Part shown: piece after piece, positions 1 through 64,000 of the stretch
Numbering within the stretch: the first letter of the stretch is position 1
Layout of the letters: the number at the start of each line of letters is the position of its first letter
Source of the DNA: Clostridia bacterium
GTDB lineage: Bacteria > Bacillota > Clostridia > Christensenellales > Borkfalkiaceae
Reading direction: 5' to 3'
DNA length: 64,000 bases
Assembly (NCBI GenBank): GCA_017626305.1
Contig: JAGAIW010000181.1
Span: 4,283 to 68,282 of the forward strand
Position numbers and translations under genes: made by a program
The notes under the pieces: model-generated
Seen by the model: only the letters and a program-made list of their open reading frames with translations
Told to the model about the DNA's origin: nothing
Database searches by the model: none

Positions 1-157
1 CAACGTTTTGCTTGGCGGATACCTTTTGGATATCCTGTTCGTGCATGACGCCTGCAATCAATACGCTCTCTTGCGTTTGGTTGGTTTCGGGCGTTGCCGC
101 CGTTTCGGGAGTAGCTTGGGTTTCTTCGGTAATCGTTTCGTTTACGTTATCGTTCAT
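1..157 (-). CDS. 5' end (about 52 codons) of an ORF that runs out of the window. Its operon position suggests the second permease of the sugar ABC transporter, but nothing diagnostic is visible.
   Basis: ATG at 155-157 (minus strand) with an AGGAGA Shine-Dalgarno 7 nt upstream, 13 nt after the stop of the 170-1120 permease gene. The frame is open to position 1 (MNDNVNETITEETQATPETAATPE...). Confidence 0.4.
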   Translation of the reverse strand, partial: MNDNVNETITEETQATPETAATPETNQTQESVLIAGVMHEQDIQKVSAKQNV

Positions 158-169
158 CTTACTATCTCC

Positions 170-1120
170 TTAATAATGCGTCTTCTTCTTGCTGACGTAC
201 AAATTGATCATTGTTACGATAAAAATAATACCGAACAAAATCAACGCCGCCGCACTTGCACGACCGTGGTGCTGTTCTGCCAAAGCGTCGTAAATAAATC
301 CAACCATGGTGTTCAATCTTCCGTCCGCACCCGCAGGACCCATACCTTCGCCGAAGATACCGACAATGCTGGAATATTCCTTAAATCCGCCGATAAAGCC
401 CGTAATTACGACGTAGGCAAGCATGGGGGAAAGAAGGGGAACGGTAATTCTCGTGAACACACGCAGTTTGGACGTGCTGTCGATTTTCGCCGCTTCGTAA
501 TATTGTTTGTTTACGCTTTGCAACCCGCCGAGCAAAATCAAAATTTTGAAGGGTAAAGCGTCCCATACGATATAAACAACGAGTACGGCGATATTCGCCC
601 AATAGTCTGAACCTGCGTTAATCCAGTTGATGGGTTCTACGCCGAATAAGCCTAAAATGTTATTGATAATACCAACCGTTTCAGGACCGGCTGCGTTGTG
701 TACGCCGATAATGTTGAACATAGCGGCGAAAACCATACCGATTGCAATCGAGTTGGTTACGTAGGGCAAGAAGAAAATGGTTTGTAAAAACTTTTGCAAG
801 GGTTTAATAGCGTTCAAGCAAACGGCAATCACCAAAGCAAGCAAGGTGGAAAGGGGCACGGTAAGCACGCAAAGGAGCATGGTGTTCGTCAGCGTGTCCA
901 AGAATTTCTTATACTGCAACACTTTGGAAAAGTTACCGATACCAAAAGAATACACCGTACCGCTCAATTCGCCCAAGCTGCTGTAATCTTCCAAGAAAGC
1001 CATACGCAACGTATTGACGATAGGCCAACCCGTAAAGACGAGCAACAGCACGATAGCGGGGGAAAGATATAACCAACCTTTCCACTTATCGAACTTAATT
1101 TTGATAAGGAATTCTTTCAT
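170..1120 (-). CDS. carbohydrate-type ABC transporter permease (binding-protein-dependent inner-membrane component, MalF/UgpA-like)
   Basis: 316-aa ORF with about six hydrophobic spans, a typical N-terminus (WKGWLYLSPAIVLLLVFTGWPI) and an EAA loop (YYEAAKIDSTSKLRVFTRITVPLL). Its start overlaps the stop of the upstream ATPase gene (TAATG at 1118-1122). Confidence 0.9.
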   Translation of the reverse strand: MKEFLIKIKFDKWKGWLYLSPAIVLLLVFTGWPIVNTLRMAFLEDYSSLGELSGTVYSFGIGNFSKVLQYKKFLDTLTNTMLLCVLTVPLSTLLALVIAVCLNAIKPLQKFLQTIFFLPYVTNSIAIGMVFAAMFNIIGVHNAAGPETVGIINNILGLFGVEPINWINAGSDYWANIAVLVVYIVWDALPFKILILLGGLQSVNKQYYEAAKIDSTSKLRVFTRITVPLLSPMLAYVVITGFIGGFKEYSSIVGIFGEGMGPAGADGRLNTMVGFIYDALAEQHHGRASAAALILFGIIFIVTMINLYVSKKKTHY

Positions 1121-2223
1121 TATTTCACCTCGAAAGGAATACGTTCTTCCGTTTCCGTGTCGAACAGGAATACCTTATGCGGTTTCAAGGAGAATTTTAC
1201 GTTTGTCGCCGTGGCGTCTACGCCGCTGTCTGCATTGATAATCGAGCGGATAACGGGATTGATAGACGCTTCGTGACGGGAAACGACGCTCACGTCGCGG
1301 CCCATAACTTCCACGTTGGAAAGTTCGCATACAAACTTGCCCTTGGGATTGAGCTCAAACCCTTCGGGACGAACGGCAACGTAGACGTCTTTGTCTTCTA
1401 CGCCCTTAATTTTCATAACGGGGTCTTCACCGATATATAACATATCCATTACGACTTTACCGCGGAATACGTTAATCGGGGGCGTTCCCAAGAATTTCGC
1501 AACGAACAGGTTGGTAGGATCGTCGTAGATTTCCTGCGGCTTACCAACTTGTTGTACCACGCCGAGTTTCATAACGACGATCATATCGGAGATACTCATA
1601 GCTTCTTCCTGATCGTGCGTAACGAATACGGTGGTGATACCCGTTTCTTTTTGAATTCTTCTAATTTCTTCACGGGTTTGCAAACGCAAACGCGCGTCAA
1701 GGTTAGAAAGGGGCTCGTCCAAAAGGAGAACGCGGGGCATTTTAACCAACGCACGCGCAATAGCAACACGTTGTTGCTGACCACCCGAAAGTTCGCTGGG
1801 TTTTCTATCCATCAGCTCGTCGATTTGCACCAACTTCGCAGCTTCCAAAGCCCTGTCCAGCATTTCCTGCTTGGTCATTTTGTCTTTACCTTTCAAGTTT
1901 TGCAGGGGGAACAAAATGTTTTGCTTTACCGTCATATGCGGATACAGAGCGTAGTTTTGGAATACCAAACCGATACCGCGGTTTTCAGGGGACAAATCGG
2001 TAACGTCTTCGTCGCCGAAGAAAATTCTGCCCGAAGAAGGCTGTTGCAAACCGCTGATCATGTACAACGTCGTACTTTTTCCGCAACCGGAAGGGCCGAG
2101 AAGACCAACGAGTTTCCCGTCGGGAATGGTGAAGGTAAAATCATTTACCGCGATAACTTCTTCGCCAGACTTTTTGTTGCGGCTGGGGAAGATTTTGGTG
2201 AGATTTTGTAATTCGACTTTCAT
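1120..2223 (-). CDS. sugar ABC transporter ATP-binding protein (MalK/MsmX/UgpC family)
   Basis: 367-aa ORF with Walker A GPSGCGKST, LVFQNYALYPHMTV, ABC signature LSGGQQQRVAIARAL, Walker B LLLDEPLSNLD and H-loop FVTHDQ. A C-terminal ~130-aa MalK-type regulatory extension is present. Confidence 0.93.
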   Translation of the reverse strand: MKVELQNLTKIFPSRNKKSGEEVIAVNDFTFTIPDGKLVGLLGPSGCGKSTTLYMISGLQQPSSGRIFFGDEDVTDLSPENRGIGLVFQNYALYPHMTVKQNILFPLQNLKGKDKMTKQEMLDRALEAAKLVQIDELMDRKPSELSGGQQQRVAIARALVKMPRVLLLDEPLSNLDARLRLQTREEIRRIQKETGITTVFVTHDQEEAMSISDMIVVMKLGVVQQVGKPQEIYDDPTNLFVAKFLGTPPINVFRGKVVMDMLYIGEDPVMKIKGVEDKDVYVAVRPEGFELNPKGKFVCELSNVEVMGRDVSVVSRHEASINPVIRSIINADSGVDATATNVKFSLKPHKVFLFDTETEERIPFEVK

Positions 2224-2270
2224 ATATTCTCCTTAGAAAGTTTAATATTATTAAAAATGTAAAAAGAGTA

Positions 2271-3032
2271 TCAATATTCCTTGCGCGCAACTTCCTGTGC
2301 GTGCTGTTCCTGCTTATAGGCAATAAGCTCTTCTTCCGTATCGAAGATTTGCTGGCTTGCCATATCCACCACGACGGTATCCGTCAATAAATCGTGTATA
2401 GCAGAGTTGGTTTGCGTGGCGATAAGTACGCCGATTTGTAAAATCAACAAAAGAATAATGGTAATCGTTCCTACGATATCAATAGCCCCGTAATAAATCA
2501 TCAACATCAGTACGGCAGGAAACATGGTTTCAATAATATATTTCCCGAACAGAGCGCGGATAAATAAAACCGAATCGGTCAAACGCACACAAGTGGTACG
2601 CATAACGGCAAGCCCAAACACTTTTTTGCCCACCGTTTGCCCGTTGTGTAAAAACAGGGGGACGATAAATTCCACTACGAGCACGCCGATAAACAATCCC
2701 ACGCTCATCATGGCAATCGTCATATAAAATAACGTGCTGTGCGTTTTAACCACGCGTTCGTCTTTGGAAAATTCGTCGAAAACGTCGTTGTATTTATCCT
2801 TTTGCTCTTGCGTAAGCTTTTCAAAATCTTCTTGCGTGATTTCAAAATCCACGCCGTAAGCGTCTTCGTATTCCGCTTGATAGGCAGTCAGCTCGGCAGC
2901 GTGCGCGTCGTAGTTCAAAATAACGCCCGTAAGCGCCATTCCCCCGACGGAAAGAACGGCAAGCAGGATAAAATCCAGCAGCCACGCCGATATCCGTTTC
3001 CAGAAGTTTGCTTTTTGTAACGAGAGTGCCAT
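2271..3032 (-). CDS. RDD-family integral membrane protein
   Basis: 253-aa ORF. FWKRISAWLLDFILL near the N-terminus and GQTVGKKVFGLAVMR resemble the RDD-domain signature. It has several hydrophobic spans and a ~70-aa charged insert (AELTAYQAEYEDAYG...KDKYNDVFDEF) after the first span. Confidence 0.7.
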   Translation of the reverse strand: MALSLQKANFWKRISAWLLDFILLAVLSVGGMALTGVILNYDAHAAELTAYQAEYEDAYGVDFEITQEDFEKLTQEQKDKYNDVFDEFSKDERVVKTHSTLFYMTIAMMSVGLFIGVLVVEFIVPLFLHNGQTVGKKVFGLAVMRTTCVRLTDSVLFIRALFGKYIIETMFPAVLMLMIYYGAIDIVGTITIILLLILQIGVLIATQTNSAIHDLLTDTVVVDMASQQIFDTEEELIAYKQEQHAQEVARKEY

Positions 3033-3402
3033 AAACCAAGCCTTTTGCGTGCGTCGCTCATACGCGCGTATATTATTGTGTAGGATTTTTTTTGGTGAGA
3101 AAAGGGCAAACGGACGGCTCTGTTTACCAACAGAGAAACGCCCATGGGCGTTTTGTTTCCCCCTTTAACAAATCTTATCCGAAAGGGAAAAGCAGAAAGC
3201 ACGCAATCTGCCAAAATACAATCATACAAATATATGATAGCACGAATTTCGACAAAAAACAAGCTTTTTGACGCACAAAAAAAATAATTTTTTTGAAAAC
3301 GGAAAAATTATAGAAAAGGGTGTAAACAATCAAAAAATAGAATGAAAAGTCCAAAAAGCCTGTATTTATAAGGGAAAACGCGGATAAAAACGAAAAATAC
3401 TC

Positions 3403-3431
3403 TTGACAGGGTGTAAAAAAACGGTTATAAT
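3403..3431 (+). promoter_or_regulatory. SigA/sigma-70-type promoter of the deo operon
   Basis: TTGACA (3403-3408), 17-nt spacer, TATAAT (3426-3431), 39 nt upstream of the deoC ATG. Confidence 0.6.
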
Positions 3432-3470
3432 AAAAATATCCAAAAGCATTTTTAAGGGAGATTTTTCCAA

Positions 3471-4139
3471 ATGATTGATACGAAAAACATTTTATCTAAG
3501 TGCGACCATACGTTACTTGCACAAACGTCCACGTGGGAGCAAATCCGCAAAATTTGCGACGACGGTATGAAGTACGCTACGGCGTCCGTTTGTATTCCGC
3601 CCAGCTTTGTCGCTAAGGCAAAAGCGTACGTAAAAGACGACTTAAAAATATGCACGGTAATCGGCTTTCCTAACGGGTATAATACGACTGCGGTAAAGGT
3701 ATTTGAAACCAAAGACGCCGTTGAAAACGGCGCGGACGAAATCGATATGGTTATCAATATCGGCATGCTCAAAGAAGGGAAAGACGAGCAGCTTGTCGAC
3801 GAAATCGCGCAAATCAAAGCGGCGTGCGGCGGAAAGCTGTTGAAGGTTATCATTGAAACCTGTCTTTTGACCGAAGAAGAGAAGATACGTATGTGCAAAA
3901 TCGTGACCAAAGCAGGGGCGGATTATATCAAAACGTCCACTGGCTTTTCCACCGCAGGGGCAACGCTTGAAGACGTAAAGCTCATGAAAGCCAACGTCGG
4001 GAAAGACGTGCTCGTCAAGGCGGCGGGCGGTATTTCCAACTTGCAGGACGCGCAAGATTTTATCGACGCAGGAGCGTCGCGCTTGGGCACGAGCCGCGTC
4101 GTTAAAGCCGTCCAAGGCATTGAAGGCAAGGGCTATTAA
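3471..4139 (+). CDS. deoC: deoxyribose-phosphate aldolase
   Basis: 222-aa ORF with CDHTLL near the N-terminus, [10 protein letters not shown] and the Schiff-base lysine motif [16 protein letters not shown] lies upstream. Confidence 0.93.
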
Positions 4140-4202
4140 GAAAAACCGATACTATTAGAATATAATCAAAAACGATAAAATTAAAAGTTGAAGGAGAATA
4201 TT

Positions 4203-4910
4203 ATGTCTGTACCTACTCCCCACATTTCCGCAAAGCTTGGAGATTTTGCAAAAACCGTACTCATGCCCGGTGATCCGCTCCGCGCGGAATTTATCGCCAA
4301 AACGTATTTGGAAAACGCGGTGCTCGTCAATAACGTCCGCGGCGTACAGGGCTATACGGGATATTATAAAGGAAAGAGAGTTTCGGTCATGGCGTCCGGT
4401 ATGGGACAGCCGTCTATCGGAATTTATTCCTACGAACTGTTTAACTTCTACGGCGTAGAAAATATCATTCGCGTCGGCTCTTGCGGGGCGTTCTCGCCCG
4501 AGCTGCACGCCCGTGATATCGTCGTGGCAATGGGCGCTTGCACCAACGGCAATTACGCGTCGCAGTACAACCTGCCCGGCACGTTTTGCCCGATTGCCGA
4601 TTTTTCGCTTGTCAAACGCGCCGTGGAAGAATGTGAAAAAGCGGGCGTAAACTATCGTGTGGGCAATATCCTTTCTTCGGATATGTTCTACGACGACGCG
4701 AATTCGGGTATGCAATGGTCGAAGATGGGCGTACTCGGCGTAGAAATGGAATCGGCGGCGCTGTATTGCAACGCCGCGCGCGCAGGAAAGAAAGCGCTGT
4801 GTATTTGTACCGTCAGCGATTCGTTCGTTTATCCCGAAGAAAACACCACGGCGGAAGAGCGCCAAACGTCGTTTACCAAAATGATGGAGATTGCGCTTGC
4901 GCTTGCATAA
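4203..4910 (+). CDS. deoD: purine nucleoside phosphorylase, DeoD type
   Basis: 235 aa from the ATG at 4203, with AAGGAG SD at 4192-4197. The ORF-track start at 4188 is a TTG inside the SD region. PTPHISAKLGDFAKTVLMPGDPLRAEFIAKTYLE and IIRVGSCGAF closely match the DeoD N-terminal pattern. Confidence 0.93.
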   Translation: MSVPTPHISAKLGDFAKTVLMPGDPLRAEFIAKTYLENAVLVNNVRGVQGYTGYYKGKRVSVMASGMGQPSIGIYSYELFNFYGVENIIRVGSCGAFSPELHARDIVVAMGACTNGNYASQYNLPGTFCPIADFSLVKRAVEECEKAGVNYRVGNILSSDMFYDDANSGMQWSKMGVLGVEMESAALYCNAARAGKKALCICTVSDSFVYPEENTTAEERQTSFTKMMEIALALA

Positions 4911-4928
4911 ATAAAAAAAGGAGTTACT

Positions 4929-6092
4929 ATGGCAAAGAGAGCCTTTTTAATCGTGCTCGACAGCGTAGGTATCGGGGAAATGCCCGACGCCGCGCTTTGG
5001 GGCGACGAAGGGAGCAACACGCTCCGTTCCATTCGCAACCACCCCGATTTTGACTGTCCCACGCTTACGCAAATGGGGCTTTTCCACATTGACGGAATGG
5101 GCGAAAAAAAGCACTCAACGCATACATGCTATGCCAAAATGAGTGAAGCGTCCAAAGGAAAGGACACGACAATCGGGCATTGGGAAATCGCGGGGGTATA
5201 TTCGGAAAACCCGTTGCCTACCTATCCCAACGGCTTTCCCCAAGACCTGTTAGACGAGTTTTCTCGTATAACGGGTAGGGGCGTATTGTGTAATAAGCCC
5301 TATTCGGGGACGGAAGTCATTAAGGATTACGGGGAAGAGCATATCCGCACGGGCAAGCTGATTGTCTATACTTCGGCGGATAGCGTTTTTCAAATTGCCG
5401 CGCACGAAGATATCGTGCCCGTTGAAACGCTGTATACCTATTGTAAAGCGGCGAGAGAATTGCTTGTGGGAAAGCACGGCGTGGGTCGGGTTATCGCCCG
5501 TCCGTTTACGGGGGAATATCCGTTTGCGCGTACGCCGCGCCGTCACGATTATTCCTTGCAACCGCCGTCTACGACTATGGCGGACGTGTTAAAGGACGCA
5601 GGCTTAGACGTCATTTCAGTAGGGAAGATTTACGATATTTTCGCAGGAAAAGGGTTTACCGAAAGCCATCCTACCGTCAATAACGAAGACGGTATGGATA
5701 AGACGTTGGCGCTTGCCAAACGGGATTTTAACGGGCTTTGTTTTATCAATCTCGTCGATTTTGATATGGTTTACGGACACCGTAACGACGTACAGGGCTA
5801 TGCAAGAGCTATGACGGCGTTTGATATACGCTTGAAAGAATTTTTGCCTTTGCTTAAAGACGACGATATGCTGATTATCACCGCCGACCACGGTTGCGAC
5901 CCCGCAACGCCGTCCACCGACCATTCGAGAGAATACACGCCTATGATAGTGTACGGAAAACGGCTTAAAGAAAACGTCGACCTTGGCGTACGCGACAGCT
6001 TTGCCGATATCGGGTCTACCGTTTTGGAATGGTTTGGTTTAAGCAGCAACGGTATTTTTGGTAAAAGTTTCTTAAAGGAGATTGTCAAATGA
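4929..6092 (+). CDS. deoB: phosphopentomutase
   Basis: 387-aa ORF with KRAFLIVLDSVGIGEMPDA, GKDTTIGHWEIAG and ITADHGCDP, the alkaline-phosphatase-superfamily metal site typical of DeoB. Confidence 0.93.
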   Translation: MAKRAFLIVLDSVGIGEMPDAALWGDEGSNTLRSIRNHPDFDCPTLTQMGLFHIDGMGEKKHSTHTCYAKMSEASKGKDTTIGHWEIAGVYSENPLPTYPNGFPQDLLDEFSRITGRGVLCNKPYSGTEVIKDYGEEHIRTGKLIVYTSADSVFQIAAHEDIVPVETLYTYCKAARELLVGKHGVGRVIARPFTGEYPFARTPRRHDYSLQPPSTTMADVLKDAGLDVISVGKIYDIFAGKGFTESHPTVNNEDGMDKTLALAKRDFNGLCFINLVDFDMVYGHRNDVQGYARAMTAFDIRLKEFLPLLKDDDMLIITADHGCDPATPSTDHSREYTPMIVYGKRLKENVDLGVRDSFADIGSTVLEWFGLSSNGIFGKSFLKEIVK

Positions 6093-6496
6093 CGGATAAA
6101 GAATTGTTAGAGCGCGCTTTGGAAGCGCGCGAAAAGGCGTACGCGCCCTATTCGGGTTTTTCCGTTGGCGCGGCGCTGTTGACCAAAGACGGCAAGGTGT
6201 ATACGGGCTGCAATATCGAAAACGCGGCGTTCACGCCGACCAACTGTGCAGAGCGCACCGCGCTTTTTAAAGCGGTCAGCGAAGGAGAGCGCGCATTTAC
6301 GGCAATCGCTATCGTAGGCGGAAAAGGGGATACTCTTAACGAAATTTGCGCGCCTTGCGGGGTTTGTAGACAAACGCTTATGGAATTTTGCGACTACACC
6401 TTCCGCGTGATTTTGGGTACGCCCGAGAATATTCGCCGCTATACGCTGGGCGAATTATTGCCGTTTTCCTTTGGAAAAGGGGATATAAATCCATGA
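6089..6496 (+). CDS. cdd: cytidine deaminase
   Basis: 135-aa ORF with zinc motifs CAERTALF and PCGVCRQTLMEF. ATGA overlap with the deoB stop (6089-6092). Confidence 0.93.
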   Translation: MTDKELLERALEAREKAYAPYSGFSVGAALLTKDGKVYTGCNIENAAFTPTNCAERTALFKAVSEGERAFTAIAIVGGKGDTLNEICAPCGVCRQTLMEFCDYTFRVILGTPENIRRYTLGELLPFSFGKGDINP

Positions 6497-7794
6497 GAAT
6501 GTACGACGTAATCCAAAAGAAACGCAACGGCGAAACACTTTCCGAAACGGAAATCCGTTGGGTTATCGAAGGATATACCAAAGGGGAAATCCCCGATTAT
6601 CAAGTGGCGGCGCTGTGCATGGCAATCTACTTCCAAGGCATGAACTTGGAAGAAACGGCGGCGCTTACCTTTGCGGTGCGAGATTCGGGCGAGAAACTCA
6701 ACTTTTCGGATATTCACGGTTTACGCGTGGATAAACATTCGACGGGTGGCGTGGGTGATAAAACGAGCCTTGTCGTTATGCCTATCGTGGCAAGTCTTGG
6801 CGTCAAAGTTGCCAAAATGAGCGGACGGGGCTTGGGGCATACGGGCGGTACGATTGATAAGTTGGAATCGATTAAAGGCTTTCGCACCGATATCCCCGTA
6901 GAAAAATTTAAGGCTATTGTCAACGAAGTGGGCGTGGCTATCGTCGGGCAAAGCGCCGAGCTTGCGCCTGCGGATAAGCTTTTGTACGCTCTTCGTGACG
7001 TTACGGCGACGGTGGACAGCGTTCCGCTTATCGTATCGAGTATTATGGGCAAAAAGCTTGCGGCGGACGACGATTGTATCGTGCTCGACGTAAAAACGGG
7101 CAGCGGCTCGTTTATGAAAACGGTAGAAGATAGCCGCGGGCTTGCCGAATGGATGGTGGAAATCGGCAAACGCGCAGGCAAACGCATGCGCGCGTTGATT
7201 ACCGATATGGATCGACCGCTCGGCAACGCAATCGGTAACGCTCTTGAAGTAGTCGAAGCTATTCAAACGTTAAAAGGCAACGGTCCGGAAGATTTAACGA
7301 CGTTGTGTATTGCGCTCGCCGCGCATATACTTTGTCTTGCGGAAAAGGGCGATTACGCTACTTGCGAACGTATGGCAAAAGAAACGATTGCAAACGGAAC
7401 GGCTTTGGATACGCTTGCGCGTATGGTACAAGCGCAAGGGGGCGAGAAGGAATGGATATATAACCCCGAACGTTTCCCCGTTGCGAAATACTCCCGCGAC
7501 GTGCTTGCTCCTACGGATGGATATATCGTCGGCGTTGACGCAGAAGGCTACGGCGTAGCAAGCTTACTTCTTGGTGCGGGAAGAAACACCAAAGAAGACG
7601 TTATTGATATGACCGCAGGTATTTATTTGCATGCAAAAACGGGCGATTGTATGCGCAAGGGCGACGTTATCGCTACGCTGTATTCAAGCAAGGAAGACGG
7701 GTTCGCTGCGTCCGAAAAACGGCTGTTGCAAGCGACGAAAATCGGGAAAAATAAGCCCGAAGAGAAACCGTTAATTTTAGACGTTGTGGAATAA
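6493..7794 (+). CDS. pdp: pyrimidine-nucleoside (thymidine) phosphorylase
   Basis: 433 aa from the ATG at 6493 (ATGA overlap with the cdd stop). MRMYDVIQKKRNGETLSETEIRWVIEGYTKGEIPDYQ, KHSTGGVGDKTSL and SGRGLGHTGGTIDKLESI match the Pdp/DeoA family. The longer track ORF from 6388 overlaps cdd and is not needed. Confidence 0.93.
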   Translation: MRMYDVIQKKRNGETLSETEIRWVIEGYTKGEIPDYQVAALCMAIYFQGMNLEETAALTFAVRDSGEKLNFSDIHGLRVDKHSTGGVGDKTSLVVMPIVASLGVKVAKMSGRGLGHTGGTIDKLESIKGFRTDIPVEKFKAIVNEVGVAIVGQSAELAPADKLLYALRDVTATVDSVPLIVSSIMGKKLAADDDCIVLDVKTGSGSFMKTVEDSRGLAEWMVEIGKRAGKRMRALITDMDRPLGNAIGNALEVVEAIQTLKGNGPEDLTTLCIALAAHILCLAEKGDYATCERMAKETIANGTALDTLARMVQAQGGEKEWIYNPERFPVAKYSRDVLAPTDGYIVGVDAEGYGVASLLLGAGRNTKEDVIDMTAGIYLHAKTGDCMRKGDVIATLYSSKEDGFAASEKRLLQATKIGKNKPEEKPLILDVVE

Positions 7795-7841
7795 AAAACG
7801 GCGCACGTTTGCGTGTTTTTGTTACAAAAAATAGAAAAACC

Positions 7842-8555
7842 ATGGCTACTATTGAACTACAAAAGACAAAATTTACCTTTTCCGTGTTGCCGCTGAAAAT
7901 GTTTTCCAAAGGCTTTTGGGCGCGGACGGAAACGGCTATCGAAAATGAATATATCCACTATCGCGATATCGGCGAGCGCATTTCTCGGGACGAGCTAGAA
8001 GAATGGCTGTTTTCCATGTATCGCTTGCTCGCAGGCGCATATGCGCGAGAATACGCAATATCCTTTCAAAAAGCGGGGCTTGCGGTCGATATGTATCCTT
8101 ACGTCAAAGACGGGGAAGAAGTATCCCGTGAAGAACGCCGCGCAAACGACTGTGTGATGGCGATACGTATTCTTTTGCGTGAACAAAGCGGAAAGTGCTT
8201 TTTAGGCGGCGTATATACGCTGTTATTGCATAGGAATGATATTGAAGAGTTTGCCCGTCAGATTCGCGAAGAATTTGACGCCGCATTTTCCCGTATCGGC
8301 GAAGGGAAAGGAGAATTCCTGTTCGTAGGCGTAAGCCCAAGAAATTATCGCGGTTGCTATTACTGGTATCTCGACCCGTCGGGCACGGTGCGGGCAGGCG
8401 ATTACGTTTGGGTGCGTATGGGTAGACATAACACCGAACAAATTGTCTACGTTGACGGCGTACGGCGGTTTACGTTGGAAAATGCTCCGTACGATCCTTC
8501 GCGTGTAAAGCGGGTTTTGCGCAAAGCGACGGACGAAGAATTGAAGGATAGGTAA
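7842..8555 (+). CDS. hypothetical cytoplasmic protein, last gene of the deo transcription unit
   Basis: 237 aa from the ATG at 7842 (alternative TTG at 7809). No signal peptide and no motif I recognise. A strong hairpin terminator follows directly. No convincing SD precedes either start. Confidence 0.6.
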   Translation: MATIELQKTKFTFSVLPLKMFSKGFWARTETAIENEYIHYRDIGERISRDELEEWLFSMYRLLAGAYAREYAISFQKAGLAVDMYPYVKDGEEVSREERRANDCVMAIRILLREQSGKCFLGGVYTLLLHRNDIEEFARQIREEFDAAFSRIGEGKGEFLFVGVSPRNYRGCYYWYLDPSGTVRAGDYVWVRMGRHNTEQIVYVDGVRRFTLENAPYDPSRVKRVLRKATDEELKDR

Positions 8556-8590
8556 AAGAACGCAGACAACGCATCTGCGTTCTTTCCATA
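8555..8590 (+). terminator. intrinsic terminator after the deo unit
   Basis: Perfect 12-bp stem AAAGAACGCAGA (8555-8566) / TCTGCGTTCTTT (8574-8585) with a 7-nt loop. The 3' arm ends in a T-rich stretch. Confidence 0.75.
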
Positions 8591-8691
8591 TATATAAAAA
8601 TCATCATAAAAAATGTTGGTTTCGCATATTTTAATTTATTTTATCGATTGTATCTATGCTAAAAATTATGATAAAATAAAGAGTAAAATAA

Positions 8692-8720
8692 TTGACAACC
8701 TGCCGTTTTTGTGTTAAAAT
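8692..8720 (+). promoter_or_regulatory. SigA-type promoter (extended -10) of the 3368-aa gene
   Basis: TTGACA (8692-8697), 17 nt, TGtTAAAAT (-10 hexamer 8715-8720), in an AT-rich region about 120 nt upstream of the ATG at 8840. Confidence 0.55.
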
Positions 8721-8839
8721 ATTGAAAATAGTATCGTTGTATGCTTTTATCGTTGGCGATTTTTTTCAAACGAAAGGATTGAAACGTGAAAATACGAACG
8801 GTATAAAAACGAAGAAATTTAAAGCAAAAGGAGGCTTTT

Positions 8840-11800
8840 ATGAAGTTTAAGAAACGTTTGGTTGGCTTAATGCTTGCAACCGCTCTCACGACGTTTACCT
8901 TTGCATTGTCGTCTTGCGGTGGAGAAGAAAACCAGTCAAGTTCGACATCTTCCGAAAGCACTACGTCGGAAACGGTAACCTTCGAGAAAACGGGCGAGTA
9001 TTATTGCAGTACGGGCAGCGCGGAATATACGTTGACCATTAACGAAGCGGATTGCAGCTTGGTTATGGGCGAAACGACGCTGACCGGTACGTACTCAAAA
9101 GACGGAGATACGATTAAAATCGTCTTTTCCGATGGTTCGCTTGGCTCGGTTACGGTGGACGGTACGGTTTTAACCTTGAAAAAAGGGGAAGAAACGTATA
9201 CCTTCTATGAAAATATCGAACATACCGTAACGTACGAAACGAATGGTGGTTCTGCCGTAGCGGCGACAACGGTCGTCAACGGTAAGGTGACGGCGAAACC
9301 CGCTGATCCTACGAAAGACGGACATTGGTTTATCGGCTGGTATGCCGACGAAGATTTCAAAGCTTTATATGACTTTGATAATCCCGTTATGGCAAATACT
9401 ACGCTGTATGCACGCTTTGTCGAAGATTTAGGGAAAACGGAATTCTCCGTTAATTTCGTAGTCGACGGAGCAGCGGCGTTCGAGCCCGTAGAAACGAAGA
9501 ACGGCGTTGTATTCAACACCGAACTTCCCACGCCCGAAAAGGACGGCAAGGTATTTGCAGGTTGGTGGGTAAGTAACTACGGTGACGAAAATAAGCTTAC
9601 ATATAAATATAATGAAGACAAGCTTGGCGAAGACACCACGCTTTTTGCCGTTTGGGAAGATGCTGAAAACCTGAACGTTTCCGTAAAATCTACGGGTATT
9701 TCGTGGAGCAACGTCGGCGTCAACAGTATTTATAAATACGTCATTAAAAATGCAAGCGGTGCTACCGTTTACATGGGTACGCCTACGCCTGAAACGAGCG
9801 AAGCGTTTGATTTCAGCCAGTTTGCGGCGGGTGAATATACCGTAGAAGTTTCCGTCAGCGGCACGAACGTTAAGCAGACGGCGTATTACAAAAATAAAGC
9901 GCTTGCTAAGGTTAGCAAGTTTGAAATTTCTGCCGACCGCGTTTTGACCTTCAACGCTATCGATAACGCAACGAAGTATATCGTTACGGTAGATTGCGGC
10001 GACGAAAACCACACGCATACGTCGGTGGAAGTGACCACTCCTGCATTCGACTTTGCAAACTGCGCAATGCAAGAAGAAGGTATCAAGTTTAGCGTAAAGG
10101 CAGTAGCTGACGGCTATATGGATTCCCTTGTAGCAGAACACAGCTTTGAAGCTCGTCTTGCGGAAGTGACGAATCTCGTAATCAATCAAGATACGGAAAT
10201 CGTGACATGGGACGCGGTAGAAAATGCAGAAGGCTACGTTGTAGAAATCTTCGACGACGGCACGTCGCTTGGTAAGAAGACGGTTAGCGAAACGACCGTT
10301 TCGCTCAGAGGATTGTCGGGTAACTTGGAAGTAAAGGTATATCCCGTTGCAAGAGCGTATAATTCTTCTGAATTGAAGGTAGCTACGTTCAACAATACAA
10401 GACTGGCGATTCCTATGGACGTTAAGCTTGAAGGACATTCCGTTACTTGGACTGCCGTTGATAACGCTACGGGCTATAAGCTTACGATCGGCGGACAAGA
10501 ATACACCGTTTCGACGAATAAGCTTGATTTAGAAGACGAGCATTTCATCAACAACGTTTCGGAAATCTACGTACAGGCACTTTGCGCCGACGAAACGAAG
10601 ACTTCCTTGAAATCTGATTTGTTTACCGTTCGTTCGGATAACGTCATGTCGGATACGCTTGTTTATAACAACGGCGAAATCTCGTGGGATGCCGTTCTCG
10701 TTGCTGCGAAATACGGTATTATCGTAGGCGACGGTGAAGAATATTTCGTAAACGACGCCAACAAAGCGGCGGTTGTATTTACGCAAAAGGGCGACGTCGT
10801 TATCAAGGTTCGTTGCTATAACGCGCAAGGCGAAACGTCCGAATGGGTAAGTAAAACGGTTAAAGTATACGAAGTCGTTCTCGAAGCGGAAGGCGGGGTT
10901 TCCGTGGCTTCCGATTATAAGGCGGAAGGGGACGTTTACACGTTGCCTGAAACGACGAGAACGGGTTACAAATTTGTCGGTTGGTACGATATCCCCAACG
11001 GCGTAACGACGGGCAATAAGCATGAAAATACGTTTACCTTTGGTAAAGCAGACTTGACGTTGTATGCAGGTTGGACTTCCGAAAATTATACCGTTACGTT
11101 AAATCTTGGCGATAACGGCATACTTGCTGAAACGACGGCAACGGTCGCTTTCAACCAAGACTTCAAATTGGCTGTACCTAAGTCTAAGGACGCAACCAAG
11201 ATTTTCGCAGGTTGGAGAACGCAACCTAACGGTCAAGGGGTAGAATATACCGATTTGAACGGTGATTCTAAGGTAAAATGGTTGCATAGCGATAATGAAA
11301 CCGTTTTGTACGCAAGCTGGTATAGCATCTTTAACTTTACTGAAATTAAGTTGGGTGAAGAAACCGGTTGGGCAGTAACGAAGGCGAACGGTATTTACTA
11401 CGTTGATACCGTAGAAATCCCCGCCGTTTACGACGGACTTCCCGTATTGTCGGTAGACACTAGCGCGTTTAAAGGTTGCACAAACTTGAAGACAATCCGT
11501 ATTCCCGACACCATTCGCTACGTCGCAATGGGTACGGACGGCGGTAGCACGACGGGTTCGGCGTTCGAAGGCTGTACGATGCTTGAACAAGTAGTCGTAT
11601 ATTGTGTAGACGGTGCTGCGCACGACGAGCACGACGTCGTTTATGAGTCGGACGCGTCGGGTGCGTTGTTCCGCTATACGGAAACGAATAAGGAAATCGT
11701 ATACCTGCCTATGACGGCTACGGGTACGTATTACATTCCCGAAGGCGTAACGTCTATTCCTTTCGGTGCGTTCCGTAACGCAAAACTGACGAAAATCAGC

Positions 11801-14800
11801 ATTCCTGCGTCGGTAACGAATATCGCATCGGCTGCATTCGCGGATTGCTATTATCTTACCGATCTTGAATTCCGCGCGGCGGAAGACGGGCAATCTGAGA
11901 AAGCGTTGACGATTGATATGGCGTTTGAAGGCTGTATGAGTTTAGAAGAACTTACGCTTCCTGCACGTCTTGTTAATTTGAACTTCGATATCTTCTCTGA
12001 TTGCGATTTAACGAAGATTAAAATTACGGGCAATGCAGTAGATAATGCCACAAGTGCGGCGTATTACGATATTGACGGCGTGCTTTGTCAAGGTGACGCA
12101 ATCGTTTATGTACCAAAGGGCAGAGCGGGTGCGTATACCATTCCTAGCGTTATTAAAACGATTGGTCAAGAAGCGTTTGCAAGATGCGTAAGTTTAACGA
12201 AAGTCGTTATTCCTGGACACGTAACGTTGATTGAGAAAAATGCATTCTTGAATTGTACAGGGATAACCTCGGTCGTATTCCAAGGCGACACAGACTCTCC
12301 TGATTTAACCATTCAAGCATCGGCGTTCTATTACTGTCGTGAATTAACGTCAGTTACGTTGCCTGAAAATCTTACTTATTTGGCGAAGAACGCGTTTGGT
12401 AAAACGACAAAATTGACGGAAGTTATTCTTAACGTTGGAGAAAATGCGACATTAGAGACTGGCGCATTTGCTGATAACAATGAAACCTACTATGTAGTTG
12501 AGTTGTATCTCGGTGCAAACGTTAAAGACGTTGATATTGCATCCGTATTTGGTTCGCAGAAGCTTTCGCGCGTATACGTTGACGCTGGAAATACAAATTA
12601 TTCTGACGTTGACGGGGTCTTGTTCAATAAAGAAGCGACGAAGATTGTGTACTTCCCGCTTGCACGTGGTGGACACTACGACGTGCCTGAAGGCGTAACG
12701 GAAATTTCCGCAAATATTTTTAGAAACAAAAAAATCACATCGGTTAGTATTCCTACGTCGGTTAAGGTAATTGATGCTTATGCGTTCTGCAATTCCGCAA
12801 TCTCTTCCGTTGAGTTCAAAAAAGGCGGCACGGAAGCTTTGGTTATTGGAATATCCGCATTTGAAAACACCAAATTAACGGAATTGGAGATCCCTGCCCG
12901 CGTGACAGCGATTGGTGATTATGCGTTTGCAAGATTGACAAAGCTTAACAAATTGACGTTTGAAACGGTAGAGGGTGAGCAAAAAGGTTTGACAATCGGC
13001 GAATACGCTTTTGCTATGTATGACGCAAAAGGACAAGGGCGATTCCCTGATGACTATAGTATTACAAGCAGCATTGACACGTCTTTGATTACGTCGGTTG
13101 TGCTCCCTGCACGCTTGGATAAAATTGAAGCGTATGCTTTCTATTATTCCGCAATTGAAAATCTCGTTATTCCCGAAGGCGTAGAAACGATTGAAAACTA
13201 CGCGTTTGCGAAGAACGCTTCGCTTAAAACCGTTTCATTGCCTGCTACGTTGACTACGTTAGGCGCAAGAAATGCGGATAATGAACAAGTAAGCATGTAT
13301 GTCTTCGACGCATGTGCTGCGCTTGAAAGCATTACGGTTAGCGGTAGCAATGAAAATTACCTTACCAAAAACGGCGTATTGTATCTTGAAAAAGACGGCG
13401 CGGCAACGGAGCTTTTCTTCTCGCCGAAGAAAAATGTGGGTACGAATGGCGTAGTTGATATTCCTAAGACGGTAACCAAGATTTGGGATAAAGCCTTCTA
13501 TGAAAATAAGGGTATTACGTCTATCACGTTTAGTGACGGTTTGGACGGTGCGTTGGATATCGGTTCAGACGTATTCAGCGGCTGTACGACGTTGGTAAAC
13601 GTGCAGCTTCCTTACGGGGTTTCCAAGATTGGTACGCAAATGTTCTATAACTGTTCCGCATTGCAATCCATCGAAGTCCCCGCAAGTGTTTCGCTTATTG
13701 AAGTAAACGCATTCGCAGGTTGTAAAAATCTGTCGTCGTTGACGTTTGCCGAAACGCCGCAGGGTAAAGAAGAAGTCGCGCTTGAACTGGCTGATTGGTA
13801 TCAGACTGCGCTGAAAAACGGCACGCTCACGACGTATGTAGATAATTATGTGTTCAAGGATTGTGCCAAATTGACGTCGATTGATCTTCCTTCGAGAACG
13901 ACGAAGATTGGTTCGTATGCGTTCTGGAAAACGAATATTACGTCGATTAGTATTCCCGAAGACGTTACGTCTATCGGTGAAAGCGCATTTGCTGCGGCGC
14001 CCAAATTGCAAACGGTGGTGTTTGACGGCAACGGCGTAACTGAAATTCCCAAGAAAGCATTTGAAAACTGCTATGCGTTGACGAATATCAGCATTCCCGC
14101 TTCCGTCAAGTCGATCGGTGAAAGAGCGTTCGTCGGCTGTAATGCGCTTACGTCAGTTACCTTTGCGGAAGGCTTGGAAACGATTGCGCAGCAAGCGTTC
14201 TATAAAGTTCCGTTGCAGACGCTTTCCTTGCCCGCGTCTCTTACGACGATTGGTGACAGCGCGTTTATGTACGGTCAGTTTGCGACGATTAGCTTCGCAG
14301 CAAATTCCAAGCTTGCAACTATTGAAGCCACGGCTTTTGCAGGCAACGAAGCCTTGACGACTGTTATTATCCCTGCGTCTGTTAAGACGATTGGGTTGGA
14401 AGCGTTTGACTCCTGTTCCGCATTGTCGAGTGTGACGTTTGGTGAAAATAGCGTGCTGGAAGAAATCAAAGACTACGCGTTTGCGGGTTCTGCCCTTACG
14501 ACGTTTGCCTTCCCTGAATCGACGGCTACGCTTTTGCTTGGCAAAGGCTTGTTTGCGGATTGTACGCAATTGGGAACGTTGCACCTTTCGGGGGCAGTCA
14601 ACGAATTTACGGGCGTTTTGGAAGCTTGCACGTCTATAAAATCCATAACGGTATCCGAAACCAGTACGTTATATTCGGCTTCGGCTGGTAGCCCGATTTT
14701 GTACAGCAAGGATAAAAAGATTATTTACTACGTATTCGGTACTTTGGAAGGCGAAGTCGTTCTTGACGCTAATGTTACCAAAATTGACGAAATGGCATTC

Positions 14801-17800
14801 AAAGATCAAACGGGTATTACGTCAGTAACGATTAAAGACAAGGTAGTGGAAATTGGCGAAAGCGCGTTTGAAGGCTGTACCAATCTCGCAACGCTGACTT
14901 TCGACGTTGTAGAAGGCACGGAATTTGCGTTGACGACGATTGGCGAAAAAGCCTTCTACGGTACGGCAATCACGTCGCTTACTATTCCTAAGAACGTAAC
15001 GACGATCGGTAAAGAAGCGTTTAAGAACTGTAAATCGCTGACGACCTTGACGTTGAATAGCGCGTTGGAAACGGTTGGCGCAGGCGCATTCTATACCAAT
15101 ACGGCTCTCGCAAACCTTACACTTCCCGAAGGACTTACTATAATCGGGGAAAGTATGTTCTACGGCTCTGCTTTGACTTCCGTTACCATTCCTGCGTCCG
15201 TGAAGACAATCGGTAAACAGGCGTTCTACACCAGTAAATCGCTTGCGACGATTGATTTTGCGCCTAACGCGCAAGTTGAAGAAATCGGCGACTTTGCCTT
15301 TGCGAGTACGGCAATTACAAGTATGACGATTCCTAACACGGCGACGACGCTGGGCAAGTCTGTTTTCCAAGAATGTAAGAGTTTGACGAGCGTAACGTTG
15401 CCCGAAGGTATCGAAAAGATTCCCGATACGTTCTTCAAGAATTCGGGCCTTACTGCGTATGAAATTCCGAGCACGGTTAAAACGCTTGGCGCGAACGTCT
15501 TCTATGGCACGGCGTTGAAGTCGATTACCATTCCGGAAACGATTAAAGTAATTCCTGACAGCGCATTCTATGGTTGTAAGAGCCTTGTTACGGTTGATCT
15601 TCCCGCAGGCTTAACGGAAATAAAAGATAAAGCGTTCTACAATTGTACGACACTTAAAAACGTAAACTTTTCTACTGAGGCTACGGCTACGGAAAGGAAG
15701 CTGGGCGCTAACGTGTTCTACGGTTGTACGTCGCTTGTATCTATCACGTTACCTTCCAACCTGACGGAGATTGGCGCTTCGACCTTCTCAGGTTGTACGA
15801 AGCTTGCTTCTATCAATATTCCCGAAAGCGTAAAGAAACTTGGCAACAAAGTATTCGAAAAGTGTACGGCGTTAACGTCGGCAACGCTCGGCGGTGAGGC
15901 ATTGAAGTCTATCGGTACGGATATGTTCTATAACTGTAAGCTTTTGGCAACGGTCGTGCTCCGTGAAGGCTTGACTATGCTCGGAGAAGAAATGTTCGGG
16001 CAATCGACGGCAACTTACAGCTGTCAAAAACTGAAAACTATCAATTTCCCTTCGACGTTGACTTCTATTCCTAAAATGGCGTTCATGAATACCATCTTAA
16101 CGAGCGTCGATTTGTCGGGGACGAAGGTCACTTCGATTGGAGAGAAAGCGTTTGCCGCTTCTTCTACTACGTATGCAAAGCTTACGACGTTGAAATTGAA
16201 TCAAATTTGCACGTCTATTGGAGCGAATGCATTTGAAAAGCAGGGCTTGAACGGTACGTTAGACCTTTCCAAGGTAACTACGCTGGGCGCGTCTGCGTTT
16301 GCGTCGTGTACTTCTCTTGACGGCGTCGTTCTTGGCTCGACTTTGAGCTCGGTTGGCGGTAGCGCATTCAAAGGCTGTACGTCGCTTAGTAGTCTTACTC
16401 TTCCCGAAGGCTTTAATCTGACGGGTAAAGTCGGTACTGCGGATAACGGTTCGTTAATGTTTAACAATTGTACGGCGCTTGTTAACGTTACCTTCCCCAA
16501 ATCCATGACGAACGTTCCTGCGTCAATGTTTAATGGGTGTACGAAGCTTGTTCCGTCTACGTTGGAAAACGTAGTTTCGATTAGTTCTACGGCGTTTAAG
16601 GGCTGTAAGGCTATTACGACGGCTAACCTTGTGAATGCAGCGACGATAGGTGACGCGGCGTTTGAAGGTTGTACGGCGCTTGCAAACGTAACCCTTTGCG
16701 ATAAGCTGACTTCGCTTTATGCTACCTTCTCCGGTTGTACCGCACTTACGGAAATCAGTTTACCGAACAGCCTTACCGTGCTTTACGACGACGTATTTAG
16801 AAAGACGGGCTTGAAGAGTATTGATATGTCTAACACGCAAATTACGCAGTTTGCATATTACGGCTCCAATCCGCTGTTGAGTTCTACTTACACGTTTGGA
16901 GAATGTGAACAATTAACAGAAGTCAAATTACCTAAGGCGTTGGAACTCATTGGTCAAGCGGCGTTTAAAGATTGTACGGCGTTGACGAAGATTCAACTTC
17001 CCGATACCGTAACGACGATTGGCGATAATGCGTTCAACGGCGCGGCGCTTTCGGGTACTATGACGTTGCCTGCTAACCTTGCTGAATTAGGTAAAAATGT
17101 TTTTGCTGGCTGCAATATCCGTGAATTTGGCGTTGCGTCCGCAAATGAGAAATTTGCCACGATTGGTGGTTGGTTGTTGGATGCTGAAAACGTGGTAGTG
17201 GCTATATCGACGAAGACGTTGGAAGACGGTGTATTGACAATTCCCGAGGGCGTCGCGGCATTCCCTGCTGCTCCTGGCAAATCGACTGCGTTGCTTAACA
17301 AGTTTGATGGGATTGAAGAAGTCATCATTCCTTCGACAATGTCTAAGATACCCAAGTATATGTTTGCTGGTATGACAAGCTTGACGACTGTTCGTATTCC
17401 TGAAAATATCTTGCGTATTGAAACGGATGCGTTTAGCGGCTGTTCGGCTCTTGTAAATCTTTCGTTTGACGAAGGTGAAAATGAATTGGTATTCGGTAAT
17501 GAAGAAAGTGGCGGAGCAACACCTGGTAGTTATTTCTATCAATGTACGGCGTTGGAAAGTGTAACGCTGCCCAACCGAATCAAGGTTCTCGGTAGAACGG
17601 CTTTCAGCAACTGTACTAATTTGAGCAACGTCGTTTTGCCTGATTCGTTGGTGGAAATCGGAGATGACGCTTTCTTGAAGACTGCACTTACTACGATTGA
17701 CTTAAAGAACGTGGAAATTATCGGCGAAGGTGCGTTTGAAAACCTGGGTCTTACCGCTTTGACGCTTCCCGCTTCGGTGAAAACCGTTAAATCGGACGCG

Positions 17801-18946
17801 TTTAAGGGCTTGAAGATTACAGAGCTCACCATTCCCACTACGGTGGAAACTTGGGGTTCGAACATATTTGTCGGTTGTAAGCAATTGACGGATATTACCC
17901 TTCCCGAAGGTATTACCAACCTTGGCTTCGGTATGTTCCAAAATTGTACAGCCTTAGAGCAAGTGACTCTTCCTTCTACGTTAAAGCATCTCAATGCGTC
18001 GTTGTTCAGCGGCTGTACGGGCTTTACTTCGTTTAATATTCCAGAAGGTATTGAAATCCTTGGTGACCCGACGACGTGGGTCGTAGGGGAAGCAAACGTA
18101 CAAGGCGTAAAGAGCAATCAAGCGGCATCCGTATTTAGTGGCTGTACGAACCTTACTTCGGTAACGTTGCCTAGTACGCTTAAAGTAATCGGTGACAAAG
18201 CCTTTAACGGTTGCTCGAAGCTTACCAGTATCGTTATTCCCGAAACGGTTGAATACATTGGCTCGCAAGTATTTGCAGGTACGAAAATTTCTTCCATCAC
18301 GGTTACGAATCCCGACGTCGTGCTGTATGGTGCGTTTAACGGTATGAAAGAGCTTACCACGGTAGCTTTGCCTAATGAGATGACGAATATCGGTTACGAC
18401 ACGTTTAACGGGTGTACCAAGCTTGCAAGTATTACGTTGCCGACAAGTATTACGACGGCTCAAGTGGTTTATAGAAGTAGTAACGGTAGTTCGCTCATAA
18501 CGAGCGAAGGACAGAACTTTATGGGCTGTACCGCTTTGACGTCTATCGTCATTCCTGGAACAATGCAAAAAGTGCCTGCAAGCATGTTTAAGAACTGTAC
18601 CGAACTTGCTAACGTGGTACTTTCGGAAGGCGTAAAAATAATCGCTAAAGACGTATTCTACGGTTGTACGGCGTTGGAGACGGTAGATATTCCTTTGACC
18701 TTAGATGAGATTGGATCGCAGGCATTCTATAACTGTAAGAATATTCAGACGCTTACGTTGCCTAAGCTTTCCTACGTTGCTGAGAAGGCGTTCTACTATT
18801 GGACGGCTACGCAGACAATTAATACGGCTGCAAATGAACGTTATGTTCTGAAAAACTGGAATTATACGAATAGCTATAGCGCTTGGGATACTTCCTGTGC
18901 GGCAGTTATTAACTACGGATACAAGCCTGCTGCGGAAGAACCCTAA
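8840..18946 (+). CDS. giant surface lipoprotein: Flg_new (Listeria-Bacteroides) repeats + Fn3-like modules + very long BspA-type leucine-rich-repeat (LRR_5) array
   Basis: Uninterrupted 10,107-nt ORF (3368 aa) with AAGGAGG SD 5 nt upstream. Signal peptide and lipobox (MKFKKRLVGLMLATALTTFTFALSS|CGG). Flg_new signatures include HTVTYETNGGS...GHWFIGWYADEDF...LYARF, KVFAGWW, GYKFVGWYD and KIFAGWRT. Five W..V..A..Y modules are present (ISWSNV..YKYVI, LTFNAIDNATKYIV, VTWDAVENAEGYVV, VTWTAVDNATGYKL, ISWDAVLVAAKYGI). The rest follows the ..IP.SVT.IG..AF..C..L pattern. Confidence 0.9.
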   Translation: MKFKKRLVGLMLATALTTFTFALSSCGGEENQSSSTSSESTTSETVTFEKTGEYYCSTGSAEYTLTINEADCSLVMGETTLTGTYSKDGDTIKIVFSDGSLGSVTVDGTVLTLKKGEETYTFYENIEHTVTYETNGGSAVAATTVVNGKVTAKPADPTKDGHWFIGWYADEDFKALYDFDNPVMANTTLYARFVEDLGKTEFSVNFVVDGAAAFEPVETKNGVVFNTELPTPEKDGKVFAGWWVSNYGDENKLTYKYNEDKLGEDTTLFAVWEDAENLNVSVKSTGISWSNVGVNSIYKYVIKNASGATVYMGTPTPETSEAFDFSQFAAGEYTVEVSVSGTNVKQTAYYKNKALAKVSKFEISADRVLTFNAIDNATKYIVTVDCGDENHTHTSVEVTTPAFDFANCAMQEEGIKFSVKAVADGYMDSLVAEHSFEARLAEVTNLVINQDTEIVTWDAVENAEGYVVEIFDDGTSLGKKTVSETTVSLRGLSGNLEVKVYPVARAYNSSELKVATFNNTRLAIPMDVKLEGHSVTWTAVDNATGYKLTIGGQEYTVSTNKLDLEDEHFINNVSEIYVQALCADETKTSLKSDLFTVRSDNVMSDTLVYNNGEISWDAVLVAAKYGIIVGDGEEYFVNDANKAAVVFTQKGDVVIKVRCYNAQGETSEWVSKTVKVYEVVLEAEGGVSVASDYKAEGDVYTLPETTRTGYKFVGWYDIPNGVTTGNKHENTFTFGKADLTLYAGWTSENYTVTLNLGDNGILAETTATVAFNQDFKLAVPKSKDATKIFAGWRTQPNGQGVEYTDLNGDSKVKWLHSDNETVLYASWYSIFNFTEIKLGEETGWAVTKANGIYYVDTVEIPAVYDGLPVLSVDTSAFKGCTNLKTIRIPDTIRYVAMGTDGGSTTGSAFEGCTMLEQVVVYCVDGAAHDEHDVVYESDASGALFRYTETNKEIVYLPMTATGTYYIPEGVTSIPFGAFRNAKLTKISIPASVTNIASAAFADCYYLTDLEFRAAEDGQSEKALTIDMAFEGCMSLEELTLPARLVNLNFDIFSDCDLTKIKITGNAVDNATSAAYYDIDGVLCQGDAIVYVPKGRAGAYTIPSVIKTIGQEAFARCVSLTKVVIPGHVTLIEKNAFLNCTGITSVVFQGDTDSPDLTIQASAFYYCRELTSVTLPENLTYLAKNAFGKTTKLTEVILNVGENATLETGAFADNNETYYVVELYLGANVKDVDIASVFGSQKLSRVYVDAGNTNYSDVDGVLFNKEATKIVYFPLARGGHYDVPEGVTEISANIFRNKKITSVSIPTSVKVIDAYAFCNSAISSVEFKKGGTEALVIGISAFENTKLTELEIPARVTAIGDYAFARLTKLNKLTFETVEGEQKGLTIGEYAFAMYDAKGQGRFPDDYSITSSIDTSLITSVVLPARLDKIEAYAFYYSAIENLVIPEGVETIENYAFAKNASLKTVSLPATLTTLGARNADNEQVSMYVFDACAALESITVSGSNENYLTKNGVLYLEKDGAATELFFSPKKNVGTNGVVDIPKTVTKIWDKAFYENKGITSITFSDGLDGALDIGSDVFSGCTTLVNVQLPYGVSKIGTQMFYNCSALQSIEVPASVSLIEVNAFAGCKNLSSLTFAETPQGKEEVALELADWYQTALKNGTLTTYVDNYVFKDCAKLTSIDLPSRTTKIGSYAFWKTNITSISIPEDVTSIGESAFAAAPKLQTVVFDGNGVTEIPKKAFENCYALTNISIPASVKSIGERAFVGCNALTSVTFAEGLETIAQQAFYKVPLQTLSLPASLTTIGDSAFMYGQFATISFAANSKLATIEATAFAGNEALTTVIIPASVKTIGLEAFDSCSALSSVTFGENSVLEEIKDYAFAGSALTTFAFPESTATLLLGKGLFADCTQLGTLHLSGAVNEFTGVLEACTSIKSITVSETSTLYSASAGSPILYSKDKKIIYYVFGTLEGEVVLDANVTKIDEMAFKDQTGITSVTIKDKVVEIGESAFEGCTNLATLTFDVVEGTEFALTTIGEKAFYGTAITSLTIPKNVTTIGKEAFKNCKSLTTLTLNSALETVGAGAFYTNTALANLTLPEGLTIIGESMFYGSALTSVTIPASVKTIGKQAFYTSKSLATIDFAPNAQVEEIGDFAFASTAITSMTIPNTATTLGKSVFQECKSLTSVTLPEGIEKIPDTFFKNSGLTAYEIPSTVKTLGANVFYGTALKSITIPETIKVIPDSAFYGCKSLVTVDLPAGLTEIKDKAFYNCTTLKNVNFSTEATATERKLGANVFYGCTSLVSITLPSNLTEIGASTFSGCTKLASINIPESVKKLGNKVFEKCTALTSATLGGEALKSIGTDMFYNCKLLATVVLREGLTMLGEEMFGQSTATYSCQKLKTINFPSTLTSIPKMAFMNTILTSVDLSGTKVTSIGEKAFAASSTTYAKLTTLKLNQICTSIGANAFEKQGLNGTLDLSKVTTLGASAFASCTSLDGVVLGSTLSSVGGSAFKGCTSLSSLTLPEGFNLTGKVGTADNGSLMFNNCTALVNVTFPKSMTNVPASMFNGCTKLVPSTLENVVSISSTAFKGCKAITTANLVNAATIGDAAFEGCTALANVTLCDKLTSLYATFSGCTALTEISLPNSLTVLYDDVFRKTGLKSIDMSNTQITQFAYYGSNPLLSSTYTFGECEQLTEVKLPKALELIGQAAFKDCTALTKIQLPDTVTTIGDNAFNGAALSGTMTLPANLAELGKNVFAGCNIREFGVASANEKFATIGGWLLDAENVVVAISTKTLEDGVLTIPEGVAAFPAAPGKSTALLNKFDGIEEVIIPSTMSKIPKYMFAGMTSLTTVRIPENILRIETDAFSGCSALVNLSFDEGENELVFGNEESGGATPGSYFYQCTALESVTLPNRIKVLGRTAFSNCTNLSNVVLPDSLVEIGDDAFLKTALTTIDLKNVEIIGEGAFENLGLTALTLPASVKTVKSDAFKGLKITELTIPTTVETWGSNIFVGCKQLTDITLPEGITNLGFGMFQNCTALEQVTLPSTLKHLNASLFSGCTGFTSFNIPEGIEILGDPTTWVVGEANVQGVKSNQAASVFSGCTNLTSVTLPSTLKVIGDKAFNGCSKLTSIVIPETVEYIGSQVFAGTKISSITVTNPDVVLYGAFNGMKELTTVALPNEMTNIGYDTFNGCTKLASITLPTSITTAQVVYRSSNGSSLITSEGQNFMGCTALTSIVIPGTMQKVPASMFKNCTELANVVLSEGVKIIAKDVFYGCTALETVDIPLTLDEIGSQAFYNCKNIQTLTLPKLSYVAEKAFYYWTATQTINTAANERYVLKNWNYTNSYSAWDTSCAAVINYGYKPAAEEP
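11411..18805 (+). repeat. coding tandem array of BspA-type LRR units (~22-25 aa each) inside the 3368-aa ORF
   Basis: The unit (I/V)P.(S/G)VT.IG..AF..C..L(T/K)(S/T)(V/I) recurs from VEIPAVYDGLPVLSVDTSAFKGCTNLKTIRIP to LDEIGSQAFYNCKNIQTLTLP. I estimate on the order of 100 units from length divided by unit size; I did not count them. The DNA copies are diverged. Confidence 0.8.
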
Positions 18947-18996
18947 GCATAAACGGCTGACTATCGGTTGAACAACTTCATCTGAAAAGATAAAAC

Positions 18997-19034
18997 TCCG
19001 CCTGCGGTTTATGCCGCAGGCGGACGTTTTGTTT
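18997..19034 (+). terminator. intrinsic terminator after the 3368-aa gene
   Basis: 11-bp GC-rich stem TCCGCCTGCGG (18997-19007) / CCGCAGGCGGA (19014-19024) with a 6-nt loop, followed by CGTTTTGTTT. Confidence 0.8.
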
Positions 19035-19126
19035 ACAAAGGTAACAAATTGCGGTGTTTTGTTAATTCTCTTTCATGATTTTTTTACAAGTTTCGATTTA
19101 TTTTTTTGATTTTGGGCGTAATTCAT

Positions 19127-19155
19127 TTTACATTAAAAAAAAATTATGATATAAT
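19127..19155 (+). promoter_or_regulatory. SigA-type promoter (extended -10) of the MoxR/VWA operon
   Basis: TTTACA (19127-19132), 17 nt, TGaTATAAT (-10 hexamer 19150-19155). Further TATAAT copies at 19155-19160 and 19169-19174 make the exact choice uncertain. Confidence 0.45.
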
Positions 19156-19211
19156 ATAATACGGTGTGTTATAATGCACATTAAAAAATAACTTGTAAAG
19201 GAGAACAAAAA

Positions 19212-20327
19212 ATGAACGAAAAGTTATTTGAAAGTTACTATGCTCGTTTAGCGAAAGAAGGCTTTTTGAAAGCGCTTTTTTGGGGACTGATTGTCGGTTT
19301 TTCCGCAATGCTGATTAGCAGTTTTATTTTTTGGTTTATCGGTTTTTCCTATCCGTGGATAGCCTTTATCATTGCTGCGGTCGCTGCGGCAGGGGCAACG
19401 CCGATCTTTTACTTTGCAATATTCCGTCCTACTTCCCATGACGTGGCGTGCCGTATCGACGCGCTTGGCTTGGAAGAACGGTTTTTGACCATGCATCAGT
19501 TGGAAGGAGATAACTCCTATATCGCTATGCGTCAAAGAGAAGACGCAAAGGCGGCGTTAAAGTCCGTTTCGGCAAATTTGATTAAAATTGCCGTTTCCAT
19601 TCCGCTTGTTATCGCGGTTGCTTTTACCGCGCTTGCAGGCTCGGGTATGGCTACGGTGTCCGTTTTAGCGGCGTCGGGATATATTCCCCCCGCAAGCGAA
19701 ATCATTCCCGATCCGTTTGAACCCGAACCCGTTTTCTATGAAGTGGAATTTGTAGAAGAAGGCGAAGGCATGATTGAAGGGGATATTTTCCAACTCGTTG
19801 AAGAAGGCAAAAACATCAAAGAAGTGGTTGCCGTTCCCGACGAAGGCTGGTTCTTGTATGAATGGCATTGGGAAATCGCCGGTGAAACGTTTTCTCTTAC
19901 CGAAACGGAAGTGTTCTTCATTGAAGATATGTCCGTAGACGGGCCCTTGACGATTTACGCGACGTTTGCCGAAGCAGAAGCTGGCGACGGCGAAGGTGAA
20001 GGCGACGGCGAAGGTGCGGAAGGCGAAGAAGGGGAAGAAGAAAGCGACGAGCAAAAGCCGCAAGACCCCGAAGACGGAGAACAAAAGCAAGAAGACGGCA
20101 AGGAAAGCGAAATGCCCCCGCCTGAATCCGAAGATGAAAACGATAAGCCGCCGCAGGGCAGCAATCGTTACGACGATAAAAACCAAATCATCAATAACGA
20201 GACCTATTACGGCGACGAATACAACGACGCAAAACAGGGTGCGTTAGATGAAATGGAACAAAGTGAAGAGATTTCCGACGAAATCAAGGATATCGTCAAG
20301 GATTACTTCGACAACATTGAAAAATAA
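19212..20327 (+). CDS. membrane protein with an N-terminal TM hairpin, a third TM span, a Flg_new-like module and a highly acidic low-complexity tail; first gene of the MoxR operon
   Basis: 371-aa ORF with AAGGAG SD. Hydrophobic spans: FWGLIVGFSAMLISSFIFWFIGF, WIAFIIAAVAAAGATPIFYFAIF and IAVSIPLVIAVAFTALAGSGMATVSVLAA. A Flg_new-like segment reads FYEVEFVEEGEG...PDEGWFLYEWHW...LTIYATF. The tail reads AEAEAGDGEGEGDGEGAEGEEGEEESDEQKPQDPEDGEQKQEDGKESE. Confidence 0.75.
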   Translation: MNEKLFESYYARLAKEGFLKALFWGLIVGFSAMLISSFIFWFIGFSYPWIAFIIAAVAAAGATPIFYFAIFRPTSHDVACRIDALGLEERFLTMHQLEGDNSYIAMRQREDAKAALKSVSANLIKIAVSIPLVIAVAFTALAGSGMATVSVLAASGYIPPASEIIPDPFEPEPVFYEVEFVEEGEGMIEGDIFQLVEEGKNIKEVVAVPDEGWFLYEWHWEIAGETFSLTETEVFFIEDMSVDGPLTIYATFAEAEAGDGEGEGDGEGAEGEEGEEESDEQKPQDPEDGEQKQEDGKESEMPPPESEDENDKPPQGSNRYDDKNQIINNETYYGDEYNDAKQGALDEMEQSEEISDEIKDIVKDYFDNIEK

Positions 20328-20361
20328 AAATAAATAAAATTTTTTGGAAGGATAGATAAAA

Positions 20362-21495
20362 ATGGTAACAGAAAAAGATATCGAGCAATTTTGCGAACAA
20401 TGTAAGAACATATTCGAACAAGTTTCCCGCGACGTTATCGGTCAGAAGGAAGTTGTTGAAGGAACGATTATCGCCATGATCGCAGGCGGTAACGTCTTGT
20501 TGGAAGGTGTGCCTGGGGTTGGTAAAACCCGTTTGGTTAGAAGCTTGGGTCGCGTATTTGACCTGCCCTTCTCTCGTATTCAGTTCACGCCCGACTTGAT
20601 GCCTGCGGACGTTACGGGTACGAATATTATCGTAAAAGATGAAAACGGAAATTCTTCGTTTAACTTCCAACCCGGTCCTATTTTCAGCAACATCATTCTT
20701 GCCGACGAAATCAACCGTGCAACGCCCAAAACGCAATCCGCGCTTTTGGAAGCCATGCAAGAACACACCGTTACGGTTATGGGTGTTTCGAGAAAATTGA
20801 ACGAACCGTTCTTCGTTTTGGCTACGCAAAACCCGATCGAACAAGACGGTACGTATCCTTTGCCCGAAGCGCAAATGGACCGTTTCATGTTTAAGTTGAT
20901 CGTGCCTAACCCCAGCCTTGACGAGCTCATGCAAATTGTCGATATGACGCAAAAGACGATGGCGGAAGTTGCAGAATGTGCTTGTAACGCCGAACAGTTG
21001 TTAAGAATGAGAGAAACGGCAAATCAAATTCCCGTAGCAACGGAAGTTTTGCGCTATGCCATGATTATGACCAGCGCAACCCATCCCGACAGCGAATGTG
21101 CGTCCGAAGCGGCGAAGAAATACGTCCGCGTGGGCGCTTCGCCCCGTGCAGGACAGGCTCTCATCTCGGCGGCAAAGGTTATGGCGCTTATCAAGGGCAG
21201 ATTTAACGTTGCGTACAGCGATATCAACGAATTAGCGTTGCCTGTATTGCGCCACCGTATCAAGCTCAACTTTGAAGCGGTAGCCGAACGCGTTTCGGCG
21301 GACGACGTCGTTAAGATGATTGTCGAAGAAGTGAGCAAAAAACACAAGGGCGGTGCGGTAAAACCCGTACAACCCGTAGCAGTTGAACCCGAAGCGGAAG
21401 CGGCGGTTGCGGAAGAAAACGTTGCGCCCGAAACGACGGAAACGGCGGAAGAACAACCCAAGAAAGAAAAGCGTAAATTATTCGGGAGAAAATAA
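20362..21495 (+). CDS. moxR: MoxR-family AAA+ ATPase (AAA_3)
   Basis: 377-aa ORF with Walker A LLEGVPGVGKT, RIQFTPDLMPADVTGT, Walker B ILADEINRATPKTQSALLEAMQE and HTVTV. It carries an extra ~55-aa Pro/Glu/Ala-rich, Lys-terminated tail. Confidence 0.92.
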   Translation: MVTEKDIEQFCEQCKNIFEQVSRDVIGQKEVVEGTIIAMIAGGNVLLEGVPGVGKTRLVRSLGRVFDLPFSRIQFTPDLMPADVTGTNIIVKDENGNSSFNFQPGPIFSNIILADEINRATPKTQSALLEAMQEHTVTVMGVSRKLNEPFFVLATQNPIEQDGTYPLPEAQMDRFMFKLIVPNPSLDELMQIVDMTQKTMAEVAECACNAEQLLRMRETANQIPVATEVLRYAMIMTSATHPDSECASEAAKKYVRVGASPRAGQALISAAKVMALIKGRFNVAYSDINELALPVLRHRIKLNFEAVAERVSADDVVKMIVEEVSKKHKGGAVKPVQPVAVEPEAEAAVAEENVAPETTETAEEQPKKEKRKLFGRK

Positions 21496-22394
21496 TGAAG
21501 GGATCTTATTTGAACGACCAGTTTTTCAGTCGTTTAGAAGCGTTATCCTTAAATTTGAAATCGAACCTGTCGGGGTATTTCGGCGGCAAACATCTCGTTA
21601 GTTCTTATGGACAAACGGTGGAGTTTGCCGATTTCCGTGAGTACCAGCTTGGCGACGATATCCGCCGTATCGACTGGAATTTGTACAGTCGTTTCGAGAA
21701 GTACTTTCTTAAATTGTTTACGGACGAAAGGCAAATGCAAATTCAAATCTTTTTGGATTGCTCGGCGTCAATGGGAAAGGACGACCCGAAGAAATCGGGT
21801 TATGCATTAGCCACGGCGGCTGCGCTCGGCTTTTTGGCTGTGCAAAATATGGATAAGGCGTCTTTCCATATCATGCGCGGAGAAAAGTCGGAAAATCCGT
21901 ACGGAACGCTTATCGGTAAGAACGCGTTTTTCAGAGCTATGAGCGAGTTGGAGAACGTGCAATTTGAAGACGACGTGGACATTGAGACGTGCGTAAAAAG
22001 CTGTCCTGACACTTCGTCGCGCAACGGCTTAACCGTGATTATTTCCGACTTTTTAACGGAGAGCTCTTGGAAAAAAGCGGTAGAGTATTTGTGTTATAAA
22101 AAGCGTCAAGTACTGATGGTGCAAATATTAACCCCCGAAGAATTAGATCCTTCTTACGACGGACGCGTTAGCTTGATTGACGCGGAGTCGGTGGATTTGT
22201 CTGACGATAGAAATATGAAAATGCGAATTACTCGCAGTATGCAAAAGGCTTATCAAGAAGCCTTACGCGATTTTAAGGAAGATATAAAGACTTTCTGTTC
22301 AAAACGCAACGTAGATTTTATTTCCATTTCTACGGACGCTCCTATTGAAAGAGTGTTGTTTAACGAATTGTTGAAAGCAGGTATTATGGCATGA
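21495..22394 (+). CDS. DUF58-family protein (MoxR-associated, VWA-like fold)
   Basis: 299-aa ORF. FADFREYQLGDDIRRIDWNLYSRFEKYFLKLFTDE matches the conserved DUF58 motif. TAATG overlap with the moxR stop. Confidence 0.88.
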   Translation: MKGSYLNDQFFSRLEALSLNLKSNLSGYFGGKHLVSSYGQTVEFADFREYQLGDDIRRIDWNLYSRFEKYFLKLFTDERQMQIQIFLDCSASMGKDDPKKSGYALATAAALGFLAVQNMDKASFHIMRGEKSENPYGTLIGKNAFFRAMSELENVQFEDDVDIETCVKSCPDTSSRNGLTVIISDFLTESSWKKAVEYLCYKKRQVLMVQILTPEELDPSYDGRVSLIDAESVDLSDDRNMKMRITRSMQKAYQEALRDFKEDIKTFCSKRNVDFISISTDAPIERVLFNELLKAGIMA

Positions 22395-24373
22395 CATTAT
22401 TAGTTCCCTTAGGCTTATTAGGTCTGTTGGGCGTTGTGGCGTTGATTATTATTTACATAATCCGCCCGAACTATCAACAGAAATTTATTTCCAGTACGTA
22501 CATATGGAAATTAAGCCTTAAATATAGAAAAAAAAGAATACCGACCAGCAAACTGCGCAATATCTTATTGATATTGTGTCAGGTTTGTATTCTTTTGGCG
22601 TGTACGGCAATTTTAACAAAGCCCGTCCGCGTACTTAAAACGGTAGTTGATGAAACGGAAATCATAGCGATCATTGATTCATCCGCAAGTATGCGTTCGA
22701 AAATGGGCGAAACGTCGCGTTTCGACCGCGCTTTGTCCCTTGCGCAAGAAGACGTGGAAGACGTACTCAATAACGGCGGTATAGCGTCCGTTATTCTTGC
22801 GGAAAACCATGCGTCGTTTGTGCTTGAACGTATAACGGCGGCAGAAAAGACCGCGGTGGAAGACGTATTTGCGACTTTGTTTGAAGACGGCTGCGCATAC
22901 GGTTCGTCGGACGTAAAGGGTGCAATCGCGCTTTGCGAAGACGTGCTTTTGCAAAATCCTTCGGCGAAAATTTGTCTGTATACGGACACGGAATACGCGT
23001 ATATCCCCGAAGGGATTACCGTAGAAAACGAAAACGTAGTCGAAGAAGACGAGTGGAACGCAGCGATTTTGGACGCACGCACCGAGTTGAATAGTAACTA
23101 TCACACGTTTATCGTCGACGTAGCGTACTACGGAAATCAAACCAAGGGCGTCGAATTGACGCTTGATATCATCAATGCAAACCCCGAAGATGAAAACGGC
23201 GGGGGTATTATTACGCTTAAACATAATATCGTTTTTAATGCAACGTCGCAAAAACAAATTATTTTTATTGCGGATACGGCGTATAGCGAAATGTTTGAAG
23301 GTATCGTGATGGAAGAAGACGATAGCGTAGAATACGTTATTTTGTATGAAACGGATAAGGTCTATTCCTATAAGACGGTATATTTTTCTATCGATACGGG
23401 TGCGGATGCAATCTCTATCGATAATACCTTCAATTTATACAACGGTCAAAAAGAAATCGTAAAGGTACAGTACTCTTCGGCAGGAGCAAACCCCTTCTTC
23501 CGTGGTGTACTGCTTACTATGCAAGCGGCTTATGCAAAAAAATGGGATATCCGTATCACCGAAGTTAAGACGGGGGAAGAACCTGCAATCGAAGGGTTTG
23601 ATTTGTACGTTTACGAGCATGAAATGCCCGAAGAAACGCCCAACGACGGTTTGGTATTTTTCGTCAATCCCGATTCCGTACCTAAGGGCGCGGATTTCCG
23701 TATTGACGATTTGAGAAGAACGCTGAATAACAGCGTCGACCTTACCGAAGAGATGGAACATCCGATTTTGCGTCACGTTACCGCTTCGAATATAACGGTT
23801 AGTCAATATTCGGCAATTTCGGCAAGCGATTCTTACGAAACGTTGGTTACCTGCGACGGAAACCCCGTATTGCTTACGCGCAACGACGCGGATTGTAAGG
23901 TCGTTCTTATGCCGTTCAGTTTGCACTATTCCAACCTGCCGGTATTAAAAGACTTCCCGTTGTTGATGTGTAATATTTTTGAATATTACTTCCCTTCGAC
24001 GTTTGAAAAATCTTCTTTTGAAGTATACGAAACGGTTGAACTCAAAGCAAGGGGGGAAGAACTCACCGTCAAGCTTGGCGACCAACTCGTTTGCGAGCCG
24101 TTTACGCAATTCCCCGCAACGTTGAAATTTGATCTTCCTGGGAACTATATTTTAGAGCAAACGACGTTTACGGGCAAAGCGGTGAAAGAATATCTCTACG
24201 TAAAACTGCCCGCAGCGGAAAGTGACATTTGGCAAAAGGACGGCGTTTTGGAAAACCCGTATAAGGTAGAAGAAGAATCCGATTACTTTGAAGATTTGTT
24301 ATTCTATATCGCCATGGCGCTTGTAACGTTGCTCTTTATCGAATGGTGGCTGCAAAGCCGCGAAACGATGTAA
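22391..24373 (+). CDS. BatA_N (N-terminal double-TM) / VWA-domain membrane protein with a C-terminal TM span
   Basis: 660-aa ORF with ATGA overlap with the DUF58 stop. N-terminus MTLLVPLGLLGLLGVVALIIIYIIRPNYQQ plus a second span ILLILCQVCILLACTAILT. MIDAS-like IIAIIDSSASMRS (DxSxS). C-terminal span LLFYIAMALVTLLFIEWWL. Confidence 0.85.
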   Translation: MTLLVPLGLLGLLGVVALIIIYIIRPNYQQKFISSTYIWKLSLKYRKKRIPTSKLRNILLILCQVCILLACTAILTKPVRVLKTVVDETEIIAIIDSSASMRSKMGETSRFDRALSLAQEDVEDVLNNGGIASVILAENHASFVLERITAAEKTAVEDVFATLFEDGCAYGSSDVKGAIALCEDVLLQNPSAKICLYTDTEYAYIPEGITVENENVVEEDEWNAAILDARTELNSNYHTFIVDVAYYGNQTKGVELTLDIINANPEDENGGGIITLKHNIVFNATSQKQIIFIADTAYSEMFEGIVMEEDDSVEYVILYETDKVYSYKTVYFSIDTGADAISIDNTFNLYNGQKEIVKVQYSSAGANPFFRGVLLTMQAAYAKKWDIRITEVKTGEEPAIEGFDLYVYEHEMPEETPNDGLVFFVNPDSVPKGADFRIDDLRRTLNNSVDLTEEMEHPILRHVTASNITVSQYSAISASDSYETLVTCDGNPVLLTRNDADCKVVLMPFSLHYSNLPVLKDFPLLMCNIFEYYFPSTFEKSSFEVYETVELKARGEELTVKLGDQLVCEPFTQFPATLKFDLPGNYILEQTTFTGKAVKEYLYVKLPAAESDIWQKDGVLENPYKVEEESDYFEDLLFYIAMALVTLLFIEWWLQSRETM

Positions 24374-24385
24374 AGGAGGAAAACT

Positions 24386-27259
24386 ATGCATAATTTTAGA
24401 ATTGAGTTTTCTCATCCTTGGTTACTTTTATTGCTTATTCCCGCGCTTGCGCTTACCCTTTGGCCGTATTTCCGTTTGGCAAAGCGGTATCGCAGAACGA
24501 GAAACCGTATCACGTCTATCGTGTTACACCTTATCGTGATGGTGCTTGCCATCACCACACTTGCAGGAATCACCTTTAATTATCAGCTGAACAATCTTGA
24601 AAACGAAATACTCCTGCTTGTCGACGTATCCCAGTCCGAAGACGACGAAGACGTTGCGCAAACGCGAGATGAATTTATAGAACTCGTTTTGCAAGACAGT
24701 CAATACGACGGATTTAAAGTAGGCGTCGTTACGTTCGGGTATAATCAGGTTTATGCCGTACCTTTGACGCACGAAGTGACGGGCATTTACGACACCTATC
24801 TCGCCGCGGAAAAACCCGACGTTACCGCGACGAACTTGGCAGACGCATTGATCTATGCGAAAGATTTGTTTACAAATCCCCAAACGTCTAAAATCGTTTT
24901 AATTACGGACGGGAAAGAAACGGATAAACGCGCGGAATCGGTCATTCGTTCGATTGCTGCTGCGGGCATTAAGCTGGATACGGCGTATATTCCGTCGGAT
25001 ATTGAAGACCACGACTCGCAGATTATCGGCGTGGAATTTCCCGAATATCACATGTCGGTTGACGAAGAATATAACGTAGAAGTCAAGGTTCAAAGCAAGA
25101 AAGAAGCGACTGCGTTAATTCAAATGATGGATAACGGTTCGCAGATTGCCGTAGAAACGGTAGAGCTTATTGAAGGTTCGCAATCCATCACCTTGCCGTT
25201 TACCTTTACCGACGACGGCTTACACGAAGTAATTTTTACCATTTCCACAAGCAAGACGGAAGCAATAGACGTGAATAACGAATATTGCACGTATCATTAT
25301 TTGGAAATCTTCGATAAATTGCTCGTAATTGAAAGTACGGACGGGGAATCGACGGCGTTTGTCAATATGATTAACGCGGAAAATGATTACGAAGTAATCG
25401 TTAAAAATATAACGGCGGACGATTTGCCTAAGACGGTGGAACAGCTTCGCGGTTACGACCAAGTCGTACTGAACAATATCTCCAACAAAAACCTGACCAA
25501 AGATTGTAAAGTGGCAAACTTTGACGTCATGCTCAACGAATACGTACAGCAATACGGTGGCGGACTCTTTACTATCGGCGGTAGCCGCGATAAGTTAGAC
25601 GAAAACGGCAACGTCGTTATGGAAGACGGTGAAGTGGTAAAGGAAGCCAACGCGTATAACCGTACGGATATGGCGAATAGCTTATATCAGCAAATGCTTC
25701 CCGTGCAGGCTATCAATTATACACCGCCCGCAGGCGTCGTGTTCTGTTTGGATACGTCAGGGTCAATGGCTAGCGCTGATAACAAAGGCGTTAAGAAATT
25801 AGACTCGGCGAAAAAAGCGTTGACAAACTGTTTGCCTGCGCTTAACGATCGCGACTATATGGGGATTATTACCTTCGACGACTTCCAAGATACCGTTTTG
25901 GAAATGACCCCTTGTATTCAGCAGGATAAGATTCGCGCGGCGATTTCTTCTATTTCCAAAGCGTCGGCAAGTACGGAGTTGGAAGATAGCGTCGACAGAG
26001 CAGGTCAAATGCTGCGCGCCTTGAAAAACGTGGATAAACGCCACATTATCGTTATTTCCGACGGTTTGGCTGGCGACGCGGACGCGGTAGCCGCTCGTGT
26101 TACCGAATTATATGAAAATTCGAATATTACGTTATCCGTTGTCGGTATCGCTATGGGCGAAGGAAACGCTATGGACGGATACAAACTTGCCGAAAAAATG
26201 GCTACTGCGGGTCATGGGCGCGTAATCACGGCGACGGGTGACGCACTTACGACCGAAATGATTAAAGAGCTGAACAGTAACGAAGTAAAAGAGTTGGAAT
26301 TGACGACGTTCAATCCCACGATCAATAACATGTTCTCTCCGCTCGTAAACGGCTTGGCTCGTTTTGAAGACGAAGAAGGCGGACAAGATATCGATAAGCT
26401 TGCAGTAAGCTTAGACGGGTTCTACGGCGTAAAAGCGCGTGCAAACGCCGACTTGGTATTGACGGGCGATTACAACGTGCCTTTGTACGCACAATGGAAA
26501 TACGGCGAAGGTATGGTCGGCAGCTTTATGTGCGATCTTAGCGGCGTATGGTCCAAAGAATTTATGTCCAACGTGAACGGTCAAGAGTTTATCAAAAACG
26601 TGCTCAATAACCTAATGCCCGTTTCGAGTATTCGCTATAATGAAATTTCAGCGGAGCTGAATGAAGACAACTACACGAACGAGCTCAATATAACCTATGA
26701 AACGGAATATAAAGAAGGGGATAGGGTAGTCGGGAAGATTTATTCTTCCGAAGGCGCGGAAATCGCCGATTTGAACACCTTGTCAAGCGAAGGACCTTGC
26801 TACGTTACGCTTGCTATGACGGAAGAAAATAAGTTCAGCCGTTGCGGATTTGTACTCAAAGAAAGCGGCGTGTATAAAATCGTATTGATAAAATACGACG
26901 CAAGCGGCGCGGAAATGGGACGTTTGGAATTGTATAAATCGTTTGCGTATTCCAAAGAATACGACAGCTTTTTGATGGCAGAAGAAGAAATTACGCCGCA
27001 GGAAAAGTTGACCGCATTTGCGGAAAAGAGCGGCGGTAAAAACATTCAAAGCTTGGACGATCCTTTTGAAATATTCGAAGGCTTTATCACGGATATTGAT
27101 TTGGTATTTGACCCTAGAATGTTGTTCATGATTTTGGCAATCGTGCTCTTCTTGTTGGATATTGCCGTTAGAAAGTTCAAGTTCAAATGGCCGCACGAGC
27201 TGATTCGTCAGTATAGAGAAAAGAAGAAAGCTGAGCAGGAAAATAACGTTCAAAAATAA
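24386..27259 (+). CDS. BatA_N-like double-TM membrane protein with two VWA domains and a C-terminal TM span
   Basis: 957-aa ORF with AAGGAGG SD. N-terminal FSHPWLLLLLIPALALTLWPYF plus IVLHLIVMVLAITTLAGITF. Two MIDAS motifs, LLLVDVSQSEDD and VVFCLDTSGSMAS. C-terminal MLFMILAIVLFLLDIAV followed by a basic tail. Confidence 0.85.
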   Translation: MHNFRIEFSHPWLLLLLIPALALTLWPYFRLAKRYRRTRNRITSIVLHLIVMVLAITTLAGITFNYQLNNLENEILLLVDVSQSEDDEDVAQTRDEFIELVLQDSQYDGFKVGVVTFGYNQVYAVPLTHEVTGIYDTYLAAEKPDVTATNLADALIYAKDLFTNPQTSKIVLITDGKETDKRAESVIRSIAAAGIKLDTAYIPSDIEDHDSQIIGVEFPEYHMSVDEEYNVEVKVQSKKEATALIQMMDNGSQIAVETVELIEGSQSITLPFTFTDDGLHEVIFTISTSKTEAIDVNNEYCTYHYLEIFDKLLVIESTDGESTAFVNMINAENDYEVIVKNITADDLPKTVEQLRGYDQVVLNNISNKNLTKDCKVANFDVMLNEYVQQYGGGLFTIGGSRDKLDENGNVVMEDGEVVKEANAYNRTDMANSLYQQMLPVQAINYTPPAGVVFCLDTSGSMASADNKGVKKLDSAKKALTNCLPALNDRDYMGIITFDDFQDTVLEMTPCIQQDKIRAAISSISKASASTELEDSVDRAGQMLRALKNVDKRHIIVISDGLAGDADAVAARVTELYENSNITLSVVGIAMGEGNAMDGYKLAEKMATAGHGRVITATGDALTTEMIKELNSNEVKELELTTFNPTINNMFSPLVNGLARFEDEEGGQDIDKLAVSLDGFYGVKARANADLVLTGDYNVPLYAQWKYGEGMVGSFMCDLSGVWSKEFMSNVNGQEFIKNVLNNLMPVSSIRYNEISAELNEDNYTNELNITYETEYKEGDRVVGKIYSSEGAEIADLNTLSSEGPCYVTLAMTEENKFSRCGFVLKESGVYKIVLIKYDASGAEMGRLELYKSFAYSKEYDSFLMAEEEITPQEKLTAFAEKSGGKNIQSLDDPFEIFEGFITDIDLVFDPRMLFMILAIVLFLLDIAVRKFKFKWPHELIRQYREKKKAEQENNVQK

Positions 27260-27310
27260 TTTTTCAAACCTTGTAAAGCTTGGGTAAACACCCAAGCTTC
27301 GGGAGATATT

Positions 27311-30238
27311 ATGAAAATAACTAAAACAATTGCCTTAACGGGCTTAACGCTTGCTGGATTGACTATCTTTGCGGCTTGCGGAAATAGAATAGACACGCCT
27401 ACGGGTATCACCATCGACATGAACAATAAGCTCACGTGGACGGCGGTAGAAGACGCCCGTCGTTACGTCGTGGAAATTACGGACGTGGATTCGGGCGAAA
27501 AGAAAGAAGTATCTTCGAAAAAGAACGCTTATTCGTTATCAGGCTTGGAAGAAGGCGAATATTTAATTCGCATAAAAGCGATTGCAGGCAATAAAAACGA
27601 ACAAGACTCCGAATGGTCGGTGCAGTACGAATTTGAAAAGATGTACGAGGCAGGCTGTTTGTATTCGCTCGTCAATAACGTAGAGTACGAAATTATCAAA
27701 GCAGGTTCGGCGTCGGGTGAAGTCATTATTGACGGTACGTATCGTGGAAAACCCGTCACGAGTATCGCCGACAACGCCTTTAAGGGTACGAATGCCATTA
27801 CCAGCGTCGTTCTTGGAGAAAACATTGAGTATATAGGCAAAAACGCGTTCAGCGGTTGCTCGAATTTGACGTCGGTGTCTTTGCCCAACTCGGTAAAGAC
27901 GATCGGTCAATCGGCGTTTAAATCTTGCCGTTCGTTGAAATCGATTACCATTCCCGATACCGTTAAAGAACTCCCCGAAGAAATGTTTGCGTATTGCAGA
28001 GCTTTGGAAACGGTTGATTTGGGAGACGGGTTGGAAGTTATCGGCGAATCCGCTTTTTCCGACTGTTCCGCGTTGAAATCGATCACCATGCCCGAGAGCT
28101 TGCACACTATCGGCACGTACGCTTTTTCAGCGAATACAATGTTGAAGACGGTGAATATGGGTGAGTCGGTAACGACGATTGACCCGTATGCGTTTTTTAG
28201 ATGCGAGTCGCTTACCGATTTGAATTTTGCCGAAGACGGCGAGTTGGAAGTTATCGGTGAATACGCTTTTTCCGAATGTACCGTTCTTGCGAGCGTGGAA
28301 TTCCCGAAATCGTTAAATGAAATCGGTTATGCGTCTTTCTACGATTGTCCTTCGCTTGCGAGCGTTGACATTCCCGAAACGGTCAAGCGCGTGCGCGAGT
28401 ACGCTTTTAGCGCCACTAAATTCTATATCGACGCCGTAGAAGCGAAAGCTCCGCTTGTCTATGCCGACGACTGGATTATTCATTGTACGGTAAAGGATAG
28501 ATTGTGGAGTATCATGCAGGAAACGATTACGCTTGACGAGTACGGCGGGGAAAGTTTTTCATTGAAAACGGATGAAAACGGAAACGTTTGCGTTATCGGT
28601 ATTGCCGACGCGGCTTTCGCACATTCGAAGAATTTGGATAGAATCAATTTACCCAAATCGGTTAAATACCTTGGTGTATATTCCTTTTATAAAAATATCG
28701 AATTAGGGCAGGTAACTCTGTATAACAGTAGTATTCAAACGATCGGCGAACGCGCGTTCCAAAGCTGTACGACGTTAAGTACGTTGAATTTGGCAAACAA
28801 CGAAGGCGAATCGCCCGTGAAACGTATTGACAGCTATGCCTTCTACGGTTGTACGCTATTGAGTAACGACCTTTACGGTGACTCGATTATTCCCGATAGC
28901 GTAGAATCTATCGGTACGTACGCTTTTAAAAACACCTTGCTTTGGAATATGCCAGCCGACGACGGCGTGGTATATGCGGGAAACTGGGTCGTTGGATATA
29001 ACGCCGACACCATTTCCAGCGTGGAGATTAGAGAAGATACGCGCGGTATTGCCGATTACGCGTTTTATCAATGCGAAACGTTACGAACGGTAAGACGTTT
29101 GGCTGTTCCGCTCTATATCGGCAGAGGCGCTTTCTACGGCTGTACGACCTTAGAAGTAGCCAACTTGAATACGGACATGCAAAAAATCGAGCCGTACACC
29201 TTCTATAAGTGTATTTCTCTTACGAGCGTGGATATGCCCAGAGAACTCAAAGAAATCGGGCGTTCGGCGTTCTATAAATGCGAGCATATGGGCGCAATAG
29301 AATTGCCCGCTACGTTGAAAAAAATCGACGCGTATGCTTTTTACGGCTGTACAAACTTAGACAAAGTAACCTTTAAGGTAGATATTGATTTGCAAACGCA
29401 ATCGTTTACAGGCGTGCAATCTATCGGAGATTACGCCTTCTATAAGTGCGCAACCTTGAAGGAGTTGACGCTGCCGAATACCTTGACGGATATGGGCATG
29501 CGTGCGTTCGGCAAATGCGACGCCTTAAAGAAGGTGACGTTTGGTAGCGGCTTGACAAACATTAGCGACCGCGCATTCCAAAACTGCGTATCCTTAGAAG
29601 AAGTCGTCGTTCCGTCCAACATTAAAACGGTTGGGAAATACGCCTTTTATAAATGCACGAGCTTGCGCAACGTCGTGTTGTCCGAAGGCGTGACGCAAAT
29701 TGACGATTACGCTTTCTACGGCGTGGAAAATCTTTGGAAAGTATCATTGCCGCAAAGCTTGGAACGTATCGGTAAATATGCGTTCAAGGGCTGTAAAACG
29801 TTGCAATCGGTTACGTTGCGTAGCTCGGTGGAAGAAATCGGCGCGCATGCATTCTACGGTTGTAAAGACATGACGGTTTACACCGACGCAACGAAGGCGA
29901 ATACGGGCTGGCATTCCCGTTGGAATTCTTCCTATCGTCCCGTGGTTTGGGGTTGTACGTTCTCCGAAGACGGCAGCTACGTCGTTTCGATTACGATCGG
30001 GGAAAAGACCTTCACAAATGCAAAAGCAACGACGACGCTTACCGCGCCCAAGCGCGAAGGCTATACGTTTGCAGGTTGGGCAACGGACGCAGAAACAATG
30101 GAAATTGTTTATCAAACGGGTGAAATCGTAAATGCTCCCGTCGATACGACGGTATACGCCGTTTGGACGGAAGGCGCGGAAGAAATTCCCGCTTTGCCTA
30201 CCCCGCCCGACGGTGGAAACGCCGTACCTGCGCCATAA
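27311..30238 (+). CDS. surface lipoprotein: Fn3-like module + BspA-type LRR array + C-terminal Flg_new repeat
   Basis: 975-aa ORF with GGGAG SD. Lipobox LTIFAA|CGN. KLTWTAVEDARRYVVEI matches the modules in the 3368-aa protein. LRR units follow (e.g. SVKTIGQSAFKSCRSLKSITIPDTVKEL). C-terminal REGYTFAGWATDAE...VYAVW. Confidence 0.9.
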   Translation: MKITKTIALTGLTLAGLTIFAACGNRIDTPTGITIDMNNKLTWTAVEDARRYVVEITDVDSGEKKEVSSKKNAYSLSGLEEGEYLIRIKAIAGNKNEQDSEWSVQYEFEKMYEAGCLYSLVNNVEYEIIKAGSASGEVIIDGTYRGKPVTSIADNAFKGTNAITSVVLGENIEYIGKNAFSGCSNLTSVSLPNSVKTIGQSAFKSCRSLKSITIPDTVKELPEEMFAYCRALETVDLGDGLEVIGESAFSDCSALKSITMPESLHTIGTYAFSANTMLKTVNMGESVTTIDPYAFFRCESLTDLNFAEDGELEVIGEYAFSECTVLASVEFPKSLNEIGYASFYDCPSLASVDIPETVKRVREYAFSATKFYIDAVEAKAPLVYADDWIIHCTVKDRLWSIMQETITLDEYGGESFSLKTDENGNVCVIGIADAAFAHSKNLDRINLPKSVKYLGVYSFYKNIELGQVTLYNSSIQTIGERAFQSCTTLSTLNLANNEGESPVKRIDSYAFYGCTLLSNDLYGDSIIPDSVESIGTYAFKNTLLWNMPADDGVVYAGNWVVGYNADTISSVEIREDTRGIADYAFYQCETLRTVRRLAVPLYIGRGAFYGCTTLEVANLNTDMQKIEPYTFYKCISLTSVDMPRELKEIGRSAFYKCEHMGAIELPATLKKIDAYAFYGCTNLDKVTFKVDIDLQTQSFTGVQSIGDYAFYKCATLKELTLPNTLTDMGMRAFGKCDALKKVTFGSGLTNISDRAFQNCVSLEEVVVPSNIKTVGKYAFYKCTSLRNVVLSEGVTQIDDYAFYGVENLWKVSLPQSLERIGKYAFKGCKTLQSVTLRSSVEEIGAHAFYGCKDMTVYTDATKANTGWHSRWNSSYRPVVWGCTFSEDGSYVVSITIGEKTFTNAKATTTLTAPKREGYTFAGWATDAETMEIVYQTGEIVNAPVDTTVYAVWTEGAEEIPALPTPPDGGNAVPAP
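27721..29880 (+). repeat. coding BspA-type LRR array inside the 975-aa ORF
   Basis: Recurring ..IP.SV..IG..AF..C..L units from VTSIADNAFKGTNAITSVVL to VEEIGAHAFYGCKDMTVY. Confidence 0.8.
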
Positions 30239-30291
30239 AGAAAAATTTCACCTTTTTATCAAAAAAAAATCTTGTAAAACAAGCACTTTAT

Positions 30292-30320
30292 TTGACAAAA
30301 AGATTGCAAAGGACTATAAT
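30292..30320 (+). promoter_or_regulatory. SigA-type consensus promoter of the 1726-aa gene
   Basis: TTGACA (30292-30297), 17 nt, TATAAT (30315-30320), 38 nt upstream of the ATG at 30359. Confidence 0.6.
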
Positions 30321-30358
30321 TATAAAGGGAAAAATTCCTTAATAAAAGGAGAACTATA

Positions 30359-33300
30359 ATGAGGAAGATAAAAAAAGTACTTTTGACGGCTGTCATGACG
30401 TTGCTAATGGGGGTAACGTTCGCTTTTTCCGTTGCTTGCGGCGAAGAAAACGTAACGGTATCCTTTAATACGGGCGACGGGGACGCTATTGCCAGCGTAG
30501 AGCTTAGCGAAGGAAAAGCGTATACGCTGCCTACGCCTACCTACGAAGGATACAGCTTTGAAGGTTGGTACACGAACGCGGAATTTACGGGCGACCCCGT
30601 AACGGATATCGTAGCCAGCAAAAACGTAACCTACTACGCGAAGTGGGAAAAAATGTATTTGGTTACGCTTGACCTTAACGGCGGTGAGCTTGACGTTACG
30701 TCGTTGTACTTAAAGTTAGGCGAAAACGTCTACGACGCCGTATCCGAGCTCGTACCGACCAAAGGCGAGCTTGTGTTCGGCGCATGGTTTGACGGCGAAG
30801 AAGAACTGGGTACGAATACCAGAATGACCGAAGACGGTATCGAACTCAAAGCAGAATACAAAATTAAATACGTTGTGGAATGCTACGAACAAAAGCTTTC
30901 TCTCGACGGATATGATAAGAGCGAAACGACCTACGAAGAATATGCTTACGTAGGCGATACCGTTTTTGCGGAGTATACGTTGGCGGGCTTTGAAGAAATC
31001 GACCACGACAATACGGTTCGCGAATTAGTCATCACCGAAACGCAAGCGGACAACGTTTTAAAGCTCTACTTCGATAGAGAAGAATACGAAGTTGTTTTCC
31101 ACTCCAACGCACCCGACGGTTCTACCGATACCCAGACGTACGAAGTGGTATACGGTCAGGAAATCGACCCCCCGTATGATTATACGGCAAAAGGCTATTG
31201 TCTTTTGGGTTGGGCAAGCAGCAAGGACGGCGAGATTGAATACGAAGCGAACTACATAGATAAGATGCTGCAAAACGCGCAAGCGAGCGAAACGAAAAAG
31301 ATTAAGCCCACCAGAGATATGGCGTTGTACGGCGTATGGCTGGAAGCTTACGTAGACATGTTCGGCAACGACGACTACCTGTATCTTGTAGAAGAAGAAG
31401 TAACGGTAGGCGAAACGACGGTAACGGCATATCACGTATATCTTAGCCGCGGTGACGTATACTTTGAAGGAAAATACGACGCAGAAGACAAATACTTCTC
31501 GTTTAAATCCAACAATAAGACGATTGCGGAAGGTTGGCTTAAAGACGGACGTAAGTTTATCTATAAAAATTCCGACCGCGCTGACGTAATTTGCACGAAG
31601 TATGTCTTTGGCGCAGGCTTGGACGTAGCGGAAAAAATTAAGTTTGACTCGGAAAACGGCATCACCTATATCCAAACGGGTGATGATAATATCGATAAAA
31701 AAGCGTACGGTACGTATTACATCAACGACGAAGGGTATTACGTAGCGAAGTTCGTAGCAACGGAAGATACGACCTTGACGGAGCTCAACGATAAGACGTT
31801 GACCATGACCGTCGGTTACGTTGCAGATTATTCGACGAATAGCTATGTGCCTGCTTTCCAAGTACGCAACGACAACGAAGTGGAAATGGGTTCGCTCGTT
31901 CGTTTCGGGTTTGACCAAAGCGGTCAGCTTGCTTATTTTATCGACGAAAATAGAAAGCCTATTTACGATTTATCGCTTGACGGATTTGGCACGGCGAACT
32001 TCAATTTAGGCGGCGGCGAATACGAATCGTATTTCTACATTCTTGACGACGACGGCGAAACGCTGTATCTTTACGAACGTCAACAAGGTCAGTTGATTAT
32101 GACCATGAAGATTTTCTACGAAGAACAGTATGAAAAGCTCGGTTATATGCAATACAACAAAGACCTTGTCGGTTCGTTCGGTTTTGGCGACGGCGTCATG
32201 AAACTTGACGGCATATGCAAAGCGACGTACGAAACGGAATCGGGTACGGTTAGTGGATATTATACGTCTTCCGCATCTGCGCTCGGCGGTACGATTGTGG
32301 ATATCCGCATGGGTCAAAACGTCTATAAAATGATCGTTACCATTACGCAAACGCAGCTTGGCGACATGATTATGACGGAAACGACCGTTGAAGAAAAGAC
32401 GTCGACGTATGCAGAATATTATTATATGGAAGAATCGGGCTTGTACTACGCGCCCATGTTGACTATGAACAATGAAAAAGTCGGCGACGCGTACTTGTAC
32501 GGCTATACCCAAGCAAGAACCTATGAAATTGTTTCCAAAGGTACGTATACCTACGATTCCAAGACGGGCTTGTATACGTATACCATGAAGGATACCTTCG
32601 ACGCGCCCAACGTAAGCACGACGCTCGTTGATCTTTCGACGGTAAAAACGATTGTCTTCGCGGTGGATTCTAAGGTAGCGTCGGTTAGCGTACATTACTG
32701 GTATTCCTATTCGTCGGTTGACGGTACGAATTCCGACCCTAACGATAAGACGTATACGTCGGCAGACGGTACGAAATCGTTGTTGCTCGTTTCGGGTATG
32801 GGTATCTATAAAGAAAACGGCGCGATTATCGCTTCTGGCACATACTCCACCAGCGAATCTACGGGGGTTACCACGTTAGCGGCTGCGGACGGTTACTACT
32901 ATTTTGAACTCAGCGAAACGATTGAAGGCGAAGAAACGAAACGTACGCTTGTAAAATTAGACCATGCACCGTATACGTTGAAATGGTTGACGGAAAACGG
33001 TAACGATATCAGTCCTTTGGAAACGTTGGCATTCGACGGTAAGGGCGGCGTAGTATACACCGTTACCACCAAATCGACAGAACAAAACGTTCCTGATACC
33101 GTTGTAAAATATACGGGTAAATATGAAAAGACGGGCGTTACGACGCCGCAAGGCTACTACGTGTTCCGTTTCTCGTCCGAAGCTACGGCGGATCTGGCAG
33201 CGCAGTCGTTTGAATTTATCATCATCAGCGACCACAGCGTGTTTGCAAAATATAATACGAAGTATAACGGCGTATATCAATCGGAAGAATACGGTAAGTT

Positions 33301-35539
33301 AGAACTGGACGGTTACGGTTATTTAGCAACTTGGACGGACACCGAAGGGAATACGTACACCAACAAATACTTCATTGATAAAGACGACGAAATCAAACTT
33401 TCCGTTGGAGAGAACGGCGCGTTCGTATACTTCGATTTGAAGGCGAATCGTGAATTCTCGCTCCGCGGTTTGGAAAACGGTACGTATTTGTACGTAAGCA
33501 ATCAATTGATTGACGAGATCCTTTTCCGCTTTGACGGTTACGGCAATTTGGAAGTAATTGAAATCGTTGAAGACCCCGAAAACGAAGGACAAACCAAAGA
33601 AAATATTCTCGGTAAGGGTACGTACGAGTTTAACGAAGAATGGATTACCATTACGTATAAGCTCACGGGCGACAATCAACCCTACGTTTTGTACGGTCAG
33701 CTCGGATATTACTACCTTGACAGTACGGCGTTTAACGCATTCTTCGAATATACCGAAGAAGTCGTAAAGACGTACGTAAATGCAGCGGACTATACCGTTG
33801 TAAAGCTCGACGGGTTCGGCAACGCTACCGTTCACGGTAAGTACGGTATCGTAGAAAATGGCTACTACACGTTGGTTACCGATTCCTTGCTGTATTACGT
33901 AAATGCGTCCAACACCGACGCGCGCTTGTATACGTACAACGCTGCGAAGGGCACGATTGCTCCCGTTTCGTTGAAGGCAAGGGGCTACTATACGGAAAAC
34001 CTTGAATCGTTGCTGTTCACTAAGTACGGCTTTGCGATTTTCAACGGTCAAACGCGTTATTACTATTACCTTAACGATAACAACGAAGTAACCATCTATC
34101 GTGAAGCGACCGATAGTGATACGAAAGTAAATAAATACGGTTTCGTTGAAGAAGTTTTCGGCGAATACTCCGCAACCAAGGAATACGGCGGTAAGACGTA
34201 TTATGCCAGCGAAAAGAACGCGCTCAGCTTTGAACGTAAAGCGGACAACGCAACGAAATATCCTTATAAAGGTCAACCGCTTACCAAATTAACGTTTTCG
34301 CCTACGGGTGACGGTTCGTTCACCGCTGTCGGCGGCATAACGTTTGGTGAAGGGGAAACGGCGACGTCCAAAGAATGTACGGTAGTACGTAACGTCTTAG
34401 AAGACGGCTCGGTAGAATTCTACGTACTTGTGGATAGTTTCTATCGTTTTGATATTGCGGTAGACTATAAGGGCGACATGGACGAATCGGTAGTCAATAC
34501 CTACGAAATCAAGAGCATGTCGAAAGTGATTTCTACGCCTTCGAATTACTATTTGACAATGCAGGGATTCTACATGCTTATGGGCGCTGCGGATATGGCT
34601 GCGGACTTGGAAAACGCTTACGGTGATATCAGCTTAGTGGCGACGTATAACGAACAAGGCGAAGAAACAGGTTTCTCTTTTGCGGGTTCGTTCTATGATA
34701 AGTCGGCAATGTACGACGTAGACGGCAATATTATCGGCGAATGGAGCGGTATGCCTATCTATGACGTGCAAACGGACGCCGTTATAGATTCCATTGAAAA
34801 GATTCAGTTGAAAGCGAGCAAGTTGTACAAGGCAACCAAGACAGTTGGCGATTACAAATATCATTTGTATTTTACTTTCAGCCAAAATCAATTATTGACC
34901 GGCGTTTACGGTTACGACGTCTATGCGTTCACACGTGAAGAAGTTTTGACGACGGAAGATAAAGCGTATAAAGTATCCATTGAACGCGTAATTACTTCCG
35001 ATAGAAGTATGAAGGCGGGCACGTTCTTCAATATTACGCTGTGCACGGGTGAACAAGGCGGCGACAGCAGCTGGCTCTACACCGAAGTGGGAGCAGGCGA
35101 CGCTTGGTACGAAAAAGACGGATATTTGTACTTTATCGTTCGTACGAAAAATGAAGAAACGGGCTTAATCGAATCTTCCAACTACTATAAGTTAGAGCTT
35201 GAACAAGAGCTTGACGAAACGGTAGAAGGAGAAGGCGCAACGACGAACAAGAACCCCGTTAAAGTATATACGGCGTTTAAGAGCGTTGCTGTTGAAGCGG
35301 TGAATACGTTGTACGCGGTAGGCGACGATAAGTCGTTTATAGATATCAACACGGTAACGGGCAAGGCAATGATTTTGAGCCTGGACGGTGTAGGTTATAT
35401 CGTAATAGACAGCACGTATGACGAAGCGACGAAAACGTATACCGTTAAGCTCAGCGAAAAGCTTTCGTATACGGTAAAGGTAGAAGACAGCGGTAGAGTA
35501 ACGATTATGGAAATTGTTGCTACGGAAGAAAACGCTTAA
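30359..35539 (+). CDS. large surface lipoprotein: N-terminal Flg_new repeats followed by ~1400 aa of unrecognised Tyr/Thr-rich repeat modules
   Basis: 1726-aa ORF with AAGGAG SD. Lipobox FAFSVA|CGE. Flg_new signatures include YEGYSFEGWYTNAEF...YYAKW and KGYCLLGWASSKDG...LYGVW. The remainder has no motif I recognise apart from an internal (L/F)DGxG periodicity. Confidence 0.85.
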   Translation: MRKIKKVLLTAVMTLLMGVTFAFSVACGEENVTVSFNTGDGDAIASVELSEGKAYTLPTPTYEGYSFEGWYTNAEFTGDPVTDIVASKNVTYYAKWEKMYLVTLDLNGGELDVTSLYLKLGENVYDAVSELVPTKGELVFGAWFDGEEELGTNTRMTEDGIELKAEYKIKYVVECYEQKLSLDGYDKSETTYEEYAYVGDTVFAEYTLAGFEEIDHDNTVRELVITETQADNVLKLYFDREEYEVVFHSNAPDGSTDTQTYEVVYGQEIDPPYDYTAKGYCLLGWASSKDGEIEYEANYIDKMLQNAQASETKKIKPTRDMALYGVWLEAYVDMFGNDDYLYLVEEEVTVGETTVTAYHVYLSRGDVYFEGKYDAEDKYFSFKSNNKTIAEGWLKDGRKFIYKNSDRADVICTKYVFGAGLDVAEKIKFDSENGITYIQTGDDNIDKKAYGTYYINDEGYYVAKFVATEDTTLTELNDKTLTMTVGYVADYSTNSYVPAFQVRNDNEVEMGSLVRFGFDQSGQLAYFIDENRKPIYDLSLDGFGTANFNLGGGEYESYFYILDDDGETLYLYERQQGQLIMTMKIFYEEQYEKLGYMQYNKDLVGSFGFGDGVMKLDGICKATYETESGTVSGYYTSSASALGGTIVDIRMGQNVYKMIVTITQTQLGDMIMTETTVEEKTSTYAEYYYMEESGLYYAPMLTMNNEKVGDAYLYGYTQARTYEIVSKGTYTYDSKTGLYTYTMKDTFDAPNVSTTLVDLSTVKTIVFAVDSKVASVSVHYWYSYSSVDGTNSDPNDKTYTSADGTKSLLLVSGMGIYKENGAIIASGTYSTSESTGVTTLAAADGYYYFELSETIEGEETKRTLVKLDHAPYTLKWLTENGNDISPLETLAFDGKGGVVYTVTTKSTEQNVPDTVVKYTGKYEKTGVTTPQGYYVFRFSSEATADLAAQSFEFIIISDHSVFAKYNTKYNGVYQSEEYGKLELDGYGYLATWTDTEGNTYTNKYFIDKDDEIKLSVGENGAFVYFDLKANREFSLRGLENGTYLYVSNQLIDEILFRFDGYGNLEVIEIVEDPENEGQTKENILGKGTYEFNEEWITITYKLTGDNQPYVLYGQLGYYYLDSTAFNAFFEYTEEVVKTYVNAADYTVVKLDGFGNATVHGKYGIVENGYYTLVTDSLLYYVNASNTDARLYTYNAAKGTIAPVSLKARGYYTENLESLLFTKYGFAIFNGQTRYYYYLNDNNEVTIYREATDSDTKVNKYGFVEEVFGEYSATKEYGGKTYYASEKNALSFERKADNATKYPYKGQPLTKLTFSPTGDGSFTAVGGITFGEGETATSKECTVVRNVLEDGSVEFYVLVDSFYRFDIAVDYKGDMDESVVNTYEIKSMSKVISTPSNYYLTMQGFYMLMGAADMAADLENAYGDISLVATYNEQGEETGFSFAGSFYDKSAMYDVDGNIIGEWSGMPIYDVQTDAVIDSIEKIQLKASKLYKATKTVGDYKYHLYFTFSQNQLLTGVYGYDVYAFTREEVLTTEDKAYKVSIERVITSDRSMKAGTFFNITLCTGEQGGDSSWLYTEVGAGDAWYEKDGYLYFIVRTKNEETGLIESSNYYKLELEQELDETVEGEGATTNKNPVKVYTAFKSVAVEAVNTLYAVGDDKSFIDINTVTGKAMILSLDGVGYIVIDSTYDEATKTYTVKLSEKLSYTVKVEDSGRVTIMEIVATEENA

Positions 35540-35576
35540 CGAAAACGGTAAAATAATCAACGAAAAGGTAAGAATA

Positions 35577-38500
35577 ATGAAGAAACTCAAAAAAATTGCA
35601 ATTAGATGTATGTCGCTTGTCGGCGTAACTAGCATCTTTGCAGGTATTTGTGCACAAAGTTTCAACGGCATAAAGGACGGGGGCGTAAAAGTCTCCGCCC
35701 AAAATGCCGTCCAGAAGATTAACGGGTCTATCGATACGGATATTGAAAAGTATTTTGACGATAGCGTTATCTATAAACTGCCCGAAGGCGTTGCGGAAAC
35801 GCAAGAAATTTCCGTTATCGTCGATATGGCGGTAGATTCGCTGATGGATAAGTACAACCGCGGCGATATCGTCGGCACGGCAAGCGAATACGTCAACTCC
35901 CGTTCGGGTAAGACGATTGCAGACGCAATCTCCGTCAAGAGAAAGATGCTTTTGCAAAAGCTCAACAAATCGGGTGTAAACTATCAGCTTGGTGCAGAAT
36001 ACGACACCGTTTTAAGCGGTTTTGAAATCACCATTCAAGCAAAAGACTTTGAAAAGGTTGGTAATCTTTTCTCTACGGACGCGAATTTGATTGTCGGTGA
36101 AACGTATTTGCCGGCGGAAACGCAAATCATTCACAACGACGTCGACGTGTATGAAACGGGTATTTTCAATACTTCGAAATCGCAATATCAAGGCGACGGC
36201 GTTGTCGTTGCAGTACTCGATAGCGGCTTGGACTACACGCACAGCGCATTTAGCGTAGACAACTTCACGACGGAAAACGAAGCGTTCACGTTAGAAACGG
36301 TTTCCCAAAAGGTAACGGAAACGGTTGCCGCTGAATTTACTTTTGGTTTAACGGGTGAAGACGTTTATTTAAATAAAAAGATTCCCTTCGCATACGACTA
36401 TGCAGATAAAGACACGGACGTATTGCCGACCAACTCCGATCACGGTACGCACGTATCGGGTATTATTGCAGGTAAAGACGATACCATCACGGGCGTTGCG
36501 CCTAACGCGCAGCTTGCGTTCATGAAGGTATTCTCCGACTCGGCTACGGGCGCAAAAACTTCTTGGCTGTTGGCGGCTTTGGAAGACTGCGTAAAGCTCG
36601 GCGTCGACGTTGTTAACATGTCCTTGGGTTCGGGTTGCGGTTTTGCCCGTGAAGTGGACGAAGAAAACGTAAACGAAGTATACGACAGTATTCGTGACGC
36701 AGGCATTTCGCTTGTCGTTTCGGCTGGTAACGCATATAACTCCGCGTTTGGTTCGGAAAAGAACGGTAACTTGGGCTTGACGTCCAACCCCGATACGGCT
36801 ACGGTCGGTTCGCCTTCCACCTATGCGGCATCTATGTCCGTCGCTTCCGTCGACGGTGTAAAGACGCCTTATATCGTCTTTAACGGCGAAGTTATTTACT
36901 TCAACGAAGCGTCGACTTCGGACGCGAAACCCAAAGATTTCGTAGACGATATTCTCGATACGGTTGGCGAGAACGTACAAAGCCATGACTTTGAATACGT
37001 AACCATTCCCGGTATCGGTCGTGAAACCGACTATCCCAGAGAACCGGAATTCTACGCAGGAAAGATCGTACTCGTTAAGCGTGGTACGACGACCTTTGAA
37101 GACAAAGTCCGTATCGCATTGAATATAATGGGTGCGGCAGGTATCATTATTTATAATAACGTTTCGGGTACGATTTCCATGTCCGTCGGTAAAGATATCG
37201 GTGCGGTATGTTCCATTTCGCAGGACGAAGGGGAAATGCTGGCGGAACAGGGTACGGGTATTCTCCATATTGATAGAAGCCACGTGGCAGGTCCTTTCAT
37301 GTCCGACTTCTCGTCTTGGGGCCCTACTTCCGATTTACAAATAAAACCTGAAATTACGGCGCACGGCGGCGAAATTCTTTCGGCAATCCCCGGTCAAGCA
37401 TACGACGTACAATCGGGTACGTCCATGGCAGCGCCTAACCAAGCAGGTGCAACGGCGCTTATCCGTCAATACGTCAAATTCAGCAAGACGTTTGGGGAAA
37501 ATTTGAGCCCGCAAGAAGTTACAAAGCTTGTCAACCAACTTATGATGTCCACGACGGATATCGTCATGAACAAGAACGGTTTGCCTTACGCGGTTAGAAA
37601 GCAAGGTTCGGGTCTTGTCAATATCAATAAAGCCGTAACGTCCGCCGCATATATCACGACGTTTGAAAAAGACGGCACGGTTATGGATAAAACCAAGTTG
37701 GAACTTGGTGACGATAAGAAGAAGACGGGTGTTTACGACACCATTAAGTTTGCTATCAATAACGTAAGCGGTAGCACCGTTTCGTATGATATTTCTTCCA
37801 TTCTTATCACCGAAGGCATCAGCGAAACGTATACCGGTCATAGTGAAACGACGGTAACGCAGGAAGGCTATCTTTTAGACGAAGCGGTAACCAAGGTAAC
37901 GGGCGTTGAAGGCGGTCAATTGGATGGAAACGTCGTAACGGTCGCAGCCAACGGAACGGCTACGGTTACGGTAGAGATTAAGCTTTCCGAAGCAGAAAAG
38001 AAATACATGAACGATTCGTTTGCGTACGGTATGTACGTAGAAGGATTCATCAAATTACAAGCCAAGAGCGGTACGACGGTGGATATGAGCGTGCCCATGC
38101 TCGCCTTCTACGGCGACTGGACGCAATCGCCCATCTTCGACGAAGAATATTACGATACGCACGCAGACGAGCTCAACGAAGGTAAAGACCACGAAGATAA
38201 AATCATGGCGGACTCGTATGCAACGCGCGTAATCGGCGGCTTGTATAGCGACTATATCGCAACGCTCGGTTCGTACTATTTTGAACAAGATCCAGCTGCA
38301 ACGAAGATTGCTGCAAGTAAAGACCGTATTGCGATTTCCAACCAACAAAGAGATCAAAATTCTTCTATCAATACGCTCAGTTACGTTTGGGCAGGCTTGC
38401 TCCGTAACGTAAAAGAAGTGGATATCTCCATTGTGGAAGATTCTACGGGTAAGGTTGTATTTGAAAGAACGAATTATAACCAACATAAATCGTTCGGTAA

Positions 38501-44695: not shown

Positions 44696-47320
44696 ATGAA
44701 CAAGAAAAGAATGATAGCTCGCGCAATGAGTCTTGCCCTTTGTGGCGTCATTTGCGGTAGCACGCTCACGTCGCTTGTCGGCTGTGGTGGCGGTGCGGAA
44801 AAGAGTAGTATCGTACTGATGACGGAAGAACTCAGCGGTTTATTTAACCCGTTCTATGCAACGTCTGGTACGGACATGGACGTCGTGGGCATGACGCAAA
44901 TCGGCATGCTTTCCACGGATAAAAACGGTATGCCTGTGGCAGGTGAAGATCATCCGACGGTTGTAAAAGATTTTGAAATTGAAACAATCGGCGAAGGCGA
45001 CGATCAGGAAACGGTATACACGTTCGTATTGAAGGACGATTTGCTCTTCTCGGACGGCAAACCCCTTACCATGAACGACGTTATGTTCAATATCTACGAA
45101 TACCTTGACCCCGTATATACGGGTTCGTCTACCATGTATTCCATTAAGATTAAAGGTCTTTACGAATATAGAACGCAAAAGAGCTCGGAAAACTCCGCGG
45201 GCGCAGATGACGATATCGCAAAGTCGGCGTCCCTTCACGCAACCAACCGTAAGTTAGAACTTTTGCGTATTTATGAAACCAAAGGTAAAGTGCCTGGTTC
45301 TACTTCGTCGTATAGCTATACCGAAGAGCAAATGAAGGCGGCAATCAACAGCCATACGGCTACGCCTGGTTATCGCGCAGCTGTGTCGGCAGAGACGAAG
45401 GACGACGCTTTCTATCGTCAAAAGCTGTTGGAAGACTATGAATTTGCGTTAAAGACGTTTAAGGAAGAGTTGGAATCCGACTTCAAGGCAGCAAAAGAAT
45501 CGTACGATTTGACGACTATGCCTTATAGCGAATGGAAGACCGAGCTTTCCAACGACGTATTTAAATTCTTGTTGTATGAAAACGTAATCAAGCCTAAATA
45601 TGCAAAATATCCCGAAGGACATCCCAAGCAGGGGCTTGACAATAAATTAAAGATTGAAAAATTTGAAGGTACGGACGTATTAGCGACGTATAATACGAAA
45701 GAAAAAGCCATTCAAAAGATATATAACGACACCGTTGTTTCTGAATTTAATAAAATTTTGACGCAATGGGGTACGGCAGGTACGTTGACCACGAAATATA
45801 CGGCGGACGCAACTTCCGTTATTTTGCACGGCACGAATGTGGACGGACTGTGGCGCGATTATATTGAAGGCGTTGTTTCTTTGGGCCATATGACCGACGT
45901 TAGCACGGTTACGGTAAACGGTACGCCTTACACCGTAGCGCACGAACATAATGAAGACGGTACGCCTAAGAATGCAGACGAATACGACGTACTTCAAATC
46001 ACCGTAGACGGTATTGACCCTAAGGCGATTTATAACTTCGGATTCACGGTTGCACCTGCGCACTATTACTCTGCGGACGATAACGGCGTTGTCCCTGAAA
46101 GCAGACAAATCGACATTAAAAATCATAAGTTTGGCGTAGAATATGCAAGCAGCGATTTCCAAAGCAAGGTTATTCAATCGCAAAAGCACGTAGAAGTACC
46201 CGTTGGCGCAGGTCCTTTCAAGGCAACTGACGCAAACAACTCGGATAATCCTTCGGGCGATACCTTCTGGACGAGCAACGTCGTATTCTTTAAGAAAAAC
46301 GATAAATTTGAATTCCCTGTAAAAGCGGATAAGATTCGTATGCAGGTTGTAAGCTCCACCAACGCTTTGGATAAGCTGGAAAAGGGCGAAGTTGACTATA
46401 TCTCGCCTCAATACAGTAAGAATAATGCGCCCCGTATTAACAATTTGGTATCCAAAGGCTTTAAGAAATTGCTTACCGATCAGCTTGGTTACGGTTATAT
46501 CGGCATCAACGCAGGAAAAATTCCCGACGTGTATATCCGTCGTGCCATTATGGCAGCAATGCAACCGCAACTTGCAACGCAATATTACGAAGTAGGTATG
46601 TGTCAAAATATCGACTGGCCTATGTCCAAAGTAAGCTGGGCATATCCCAAGAACGATGACGGCTCGTACGCTACCAACTCTGCTACGCATACGCAATGGA
46701 CGGGAAGAGCTGCTGCGGAAGCTAAAATTAAAGAGTTGATGGCACAGGCAGACCCTAGCGCGTCGAAGAAAATTAGATTTACGATTGCAGGTGCGTCTAT
46801 TACCGAACACCCTACTTATGAAGTATTCAAGCAGGCAGCGGAAATTCTCAACGATTTGGGTTGGGAAGTAGAAGTAAAAGCAGACTCGCAAGCACTCACC
46901 AAGCTTTCGACTGGTGCGCTTGAAGTATGGGCAGCGGCATGGGGATCGACGATTGACCCTGATATGTATCAGGTTTACCACATGAACTCCACGGCAACGT
47001 CCGTTTACGCTTGGGGTTATCGCGAAATTAAGGAAAATCAAACGTTGTATAGCTACGAATACAACCAAATCAAGGCGCTTAGTGCAATCATTGACGAAGC
47101 TCGTACGATTGACAGTAGCACGGATGCGGGAAAAGCGTCGAGATCGGCTAAATACAAGGAAGCAATGAGCATTGTGCTTGACTTGGCTGTGGAAATGCCC
47201 GTATATCAACGTCAGACGTTGTGGCTGTATAATCCCAAGACGGTTAAAGGCTTTAACGATAACGTAAACCCTTACTCTTCGCCGCTTGAAAAGATTTGGG
47301 AACTTGAATTAGTAAAATAA
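44696..47320 (+). CDS. ABC transporter substrate-binding lipoprotein, family 5 (Opp/Dpp peptide type), unusually long
   Basis: 874 aa from the ATG at 44696, with GGAGG SD at 44682-44686. Lipobox LTSLVG|CGGG. Family-5 hallmarks: LMTEELSGLFNPFYATSGTDMDVVGMTQIGML, FVLKDDLLFSDGKPLTMNDV and VPVGAGPFK. Four Opp-type transporter genes follow. Confidence 0.85.
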   Translation: MNKKRMIARAMSLALCGVICGSTLTSLVGCGGGAEKSSIVLMTEELSGLFNPFYATSGTDMDVVGMTQIGMLSTDKNGMPVAGEDHPTVVKDFEIETIGEGDDQETVYTFVLKDDLLFSDGKPLTMNDVMFNIYEYLDPVYTGSSTMYSIKIKGLYEYRTQKSSENSAGADDDIAKSASLHATNRKLELLRIYETKGKVPGSTSSYSYTEEQMKAAINSHTATPGYRAAVSAETKDDAFYRQKLLEDYEFALKTFKEELESDFKAAKESYDLTTMPYSEWKTELSNDVFKFLLYENVIKPKYAKYPEGHPKQGLDNKLKIEKFEGTDVLATYNTKEKAIQKIYNDTVVSEFNKILTQWGTAGTLTTKYTADATSVILHGTNVDGLWRDYIEGVVSLGHMTDVSTVTVNGTPYTVAHEHNEDGTPKNADEYDVLQITVDGIDPKAIYNFGFTVAPAHYYSADDNGVVPESRQIDIKNHKFGVEYASSDFQSKVIQSQKHVEVPVGAGPFKATDANNSDNPSGDTFWTSNVVFFKKNDKFEFPVKADKIRMQVVSSTNALDKLEKGEVDYISPQYSKNNAPRINNLVSKGFKKLLTDQLGYGYIGINAGKIPDVYIRRAIMAAMQPQLATQYYEVGMCQNIDWPMSKVSWAYPKNDDGSYATNSATHTQWTGRAAAEAKIKELMAQADPSASKKIRFTIAGASITEHPTYEVFKQAAEILNDLGWEVEVKADSQALTKLSTGALEVWAAAWGSTIDPDMYQVYHMNSTATSVYAWGYREIKENQTLYSYEYNQIKALSAIIDEARTIDSSTDAGKASRSAKYKEAMSIVLDLAVEMPVYQRQTLWLYNPKTVKGFNDNVNPYSSPLEKIWELELVK

Positions 47321-47348
47321 GTTCACTTGTAAGTAATTTGAGGTTGAA

Positions 47349-48338
47349 ATGTTTAAGTATATACTAAAAAGAATAGGGGTATCCTTGCTGATTTTACTCG
47401 GTGTATCCTTTATTCTCTATGCACTTCTTCGTTGCTTGCCTACTAGTTTCGTTGATTTAAAAATCGAAGCGTTTATGAGCAATATGGGTGAAGCAGTTAC
47501 GCAGGAGTTCAAAGATCAATTATATAAAACGTACGGTCTTGACGGTACGATTGTAGAAGGATATTTTGGTTGGTTAGGAAACGTTTGCCGCTTGGAATTT
47601 GGCAACAGCTTTGTCAACCAGCGTCCGGTGTTGGCGGAAATTTTCAACGCTAATAGACTGGGCACGTCCTTCTTCTTCGCCGCGATCTCTACCGTGTTTG
47701 AATTTTTGCTTGCCATTCCGCTCGGCGTAACGGCAGCTCGTCATCAGTACTCTATTCGTGACTATGCGGTTACGGTATTCGTACTGATCGGTATTTCTTT
47801 GCCGTCCTTCTTCTTTGGACAGTTGCTCAAAGACCTGTTCGCGAACAAGCTCGGTTGGTTTCCCGTTTCTGGTATGTTCGACCCGAGCTATTCGTATACC
47901 GGCTGGGATGCAATCGTAGACTATTTGCGTCATATGTTCTTGCCCGTTCTCACCGTTGTCGTGCTGAGTATCGGCGGACGTATGAGAATGACGAGAACGA
48001 ATATGCTCGAAGTGTTAAACTCCGATTATATTCGTACGGCAAGAGCAAAGGGGTTGAAGGAAAATAAAGTTGTTTATAAGCACGCTTTCCGTAATACCAT
48101 GATTCCCCTTGTAACAAGCTTGGCAGGTTTGATTCCCGGCTTGTTCTCGGGTGCAATGATTACCGAGTCGGTCTTTGACATTGAAGGGATAGGTAAATAT
48201 GCGCTTACAGCCATGCAGCAAGCGGATATTCCCGTTATTATGACGTATAATATGTTCTTGGCATTCTTGTCGGTTATGGGCGTATTGATGTCAGACTTGA
48301 TGTATGGGATTGTCGATCCACGCGTCAAGCTGGAATAA
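47349..48338 (+). CDS. peptide ABC transporter permease (OppB/DppB-like)
   Basis: 329-aa ORF. MFKYILKRIGVSLLILLGVSFILYALL is a typical OppB/DppB N-terminus. EAA-type loop SDYIRTARAKGLKENKVVYKHAFRNTMIPLVT. Confidence 0.92.
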   Translation: MFKYILKRIGVSLLILLGVSFILYALLRCLPTSFVDLKIEAFMSNMGEAVTQEFKDQLYKTYGLDGTIVEGYFGWLGNVCRLEFGNSFVNQRPVLAEIFNANRLGTSFFFAAISTVFEFLLAIPLGVTAARHQYSIRDYAVTVFVLIGISLPSFFFGQLLKDLFANKLGWFPVSGMFDPSYSYTGWDAIVDYLRHMFLPVLTVVVLSIGGRMRMTRTNMLEVLNSDYIRTARAKGLKENKVVYKHAFRNTMIPLVTSLAGLIPGLFSGAMITESVFDIEGIGKYALTAMQQADIPVIMTYNMFLAFLSVMGVLMSDLMYGIVDPRVKLE

Positions 48339-48350
48339 AGGAGAAGGGAA

Positions 48351-49427
48351 ATGGAAGAAAAGAAAGAATTGGATATGCAATCCGAAGAAATTCAAGAAAC
48401 CACAGCAGCCCTTTCCGTGGATACGCCTGTGGAAGATAGTGAAACGCCGCTCGATAAAAACGTCAAGCTCATGTCGCCTACGCGCATGTTGCTCCGTCGT
48501 TTCTTCCGTTCTAAGCTTTCGCTTATAGGGTTGATTATGCTTGCCGCGCTGGTTGTATTTTGTTGGCTTGGTCCAGTCGTATATACCCGTTGGGGCGAAA
48601 CGGAAACTGACCGTGTCGGGGTGGCGGATTTCGACGAAGAGATTATTATAACGGAAAACGGAGAAGAATATATTCAGCTTATTATAACGGAAAATGATAT
48701 CAATAAGTTAGCTCCGCCTTCGTGGGATCACCTTCTTGGTACGGACGAAAAGGGCTTAGATATCTTGACCCGTTTAATGTACGGTGGACAACTGTCCTTG
48801 ACGGTTAGTTTTTCCGCGGTATTCTTAACGTCGTTGCTGGGGATCGTGCTCGGTGGTGTTGCGGGCTATTACGGGGGAGTGGTAGATAATATTATCATGC
48901 GTATATGCGATATGCTGATGTGTTTGCCTACCCTTCCGTTGATGTTGATTATCGGTACGGTTTTGGACGCAAACGGTGTCCCGCAGGAGTACTACATATA
49001 CCTTTTGATGGGGCTATTATCCCTGTTCTCGTGGACGGGTATGGCGCGTTTGGTACGTGGACAAATTTTGTTCCTTCGTGAGCAAGAATATATGGTTGCG
49101 GCAGAAGCCATGGGGTATTCGACGCCGAGAAGAATTTTCAAGCACTTGTTGCCCAACGTATTGCCGCAGATTATCGTTTCCATGACCATGTCGCTTGGTA
49201 GCATGATTTTGTACGAATCTACCTTATCCTATTTAGGGTTAGGTGTAAGAGTTCCGTATGCTTCATGGGGTACAATGATTGAAATTATATCGAAAGATCT
49301 CAGCATTTTCCAAAATAACTTCAACGTTTGGGGACCTCCGGGTATTTGTATCGTTATCGCCGTACTTGGTTTCAACTTTATAGGGGACGGTCTGCGCGAC
49401 GCGCTTGACCCGAAACAAAGGAGATAA
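48351..49427 (+). CDS. peptide ABC transporter permease (OppC/DppC-like) with an acidic N-terminal extension
   Basis: 358-aa ORF with WDHLLGTDEKGLDILTRLMYGG and EYMVAAEAMGYSTPRRIFKHLLPNVLPQI. It has a ~50-aa N-terminal extension and an insert in the first external loop. Confidence 0.92.
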   Translation: MEEKKELDMQSEEIQETTAALSVDTPVEDSETPLDKNVKLMSPTRMLLRRFFRSKLSLIGLIMLAALVVFCWLGPVVYTRWGETETDRVGVADFDEEIIITENGEEYIQLIITENDINKLAPPSWDHLLGTDEKGLDILTRLMYGGQLSLTVSFSAVFLTSLLGIVLGGVAGYYGGVVDNIIMRICDMLMCLPTLPLMLIIGTVLDANGVPQEYYIYLLMGLLSLFSWTGMARLVRGQILFLREQEYMVAAEAMGYSTPRRIFKHLLPNVLPQIIVSMTMSLGSMILYESTLSYLGLGVRVPYASWGTMIEIISKDLSIFQNNFNVWGPPGICIVIAVLGFNFIGDGLRDALDPKQRR

Positions 49428-49429
49428 GC

Positions 49430-50797
49430 ATGGGCGTATTGAAGAACTTTTTTAAGAAAAATAACGCGGAAGCGGGCAAAACCGCTTCCAGCGGCAATCA
49501 TTACATGACGGGTAAAGAAATCCGTGCGATTGCCAAAGAAAATAATAAAATCATGCGCGCTTTGGAAAAAGAAAAGATGCGCAAAAAGCCCGAATCGGAA
49601 TATCTTTCTACTATGAAAGATGACAATAACATTCTTGAAATCGAAAACTTACATTCGTATTTCTATACCGACCAAGGGGTTGTAAAAGCGGTAAACGGCG
49701 TTACGTTTTCTATTCCGCTCAATTCGACGGTTGGTGTTGTTGGCGAATCCGGTTGCGGTAAGTCGGTAACGTCTATGTCCGTCATGCGTCTTTTACAAGG
49801 GCCTTCGGGACAAATTGTAGACGGCTCTATCCGTTTCAAGGCAAACGATTTTAAGCGCGACGAAAAGGGGAATTTTATTCCCGTGTACGAAAAAGACGAA
49901 GACGGTAACGTAATTTTCGATCAAGTTCTCGATAAAAACGGGAATGTTAAACTGGATAAAGAAGGGAATCCCGTTCTCAAACCTAGACAAGCAAAAGATG
50001 AAAACGGTATCGGTATTTACGAAAAAGAAGAAAAGGTTTTCGATATCGCAAAAATGCCGATTAACGAAATGTACCGTTTGCGCGGTAGACAAATGTCCAT
50101 GGTTTTCCAAGAACCCATGACGTCGCTCAACCCCGTTTTCACTATCGGCGATCAGTTGGACGAAGTAACCCTGCTCCACGTTCCCGGGGCAACCAAAGAA
50201 CTTGCGAAAAAACGCTCGATTGATATGCTCAATTTGGTAGGGATTGCCATGCCCGAGCGTGTTTATGCTTCTTACCCCCACGAATTGTCGGGCGGTATGC
50301 GTCAACGTATCATGATTGCTATGGCGCTTGCAGGCGAACCCCGTTTGATTATCGCGGACGAACCGACTACGGCGCTTGACGTAACCATTCAAGCGCAGGT
50401 TCTTGATTTGTTTAATGATTTGAAGACGAGAATCAACGGTTCTATCCTGCTCATTACGCACGATTTGGGCGTTATTGCAGAAATGGCGGATTACGTTGTA
50501 GTCATGTATGCAGGTAGAATTATCGAACAAGGTACGGCGTCGGAGATTTTCCATAATCCCTGCCATCCGTACACGCAAGGCTTGCAGAAGTCTAAACCGA
50601 CCATGAAGTCCAACGAAGAGCAGCTTTTCAATATTCCCGGTAACGTTCCCAACCCTGTGGATATGCCCAACTATTGTTACTTTAAGGAAAGATGTTCACA
50701 ATGTATCGGCAAATGCTCCGGTGAATATCCCTGCATGGTACAGGTAAGCCCTACGCATTTCGTAGCTTGCCATTTGTACGACGCAAAGGAGAATTGA
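49430..50797 (+). CDS. peptide ABC transporter ATP-binding protein (OppD/DppD-like) with an N-terminal extension and a ~65-aa insertion
   Basis: 455-aa ORF with Walker A GESGCGKS, FQEPMTSLNP, signature LSGGMRQRIMIAMAL, Walker B IIADEPTTALD, ITHDLG and a C-terminal Cys-rich oligopeptide-ATPase tail. Confidence 0.92.
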   Translation: MGVLKNFFKKNNAEAGKTASSGNHYMTGKEIRAIAKENNKIMRALEKEKMRKKPESEYLSTMKDDNNILEIENLHSYFYTDQGVVKAVNGVTFSIPLNSTVGVVGESGCGKSVTSMSVMRLLQGPSGQIVDGSIRFKANDFKRDEKGNFIPVYEKDEDGNVIFDQVLDKNGNVKLDKEGNPVLKPRQAKDENGIGIYEKEEKVFDIAKMPINEMYRLRGRQMSMVFQEPMTSLNPVFTIGDQLDEVTLLHVPGATKELAKKRSIDMLNLVGIAMPERVYASYPHELSGGMRQRIMIAMALAGEPRLIIADEPTTALDVTIQAQVLDLFNDLKTRINGSILLITHDLGVIAEMADYVVVMYAGRIIEQGTASEIFHNPCHPYTQGLQKSKPTMKSNEEQLFNIPGNVPNPVDMPNYCYFKERCSQCIGKCSGEYPCMVQVSPTHFVACHLYDAKEN

Positions 50798-50798
50798 T

Positions 50799-51893
50799 AT
50801 GACGGAAGAAATGAATTTGAATACAGAAGATTTCGTTAATTTCGACGACGTTGCGGAAAAGGAAAAAGAGCTTGCCGCCAAAGCGGAAAAAATCGAGCAG
50901 GATAAATTACTCCCGCCCGATCCCGAAGCGTTGTTGGAAGTTCGGCATTTGAAAAAATATTTCACGCTGAAAAAGACGCTGATGGGTAAAACGCTTGCCA
51001 GCTTAAAGGCTGTCGACGACGTTTCCTTCAAGATTAAACCGGGCGAAACGCTTGGTATCGTAGGGGAATCGGGCTGCGGTAAGACGACGATGGGTAGAAC
51101 GGTGTTGAAATTGCATCAACCCACCGAGGGGCAAGTCTTCTTTGAAGGAGTGGATATTGCAAAATATACCCCTAAACAAATGCGCGAGCTCCGCACGAAA
51201 ATGCAGATTGTTTTCCAAGACCCGTATTCGTCCTTACCGCCTAGAAGTACGGTAGGCGATATTTTGGCAGAGCCCGTAAAGGTGCATAAAATCGTTCCGC
51301 CTGAACAGGTAAAGGAATACGTGCTGAAAATTATGGAACAATGCGGCTTGCGTGATTACTATTACGAAAGATACCCGCATGAATTCTCGGGCGGTCAACG
51401 TCAACGTATTTGTATTGCGCGTGCGCTTGCCGTTAGTCCCAAGCTTGTCGTTTGCGACGAACCCGTTTCGGCTTTGGACGTTTCCATTCAAGCGCAAATT
51501 ATCAACCTTTTGAAAAAATTACAAAAGGAAAGACAGCTGACGTATTTGTTCATCTCGCACGATTTGTCTGTCGTAAAATATATTTCGGATAAAATCGGCG
51601 TTATGTACTTAGGCTCGATGGTGGAATTTGGTAACAAGGAAGAAATTTTCAATAATCCTTTGCACCCGTACACCAACGCATTGTTCTCGGCTGTACCTAA
51701 CCCCAACCCTGACGAAAAAGGCAACCGTATTTTGCTCAAAGGGGATATCCCTTCGCCTGCAAATCCGCCTATGGGTTGTAAATTCCATACCCGTTGTCCT
51801 AAGGCAATGGAAATCTGTAAGCATATCGAGCCCGCTTATACCGAACAAGAACCCGGACATTTCGTGGCTTGCCATTGTTATCAGGAGAAATAA
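50799..51893 (+). CDS. peptide ABC transporter ATP-binding protein (OppF/DppF-like)
   Basis: 364-aa ORF with Walker A GESGCGKTT, FQDPYSSLPP, FSGGQRQRICIARAL, VCDEPVSALD, ISHDLS and a C-terminal GCKFHTRCP motif. It has a ~45-aa N-terminal extension. Confidence 0.92.
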   Translation: MTEEMNLNTEDFVNFDDVAEKEKELAAKAEKIEQDKLLPPDPEALLEVRHLKKYFTLKKTLMGKTLASLKAVDDVSFKIKPGETLGIVGESGCGKTTMGRTVLKLHQPTEGQVFFEGVDIAKYTPKQMRELRTKMQIVFQDPYSSLPPRSTVGDILAEPVKVHKIVPPEQVKEYVLKIMEQCGLRDYYYERYPHEFSGGQRQRICIARALAVSPKLVVCDEPVSALDVSIQAQIINLLKKLQKERQLTYLFISHDLSVVKYISDKIGVMYLGSMVEFGNKEEIFNNPLHPYTNALFSAVPNPNPDEKGNRILLKGDIPSPANPPMGCKFHTRCPKAMEICKHIEPAYTEQEPGHFVACHCYQEK

Positions 51894-52153
51894 TGTCAAA
51901 AAAGAAGAAGAAAAAAGAAAAGGTAATCTATTACGACGATAATTCGACGATAGCCGATATGTCTAACGTAACGCGGATCGGACAAAAAAATCCACCGCCT
52001 AAGCCCGAACCCAAGCCTAAAAGTCCTTGGTGGGAAAAATGGCATACGTACTGGACTACCATGAAAATGATGCTCCTTCCCATGGGCGTTACGCTGTTGA
52101 TTTTGACCCTTTTATATCTTCTTTTGATGTGGCTCGGCGGTAATTTCGGCTGA
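51893..52153 (+). CDS. small membrane protein translationally coupled to the Opp operon
   Basis: 86 aa from the ATG at 51893 (TAATG overlap with the oppF-like stop). Poly-Lys N-terminus (MSKKKKKKEK), Pro/Lys-rich PPPKPEPKPKSPWW, one TM span (MMLLPMGVTLLILTLLYLLLMWL). A terminator follows. Confidence 0.55.
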   Translation: MSKKKKKKEKVIYYDDNSTIADMSNVTRIGQKNPPPKPEPKPKSPWWEKWHTYWTTMKMMLLPMGVTLLILTLLYLLLMWLGGNFG

Positions 52154-52163
52154 GAAAATGAAA

Positions 52164-52193
52164 TAAAAAAGCGACGGAAACGTCGCTTTTTTT
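52164..52193 (+). terminator. intrinsic terminator after the Opp operon (A-tract/T-tract flanks, potentially bidirectional)
   Basis: AAAAAA-GCGACG (52171-52176), loop GAAA, CGTCGC (52181-52186), then TTTTTTT. Confidence 0.8.
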
Positions 52194-52205
52194 GTTGATA
52201 TAAAG

Positions 52206-52238
52206 AAATCATCTACCCCAAATTTAGGTAGATGATTT
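52206..52238 (-). terminator. hairpin between the convergent Opp and hyd operons, probably the hydA terminator
   Basis: Perfect 12-bp stem AAATCATCTACC (52206-52217) / GGTAGATGATTT (52227-52238) with a 9-nt loop, 19 nt downstream of the hydA stop. T-rich sequence flanks it on both strands. Confidence 0.65.
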
Positions 52239-52256
52239 GTTGTTTTATTTATCCGC

Positions 52257-54023
52257 TCAATCGGCGAATTTTTCTTTCGCCGCATACGTGGTATGCAGTA
52301 ATTCGTGCGCCTTGTGCGAATTCGGTTCGCCTAAATACGTTTCGTAAAGCTCTACGATTTGCGGATTTTTATGCGAAGCGCGAAGAGCTTTGGACGCATC
52401 TGCGCGATACAACGCTGCTGCACGTTTTTGTTTGAACGTATCCAAAATATCGTTGTCTTCGTTGGGCAAGAAACAAGGTTTTACGTACGGCTGACCGCCG
52501 CCTGCGATACAACCGCCGGGACAACCCATGATTTCGATAAAGTGATATTCGCTCTTGCCGTCGCGAATTTGGTCTAAAAGCACCTTGGCGTGTTTCATGC
52601 CGTGCGCAACGGCAACTTTCACCGTCGTACCTGCAAAGGTATAGCTGGCTTCCTTGATGCCGTCAAAGCCGCGTACTTCTTGCAATTCCACGTGTGCAAG
52701 CTCTTCACCCGTAAGCTTGTATGCCGCCGTACGGAGCGCCGCTTCCATAACGCCGCCCGTTGCGCCGAAGATGACGCCTGCGCCCGTGTATTCTCCAACG
52801 ATATCGTTGTCAAATTCTTCGTCGGGCAGTTTAACAAAGTTAATCCCCGAACGTTTGATGAGCTTACCAAGCTCTCTCGTCGTGAGTACGGCGTCTACGT
52901 CTTTCAAGCCGTTTACCGAGAGTTCGGGTCTGTCTTTTTCGTACTTTTTCGCCGTACAAGGCATGATAGATACGACAAACATATCCTTCGGGTCAATGCC
53001 GTTTTTCTCTGCATAGTAGCTCTTCAAAATCGCGCCGAACATTTCGTGGGGAGATTTACAGGACGAAAGGTGGGGGAGAAGGTCACCGTAGTTGTATTCG
53101 GCATAGTTTACCCAACCGGGGGAACAAGACGTAATCATAGGCAAAACGCCGCCGTTTTGAATACGGCTTAAAAGCTCGGTCGCTTCTTCCATAATGGTAA
53201 GGTCAGCGCCAAAGTTCGTGTCAAATACCTTTTTAAACCCAAGGCGTTTGAGCGCGGCGACCATTTTGCCCGTAACCAAAGTGCCGATAGGCATATCAAA
53301 TTCTTCGCCAAGCGCGGCGCGTACGGCAGGAGCGGTTTGCACGACTACGTACTTTCCTGCCTTCATAGCTGCGTCAACCTTGTCGATTTCAGAAACTTCC
53401 ATTAAAGCGCCCGTAGGGCAAACGCTGACGCATTGTCCGCAAAGGATACAAGGGGATTTTTCAAAACTTCTATTTTCCGCAGGCGCAACAATGGTATTAA
53501 AGCCGCGCTTTTCAAAGCCGAGAATACCCAACCCGTGCGCATTTTTACATCTAGCCACGCAACGCCCGCAAAGAATACATTTAGACGTATCACGCATGAT
53601 AGACGGAGTAAGCTTATCCACCGTAACGGGAGTTTGTTCGCCTTGATACATATCGTCCCTTGCGCCTGTGATTTTGGCTACGTGTAACAATTCGCATTTG
53701 CCGTTTTTATCGCATTGTTGACAGTTTTTGTTATGGTTGGAAAGGAGCAGCTCTACCGACGTTCTTCTTGCCGCCGTTGCTTTGGGGGAAGAAATGGTGA
53801 TTTCCATGCCTTCCGCAACGGGATATACGCAGGACGCTACCAAGCCCCTTGCGCCCGTAGCTTCTACTAAACATACACGGCACGAGCCTTGCGAACATTC
53901 GCCGTGGTTATAAGCGCAAAGAGAAGGGATTTCAAACCCGCAAGCTTTCGCTGCTTGCAAAATCGTTTGACCTGCTTCTACTTCAAAGGGGATACCTTCT
54001 ATTTTAATATTGATTTTAGCCAT
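52257..54023 (-). CDS. hydA: [FeFe]-hydrogenase catalytic subunit (HydA of a trimeric HydABC/Hnd-type enzyme)
   Basis: 588-aa ORF. N-terminal 2Fe-2S ferredoxin-like domain (IPSLCAYNHGECSQGSCRVCLVE), a His/Cys cluster region, and 2x[4Fe-4S] (CILCGRCVARC, CILCGQCVSVCP). H-cluster motifs are ITSCSPGW (variant L1), MPCTAKKYE (L2) and EIMGCPGGCIAGGGQP (L3). The C-terminus resembles the small-subunit-like domain. Confidence 0.92.
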   Translation of the reverse strand: MAKINIKIEGIPFEVEAGQTILQAAKACGFEIPSLCAYNHGECSQGSCRVCLVEATGARGLVASCVYPVAEGMEITISSPKATAARRTSVELLLSNHNKNCQQCDKNGKCELLHVAKITGARDDMYQGEQTPVTVDKLTPSIMRDTSKCILCGRCVARCKNAHGLGILGFEKRGFNTIVAPAENRSFEKSPCILCGQCVSVCPTGALMEVSEIDKVDAAMKAGKYVVVQTAPAVRAALGEEFDMPIGTLVTGKMVAALKRLGFKKVFDTNFGADLTIMEEATELLSRIQNGGVLPMITSCSPGWVNYAEYNYGDLLPHLSSCKSPHEMFGAILKSYYAEKNGIDPKDMFVVSIMPCTAKKYEKDRPELSVNGLKDVDAVLTTRELGKLIKRSGINFVKLPDEEFDNDIVGEYTGAGVIFGATGGVMEAALRTAAYKLTGEELAHVELQEVRGFDGIKEASYTFAGTTVKVAVAHGMKHAKVLLDQIRDGKSEYHFIEIMGCPGGCIAGGGQPYVKPCFLPNEDNDILDTFKQKRAAALYRADASKALRASHKNPQIVELYETYLGEPNSHKAHELLHTTYAAKEKFAD

Positions 54024-54038
54024 AGTTCCCGTCTCCTT

Positions 54039-55922
54039 TTACTTTTTGATAATTGCCTTAAACTTACACGTAGCGATACACATACCACACTTAATACACT
54101 TGTCTTGGTCAATGGTGTATGCAGGCAGTTTCTTACCGGGCGCAACGTAATCGGTCTTGACAAACGCATTGACAGGGCAAGCTCTTGCGCAAACGCCGCA
54201 ACCGAAACACTTATCCTTTTCAATGGTATATTGCATCAAATTCTTACAAATATGCGCGGGGCACTTCTTGTCCACGATATGCGCCACGTATTCGTCGCGG
54301 AAATGCTTTAACGTGGAAAGTACGGGGTTGGGTGCGGTTTGACCCAGGCCGCAAAGAGAGTTGCTACGGATATTTTCCGCCAAGTCTTCAAGTTCGGCAA
54401 GGTCGTCCATGGTCGCTTTGCCGTCCGTAATTCTCGTCAAAATTTCCAACATTCTCTTCGTACCGATACGGCAGGGCGTACACTTTCCGCACGACTCGTC
54501 GCAAATAAATTCCATATAGAACTTCGCAACGTCAACCATACAGTTGTCTTCGTCCATGACGATTGCGCCGCCTGAACCCATCATAGAGCCCTTTGCTACG
54601 AGATTGTCAAAGTCGATAGGCGTATCCAAATCTTCCGCCGTCAAACAGCCGCCCGAAGGCCCGCCCGTTTGAATGGCTTTGAACTTTTTATCGTTGGGAA
54701 TACCGCCGCCGATATCATAGATGAGCTCGCGCAAGGTCGTACCCATGGGAATTTCTACAAGCCCGACGTTGTTGATTTTACCGCCAAGCGCAAATACTTT
54801 CGTGCCTTTTGAGCGTTCCGTGCCGTGGCAAGAGAATTTTTCCTTGCCTTCGCGGAGAATATACGGCACGCAAGCCAACGTTTCTACGTTGTTGATAATG
54901 GTAGGCTTATTCCAAAGCCCCTTTACCGCAGGGAACGGGGGACGGGGACGGGGCATACCGCGCTGTCCTTCAATGGAATTAAGGAGCGCCGTTTCTTCGC
55001 CGCAAACGAATGCGCCTGCGCCCAAACGGATATGTACGCGGAAGGAAAAGTCCGTGCCTAAAATGTTGTCGCCAAGCAGTCCCAGTTCTTCCGCTTGTTG
55101 AATGGCAAGCTTTAATCTATTGACGGCGATAGGATACTCCGCGCGCACGTAGAAATAACCGTTTTGCGCGCCGATTGCATAGCCTGCGATCATCATACCT
55201 TCGATAACGGCAAGGGGATTGCCTTCCAAAATCGAACGGTCCATAAACGCGCCGGGGTCGCCTTCGTCGCCGTTACATACGACGTACTTTTCGCCTTCGG
55301 GCTGCGCGTAGGCAAACTGCCATTTTCTACCCGACGGGAAACCGCCGCCGCCGCGACCGCGAAGTCCCGATTCTAAAACTTCTTTAATGACGTCTTCACG
55401 GGGCATTTGCAGCGCTTTGGCAAGCCCTTGGAACGCGCCTGCGCCCAAGCTTTCGTTGATATTTTCAGGGTCGATACTGCCACAGCCGTGCAGGGCGATA
55501 CGCACCTGTTTTTTATAGAAATTGATATCGTCTTGCTTGGTAACCTTTTCTTCGGTGTTGGGGTCGACGTATAAAAGTCTGTCGATAACTTCGCCGCCCA
55601 AGATATCCTTTTCAAAAATTTCCGCAACGTCTTCCATGGTAACCAAACGATACAAGGTATCTTCGGGATAGATTTTTACGAACGGACCTTGCGAACAGAA
55701 CCCAAAGCAACCAACTTGGTTGACGGTAACCTTATCGGCAACGCCGCGTTCTTCTACCAAACGTTTGAATTCCGCAGTAATCTCGTCCGACCTTGAAGAA
55801 ATGCAGCCCGTACCGCCGCAAAGGACGATATGGCGTTTGTTGTCGTTGCCCGTGAATTTTGCGCTAAGACAAGCAGCGCATTTTTCGCTCATTTGATTGA
55901 GCTCATGAAAATTTTTAATCAT
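54039..55922 (-). CDS. hydB: NuoF-like flavoprotein subunit of the hydrogenase (NAD(P)H-binding, FMN, Fe-S)
   Basis: 627-aa ORF. N-terminal thioredoxin-like 2Fe-2S domain (LCGGTGC...GCFGFCSQGP). FMN/NADH site RGRGGGGFPSGRKW. SCGKCTPCRIG. C-terminal 2x[4Fe-4S] (CFGCGVCARACP, CIKCGMCIATC). Confidence 0.92.
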   Translation of the reverse strand: MIKNFHELNQMSEKCAACLSAKFTGNDNKRHIVLCGGTGCISSRSDEITAEFKRLVEERGVADKVTVNQVGCFGFCSQGPFVKIYPEDTLYRLVTMEDVAEIFEKDILGGEVIDRLLYVDPNTEEKVTKQDDINFYKKQVRIALHGCGSIDPENINESLGAGAFQGLAKALQMPREDVIKEVLESGLRGRGGGGFPSGRKWQFAYAQPEGEKYVVCNGDEGDPGAFMDRSILEGNPLAVIEGMMIAGYAIGAQNGYFYVRAEYPIAVNRLKLAIQQAEELGLLGDNILGTDFSFRVHIRLGAGAFVCGEETALLNSIEGQRGMPRPRPPFPAVKGLWNKPTIINNVETLACVPYILREGKEKFSCHGTERSKGTKVFALGGKINNVGLVEIPMGTTLRELIYDIGGGIPNDKKFKAIQTGGPSGGCLTAEDLDTPIDFDNLVAKGSMMGSGGAIVMDEDNCMVDVAKFYMEFICDESCGKCTPCRIGTKRMLEILTRITDGKATMDDLAELEDLAENIRSNSLCGLGQTAPNPVLSTLKHFRDEYVAHIVDKKCPAHICKNLMQYTIEKDKCFGCGVCARACPVNAFVKTDYVAPGKKLPAYTIDQDKCIKCGMCIATCKFKAIIKK

Positions 55923-56410
55923 TACGCGTTTGCCTCCATTGTTTTGTATTCTTCGACGATTTTCGGAACGGCGTCCACGGTGAGCTTGGGATAAACCTTA
56001 CCGTTAATGGTAACGGCAGGAGCAATACCGCACGCGCCGATACAACGGAGTGCGTCTAAGGTAAATAAACCGTCTTTGGACGTTTCGCCCGGCTTAATAC
56101 CTATAATATCCGAAAATTTATCCAAAATTTGCTGCGCACCTTTTACGTAGCACGCCGTACCCAAACATACGCCGATAACGTACTTTCCCTTGGGAGTAAG
56201 GGAGAAAAAGGAATAAAAAGTAACCACGCCGTAAATTTCAGCAACGGAAATCCCCGTGCGCTCGGAAACAAGCTCCTGTACTTCCAAAGGAATATAACCG
56301 TATTCCTTTTGGATATCGCTTAAAATCATCATAAGCGGCGTTTTATCGTTCACGTATCTGTCGCAAATTTCGTGAATCTTTTTTACAGCCGCGGCCTGCA
56401 AATGGGACAT
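55922..56410 (-). CDS. hydC: NuoE-like 2Fe-2S subunit of the hydrogenase
   Basis: 162-aa ORF with GVCLGTACYVKG ... LRCIGACGIAP (thioredoxin-like 2Fe-2S). TAATG overlap with the hydB start. Confidence 0.9.
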   Translation of the reverse strand: MSHLQAAAVKKIHEICDRYVNDKTPLMMILSDIQKEYGYIPLEVQELVSERTGISVAEIYGVVTFYSFFSLTPKGKYVIGVCLGTACYVKGAQQILDKFSDIIGIKPGETSKDGLFTLDALRCIGACGIAPAVTINGKVYPKLTVDAVPKIVEEYKTMEANA

Positions 56411-56455
56411 AGCAATCTCCTTATAGTAAAATTATCGTATGAGACATACGTATTT

Positions 56456-56484
56456 ATTATATCACAAAATTATGCTAAGGACAA
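56456..56484 (-). promoter_or_regulatory. SigA-type promoter (extended -10) of hydCBA
   Basis: On the minus strand: TTGTCC (56484-56479), 17 nt, TGaTATAAT (-10 hexamer 56461-56456). The palindrome CGTATGagaCATACG (56436-56450) lies at the expected transcription start. Confidence 0.5.
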
Positions 56485-56684
56485 ATAAATGACGCGCCTT
56501 AAAAACATTTTCCATTCGCTAAATCGATAATTTTTTATCTTATCAAAAAACGTATTTGGAAAAGATAAAAGCAGGGGAGCAAACGGCAATCTTCACCATG
56601 TTTTTTCGGATAGGCATTTACGCAATAGGATAAGCTTTGGGATAATTTGAGCATAAAATAATATGTTTATTGCCGAAAGTGTTA

Positions 56685-56713
56685 TTGACAATACGGGTTG
56701 GGTGTATTAAAAT
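56685..56713 (+). promoter_or_regulatory. SigA-type promoter of the 772-aa gene
   Basis: TTGACA (56685-56690), 17 nt, TAAAAT (56708-56713), 48 nt upstream of the ATG at 56762. Confidence 0.55.
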
Positions 56714-56761
56714 AGAGAAAAAATATATGATAAAGCCATACGTCATAATAGGAGATAGAAA

Positions 56762-59080
56762 ATGAAAAAACTTGCAAGTAAAAAGCTTTTTGCTCGGTTG
56801 TTGGCAGGGATAATGCTTTTTAGCACGTTGCCTACGCTTGCGCATAAAAATGCGCTTGCCGAAAGTAGCGTTATCGCGCCGCAGGGGGCGACGGTTGGCA
56901 AAACCGTGTATGAGAATGATTTTACTTCTTCGCTTACAGGTTTGACGACGAAAGGGGTATGCGCGGGATTTAGCTGGAACGCCGACGTCGGTACGGCGGA
57001 ATGGCTTACCGAGCAAGACGCGTTACAAATACAAGCGTATAGCGGTATGAAAGCGGTTGCGTTGCCTGCGGTTGGCTTGACGGATTACGTATTTACGGCA
57101 GAAGTAAAGGTGCTTAGCGAAAGCGGTTCGTTTGGGCTTTTGACGGACATAAAAAACCCCGCGGCGGAAGCGCTTGGCGCGACGCATTACGGCGTGTACG
57201 TAAACGAAGGGAGCGATTACGGCGTATTTCAATATAATCGTCTAGGGGAGAATTACGAAAACCAACAATATGCAAACCCCGTCCGCGAACTTGGGTATAG
57301 CGTTTCCACGGGGAATACGTATACGCTTAGCGTATACACTCTTGCAGGTACGTCGTATTTTTACGTTGACGGTGTAAACGTATTATCTTGTAATGCGCAT
57401 TATTTTGGTGCGGAAGGCTATGACGTCGTAGGCGTTTATGCTTGCGCTTCTAACGTTTTGATTTCAAGTGTAAGCGTAAAAGAGTTAAAAGGAGTGACGA
57501 ATGCGTTTGGAATAGACGGCGCAACGGTACGGTATGCGGACGCGGACGGCTATACGACGGGCGCAAAATCGTTCGGGTTAAGATTTAACGCCTTTATCGA
57601 TAAACAGTCAAACGTTTATAAATCGGCTGTGCCAAGCGGTACGTACGATACGTCTTCACCGAACGTTCAATTCGGAGCGATTTTATTGCCGACCGATTTA
57701 ATTCCCGAAAACGGCATTTTAACCAAGGAAACGCCGAAAGCGCTGGACGTACCGATGGATAAAATAGCGACGCAAACGCAAAACGAACTGCGTTTTTACG
57801 TTTCCCTTTTGAATATTCCCAAAAAAGATTACCATAGAGAATATTCCGTGCGCGTGTATATGAAGGTTCGTAACGGCGACGCTTGGGAATATACGTATGC
57901 AAGCGATATTTTCTCCCGTAGCATGGTGCGCGTAGGCAGTACGTATTATAACGACGCGGATGATGCGGTGCGAGCGCGTTTGGATAAAGAATTTGAGAAT
58001 ACGCAAGGGTATTACGGAAAAAATGCAAACACGGTCACGTTTTCCTTGTTTGCCGACTTCCATTATAGAAACGGTTTCTATATGTCTTCCGTAAAGGATA
58101 TGGAAAACATTATGGAAAAAGCGCATAAAAACGACGTAGATTTTGTCGTTCAGCTTGGCGATTTTTGCGACGATTACGTAGGCTCGCCCGAAATCACCAA
58201 AGCGTATAAAGAAAATAAATACGACTTATCCGTGTTCGGCGTTTACGGCAATCATGAATTGCAAGGCGTAGGGGCTACCATGTCCTACGTAACGCCCGCT
58301 ATGACCAACCGTGCAGATAAGGTCGTTTGGGGTACTTCGGACGGTAAAATCGGCGACGGGAGTATTGCCTATTATTATTTTGATATAAACGGTATTCGTA
58401 TGATTTTCTTGGACACCAACTACGGTTGGCATACGGAAAGACAAACGTGGGTACATAGAGAATCGCTTACGTTTAATCAAACGTACGGTAGCGGTGCTGT
58501 CACGCAAGAAAATGCGTTGGGCGCAAAGCAGCGTTCTTGGCTGAAAAACGTAATCGACGACGCGGTGGATAGAGAAATGTCTTGCGTCCTTTTCTCTCAC
58601 CACGCATTATCGGGCGCGTTATCCCAACCGCCCGCCGACGCGGTGGAAGTTCGTCAAATCTTAAACGACGCAAATGCAAAACGCGCAGGAACGGTGCTTG
58701 CCGTATTGAACGGACATTTGCACTCCGATCATTTCGTATACCAAGATAACATTTTGTATTTTGACGTAAACACCGTTCGCAATGGTACGTATATAGACGA
58801 AAAGAACGTGACCTACGGAGACGTCACGTTTGAAAGGGAATTTTACGACGACAACGGTAATTTAATTAAAAAAGAGAACGTAAAAGTTGATTCCTTGAAC
58901 GGCGCAGATCAAACGAATTTCTATGCCGATCCGCTTAGCGCTATCGTTACTATTTCCGATTCGGGCAGAATTGTGATTGAAGGCATGCAAACTGGATGGT
59001 ATGGCGGCGTATTGCCGGCTAAAAATAAATCGCCTTGGATATCGAACGGCGTGTTTGATATTCCCGTAAGCTACCATTAA
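56762..59080 (+). CDS. secreted protein: LamG/concanavalin-like N-terminal domain + C-terminal calcineurin-like metallophosphoesterase domain
   Basis: 772-aa ORF with a Sec-type signal peptide (MKKLASKKLFARLLAGIMLFSTLPTLAHKNALA). Metallophosphoesterase motifs appear in order: FADFHY (DxH), QLGDFCDD (GD), YGNHE (GNHE), FSHHAL, NGHLHSD (GHxH). The N-terminal lectin-like fold call is tentative. Confidence 0.8.
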   Translation: MKKLASKKLFARLLAGIMLFSTLPTLAHKNALAESSVIAPQGATVGKTVYENDFTSSLTGLTTKGVCAGFSWNADVGTAEWLTEQDALQIQAYSGMKAVALPAVGLTDYVFTAEVKVLSESGSFGLLTDIKNPAAEALGATHYGVYVNEGSDYGVFQYNRLGENYENQQYANPVRELGYSVSTGNTYTLSVYTLAGTSYFYVDGVNVLSCNAHYFGAEGYDVVGVYACASNVLISSVSVKELKGVTNAFGIDGATVRYADADGYTTGAKSFGLRFNAFIDKQSNVYKSAVPSGTYDTSSPNVQFGAILLPTDLIPENGILTKETPKALDVPMDKIATQTQNELRFYVSLLNIPKKDYHREYSVRVYMKVRNGDAWEYTYASDIFSRSMVRVGSTYYNDADDAVRARLDKEFENTQGYYGKNANTVTFSLFADFHYRNGFYMSSVKDMENIMEKAHKNDVDFVVQLGDFCDDYVGSPEITKAYKENKYDLSVFGVYGNHELQGVGATMSYVTPAMTNRADKVVWGTSDGKIGDGSIAYYYFDINGIRMIFLDTNYGWHTERQTWVHRESLTFNQTYGSGAVTQENALGAKQRSWLKNVIDDAVDREMSCVLFSHHALSGALSQPPADAVEVRQILNDANAKRAGTVLAVLNGHLHSDHFVYQDNILYFDVNTVRNGTYIDEKNVTYGDVTFEREFYDDNGNLIKKENVKVDSLNGADQTNFYADPLSAIVTISDSGRIVIEGMQTGWYGGVLPAKNKSPWISNGVFDIPVSYH

Positions 59081-59099
59081 GGAAAAGGGGAAAAGAAAA

Positions 59100-59333
59100 A
59101 TGAAAAAATTAACGATAATGTTGCTTATAGCAATACTTGCGGCAACTTTGCTGTGCGCTTGCGGGCAAGGCGCGCAATCGTCTAGCGAAACGAATAGTGA
59201 AAGCTCGATTTCTTTCGTTTCTTCGGATTCTTCTACTTCGTCCACTTCTTCGGAAGAAAGGGCTGAACCTGAGTTTCCCGACAACGGTTTTGACGTGGAT
59301 AACGAAGGCGTTCATCCTGAAATTTGGGGTTAA
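59100..59333 (+). CDS. small Ser-rich lipoprotein
   Basis: 77-aa ORF with a purine-rich SD. Lipobox ATLLCA|CGQ, then the Ser-rich linker SSSETNSESSISFVSSDSSTSSTSSE. Confidence 0.6.
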   Translation: MKKLTIMLLIAILAATLLCACGQGAQSSSETNSESSISFVSSDSSTSSTSSEERAEPEFPDNGFDVDNEGVHPEIWG

Positions 59334-59345
59334 TAAGGGGGACTT

Positions 59346-61658
59346 ATGAAAAAGCATACGATTCAATTATGGCTTATCAGCGTCGCCGCGTTGGTTGTAA
59401 CAGGTGGTCTTGCTGCTTGCAATACGACGAATACGGATTCAAGTACGGGTTTTTCTTCCGACTCTATTTCAAGTTCAAGCGAAACGGTAGAGATTACGCT
59501 TGACGGTTTTGAAAATACGGAAGATAGCGTATTGCTCGGGCAAAAATACACACTTCCCACCGAAAACGCGAAGGATACCAGCGGTAAGGAATACGCAGTA
59601 ACCTATCAGGTGCAAACGTCGACGGGTGAAAAAATCGCGCTCGTTGAAAACGCTTTTTATGCGTATCATTTAGGGGAATATATCATTACTTGTTACGCAA
59701 ACGTGGGGATAGGCGACGTACGTACACGCACGATAACCGTTAAGGTAAAAGACGAGCTTGCCCCTGAAATCACGTTTACGGACGTAAAAACGGGTATGGT
59801 AGGTAAACGCCACGTATTGCCGAAGATAAGCGTGATAGACGATTCGGGTGAAAATATCAAGCCGACGGCAAAGCTTTATGAATGTAGCGGCGATACGAAA
59901 GGCGACGAAGTTCAGTTTAGCGGCGGCGTCTTTATCCCAAGCAAAGCAGGCGAGTATCTTTTTGAAGTTACCGCAAAGGATAGCAGCGAAAACACCGTAA
60001 CAGAAACGGCGAGAATTTATATTCGTGAAAAGGTCAAAGAATACGAAGTATTGCCCTTTAATCATGAAACGGATATAGAAAAAGTGGGGTTATTAGGGGC
60101 GGACGTTTGCTATTTAGACGAATACGAAGGCGACGAAGGCGTGGTGAAATTTTCGTATACGGGCGGCTACTGGGCGAATAGATTTACCTTTTTACCCCTT
60201 TGCGATTTATCCGACGATACGGGTATTTATGAAAAATACGATTCGTTTATTTTGAGAATGTATATTGTAAAAACAAACGACGTACAAAACTATTTCACGA
60301 ATATTGCTATAAAAGATTATAAGACGAACGAGAATTATTATTCGCCGACGGAAGTGGTGTATAACGAGTGGGTAGATTATCAATTTCCCGTAGCGTATTT
60401 GAAACTTTTTCAAGCTGATGCGTTAGACGTAACGCTCGGTACGAAAATATTCGGCTACGGCAACGAAGAATTAAAGGGAAACGAAGACGTTGCCAAAGGT
60501 GAATTTTACCTTTCGGATATCTATCTTTCCAAAGATATTACGATAGACGTTGCAGGGGACGCCTTGGTCGGCGCAACGGTAGAAATTTCCCCGCAAGAAA
60601 CTGAAAAAGAAACGGTAACGACGGTAAAATCACCAAGCGGTATACTGACGACCTTAACGGACGGCACGTACACGATAGCCGAAACGGGCGTGCATACGGT
60701 ATACGTTCACGGTGAAGGTTGCTATGGTAAAACGGAATTTTCGGGCGCGTTTGCGGCGCTGAATACGCCGATAAGAAACGTCGCTTGGAACGGATATAAT
60801 TTAACGACCTACGGCAGTTCGGCAATAACGAAAGACGGCGCGGTTACTTTGGCGGCTGGCGAATATAGCGGTACAAGTCCACGCGCGTTGGGCACGGCGA
60901 ACGTTCCGTATATTGCCTTTAATGGAAACCATTCTTTGGGTAAGACCGTGGTGGTCGATTTTACGGGCGGCAATTTACCCAATATTGCGTTTTTCGCAGA
61001 CCAACCTAGCGAAAATACGAAGAATTTCGTTGGAGCGAAGGGGTTGATGTTCTCGCAATCGGTGTTGGCGAAAGATGGAACGGTGTTTAATAACACTTAT
61101 GCTAACCGTTTGAATATTTACGGGTCGAATTTCTTTACCAAATACAGCGATACAAGCAGTAAAGAAGATATTTACAATGCGCTGTTTATGCCTTACGGAG
61201 ATACTTCTTACGAAGGCGTACAAAAGAGCGTATTTATGGATTATGCGGAGATGCAAGCAGCTACAACGACGAAATACCGCTTGCTCGTAAGATTTGATAA
61301 AGGCACGAAACTAGCTTGCTCGGTTGTGCTGATGTCGTGGGATACGGCGCAAAATTCGTATAAAATCGTATATAAAGGCGAAAGAAGTATATCGCAAACG
61401 TATGCTGATCACGGTTTAACGGACGGTAGCGTTATTATCTACGGTAGACCGTACGTCGAAACGAAAATCGATAAGCTGCACGTTATCTACGAAAGCACGA
61501 ACGACGGTGAAAACGTATATAACTGGACGGGTAAGGCGCTTTGGGGATATACGCCGCCAAACGCCACGGCTAAAAGTGCAGAGCTGGAAAACGACAACGG
61601 AGCAACTGGTACGTTACCGTGTGACGTGGCAAATCCTAAAAAACGCGAAGAATATTAA
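59346..61658 (+). CDS. surface lipoprotein of unknown function (paralogue A)
   Basis: 770-aa ORF with GGGGGA SD. Lipobox TGGLAA|CNT and a Ser-rich linker. Its N-terminal ~190 aa, an RMYIV-containing module and an Ig-like segment are colinear with the next gene product. Confidence 0.85.
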   Translation: MKKHTIQLWLISVAALVVTGGLAACNTTNTDSSTGFSSDSISSSSETVEITLDGFENTEDSVLLGQKYTLPTENAKDTSGKEYAVTYQVQTSTGEKIALVENAFYAYHLGEYIITCYANVGIGDVRTRTITVKVKDELAPEITFTDVKTGMVGKRHVLPKISVIDDSGENIKPTAKLYECSGDTKGDEVQFSGGVFIPSKAGEYLFEVTAKDSSENTVTETARIYIREKVKEYEVLPFNHETDIEKVGLLGADVCYLDEYEGDEGVVKFSYTGGYWANRFTFLPLCDLSDDTGIYEKYDSFILRMYIVKTNDVQNYFTNIAIKDYKTNENYYSPTEVVYNEWVDYQFPVAYLKLFQADALDVTLGTKIFGYGNEELKGNEDVAKGEFYLSDIYLSKDITIDVAGDALVGATVEISPQETEKETVTTVKSPSGILTTLTDGTYTIAETGVHTVYVHGEGCYGKTEFSGAFAALNTPIRNVAWNGYNLTTYGSSAITKDGAVTLAAGEYSGTSPRALGTANVPYIAFNGNHSLGKTVVVDFTGGNLPNIAFFADQPSENTKNFVGAKGLMFSQSVLAKDGTVFNNTYANRLNIYGSNFFTKYSDTSSKEDIYNALFMPYGDTSYEGVQKSVFMDYAEMQAATTTKYRLLVRFDKGTKLACSVVLMSWDTAQNSYKIVYKGERSISQTYADHGLTDGSVIIYGRPYVETKIDKLHVIYESTNDGENVYNWTGKALWGYTPPNATAKSAELENDNGATGTLPCDVANPKKREEY

Positions 61659-61671
61659 GTAGGGGGTAAGA

Positions 61672-63582
61672 ATGATGAAAGGCTTATGTAAAAAACTTTT
61701 AGCGACGGCAACGTTGGTTACGGCTTTTGGAATGCTTGCCGCCGCTTGCGGTGAAACGTCTTCTGATTCGTCGCCGTCTTCGGACGATTGCTCGTCGTCC
61801 TTTGTCGAATCTACGGTAAGCGCCGTAGAGCTTGAAAATTTTGAAAATGAAGAAAAACAGGTTTTGCTGGATAGTCCGTTTGAATTGCCTGCCGCGACGG
61901 TCAAAGATACAAACGGTAACGAATACGCCGTAGAATATACGGCGGTAACCAAATCGGGGAAACCGATTGCGGTGGCAGACGGCGCGATATGGATTAACGA
62001 ATTTGAAACGCATTATATCAGCTGTCAAACAACGGTGCAGGGCGAAATCAAAACGCGCGTTTTGACGCTTACCGTAAAAGACGAAGGCGCGCCGACGCTT
62101 GCGTTTGATACCTTCTACGACGGCTTTGAAGGAGAAAATTATCTTCTTCCCGACATTCGGGTAAACGACTCGTCTAAGGAAAAAATTACGCCGACGATAA
62201 AGGTGTATTTATTGCACGGGGATACCAAAGACAAAGAAATTTCTTGCGACGGCGTGTCGTTTACGCCAAACGTAGCGGGGTATTATTTGGTAGAAGCGAC
62301 AGCGAAAGACAGCAGCGGAAACAGCGCGACGGAAACGGAGGTGTTGCGTATTCGTCCGCAAACAGCCAAAACGACGATTTTGTCGTTTGAATCACAGGTG
62401 GACGTCGATAAAGTCGATTATAGAAAAAACAATACCCGTGCGCTTATCTCAAAGGACTGGTTGCCTGATTTTGCGGGTGAGAAAAACGTTGTACAGGTAT
62501 GCTTTGAAGGGGATGCTTGGGCTCCGCAATTCTATTTCTATCCTATGCAAGATTTGCGAAGTGCTTCCTGCACGCTTTTGGATAACTACGATTATGCGAT
62601 TTTGCGTATGTATATCGTCAAAACGGACGAATATGCAAACGCTTGGGACGGTATAAAATTAAATAGTGACGCAAGCACGGCAACGATAGAATTTAATCAA
62701 TGGATAGACTATAAATTCTCTCTTTCAGCGTTTGCGGACGGTTGCGCTGCGGACGGCAGTATGAAATTTTTCGAGAGTAATTCGTTGAATTTGAAAGACC
62801 CTGTGACGGAAGAAAAAACTTGGCGTAAAGGTATGTTTTATATCGCAGGGCTTTATGCCGTAAACGAAGTCACCGTGTCCGTGAAAAGCGTAGAAAATTC
62901 GTCCGAAGTGCAAATTACGGCGAAGGATAATGCAGGCAAAGCAATCGATTTAACGCAATCGAACGTTCGCGTTGTGTCGCCCGACGGAGTTGTAAAGACG
63001 GTGAAAAACGCGCGTTTTACACCCACTATGCAGGGACGTTATATGGTTTATGTGGACGGCGACGGATACTGGGGTCGCACGACGGGAACGCCTAACGAAA
63101 TTTTGTCTTTCGATAACGAAAGAGATATTACGAATTACGTAAAAAAGGATAATAAATATACGCGAGAATGGCTTGGCGAGTATCAGGGCGAAAAGAGCGT
63201 TATGAAAGTCACGTATACGTCGGGTACACAATGGACGCCTGCATTTGTGGTCGGTACGCCGTTGCAAAATATCCACGCGATTGAAAAGTATACGCACGTC
63301 GTTGTGAGAATGTACGTTGTGCAATCGGCGACGGTGCAAAACCTTTGGAATGGCGTGTCCATACAAAAAGCGGCAAACAAGTCGTCTACTTCGTATCAAT
63401 CCAACGCTTGGGTGGATTATAAATTTACGCTTGCGCAACTTCAAGACGATTCTTCTAACGTTGGACAAATCAAAATTTGCGGCGACGCAGGCGCGTTGAC
63501 TTATGATGATTTTGAAACGACCGCACCCGAGCGCACGGGCGAATTTTACGTCGCGGGAATATGGCTTGTAAACGAATCTTAA
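61672..63582 (+). CDS. surface lipoprotein of unknown function (paralogue B, two copies of the RMY(I/V)V module)
   Basis: 636-aa ORF with GGGGG SD. Lipobox FGMLAAA|CGE and a Ser-rich linker. Colinear similarity to the 770-aa protein. Confidence 0.85.
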   Translation: MMKGLCKKLLATATLVTAFGMLAAACGETSSDSSPSSDDCSSSFVESTVSAVELENFENEEKQVLLDSPFELPAATVKDTNGNEYAVEYTAVTKSGKPIAVADGAIWINEFETHYISCQTTVQGEIKTRVLTLTVKDEGAPTLAFDTFYDGFEGENYLLPDIRVNDSSKEKITPTIKVYLLHGDTKDKEISCDGVSFTPNVAGYYLVEATAKDSSGNSATETEVLRIRPQTAKTTILSFESQVDVDKVDYRKNNTRALISKDWLPDFAGEKNVVQVCFEGDAWAPQFYFYPMQDLRSASCTLLDNYDYAILRMYIVKTDEYANAWDGIKLNSDASTATIEFNQWIDYKFSLSAFADGCAADGSMKFFESNSLNLKDPVTEEKTWRKGMFYIAGLYAVNEVTVSVKSVENSSEVQITAKDNAGKAIDLTQSNVRVVSPDGVVKTVKNARFTPTMQGRYMVYVDGDGYWGRTTGTPNEILSFDNERDITNYVKKDNKYTREWLGEYQGEKSVMKVTYTSGTQWTPAFVVGTPLQNIHAIEKYTHVVVRMYVVQSATVQNLWNGVSIQKAANKSSTSYQSNAWVDYKFTLAQLQDDSSNVGQIKICGDAGALTYDDFETTAPERTGEFYVAGIWLVNES

Positions 63583-63613
63583 AGTAAAAAGGTAAAATAG
63601 TGATATCGACAAC

Positions 63614-63651
63614 AAAAAGGCGGAGCAACGTAGAAATGCTCCGCCTTTTTG
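63614..63651 (+). terminator. intrinsic terminator after the lipoprotein genes
   Basis: AAAAAGGCGGAGCA (63614-63627) / TGCTCCGCCTTTTT (63637-63650) with a 9-nt loop and a T-run. Confidence 0.8.
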
Positions 63652-63694
63652 TATATATGTATTATAGAATGGTTTAACACATTTACTAAACAAG

Positions 63695-63718
63695 AAACGG
63701 ACGCTTTTGCGTCCGTTT
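63695..63718 (-). terminator. intrinsic terminator of the AraC-family gene
   Basis: AAACGGACGC (63695-63704) / GCGTCCGTTT (63709-63718) with a 4-nt loop, 8 nt downstream of the minus-strand stop. A T-containing tail follows on the minus strand. Confidence 0.65.
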
Positions 63719-63725
63719 GGCTATT

Positions 63726-64000
63726 TTATGGAGTTGTTTTCCTGCATTGAGAAGGGGAAATATTGTACATTTTCTTAAAACGGCTAGCGAAGTGGTGACA
63801 GTTAGAAAAATGTAGTCTGTCTGCAATTTCCGATACGGATAAATCGGTTTCGGTTAAAAGAGTAAACGCTCTTTCGATTTTTATTGTTTCGATATATTTT
63901 TTAGGAGAACAACCGATTGTTGCCGTAAAGAGTTTTCTAAAATACTGTTCGGAAAAGTTAAACCGTGCGGCAAGGGCGGCTATGGATAACTTTTCTTCAA
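63726..64000 (-). CDS. 3' end of an AraC/XylS-family transcriptional regulator (HTH domain); the N-terminus lies outside the window
   Basis: Minus-strand frame open from the window edge to the TAA at 63726-63728. Translation: ...EEKLSIAALAARFNFSEQYFRKLFTATIGCSPKKYIETIKIERAFTLLTETDLSVSEIADRLHFSNCHHFASRFKKMYNISPSQCRK. This is the two-HTH AraC signature. Confidence 0.85.
   Translation of the reverse strand, partial: EEKLSIAALAARFNFSEQYFRKLFTATIGCSPKKYIETIKIERAFTLLTETDLSVSEIADRLHFSNCHHFASRFKKMYNISPSQCRKTTP

What the first reader, a model, noticed from the sequence alone, without database searches (positions are those of the whole stretch)
8840..18946. Single 10.1-kb ORF encoding a 3368-aa lipoprotein with a ~7.4-kb LRR array
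Seen: there is no in-frame stop over 10,107 nt. The gene has a strong SD, its own consensus promoter (8692-8720) and its own terminator (18997-19034). The order of parts is lipobox, two Flg_new repeats, five Fn3-like modules, two more Flg_new repeats, then roughly 2,460 aa of BspA-type LRR units. That is on the order of 100 units, estimated from length rather than counted. There is no C-terminal anchor, so the only visible attachment is the N-terminal lipid.

Inference: this would be an extremely long, solenoid-like adhesin or binding surface projecting from the membrane. Arrays of this length are also prone to assembly collapse or expansion.
Basis: partly seen in the sequence, partly recalled or inferred. 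Interest (0 to 1): 0.6.

Follow-up and report, generated by a model that had tools for sequence, protein, structure and literature searches.

The report
Giant leucine-rich-repeat surface lipoprotein gene
This is a real, intact 10-kb gene for a very long lipid-anchored surface protein of an uncultured gut Clostridia bacterium: a stalk of small beta-modules carries about 92 leucine-rich repeats, hundreds of related gut species have the same design, and it is an oversized member of a known adhesin class, not an assembly error.

Summary
Window 8840-18946 (+) is one open frame of 3368 aa with a Shine-Dalgarno site, a near-consensus promoter and a strong terminator.

The protein runs in this order:
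- lipoprotein signal peptide (Cys26) and a Ser/Thr tether;
- 2 Flg_new modules, 5 FN3-like modules, 2 more Flg_new modules;
- about 92 BspA-type (LRR_5) units;
- a C-terminal cap with no anchor.

AlphaFold2 predicts a beads-on-a-string stalk. It predicts one rigid solenoid for the LRR tile tested.

The worry about assembly collapse is not supported. The units are diverged (25% identity to each other), there is no DNA repeat over 40 nt, and the genome holds no paralogous DNA. Orthologues from independent assemblies are colinear and 3370-3426 aa long. Four species-level clusters of relatives show no unit-number variation.

The family has more than 500 protein clusters in small-genome gut Clostridia (Ca. 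Scatosoma, Ca. Borkfalkia). One copy per genome usually sits, as its own transcription unit, just upstream of a membrane-protein/MoxR/DUF58/BatA-VWA cassette. This scan had already noted that link on other genomes.

The function is inferred to be long-reach binding or adhesion. This is a new member of a known kind, of moderate interest.

The parts
8692..8720 (+). Sigma-70-type promoter-like site, TTGACA-17-TAAAAT with extended TG
   Evidence: 11 of 12 positions match, the best site in 8400-19400.
8830..8834 (+). Shine-Dalgarno GGAGG, 5 nt before the ATG
   Evidence: read directly from the sequence.
8840..18946 (+). Coding sequence of the 3368-aa giant LRR lipoprotein (P0001)
8840..8917 (+). 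Type II signal peptide, MKFKKRLVGLMLATALTTFTFALSS-C, with lipobox LSSC and Cys26
   Evidence: The lipobox Cys is kept in nearly all orthologues. Lgt and LspA genes are present.
8918..8974 (+). Ser/Thr-rich disordered tether (aa 27-45)
   Evidence: pLDDT is below 50 for aa 1-47.
8975..9217 (+). Small eight-stranded beta-domain (aa 46-126), weakly lipocalin-like
   Evidence: One search shows the strands at 52-124. One search gives DUF5640/DUF4923 matches, E 0.03-0.05, below cut-off.
9218..9664 (+). Two Flg_new (Listeria-Bacteroides / InlB B-repeat) modules, aa 127-275
   Evidence: 72.4 bits and 25.6 bits; matches the InlB B-repeat 2y5p.
9665..10879 (+). Five FN3-like modules (aa 276-680) with a recurring W..V..A..Y motif
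   Evidence: all-beta, pLDDT 80-94. (Foldseek matches to gp130, fibronectin FN3 tandems and titin). Pfam is not significant.
9995..10069 (+). Invariant C386-x4-H391-x-H393 ... C408-x-M410 cluster in the second FN3-like module; a candidate metal site or disulfide
   Evidence: Invariant in 54-sequence and 26-sequence alignments. The motif is in 112 of 121 family proteins.
10880..11329 (+). Two more Flg_new modules (aa 681-830)
   Evidence: 40 bits (also Flg_new_2, 29 bits) and 14.9 bits (weak).
11330..18787 (+). N-cap plus about 92 BspA-type LRR_5 units (aa 831-3316). The array is decorated by beta-hairpin inserts of the form 'N..Y...DGVL....L...P....G.Y.IPEGVT.I' near aa 930-975, 1075-1105, 1253-1290, 1505-1545, 1945-1980 and 2770-2805
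   Evidence: Tile aa 1230-2010 folds with pLDDT 91.4 and pTM 0.79. Foldseek matches 4fs7, 4h09, 4cp6 and 4gt6.
18788..18946 (+). C-terminal cap (AFYYWTATQTI...W...Y.Y), short acidic end and stop codon; no anchor
   Evidence: the W-T-x-x-Q-T-I ... W ... Y cap motif is shared by family members.
18997..19034 (+). Intrinsic terminator: 12-bp GC-rich stem followed by a T-run
   Evidence: -33.9 kcal/mol, z -7.6. At least half of 16 related loci have a strong (<= -15 kcal/mol) hairpin followed by a T-run at the same place.
19212..27259 (+). Conserved downstream neighbours: 371-aa membrane protein with an acidic tail, MoxR AAA+, DUF58, BatA_N-VWA and a double-VWA protein
   Evidence: Synteny with the giant gene.
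27311..30238 (+).
   Evidence: Its C-terminal part is found at the same position in related loci.

Best explanation
This is an intact, separately transcribed gene for a giant cell-surface lipoprotein. The organism is an uncultured, small-genome gut Clostridia bacterium, of the same GTDB genus as a MAG named Candidatus Scatosoma sp.

Shown:
- A type II signal peptide with lipobox Cys26.
- A disordered Ser/Thr tether.
- A beads-on-a-string stalk of ten small beta-modules: one lipocalin-like, two Flg_new, five FN3-like, two Flg_new.
- About 92 BspA-type LRR_5 units. In the 781-aa tile tested they are predicted to form one continuous rigid solenoid decorated by beta-hairpins.
- A C-terminal cap and no second anchor.
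- The design is conserved in more than 500 protein clusters at 2300-3800 aa. Its length is stable within four species-level clusters of relatives.
- One copy per genome usually lies directly upstream of a membrane-protein/MoxR/DUF58/BatA-VWA cassette.

Inferred:
- After Lgt/LspA processing the protein hangs from the outer leaflet of the cytoplasmic membrane.
- The stalk, roughly 30-40 nm if extended, carries the solenoid through and beyond the cell wall.
- The long LRR surface acts as a multivalent binding surface (adhesin) for host, dietary or microbial ligands. Its scaffold residues are conserved while its exposed residues diverge quickly.
- It probably works together with the neighbouring MoxR/VWA envelope module and the other LRR/Flg_new proteins of the locus.
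For: - ORF and signals.
- Domains: LRR_5 at 1387 bits; Flg_new; FN3-like fold.
- LRR tile: pLDDT 91.4, pTM 0.79. It matches solved LRR_5 surface proteins 4fs7, 4h09, PcpA 4cp6, 4gt6 and TpLRR 6mlx.
- Lipoprotein pathway: lgt and lspA are present.
- Family: 541 hits to the N-terminal 860 aa, with full-length relatives of 2291-3817 aa that nearly all keep the lipobox.
- Colinearity: indels are mostly single units.
- Unit identity: 25% within the protein against 41-58% between orthologous units.
- Length stability: stable in four >=90% clusters.
- Exposed LRR positions are only 15-37% identical among orthologues whose stalk is 52-67% identical.
- Synteny: the order giant gene, mem371, MoxR, DUF58, VWA, VWA, LRR protein is kept in 13 distinct loci, spanning at least five GTDB families plus an ENA metagenome contig, while the upstream genes differ.
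- Co-occurrence: 17 genomes have both the giant N-terminus and mem371; each is found in 21 of 301 genomes of the order.
Against: - No ligand, expression or localisation data exist.
- Poor conservation of exposed LRR residues fits relaxed constraint (a spacer or coat role) as well as diversifying ligand binding.
- A terminator and a 160-420 nt gap separate the gene from the MoxR cassette in most loci.
- Seven giant paralogues lie away from any cassette.
- Some mem371 copies have no LRR gene upstream. The functional link is therefore not obligate.
- Only 781 of about 2460 LRR residues were folded. No coordinates were available to measure curvature or to check continuity across the whole array.
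Confidence: 0.6

Rival explanations
1. The protein is mainly a structural envelope or coat element, acting as a spacer, shield or surface-layer substitute, and not a ligand-specific adhesin. The solenoid would provide length and rigidity, and its exposed residues would be free to drift.
For: - Scaffold positions (F2, C5, L8, P14) are 75-96% conserved while exposed positions are 15-37% conserved.
- Length is held constant within species and nearly constant among close species.
- LRR_5 frames make up about 2-3% of this 2.55-Mb genome.
- The gene is a fixed neighbour of an envelope MoxR/VWA module.
Against: - There is no SLH, CWB or other self-assembly or wall-binding domain.
- Among the solved and named relatives retrieved (PcpA 4cp6, TpLRR 6mlx, HupY/LrrG), those with a described function are, from general knowledge, binding proteins.
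- Several paralogues per genome with different surfaces fit varied ligands better than one coat.
Confidence: 0.2
2. The protein is a substrate-capture arm of the neighbouring nutrient-acquisition genes. It would bind host or dietary (glyco)proteins and hold them for the S8 cell-envelope protease (35514-43079, which has its own LRR_5 array), with uptake by the adjacent Opp-type ABC importer.
For: An S8 protease with LRR_5 and an Opp ABC transporter lie 16-33 kb downstream on the same strand.
Against: The conserved immediate neighbour is the MoxR/VWA cassette, not the protease. Linkage of the giant gene to the protease was not tested across relatives here.
Confidence: 0.1
3. The array is an assembly artefact: a collapsed, expanded or chimeric join of paralogous LRR genes in a fragmented MAG.
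For: The MAG has 189 contigs, and many short contigs end inside LRR_5 frames (for example C17, C167, C96, C80, C70, C64, C32). LRR genes do break this assembly. Read mapping could not be run.
Against: - No repeat over 40 nt and no tandem repeat in the gene.
- No other DNA in the genome matches it.
- The gene lies inside a contig of at least 68 kb.
- Independent assemblies give colinear orthologues of 3370-3426 aa.
- Related species clusters reproduce identical lengths in many samples.
Confidence: 0.02

Closest known systems
BspA-type LRR surface proteins (Pfam LRR_5): Tannerella forsythia BspA, Treponema LrrA/TpLRR (6mlx), pneumococcal PcpA (4cp6), and structural-genomics LRR proteins of gut Bacteroides, Eubacterium and Faecalibacterium (4fs7, 4h09, 4gt6)
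   Same: They share the same 22-23 aa unit (AF..C..L..I.IP..V..IG). They share the mid-solenoid 'DGVLy.k....L..yP' hairpin, which sits mid-chain in 4h09. They share the same fold and a cell-surface location.
   Different: This protein has about 92 units, against roughly a dozen to two dozen in the solved or studied proteins. It has a lipid anchor plus a ten-module FN3/Flg_new stalk. It belongs to a fixed orthologous family in gut Clostridia next to a MoxR/VWA cassette. No ligand is known.
Streptococcus agalactiae LrrG/HupY adhesin (NCBIfam NF047961)
   Same: Best NCBIfam match; a Gram-positive surface protein made of LRR_5 units.
   Different: The score of 525 bits is far below the 1250-bit equivalog cut-off, and the match is repeated alignment of units only. 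Length, stalk and anchor differ.
Listeria internalins, especially the InlB B-repeat
   Same: Flg_new modules match the InlB B-repeat (2y5p, 1m9s). The general logic of an LRR binding domain combined with beta-module spacers on a Gram-positive surface is the same.
   Different: The LRR class differs (LRR_5, not internalin-type LRR with an Ig-like inter-repeat domain). The order is reversed, with the stalk first and the LRR distal. The anchor is a lipid, not LPXTG or GW. The size is far greater.
Bat (Bacteroides aerotolerance)-type MoxR/DUF58/BatA-BatB VWA operons and their spirochaete counterparts (Leptospira bat, Borrelia BB0170-BB0176)
   Same: The cassette directly downstream has the same MoxR, DUF58, BatA_N-VWA composition.
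   Different: Published Bat loci are not described with LRR lipoproteins. No specific function was demonstrated for the Leptospira Bat proteins (PMC3557215). The Borrelia VWFA proteins are described in PMC5700661. No paper held BspA, leucine-rich repeat and MoxR together. The cassette is a neighbour of this gene, not part of it.
Giant bacterial surface proteins (Reva & Tummler 2008 'Think big'; West-Roberts et al. 2023 preprint, 10.1101/2023.11.21.568195)
   Same: A gene over 5-10 kb encoding a repeat-rich protein with a presumed adhesion role. The preprint notes LRR domains on giant Clostridia proteins.
   Different: This protein is much smaller than the giants of several tens of thousands of residues treated there (one example in the passage retrieved is 25,000 aa). 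It has a different, very regular architecture.

Membership tests
BspA-type leucine-rich repeat proteins (Pfam LRR_5, PF13306) | Profile match above the gathering score | tested here: met
   1387.5 bits against a cut-off of 27.7, in 23 stretches.
BspA-type leucine-rich repeat proteins (Pfam LRR_5, PF13306) | LRR_5 solenoid fold like the solved members | tested here: met
   AF2 tile pLDDT 91.4, pTM 0.79. Foldseek 4fs7 TMt 0.59 and 4h09 TMt 0.53, probability 1.00. phmmer to 4fs7 E 6.5e-40.
BspA-type leucine-rich repeat proteins (Pfam LRR_5, PF13306) | Binding to host or microbial ligands | not testable with these tools
   Needs binding assays.
Bacterial lipoproteins (type II signal peptide) | Positive n-region, hydrophobic h-region, lipobox [LVI][ASTVI][GAS]C | tested here: met
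   MKFKKR / LVGLMLATALTTFTFA / LSS-C26. The Cys is nearly invariant in orthologues.
Bacterial lipoproteins (type II signal peptide) | Processing enzymes Lgt and LspA encoded in the genome | tested here: met
   PF01790 at 151 bits and PF01252 at 91.8 bits in G000.
Bacterial lipoproteins (type II signal peptide) | Actual diacylglyceryl modification and cleavage | not testable with these tools
   Needs mass spectrometry or globomycin sensitivity.
Flg_new / Listeria-Bacteroides repeat (PF09479) | Profile match above the gathering score | tested here: met
   aa 128-191 at 72 bits and aa 683-743 at 40 bits. The other two modules score 25.6 and 14.9 bits, below the cut-off of 27.
Fibronectin type III domains | Pfam fn3 profile match | tested here: not met
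   The best is E 0.1 for module 3.
Fibronectin type III domains | FN3-like beta-sandwich fold in tandem | tested here: met
   AF2 pLDDT 80-94. Foldseek matches to gp130, fibronectin FN3 tandems (8peq_A TMt 0.56) and titin FN3.
LRR adhesin HupY/LrrG (NF047961, equivalog) | Score above the equivalog cut-off | tested here: not met
   525 bits against 1250.
Mycoplasma gliding protein Gli349 (NF045861) | Score above the cut-off | tested here: not met
   264 bits against 1750; only LRR units align.
Conserved MoxR/VWA + giant lipoprotein locus of gut Clostridia (noted earlier by this scan) | Giant LRR gene directly upstream of mem371, MoxR, DUF58, BatA-VWA, VWA | tested here: met
   Met in the window and in 12 further distinct loci. 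It is not obligate: 7 unlinked paralogues exist.
Conserved MoxR/VWA + giant lipoprotein locus of gut Clostridia (noted earlier by this scan) | Co-transcription or physical interaction with the cassette | tested here: inconclusive
   A terminator and the cassette's own promoter-like site lie between them. Interaction is not testable here.

The most novel reading that the evidence does not exclude
The giant LRR lipoprotein is the dedicated extracellular partner or client of the adjacent Bat-like membrane-protein/MoxR/DUF58/VWA cassette. Together with the two downstream LRR/Flg_new proteins it would form one ATP-dependent cell-surface apparatus. The VWA/MoxR module would anchor, assemble or remodel a roughly 90-rung LRR solenoid, far longer than any LRR structure retrieved in the PDB searches here. 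The invariant Cys/His/His/Cys(Met) cluster in the stalk would serve as a metal-dependent contact.
Probability: 0.3. Interest if true: 0.7.

Novelty: new member of a known kind. Interest (0 to 1): 0.38.

Why it matters
BspA-type LRR proteins are a main class of surface adhesins in host-associated microbes. This gene shows how far the design can be stretched: about 92 units on a lipid-anchored stalk, kept at a fixed length in hundreds of uncultured gut Clostridia species with genomes of only 1.2-2.6 Mb.

Such a costly, conserved gene should be central to how these bacteria contact their surroundings.

Its fixed position next to a MoxR/DUF58/VWA cassette gives a concrete candidate partner for a cassette type whose function has stayed unclear since the Bacteroides Bat operon was described.

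For genome annotation, the result shows that long LRR arrays of this kind are reliable in short-read MAGs when their units are diverged.

Tried and rejected
2. Genome-contig scan with the mem371 alignment. It gave only one locus, the Ca. Scatosoma sp. MAG. Synteny was then obtained through the genome search and the fetch from genomes.
3. Acidic C-terminus as a conserved VWA/MIDAS ligand. Rejected: only 46 of 121 family proteins have two or more acidic residues in the last 8.
4. Hairpin motifs as borders of independent LRR domains. Not supported: the tile spanning three of them has pTM 0.79, and the same motif sits mid-chain in crystal structure 4h09.
5. First structure job with 54 full-length rows. 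It was too large and was repeated with 26 rows.
6. Literature. No paper joined BspA, leucine-rich repeat and MoxR, and none joined Borkfalkia with LRR. The chicken-gut paper that names Ca. Scatosoma holds the term only beyond the text kept.
7. HupY/LrrG and Gli349 membership. Rejected on score.
8. Earlier-scan look-up by sequence found nothing. The look-up by words found the locus type on other genomes.
Full report
**1. The observation**

Window 8840-18946 (+) is a single ORF of 3368 aa with no in-frame stop. GGAGG lies 5 nt before the ATG. A promoter-like site at 8692-8720 (TTGACA-17-TAAAAT with extended TG) matches 11 of 12 positions and is the best in the region. A 12-bp GC-rich hairpin with a T-run at 18997-19034 folds at -33.9 kcal/mol, z -7.6 against shuffles. 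The next gene has its own promoter-like site at 19127-19155. By sequence signals the gene is therefore monocistronic.

**2. Anatomy**

- The N-terminus MKFKKRLVGLMLATALTTFTFALSS-C is a type II signal peptide with lipobox LSSC.
- The genome encodes Lgt and LspA.
- Residues 27-45 are Ser/Thr-rich and disordered (pLDDT below 50).
- An eight-stranded beta-domain follows at aa 46-126.
- Pfam finds Flg_new at aa 128-191 (72 bits) and aa 683-743 (40 bits). Weaker copies lie at aa 202-271 (25.6 bits) and aa 751-806 (14.9 bits). The first copy matches the InlB B-repeat in the PDB.
- The five modules between them (aa 276-680) are not significant in Pfam. The AlphaFold2 model of aa 1-860 is all-beta with mean pLDDT 84.7. 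Its pTM is low (0.48), as expected for beads on a string. Foldseek matches tandem FN3 arrays: gp130, fibronectin FN3 tandems and titin.

The LRR part scores 1387 bits against Pfam LRR_5, cut-off 27.7. Segmenting on the invariant Phe gives about 92 units between aa 876 and 3316. 51 of them are canonical 22-23 aa units. Six inserts of the type 'N..Y...DGVL....L...P....G.Y.IPEGVT.I' interrupt the array. The same motif sits mid-chain in the crystal structure 4h09.

An AlphaFold2 model of aa 1230-2010 spans three of these inserts. It has pLDDT 91.4 and pTM 0.79. That argues for one continuous rigid solenoid with hairpin decorations, not separate domains. Its best structural matches are the solved BspA-type proteins 4fs7, 4h09, PcpA 4cp6, 4gt6 and TpLRR.

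The C-terminus is a cap motif (W-T-x-x-Q-T-I ... W ... Y.Y) shared by the family. There is no anchor.

**3. Is the array an artefact?**

- Tandem Repeats Finder reports nothing, and the longest direct DNA repeats are 20-40 nt, with copies 60-86% identical to the reference copy.
- Units within the protein are on average 25% identical to each other.
- No other DNA in the 2.55-Mb, 189-contig MAG matches the gene, apart from 150 nt at 70% identity.
- The gene is internal to a contig of at least 68 kb.
- Twelve orthologues from other assemblies (52-67% identical in the stalk, 40-60% in the array) align colinearly. Their indels are mostly exactly one unit (22-23 aa) and lie mostly in the C-terminal half.
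- Orthologous units are 41-58% identical.
- In four >=90%-identity clusters of relatives (921, 77, 36 and 29 members), the full-length proteins listed from many samples have the same length. The values are 3088, 3327-3331, 3301-3327 and 3087-3089 aa.
- In the one cluster examined in detail, the small differences are start-codon calls and 2-4 aa indels, not units.

The array is therefore old, not homogenised, and stable within populations. The caution about collapse or expansion is not supported.

Two caveats remain. Many short contigs of this MAG end inside other LRR_5 genes, so paralogues do fragment the assembly.

**4. Family and organism**

Searching the first 860 aa found 541 proteins. The listed ones are 2291-3817 aa long (median 3014) with the same Pfam make-up, and nearly all have a lipobox. 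Sources name them only 'leucine-rich repeat protein', from Clostridia MAGs and from Candidatus Borkfalkia faecipullorum.

The closest genome with a name is a Candidatus Scatosoma sp. MAG, placed in the same GTDB genus as the window's genome.

In a sample of 301 genomes of the order, 21 have the N-terminal architecture (16 of 150 genera). Some have two to four paralogues. This genome has a second one on contig C17 and a fragment on C130. LRR_5 frames sum to roughly 2-3% of this genome (my own sum).

**5. Context**

The upstream genes are a deo nucleoside-catabolism operon. Downstream lie, in order:
- a 371-aa membrane protein with an acidic tail (mem371);
- MoxR;
- DUF58;
- BatA_N-VWA;
- a double-VWA protein;
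- a 1726-aa Flg_new protein;
- an S8 protease with LRR_5;
- an Opp-type transporter.

The order giant gene, mem371, MoxR, DUF58, VWA, VWA, LRR protein is kept in 13 distinct loci, spanning at least five GTDB families plus an ENA metagenome contig. The upstream neighbours differ. Four more mem371 copies have a contig-truncated LRR frame directly upstream. One of these is a second pair in this genome, on C144.

The giant N-terminus and mem371 are each found in 21 of 301 genomes, and 17 genomes have both. These genomes are related, so this is not a statistical test.

The link is not obligate:
- Seven giant paralogues lie away from any cassette.
- A few mem371 copies lack an upstream LRR gene.
- At least half of the 16 related loci have a strong hairpin followed by a T-run after the giant gene, and the gaps are mostly 160-420 nt.

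I therefore call it a conserved neighbour, not an operon member. This scan has described the same locus type on other genomes. My synteny analysis was done independently of those notes and agrees with them.

**6. How it most likely works**

Shown: the architecture, the family, the stability and the neighbourhood described above.

Inferred from established knowledge of lipoproteins and LRR proteins:
- After lipidation the protein is held at the outer face of the membrane.
- The ten-module stalk, at about 3-4 nm per module, could span a Gram-positive-type wall.
- The solenoid, with about 92 rungs at about 0.48 nm each, has a contour of roughly 44 nm. It would offer a very long multivalent binding surface.

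Scaffold positions (F2 96%, L8 82%, P14 77%, C5 75%) are conserved among orthologues. Exposed positions are only 15-37% identical, well below the stalk's 52-67%. This fits either fast-evolving ligand surfaces or relaxed constraint. For that reason a coat or spacer role is kept as the main rival.

**7. Comparison and novelty**

It is a member of the BspA-type LRR_5 class by profile and by fold. It is not HupY/LrrG or Gli349, because both scores are far below their cut-offs.

It differs from studied members in four ways: size (several times more units), the lipid anchor, the FN3/Flg_new stalk, and its fixed neighbourhood.

Full-text searches found no description of this family or of an LRR/MoxR link. 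Giant Clostridia proteins with LRR domains are mentioned in passing in a preprint on giant genes. The Bat-type cassette has no established function (PMC3557215, PMC5700661).

Verdict: a real and ordinary-in-kind but unusually large surface protein, and a new member of a known kind. Its main added value is the family-wide stability of the array and its place in the conserved MoxR/VWA surface locus.

Noticed in passing
window 9995-10069 (aa 386-410): In the second FN3-like module, C386, H391, H393 and C408 are invariant, and G387 and M410 nearly so, across 54 orthologues at 34-67% identity. The motif C-x4-H-x-H-x(8-20)-C-x-M occurs in 112 of 121 family proteins, although His is only 0.4% of the protein. 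This is a candidate metal site or a disulfide plus His pair.
   Followed up: partly
window 19212-20327, and G000 contig C144 (locus L034): The 371-aa membrane protein with an acidic tail always sits between the giant LRR gene and MoxR in linked loci. This genome has a second, contig-truncated copy on C144, again directly downstream of an LRR_5 frame. The giant/mem371 pair therefore seems to have duplicated as a unit.
   Followed up: partly
G207 contig C1:85149-115474 (loci L014, L015): Two giant paralogues (3322 and 3300 aa frames) lie in tandem directly upstream of the mem371/MoxR/DUF58/VWA cassette in one related genome.
   Followed up: no
G276 contig C2 (L026) and G124 contig C3 (L030): These are variant cassettes. 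In L026, mem371 is followed directly by BatA-VWA, with no MoxR or DUF58 in between. In L030 the order is DUF58, mem371, BatA-VWA, with no LRR gene upstream.
   Followed up: no
G000, many short contigs (C17, C167, C96, C80, C70, C64, C32, C22, C3, C154, C115, C97): Many short contigs of this MAG consist largely of LRR_5 open frames that run to the contig ends. The LRR gene family is a main cause of fragmentation of this assembly and is under-counted.
   Followed up: partly
protein P0125 (relative, cluster of P0042): One member of a 921-member cluster is 2551 aa long and ends in an unrelated Arg/Pro-rich tail. This looks like a frameshifted or truncated allele of the giant gene in some sample.
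   Followed up: no
window aa 1399-1411 (nt 13034-13072): This is the only low-confidence loop in the LRR tile (pLDDT below 50). It lies in an over-long unit, and three orthologues (P0003, P0004, P0006) have a 20-aa deletion there.
   Followed up: no

Follow-up and report, generated by a model that had tools for sequence, protein, structure and literature searches.

Among the systems closest to the one described here, the lactocepin PrtP follows a characteristic order of a signal peptide, a pro-region, an S8 domain with a PA domain, an Fn3-like 'A' domain, a long extension, a helical spacer, a Pro/Thr/Glu linker and an anchor. An LPXTG anchor is typical of cell-envelope proteinases but not universal, PrtB and PrtH being without it. 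Lactocepins of the PrtP type work with the oligopeptide ABC importer Opp, whose genes lie elsewhere in the Lactococcus genome, and lactic-acid-bacterial proteinases have a PrtM-like maturase. The C5a peptidase (ScpA/ScpB), SpyCEP/ScpC and CspA have the same S8, PA and Fn3 region, are wall-anchored through LPXTG, carry no LRR array and cleave specific host immune mediators, C5a and IL-8 being those cleaved by C5a peptidase and SpyCEP; we know of no Opp operon beside their genes. The LRR_5 repeat type, in turn, is known from Tannerella forsythia BspA, Treponema pallidum TpLRR, pneumococcal PcpA and HupY/LrrG, all of them without a protease, and some BspA-type LRR proteins are adhesins.

The 64,000-nucleotide stretch of DNA analyzed here (the window) comes from an uncultured Clostridia bacterium of the gut and encodes a genuine surface protease in which these elements are combined. 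The gene is a single continuous open reading frame at 35577-43079 (plus strand, as are all features below), encoding an S8-PA-fn3-Ig-LRR_5-TM cell-envelope proteinase of 2,500 amino acids without stops or frameshifts and with full-length orthologues at 54-70% identity. The longest frame opens with a TTG at 35514 and closes with the stop at 43079; as start we prefer the ATG at 35577, preceded at 9-12 nt by a weak AAGG. From N- to C-terminus the protein comprises a predicted signal peptide, a putative pro-region, S8 with PA, fn3_5, an Ig-like string, a Big_2-like pair, an LRR_5 array, a helical bundle, a linker, a TM helix and a tail. S8 with PA and the Fn3-like domain are shared with PrtP, PrtS, PrtB and PrtH, to whose signal peptide and pro-region the predicted N-terminal segments would correspond. 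Like the PrtP type, the protein has a long C-terminal extension, at the end of which a helical spacer is followed by a Pro/Thr/Glu-rich linker and the anchor; its succession of Ig, LRR, helical, linker and TM parts parallels PrtP's B, H, W and anchor modules. However, the place of the PrtP B domain is taken by Ig-like domains and about 25 LRR_5 repeats, that of the LPXTG anchor by a TM helix, and the opp genes are adjacent and co-oriented. We propose, with a probability of roughly 0.6, that this is a membrane-anchored subtilase of the lactocepin/C5a-peptidase type that feeds oligopeptides to the adjacent Opp importer.

The predicted signal peptide (aa 1-27, 35577-35657) was recognized in a hydropathy scan by its hydrophobic core at aa 7-25, with a presumed cleavage site after residue 27, and contains no canonical lipobox. 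It is followed by a pro-region-like segment (aa 28-200, 35658-36176; orthologue identity 0.50), of which the conserved aa 46-200 align with the N-terminal part of the NCBIfam SGO_0316 model, the match starting at aa 48; by its likeness to cell-envelope proteinases, this segment would be removed by processing. The Peptidase_S8 catalytic domain (aa 206-679, 36192-37613; Pfam PF00082, 152.6 bits against a cut-off of 21.8) presents Asp, His and Ser in this order in DxG, HGTH and GTSMA motifs together with the oxyanion Asn, namely D215 (codon at 36219), H289 (36441, the first His of HGTH), N385 (36729) and S616 (37422). All four residues are invariant in 22 aligned orthologues and are also kept in homologues at 33-35% identity, and the active site is intact. 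Two further signatures of cell-envelope proteinases are present: a PA domain inserted in the catalytic domain (Pfam PF02225, 40.1 bits; core aa 485-552, 37029-37232), which sits between N385 and S616 as well as between the catalytic His and Ser, and an fn3_5 domain (aa 722-841, 37740-38099; Pfam PF06280, 36.4 bits against a cut-off of 27.6), which directly follows the catalytic domain and precedes the motif VPMLAFYGDW. An earlier, sequence-only reading of this DNA had named the same three triad codons, the PA insertion between His and Ser and an Fn3 segment with VPMLAFYGDW, all of which hold. The nearest solved relatives in the PDB are C5a peptidase, SpyCEP and CspA (E 1.8e-65 to 9e-48, over ~500-660 residues within aa ~200-860), the alignments to ScpA and SpyCEP reaching aa 860. 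The best NCBIfam match, to NF040553 (SGO_0316/SGO_0317 LPXTG serine peptidase), extends over aa 48-865 with 243 bits and does not reach the cut-off of 1400; members of that family are LPXTG-anchored, whereas LPXTG is absent here and the last 1,600 residues of the present protein bear no relation to the family. Collectively, these sequence signatures place the protein in the PA-containing cell-envelope proteinase clade (lactocepin PrtP / C5a peptidase / SpyCEP type), the kinship that had been suggested for it.

Beyond the catalytic head, about three Ig/Fn3-like beta-sandwich domains (aa 851-1170, 38127-39086) are predicted from an all-beta AlphaFold2 model, the first 64 residues of which are low-confidence, and from Foldseek, which for aa 851-1400 returned generic tandem Ig strings only (S-layer proteins, cadherins, invasin, SpyCEP). 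The highest query TM-score of this string is 0.26, to SpyCEP 5xyr, the scores being low because the inter-domain geometry is uncertain. Two Big_2-like domains follow (aa 1171-1385, 39087-39731). Such a pair had been proposed in the sequence-only reading. Big_2 (PF02368) has no Pfam match at E<=0.01 in the window protein, in which the related HL_N-beta reaches 27.2 bits against a cut-off of 27, but AlphaFold2 models two beta-sandwich domains at aa ~1170-1382 (pLDDT about 75-92) and distant homologues carry two Big_2 domains above cut-off (51-60 bits) at the equivalent position, so that the label 'Big_2-like' is fair.

The BspA-type LRR_5 array (aa 1392-2265, 39750-42371) is supported by Pfam, a motif scan, PDB matches and the conservation profile, and agrees with the ~870-aa LRR stretch previously noted at 39750-42365. 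LRR_5 (PF13306) scores 376.7 bits against a cut-off of 27.7 over seven stretches in tandem, and in a motif scan 'G..AF' occurs 26 times within aa 1419-2246. The occurrence at aa 1826, if no other, is off-register, hence our count of about 25 repeats, interrupted by several insertions. Among the solved LRR_5 relatives (PDB 4fs7, 4gt6, 4h09, 6mlx and 4cp6) are TpLRR of T. pallidum and PcpA, a surface antigen of pneumococci; with the HupY/LrrG model the protein reaches 137, where the cut-off is 1250. The first repeats (aa 1401-1500) have an identity of 0.78, as high as that of the catalytic domain, and contain an invariant acidic loop, and the length of the array is well kept, with a gap fraction of 0.037 in the orthologue alignment. 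Residues on the concave face of the LRRs show neither excess conservation nor hypervariability (identity 0.42 versus 0.45), a neutral outcome that does not tell a binding surface from a stalk.

Degenerate solenoid turns form a cap after the array (aa 2266-2356, 42372-42644; AlphaFold2 model, orthologue identity 0.60), followed by a small helical bundle (aa 2357-2427, 42645-42857; AlphaFold2 helices at model residues 208-278, pLDDT ~83-96). Foldseek on the C-terminal model returned LRR_5 structures only (E>=0.004) and no informative match for the bundle. A Pro/Thr/Glu-rich (PPTEE) linker, PPTEEPVTPPTEEE (aa 2428-2443, 42858-42905), evident from the sequence and of low pLDDT, leads to a TM helix (aa 2444-2475) and a charged cytoplasmic tail (aa 2476-2500; helix and tail together 42906-43076) that begins with RKK and then turns acidic. 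The helix is a long one in the AlphaFold2 model and is one of only two hydrophobic spans in the hydropathy scan, the other being the signal peptide; the protein is thus membrane-anchored, and most homologues also end in a C-terminal TM. LPXTG is absent from the window protein and from the C-termini of the homologues across 12 related loci examined, one of which has an internal LPxTG at residue ~2260 of 2456, and only one of the 150 nearest representatives, itself without an LRR array, has an LPXTG near its C-terminus. AlphaFold2, hydropathy and sequence therefore concur with the helical segment, linker, single TM span, charged tail and missing LPXTG described before.

This design is widespread. 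Full-length orthologues in more than 120 clusters (54-70% identity) have an identical layout, and of the 150 nearest 50%-identity representatives, ~120 show the same architecture. Relatives are encoded in at least 434 species genomes, and homologues number roughly 2,400. Full-length relatives derive from metagenome-assembled genomes (MAGs) from chicken, ruminants, deer, rabbit, mouse and human, and the labels of the carriers include Borkfalkia, Scatosoma and Christensenellaceae, while relatives at 33-35% identity come from MAGs labelled Anaeroplasma, Mollicutes or Bacilli. Since the catalytic and LRR parts diverge in step (Spearman rho 0.88 over 237 full-length homologues), the sequences indicate that protease and LRR array were joined in one old fusion and not in a recent chimera. 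Where catalytic identity falls below ~50%, LRR identity reaches the generic LRR_5 floor, and the LRRs may therefore have been replaced in the most distant members. A recent swap from the neighboring LRR proteins is rejected, as the array shares 24-28% identity with them, the generic LRR_5 level, and diverges together with the catalytic part.

The composite architecture that the sequence-only reading had seen is thus genuine, being encoded in an uninterrupted frame and repeated in orthologues, but its view of a peculiar chimeric fusion is contradicted by the many clusters and genomes that share it, and the LRR module is not specifically that of the neighboring adhesins. That reading had also not recognized the architecture as a described one, and was to be abandoned if it turned out common and already characterized; common it is, but our literature search found no description of any S8+LRR_5 protease, and the single paper naming both Pfam families places them in separate proteins. 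Where current names are given, they are 'leucine-rich repeat protein' (NCBI) and 'putative PA domain protein' (JGI), which omit the protease and so hide it from function-based surveys.

The genes around the protease bear on its role. A Flg_new-repeat lipoprotein of 1,726 aa (30359-35539) ends 37 nt before the protease start and occupies the same position in 40 loci. Downstream lies a conserved 524-aa lipoprotein (43105-44679; lipobox LAAC), present in 51 of 79 related loci and without a Pfam, NCBIfam or PDB match, and then a family-5 solute-binding lipoprotein (OppA-like, Pfam SBP_bac_5; 44654-47320) of 888 aa with a ~300-aa insertion and the lipobox LVGC. OppB, OppC, OppD and OppF (47349-51893; Pfam, and NCBIfam Opp4B/Opp4C/OppD/DppF-OppF), with two BPD_transp_1 permeases and two ATPases with oligo_HPY tails, complete an Opp/Dpp (PepT family) importer. 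The best NCBIfam names for the transporter are oligopeptide systems, all below equivalog cut-offs except for the OppF-like ATPase (421 against the 408 cut-off of a dipeptide ATPase subfamily). The solute-binding protein is highly divergent, scoring 69.7 bits with NCBIfam Opp4A against a cut-off of 650 and matching PDB entries only at aa 117-153 and 558-637; given this divergence and its large insertion, its peptide specificity is an assumption, which counts against a nutritional role; nickel, opines and sugars are further ligands known for family-5 binding proteins.

From the protease through the lipoprotein and the solute-binding protein to OppBCDF, adjacent genes overlap by up to 26 nt or lie at most 28 nt apart, and a scan of the short intergenic gaps found no terminator-like sites on the plus strand; promoter and terminator counts were at or near the shuffled expectation and carry no weight for or against an operon. 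Protease and transporter may be co-transcribed. We fetched 79 related loci, 44 of them flanked on each side by 8 kb or more. In all 44 an Opp-type ABC importer adjoins the protease on the same strand, and 43 have at least three opp genes beside it, the remaining one having a solute-binding protein and OppB 6.4 kb downstream. The importer lies downstream of the protease in 53 loci and upstream in 10, downstream being the arrangement of the Clostridia group and upstream that of 10 of the 14 distant loci showing an Opp, so the linkage has outlived rearrangement.

This universal linkage to an Opp transporter, on which the sequence-only reading did not remark, shifts the likely role toward nutrition and away from attack on host immunity, and the design most likely serves the digestion of proteins as food and is not a one-off chimera. 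The subtilase would be exported by its signal peptide and held by its C-terminal TM helix in place of an LPXTG-sortase link. In the geometry that we propose, the S8, PA and fn3_5 head is held off the membrane, probably past the wall, by a stalk with the Pro/Thr/Glu linker at its base, then the helical bundle, then the ~870-aa LRR_5 solenoid and, farthest out, about five Ig-like domains. There the head would cleave extracellular proteins from the diet, the host or other microbes into oligopeptides, to be captured by the solute-binding lipoprotein encoded two genes downstream and imported by OppBCDF, the locus acting as a self-contained 'protein utilisation' unit. The LRR array would presumably both space the head from the cell and help to hold substrate, although the comparison of concave-face residues did not reveal a binding surface under conservation. 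Gram-positive-type penicillin-binding proteins and spore-forming ability have been reported for the related genus Borkfalkia (PMC6839795), which we read as pointing to a walled cell, in which a membrane-anchored enzyme would need a long stalk. Against this reading, no PrtM/PrsA-like maturase turned up when most of the window's larger ORFs were compared with Pfam.

A host-directed protease-adhesin, in which the LRR_5 array binds a host glycoprotein, matrix or immune component and the tethered subtilase cleaves it for colonization or immune evasion, is an unlikely alternative that nevertheless draws on several of the same observations. The closest solved relatives are streptococcal immune-evasion proteases, which also speaks against the nutritional reading; the adhesins among BspA-type LRR proteins, the kinship to PcpA and TpLRR, the gut-associated carriers and first LRRs that match the active site in conservation are all in keeping with it. 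However, invariant co-orientation with an Opp importer would be unexpected for an immune-evasion factor, a single host-specific target is improbable for a family found in birds and mammals from chicken to human, and the concave-face residues are neither more conserved nor hypervariable.

Still less probable, in our judgment, is a purely architectural array, a rigid solenoid stalk without a ligand of its own that replaces the B/H/W spacer of an enzyme still nutritional. Its position between catalytic head and membrane anchor, its well-conserved length and the unexceptional concave face fit such a stalk, as does the need for a long reach if the cell, like that of Borkfalkia as we read it, is walled. 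Yet the five Ig-like domains already supply reach, ~25 repeats are costly for a spacer, and an array of ~870 aa and conserved length, whose first repeats are conserved like the active site and include the acidic loop, exceeds the needs of a passive spacer and suggests specific contact. An artefact, with protease and LRR halves being separate genes joined near 39750 by mis-assembly or sequencing error, as the sequence-only reading had cautioned, can be rejected with near certainty, since the frame is continuous, base composition is even along the whole gene, the junction (aa 1385-1500, identity 0.63-0.78) is among the best-conserved parts of the protein, both halves diverge together, and hundreds of independent assemblies concur, including those behind the >120 orthologue clusters and the 79 fetched loci.

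The preferred reading, a membrane-anchored protease feeding an Opp importer, can be carried further, though tentatively and into territory that we regard as doubtful. The locus might constitute a 'protein utilisation locus' of Gram-positive bacteria that follows the logic of the polysaccharide utilisation loci known from Bacteroidetes, its LRR_5 solenoid being a dedicated capture or hand-over platform that physically couples cleavage to uptake on the cell surface. The conserved first repeats and the acidic loop could then hold substrates, or dock the insertion-bearing OppA and the 524-aa lipoprotein, and the module, common to distant gut Firmicutes MAGs labelled Clostridia, Bacilli, Anaeroplasma or Mollicutes, could be a core feeding device of gut Firmicutes.

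If the preferred reading is true, many uncultured Firmicutes of the vertebrate gut feed by means of a giant surface protease tied to a peptide importer, and proteolysis with peptide uptake would be a defining trait of these organisms, with a bearing on protein fermentation in the gut and on their culturing. It would also extend the cell-envelope proteinase paradigm, drawn from dairy lactic acid bacteria and streptococci, to a design based on a TM helix and an LRR solenoid.

The protease is encoded by a single plus-strand ORF extending from a TTG at 35514 to 43079, with zero internal stops in its translation and an even base composition along the gene. From the first ATG (35577), which follows a weak AAGG at a distance of 9-12 nt, it yields a 2,500-aa product that begins MKKLKKIAIRCMSLVGVTSIFAGICAQS, a typical signal peptide. 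Pfam places Peptidase_S8 at aa 206-679 (152.6 bits) with a PA domain inside the catalytic domain (aa 485-552), followed by fn3_5 (aa 722-841), a borderline match to the Big_2-related HL_N-beta (aa 1326-1364) and seven LRR_5 stretches (376.7 bits). The catalytic codons named in the sequence-only reading are exact (36219 for D215, 36441 for H289, which is the leading His in HGTH, and 37422 for S616); across 22 aligned orthologues none of the three varies, nor does the oxyanion Asn385. All S8 subtilase-defining features tested are present, as are two marks of cell-envelope proteinases, the inserted PA domain and fn3_5; scores fall below the NCBIfam cut-offs for the SGO_0316 subfamily (243 vs 1400) and HupY/LrrG (137 vs 1250).

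An assembly join at ~39750, first raised as a caution, is excluded by the junction itself (aa ~1385-1500), which is among the best-conserved stretches, with 0.63-0.78 identity to orthologues compared with 0.74-0.80 for the catalytic domain and 0.52 for the LRR array overall. Queried with the full-length protease, a set of 5.8 billion proteins yielded at least 120 clusters whose members are full-length (2,424-2,557 aa, 54-70% identical, 96-100% query coverage), all with PF00082, PF02225 and PF13306 and called, where any database name is given, 'leucine-rich repeat protein'. With each species represented by a single genome, at least 434 genomes proved to encode relatives, including MAGs from sheep, deer, chicken, rabbit, mouse, yak and human gut labelled Ca. 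Borkfalkia, Ca. Scatosoma, Christensenellaceae or 'Clostridia bacterium'; together with the clusters and the conserved junction, they exclude an artefactual chimera. Full-length relatives at 33-35% identity come from MAGs labelled Anaeroplasma, Mollicutes, Bacilli, Ca. Neoclostridium and Ca. Limihabitans, and in three of them Pfam confirmed the order S8(PA), fn3_5, Big_2 twice, LRR_5, then a C-terminal TM.

When only the catalytic region (aa 200-870) served as query, an exhaustive HMMER search gave 2,438 matches at E<=1e-30. About 120 of the 150 best 50%-identity representatives have an LRR region homologous to the protease array, in most cases with a hydrophobic C-terminal span; those without the array are mostly fragments of <1,500 aa, and LPXTG occurs near the C-terminus in only 1 of the 150. 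The catalytic and LRR identities of 237 full-length homologues co-vary (Spearman rho 0.88), and the array is only 24-28% identical to those of the two neighbouring LRR proteins, so the proposed sharing of a module with neighbouring adhesins was not borne out. From this co-variation and low identity we infer that the S8-LRR fusion is old and passed down jointly, not taken from adjacent LRR genes.

Two separate contigs of one MAG (CALCWU01, 'uncultured Mollicutes') each carry a full-length or near-full-length homologue, and thus some genomes may hold two copies. Seven homologues at 33-35% identity, from MAGs labelled Anaeroplasma, Acholeplasmatales, Anaeroplasmataceae, Bacilli, Christensenella sp., Ca. 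Limihabitans and Ca. Neoclostridium, have a lipoprotein-type signal at the ORF start (for example ...IATAVSC, ...VTLCACS and ...SVAAC) as well as a C-terminal TM helix, so that their precursor would be tethered at both ends; the protease in the window, by contrast, has a plain signal peptide.

The decisive new fact about the locus is its linkage to an Opp importer. The protease lies within a tightly packed run of plus-strand genes, 37 nt downstream of a 1,726-aa Flg_new lipoprotein (gene order, Pfam) and 25 nt upstream of a 524-aa lipoprotein with the lipobox LAAC (43105-44679), which separates it from a family-5 solute-binding lipoprotein of 888 aa (44654-47320, a 26-nt overlap), two permeases and two ATPases with oligo_HPY tails (Pfam). 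The best NCBIfam names for the last five genes are oligopeptide systems (Opp4A/B/C, OppD, Dpp/OppF), with scores mostly under the equivalog cut-offs. In the OppA-like protein a large insertion, some 300 aa long, breaks up the family-5 homology, Opp4A matching as far as about aa 179 and the main Pfam match beginning only at aa 504; OppD (49430-50797, +) is long at 455 aa, its ABC domain matching in two stretches, like the mycoplasma OppD model MMSYN1_0167.

Among 79 fetched loci searched by tblastn with the window proteins, 44 extend for 8 kb or more on each side of the protease. In 43 of these we found at least three opp genes adjoining it; in the remaining one, the gene for a solute-binding protein and that for OppB lie 6.4 kb downstream. 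Strands agree in all 44. The Clostridia group has the order protease, 524-aa lipoprotein, opp (gap 1.7-2.25 kb). Of the distant group, ten loci have opp upstream (gap 0.3-1.6 kb), and four have it downstream and lack the 524-aa lipoprotein. That lipoprotein, which matches nothing in Pfam, NCBIfam or PDB except one weak Flg_new repeat, keeps its position in 51 related loci and is absent where homologues are 33-36% identical. That the linkage has outlasted both deep divergence and rearrangement speaks for protease and importer being functionally coupled.

The best-supported reading, by analogy, is a cell-envelope proteinase in the Lactococcus PrtP plus Opp sense: the surface subtilase would break extracellular protein down to oligopeptides, and lipoprotein OppA with OppBCDF would take these up. 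PrtP is built from pre-pro, protease with PA, A domain, B domain, helical H, Pro/Thr-rich W and anchor. The protease runs parallel to this module order, with Ig-like domains and an LRR solenoid in place of the B domain and a TM helix as anchor. The host-directed protease-adhesin first proposed is favoured by the nearest relatives of solved structure, but the Opp linkage and the great variety of host animals make it unlikely.

The 'two Big_2-like domains' described earlier correspond to the last two (aa ~1170-1382, pLDDT about 75-92) of about five Ig/Fn3-like sandwiches strung along an all-beta AlphaFold2 model of aa 851-1400 (22 aligned sequences, mean pLDDT 68.8), and distant-lineage homologues have two Big_2 matches over the Pfam threshold at this position. 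Foldseek on this region retrieved generic tandem-Ig proteins (S-layer Sap/EA1/SbsC, cadherins, invasin, LigA), with a top query TM-score of 0.26 (SpyCEP 5xyr). The array comprises ~25 LRR units, as at least one of 26 'G..AF' matches (aa 1419 to 2246) is off-register, and structurally resembles LRR_5 structural-genomics entries (4fs7, 4gt6, 4h09), TpLRR and PcpA. In a model of aa 2150-2500 (pLDDT 77.5), the solenoid end carries a beta-hairpin insert; degenerate turns cap it as far as about aa 2356, and a small bundle of helices (aa 2357-2427), the disordered PPTEE linker and a single long TM helix follow. Foldseek retrieved only LRR_5 structures for this model. By hydropathy the protease has no hydrophobic spans other than aa 7-25 and 2444-2475, and LPXTG is absent, in agreement with the initial description.

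Gram-positive-type penicillin-binding proteins and spore-forming ability, reported for Ca. Borkfalkia (PMC6839795), suggest a walled cell, in which a membrane-anchored protease would need tens of nanometres of reach, plausibly supplied by solenoid and Ig string. A purely structural array, consistent with everything apart from the strong conservation of the first repeats, is more doubtful still than a host-directed role. These repeats (aa 1401-1500, 39777-40076) are 0.78 identical across orthologues, level with the catalytic domain, and carry an insertion, NYEYVEKDLAAGDVIDDEDPYQIKQMYIGEDT, with invariant acidic and glycine residues (D1428, G1432, D1433, E1438) that could be a metal-binding or partner-binding loop. 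The conserved array length and this invariant loop, in a ~100-residue stretch conserved as well as the active site, favour a specific LRR contact; concave-face solvent-exposed positions, conserved neither more nor less than other variable positions, appear neutral on substrate or partner binding.

Several very large lipoprotein-type surface proteins share the window (including 27311-30238, 30359-35539 and, at 8840-18946 (+), one of 3,368 aa with 23 LRR_5 stretches (1,387 bits) and Flg_new repeats). Upstream of the surface-protein genes lies a Bat operon-like cluster (20362-27259, +; MoxR AAA+ ATPase, DUF58, BatA/VWA, VWA), complete in one related locus, its last VWA gene kept upstream of the protease in 35. 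Convergent with opp, a HydA-like [FeFe]-hydrogenase large subunit and a NuoF-like flavoprotein (52257-55922, -) resemble components of an electron-bifurcating hydrogenase, as would suit a strict anaerobe. The window also holds a nucleoside-salvage cluster (3471-7794, +; DeoC aldolase, purine nucleoside phosphorylase, phosphopentomutase-like metalloenzyme, pyrimidine nucleoside phosphorylase) and three large ORFs of 772, 770 and 636 aa (56762-63582, +) with only one Metallophos and one weak Filamin-repeat match.

The architecture was unfamiliar to the sequence-only reading, and the literature likewise yielded no paper describing an S8+LRR_5 enzyme; the founding Borkfalkia paper nowhere mentions proteases or peptides. 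Given the cell-envelope proteinase hallmarks, the missing LPXTG, the sub-threshold subfamily scores and this silence, the protease is a new, widespread, uncharacterised version of a known enzyme kind, whose database name conceals its protease part. The enzyme class and its logic are already familiar; what is new is the way the protease is anchored and its stalk is built, its fixed linkage to Opp and its wide occurrence among uncultured gut lineages.
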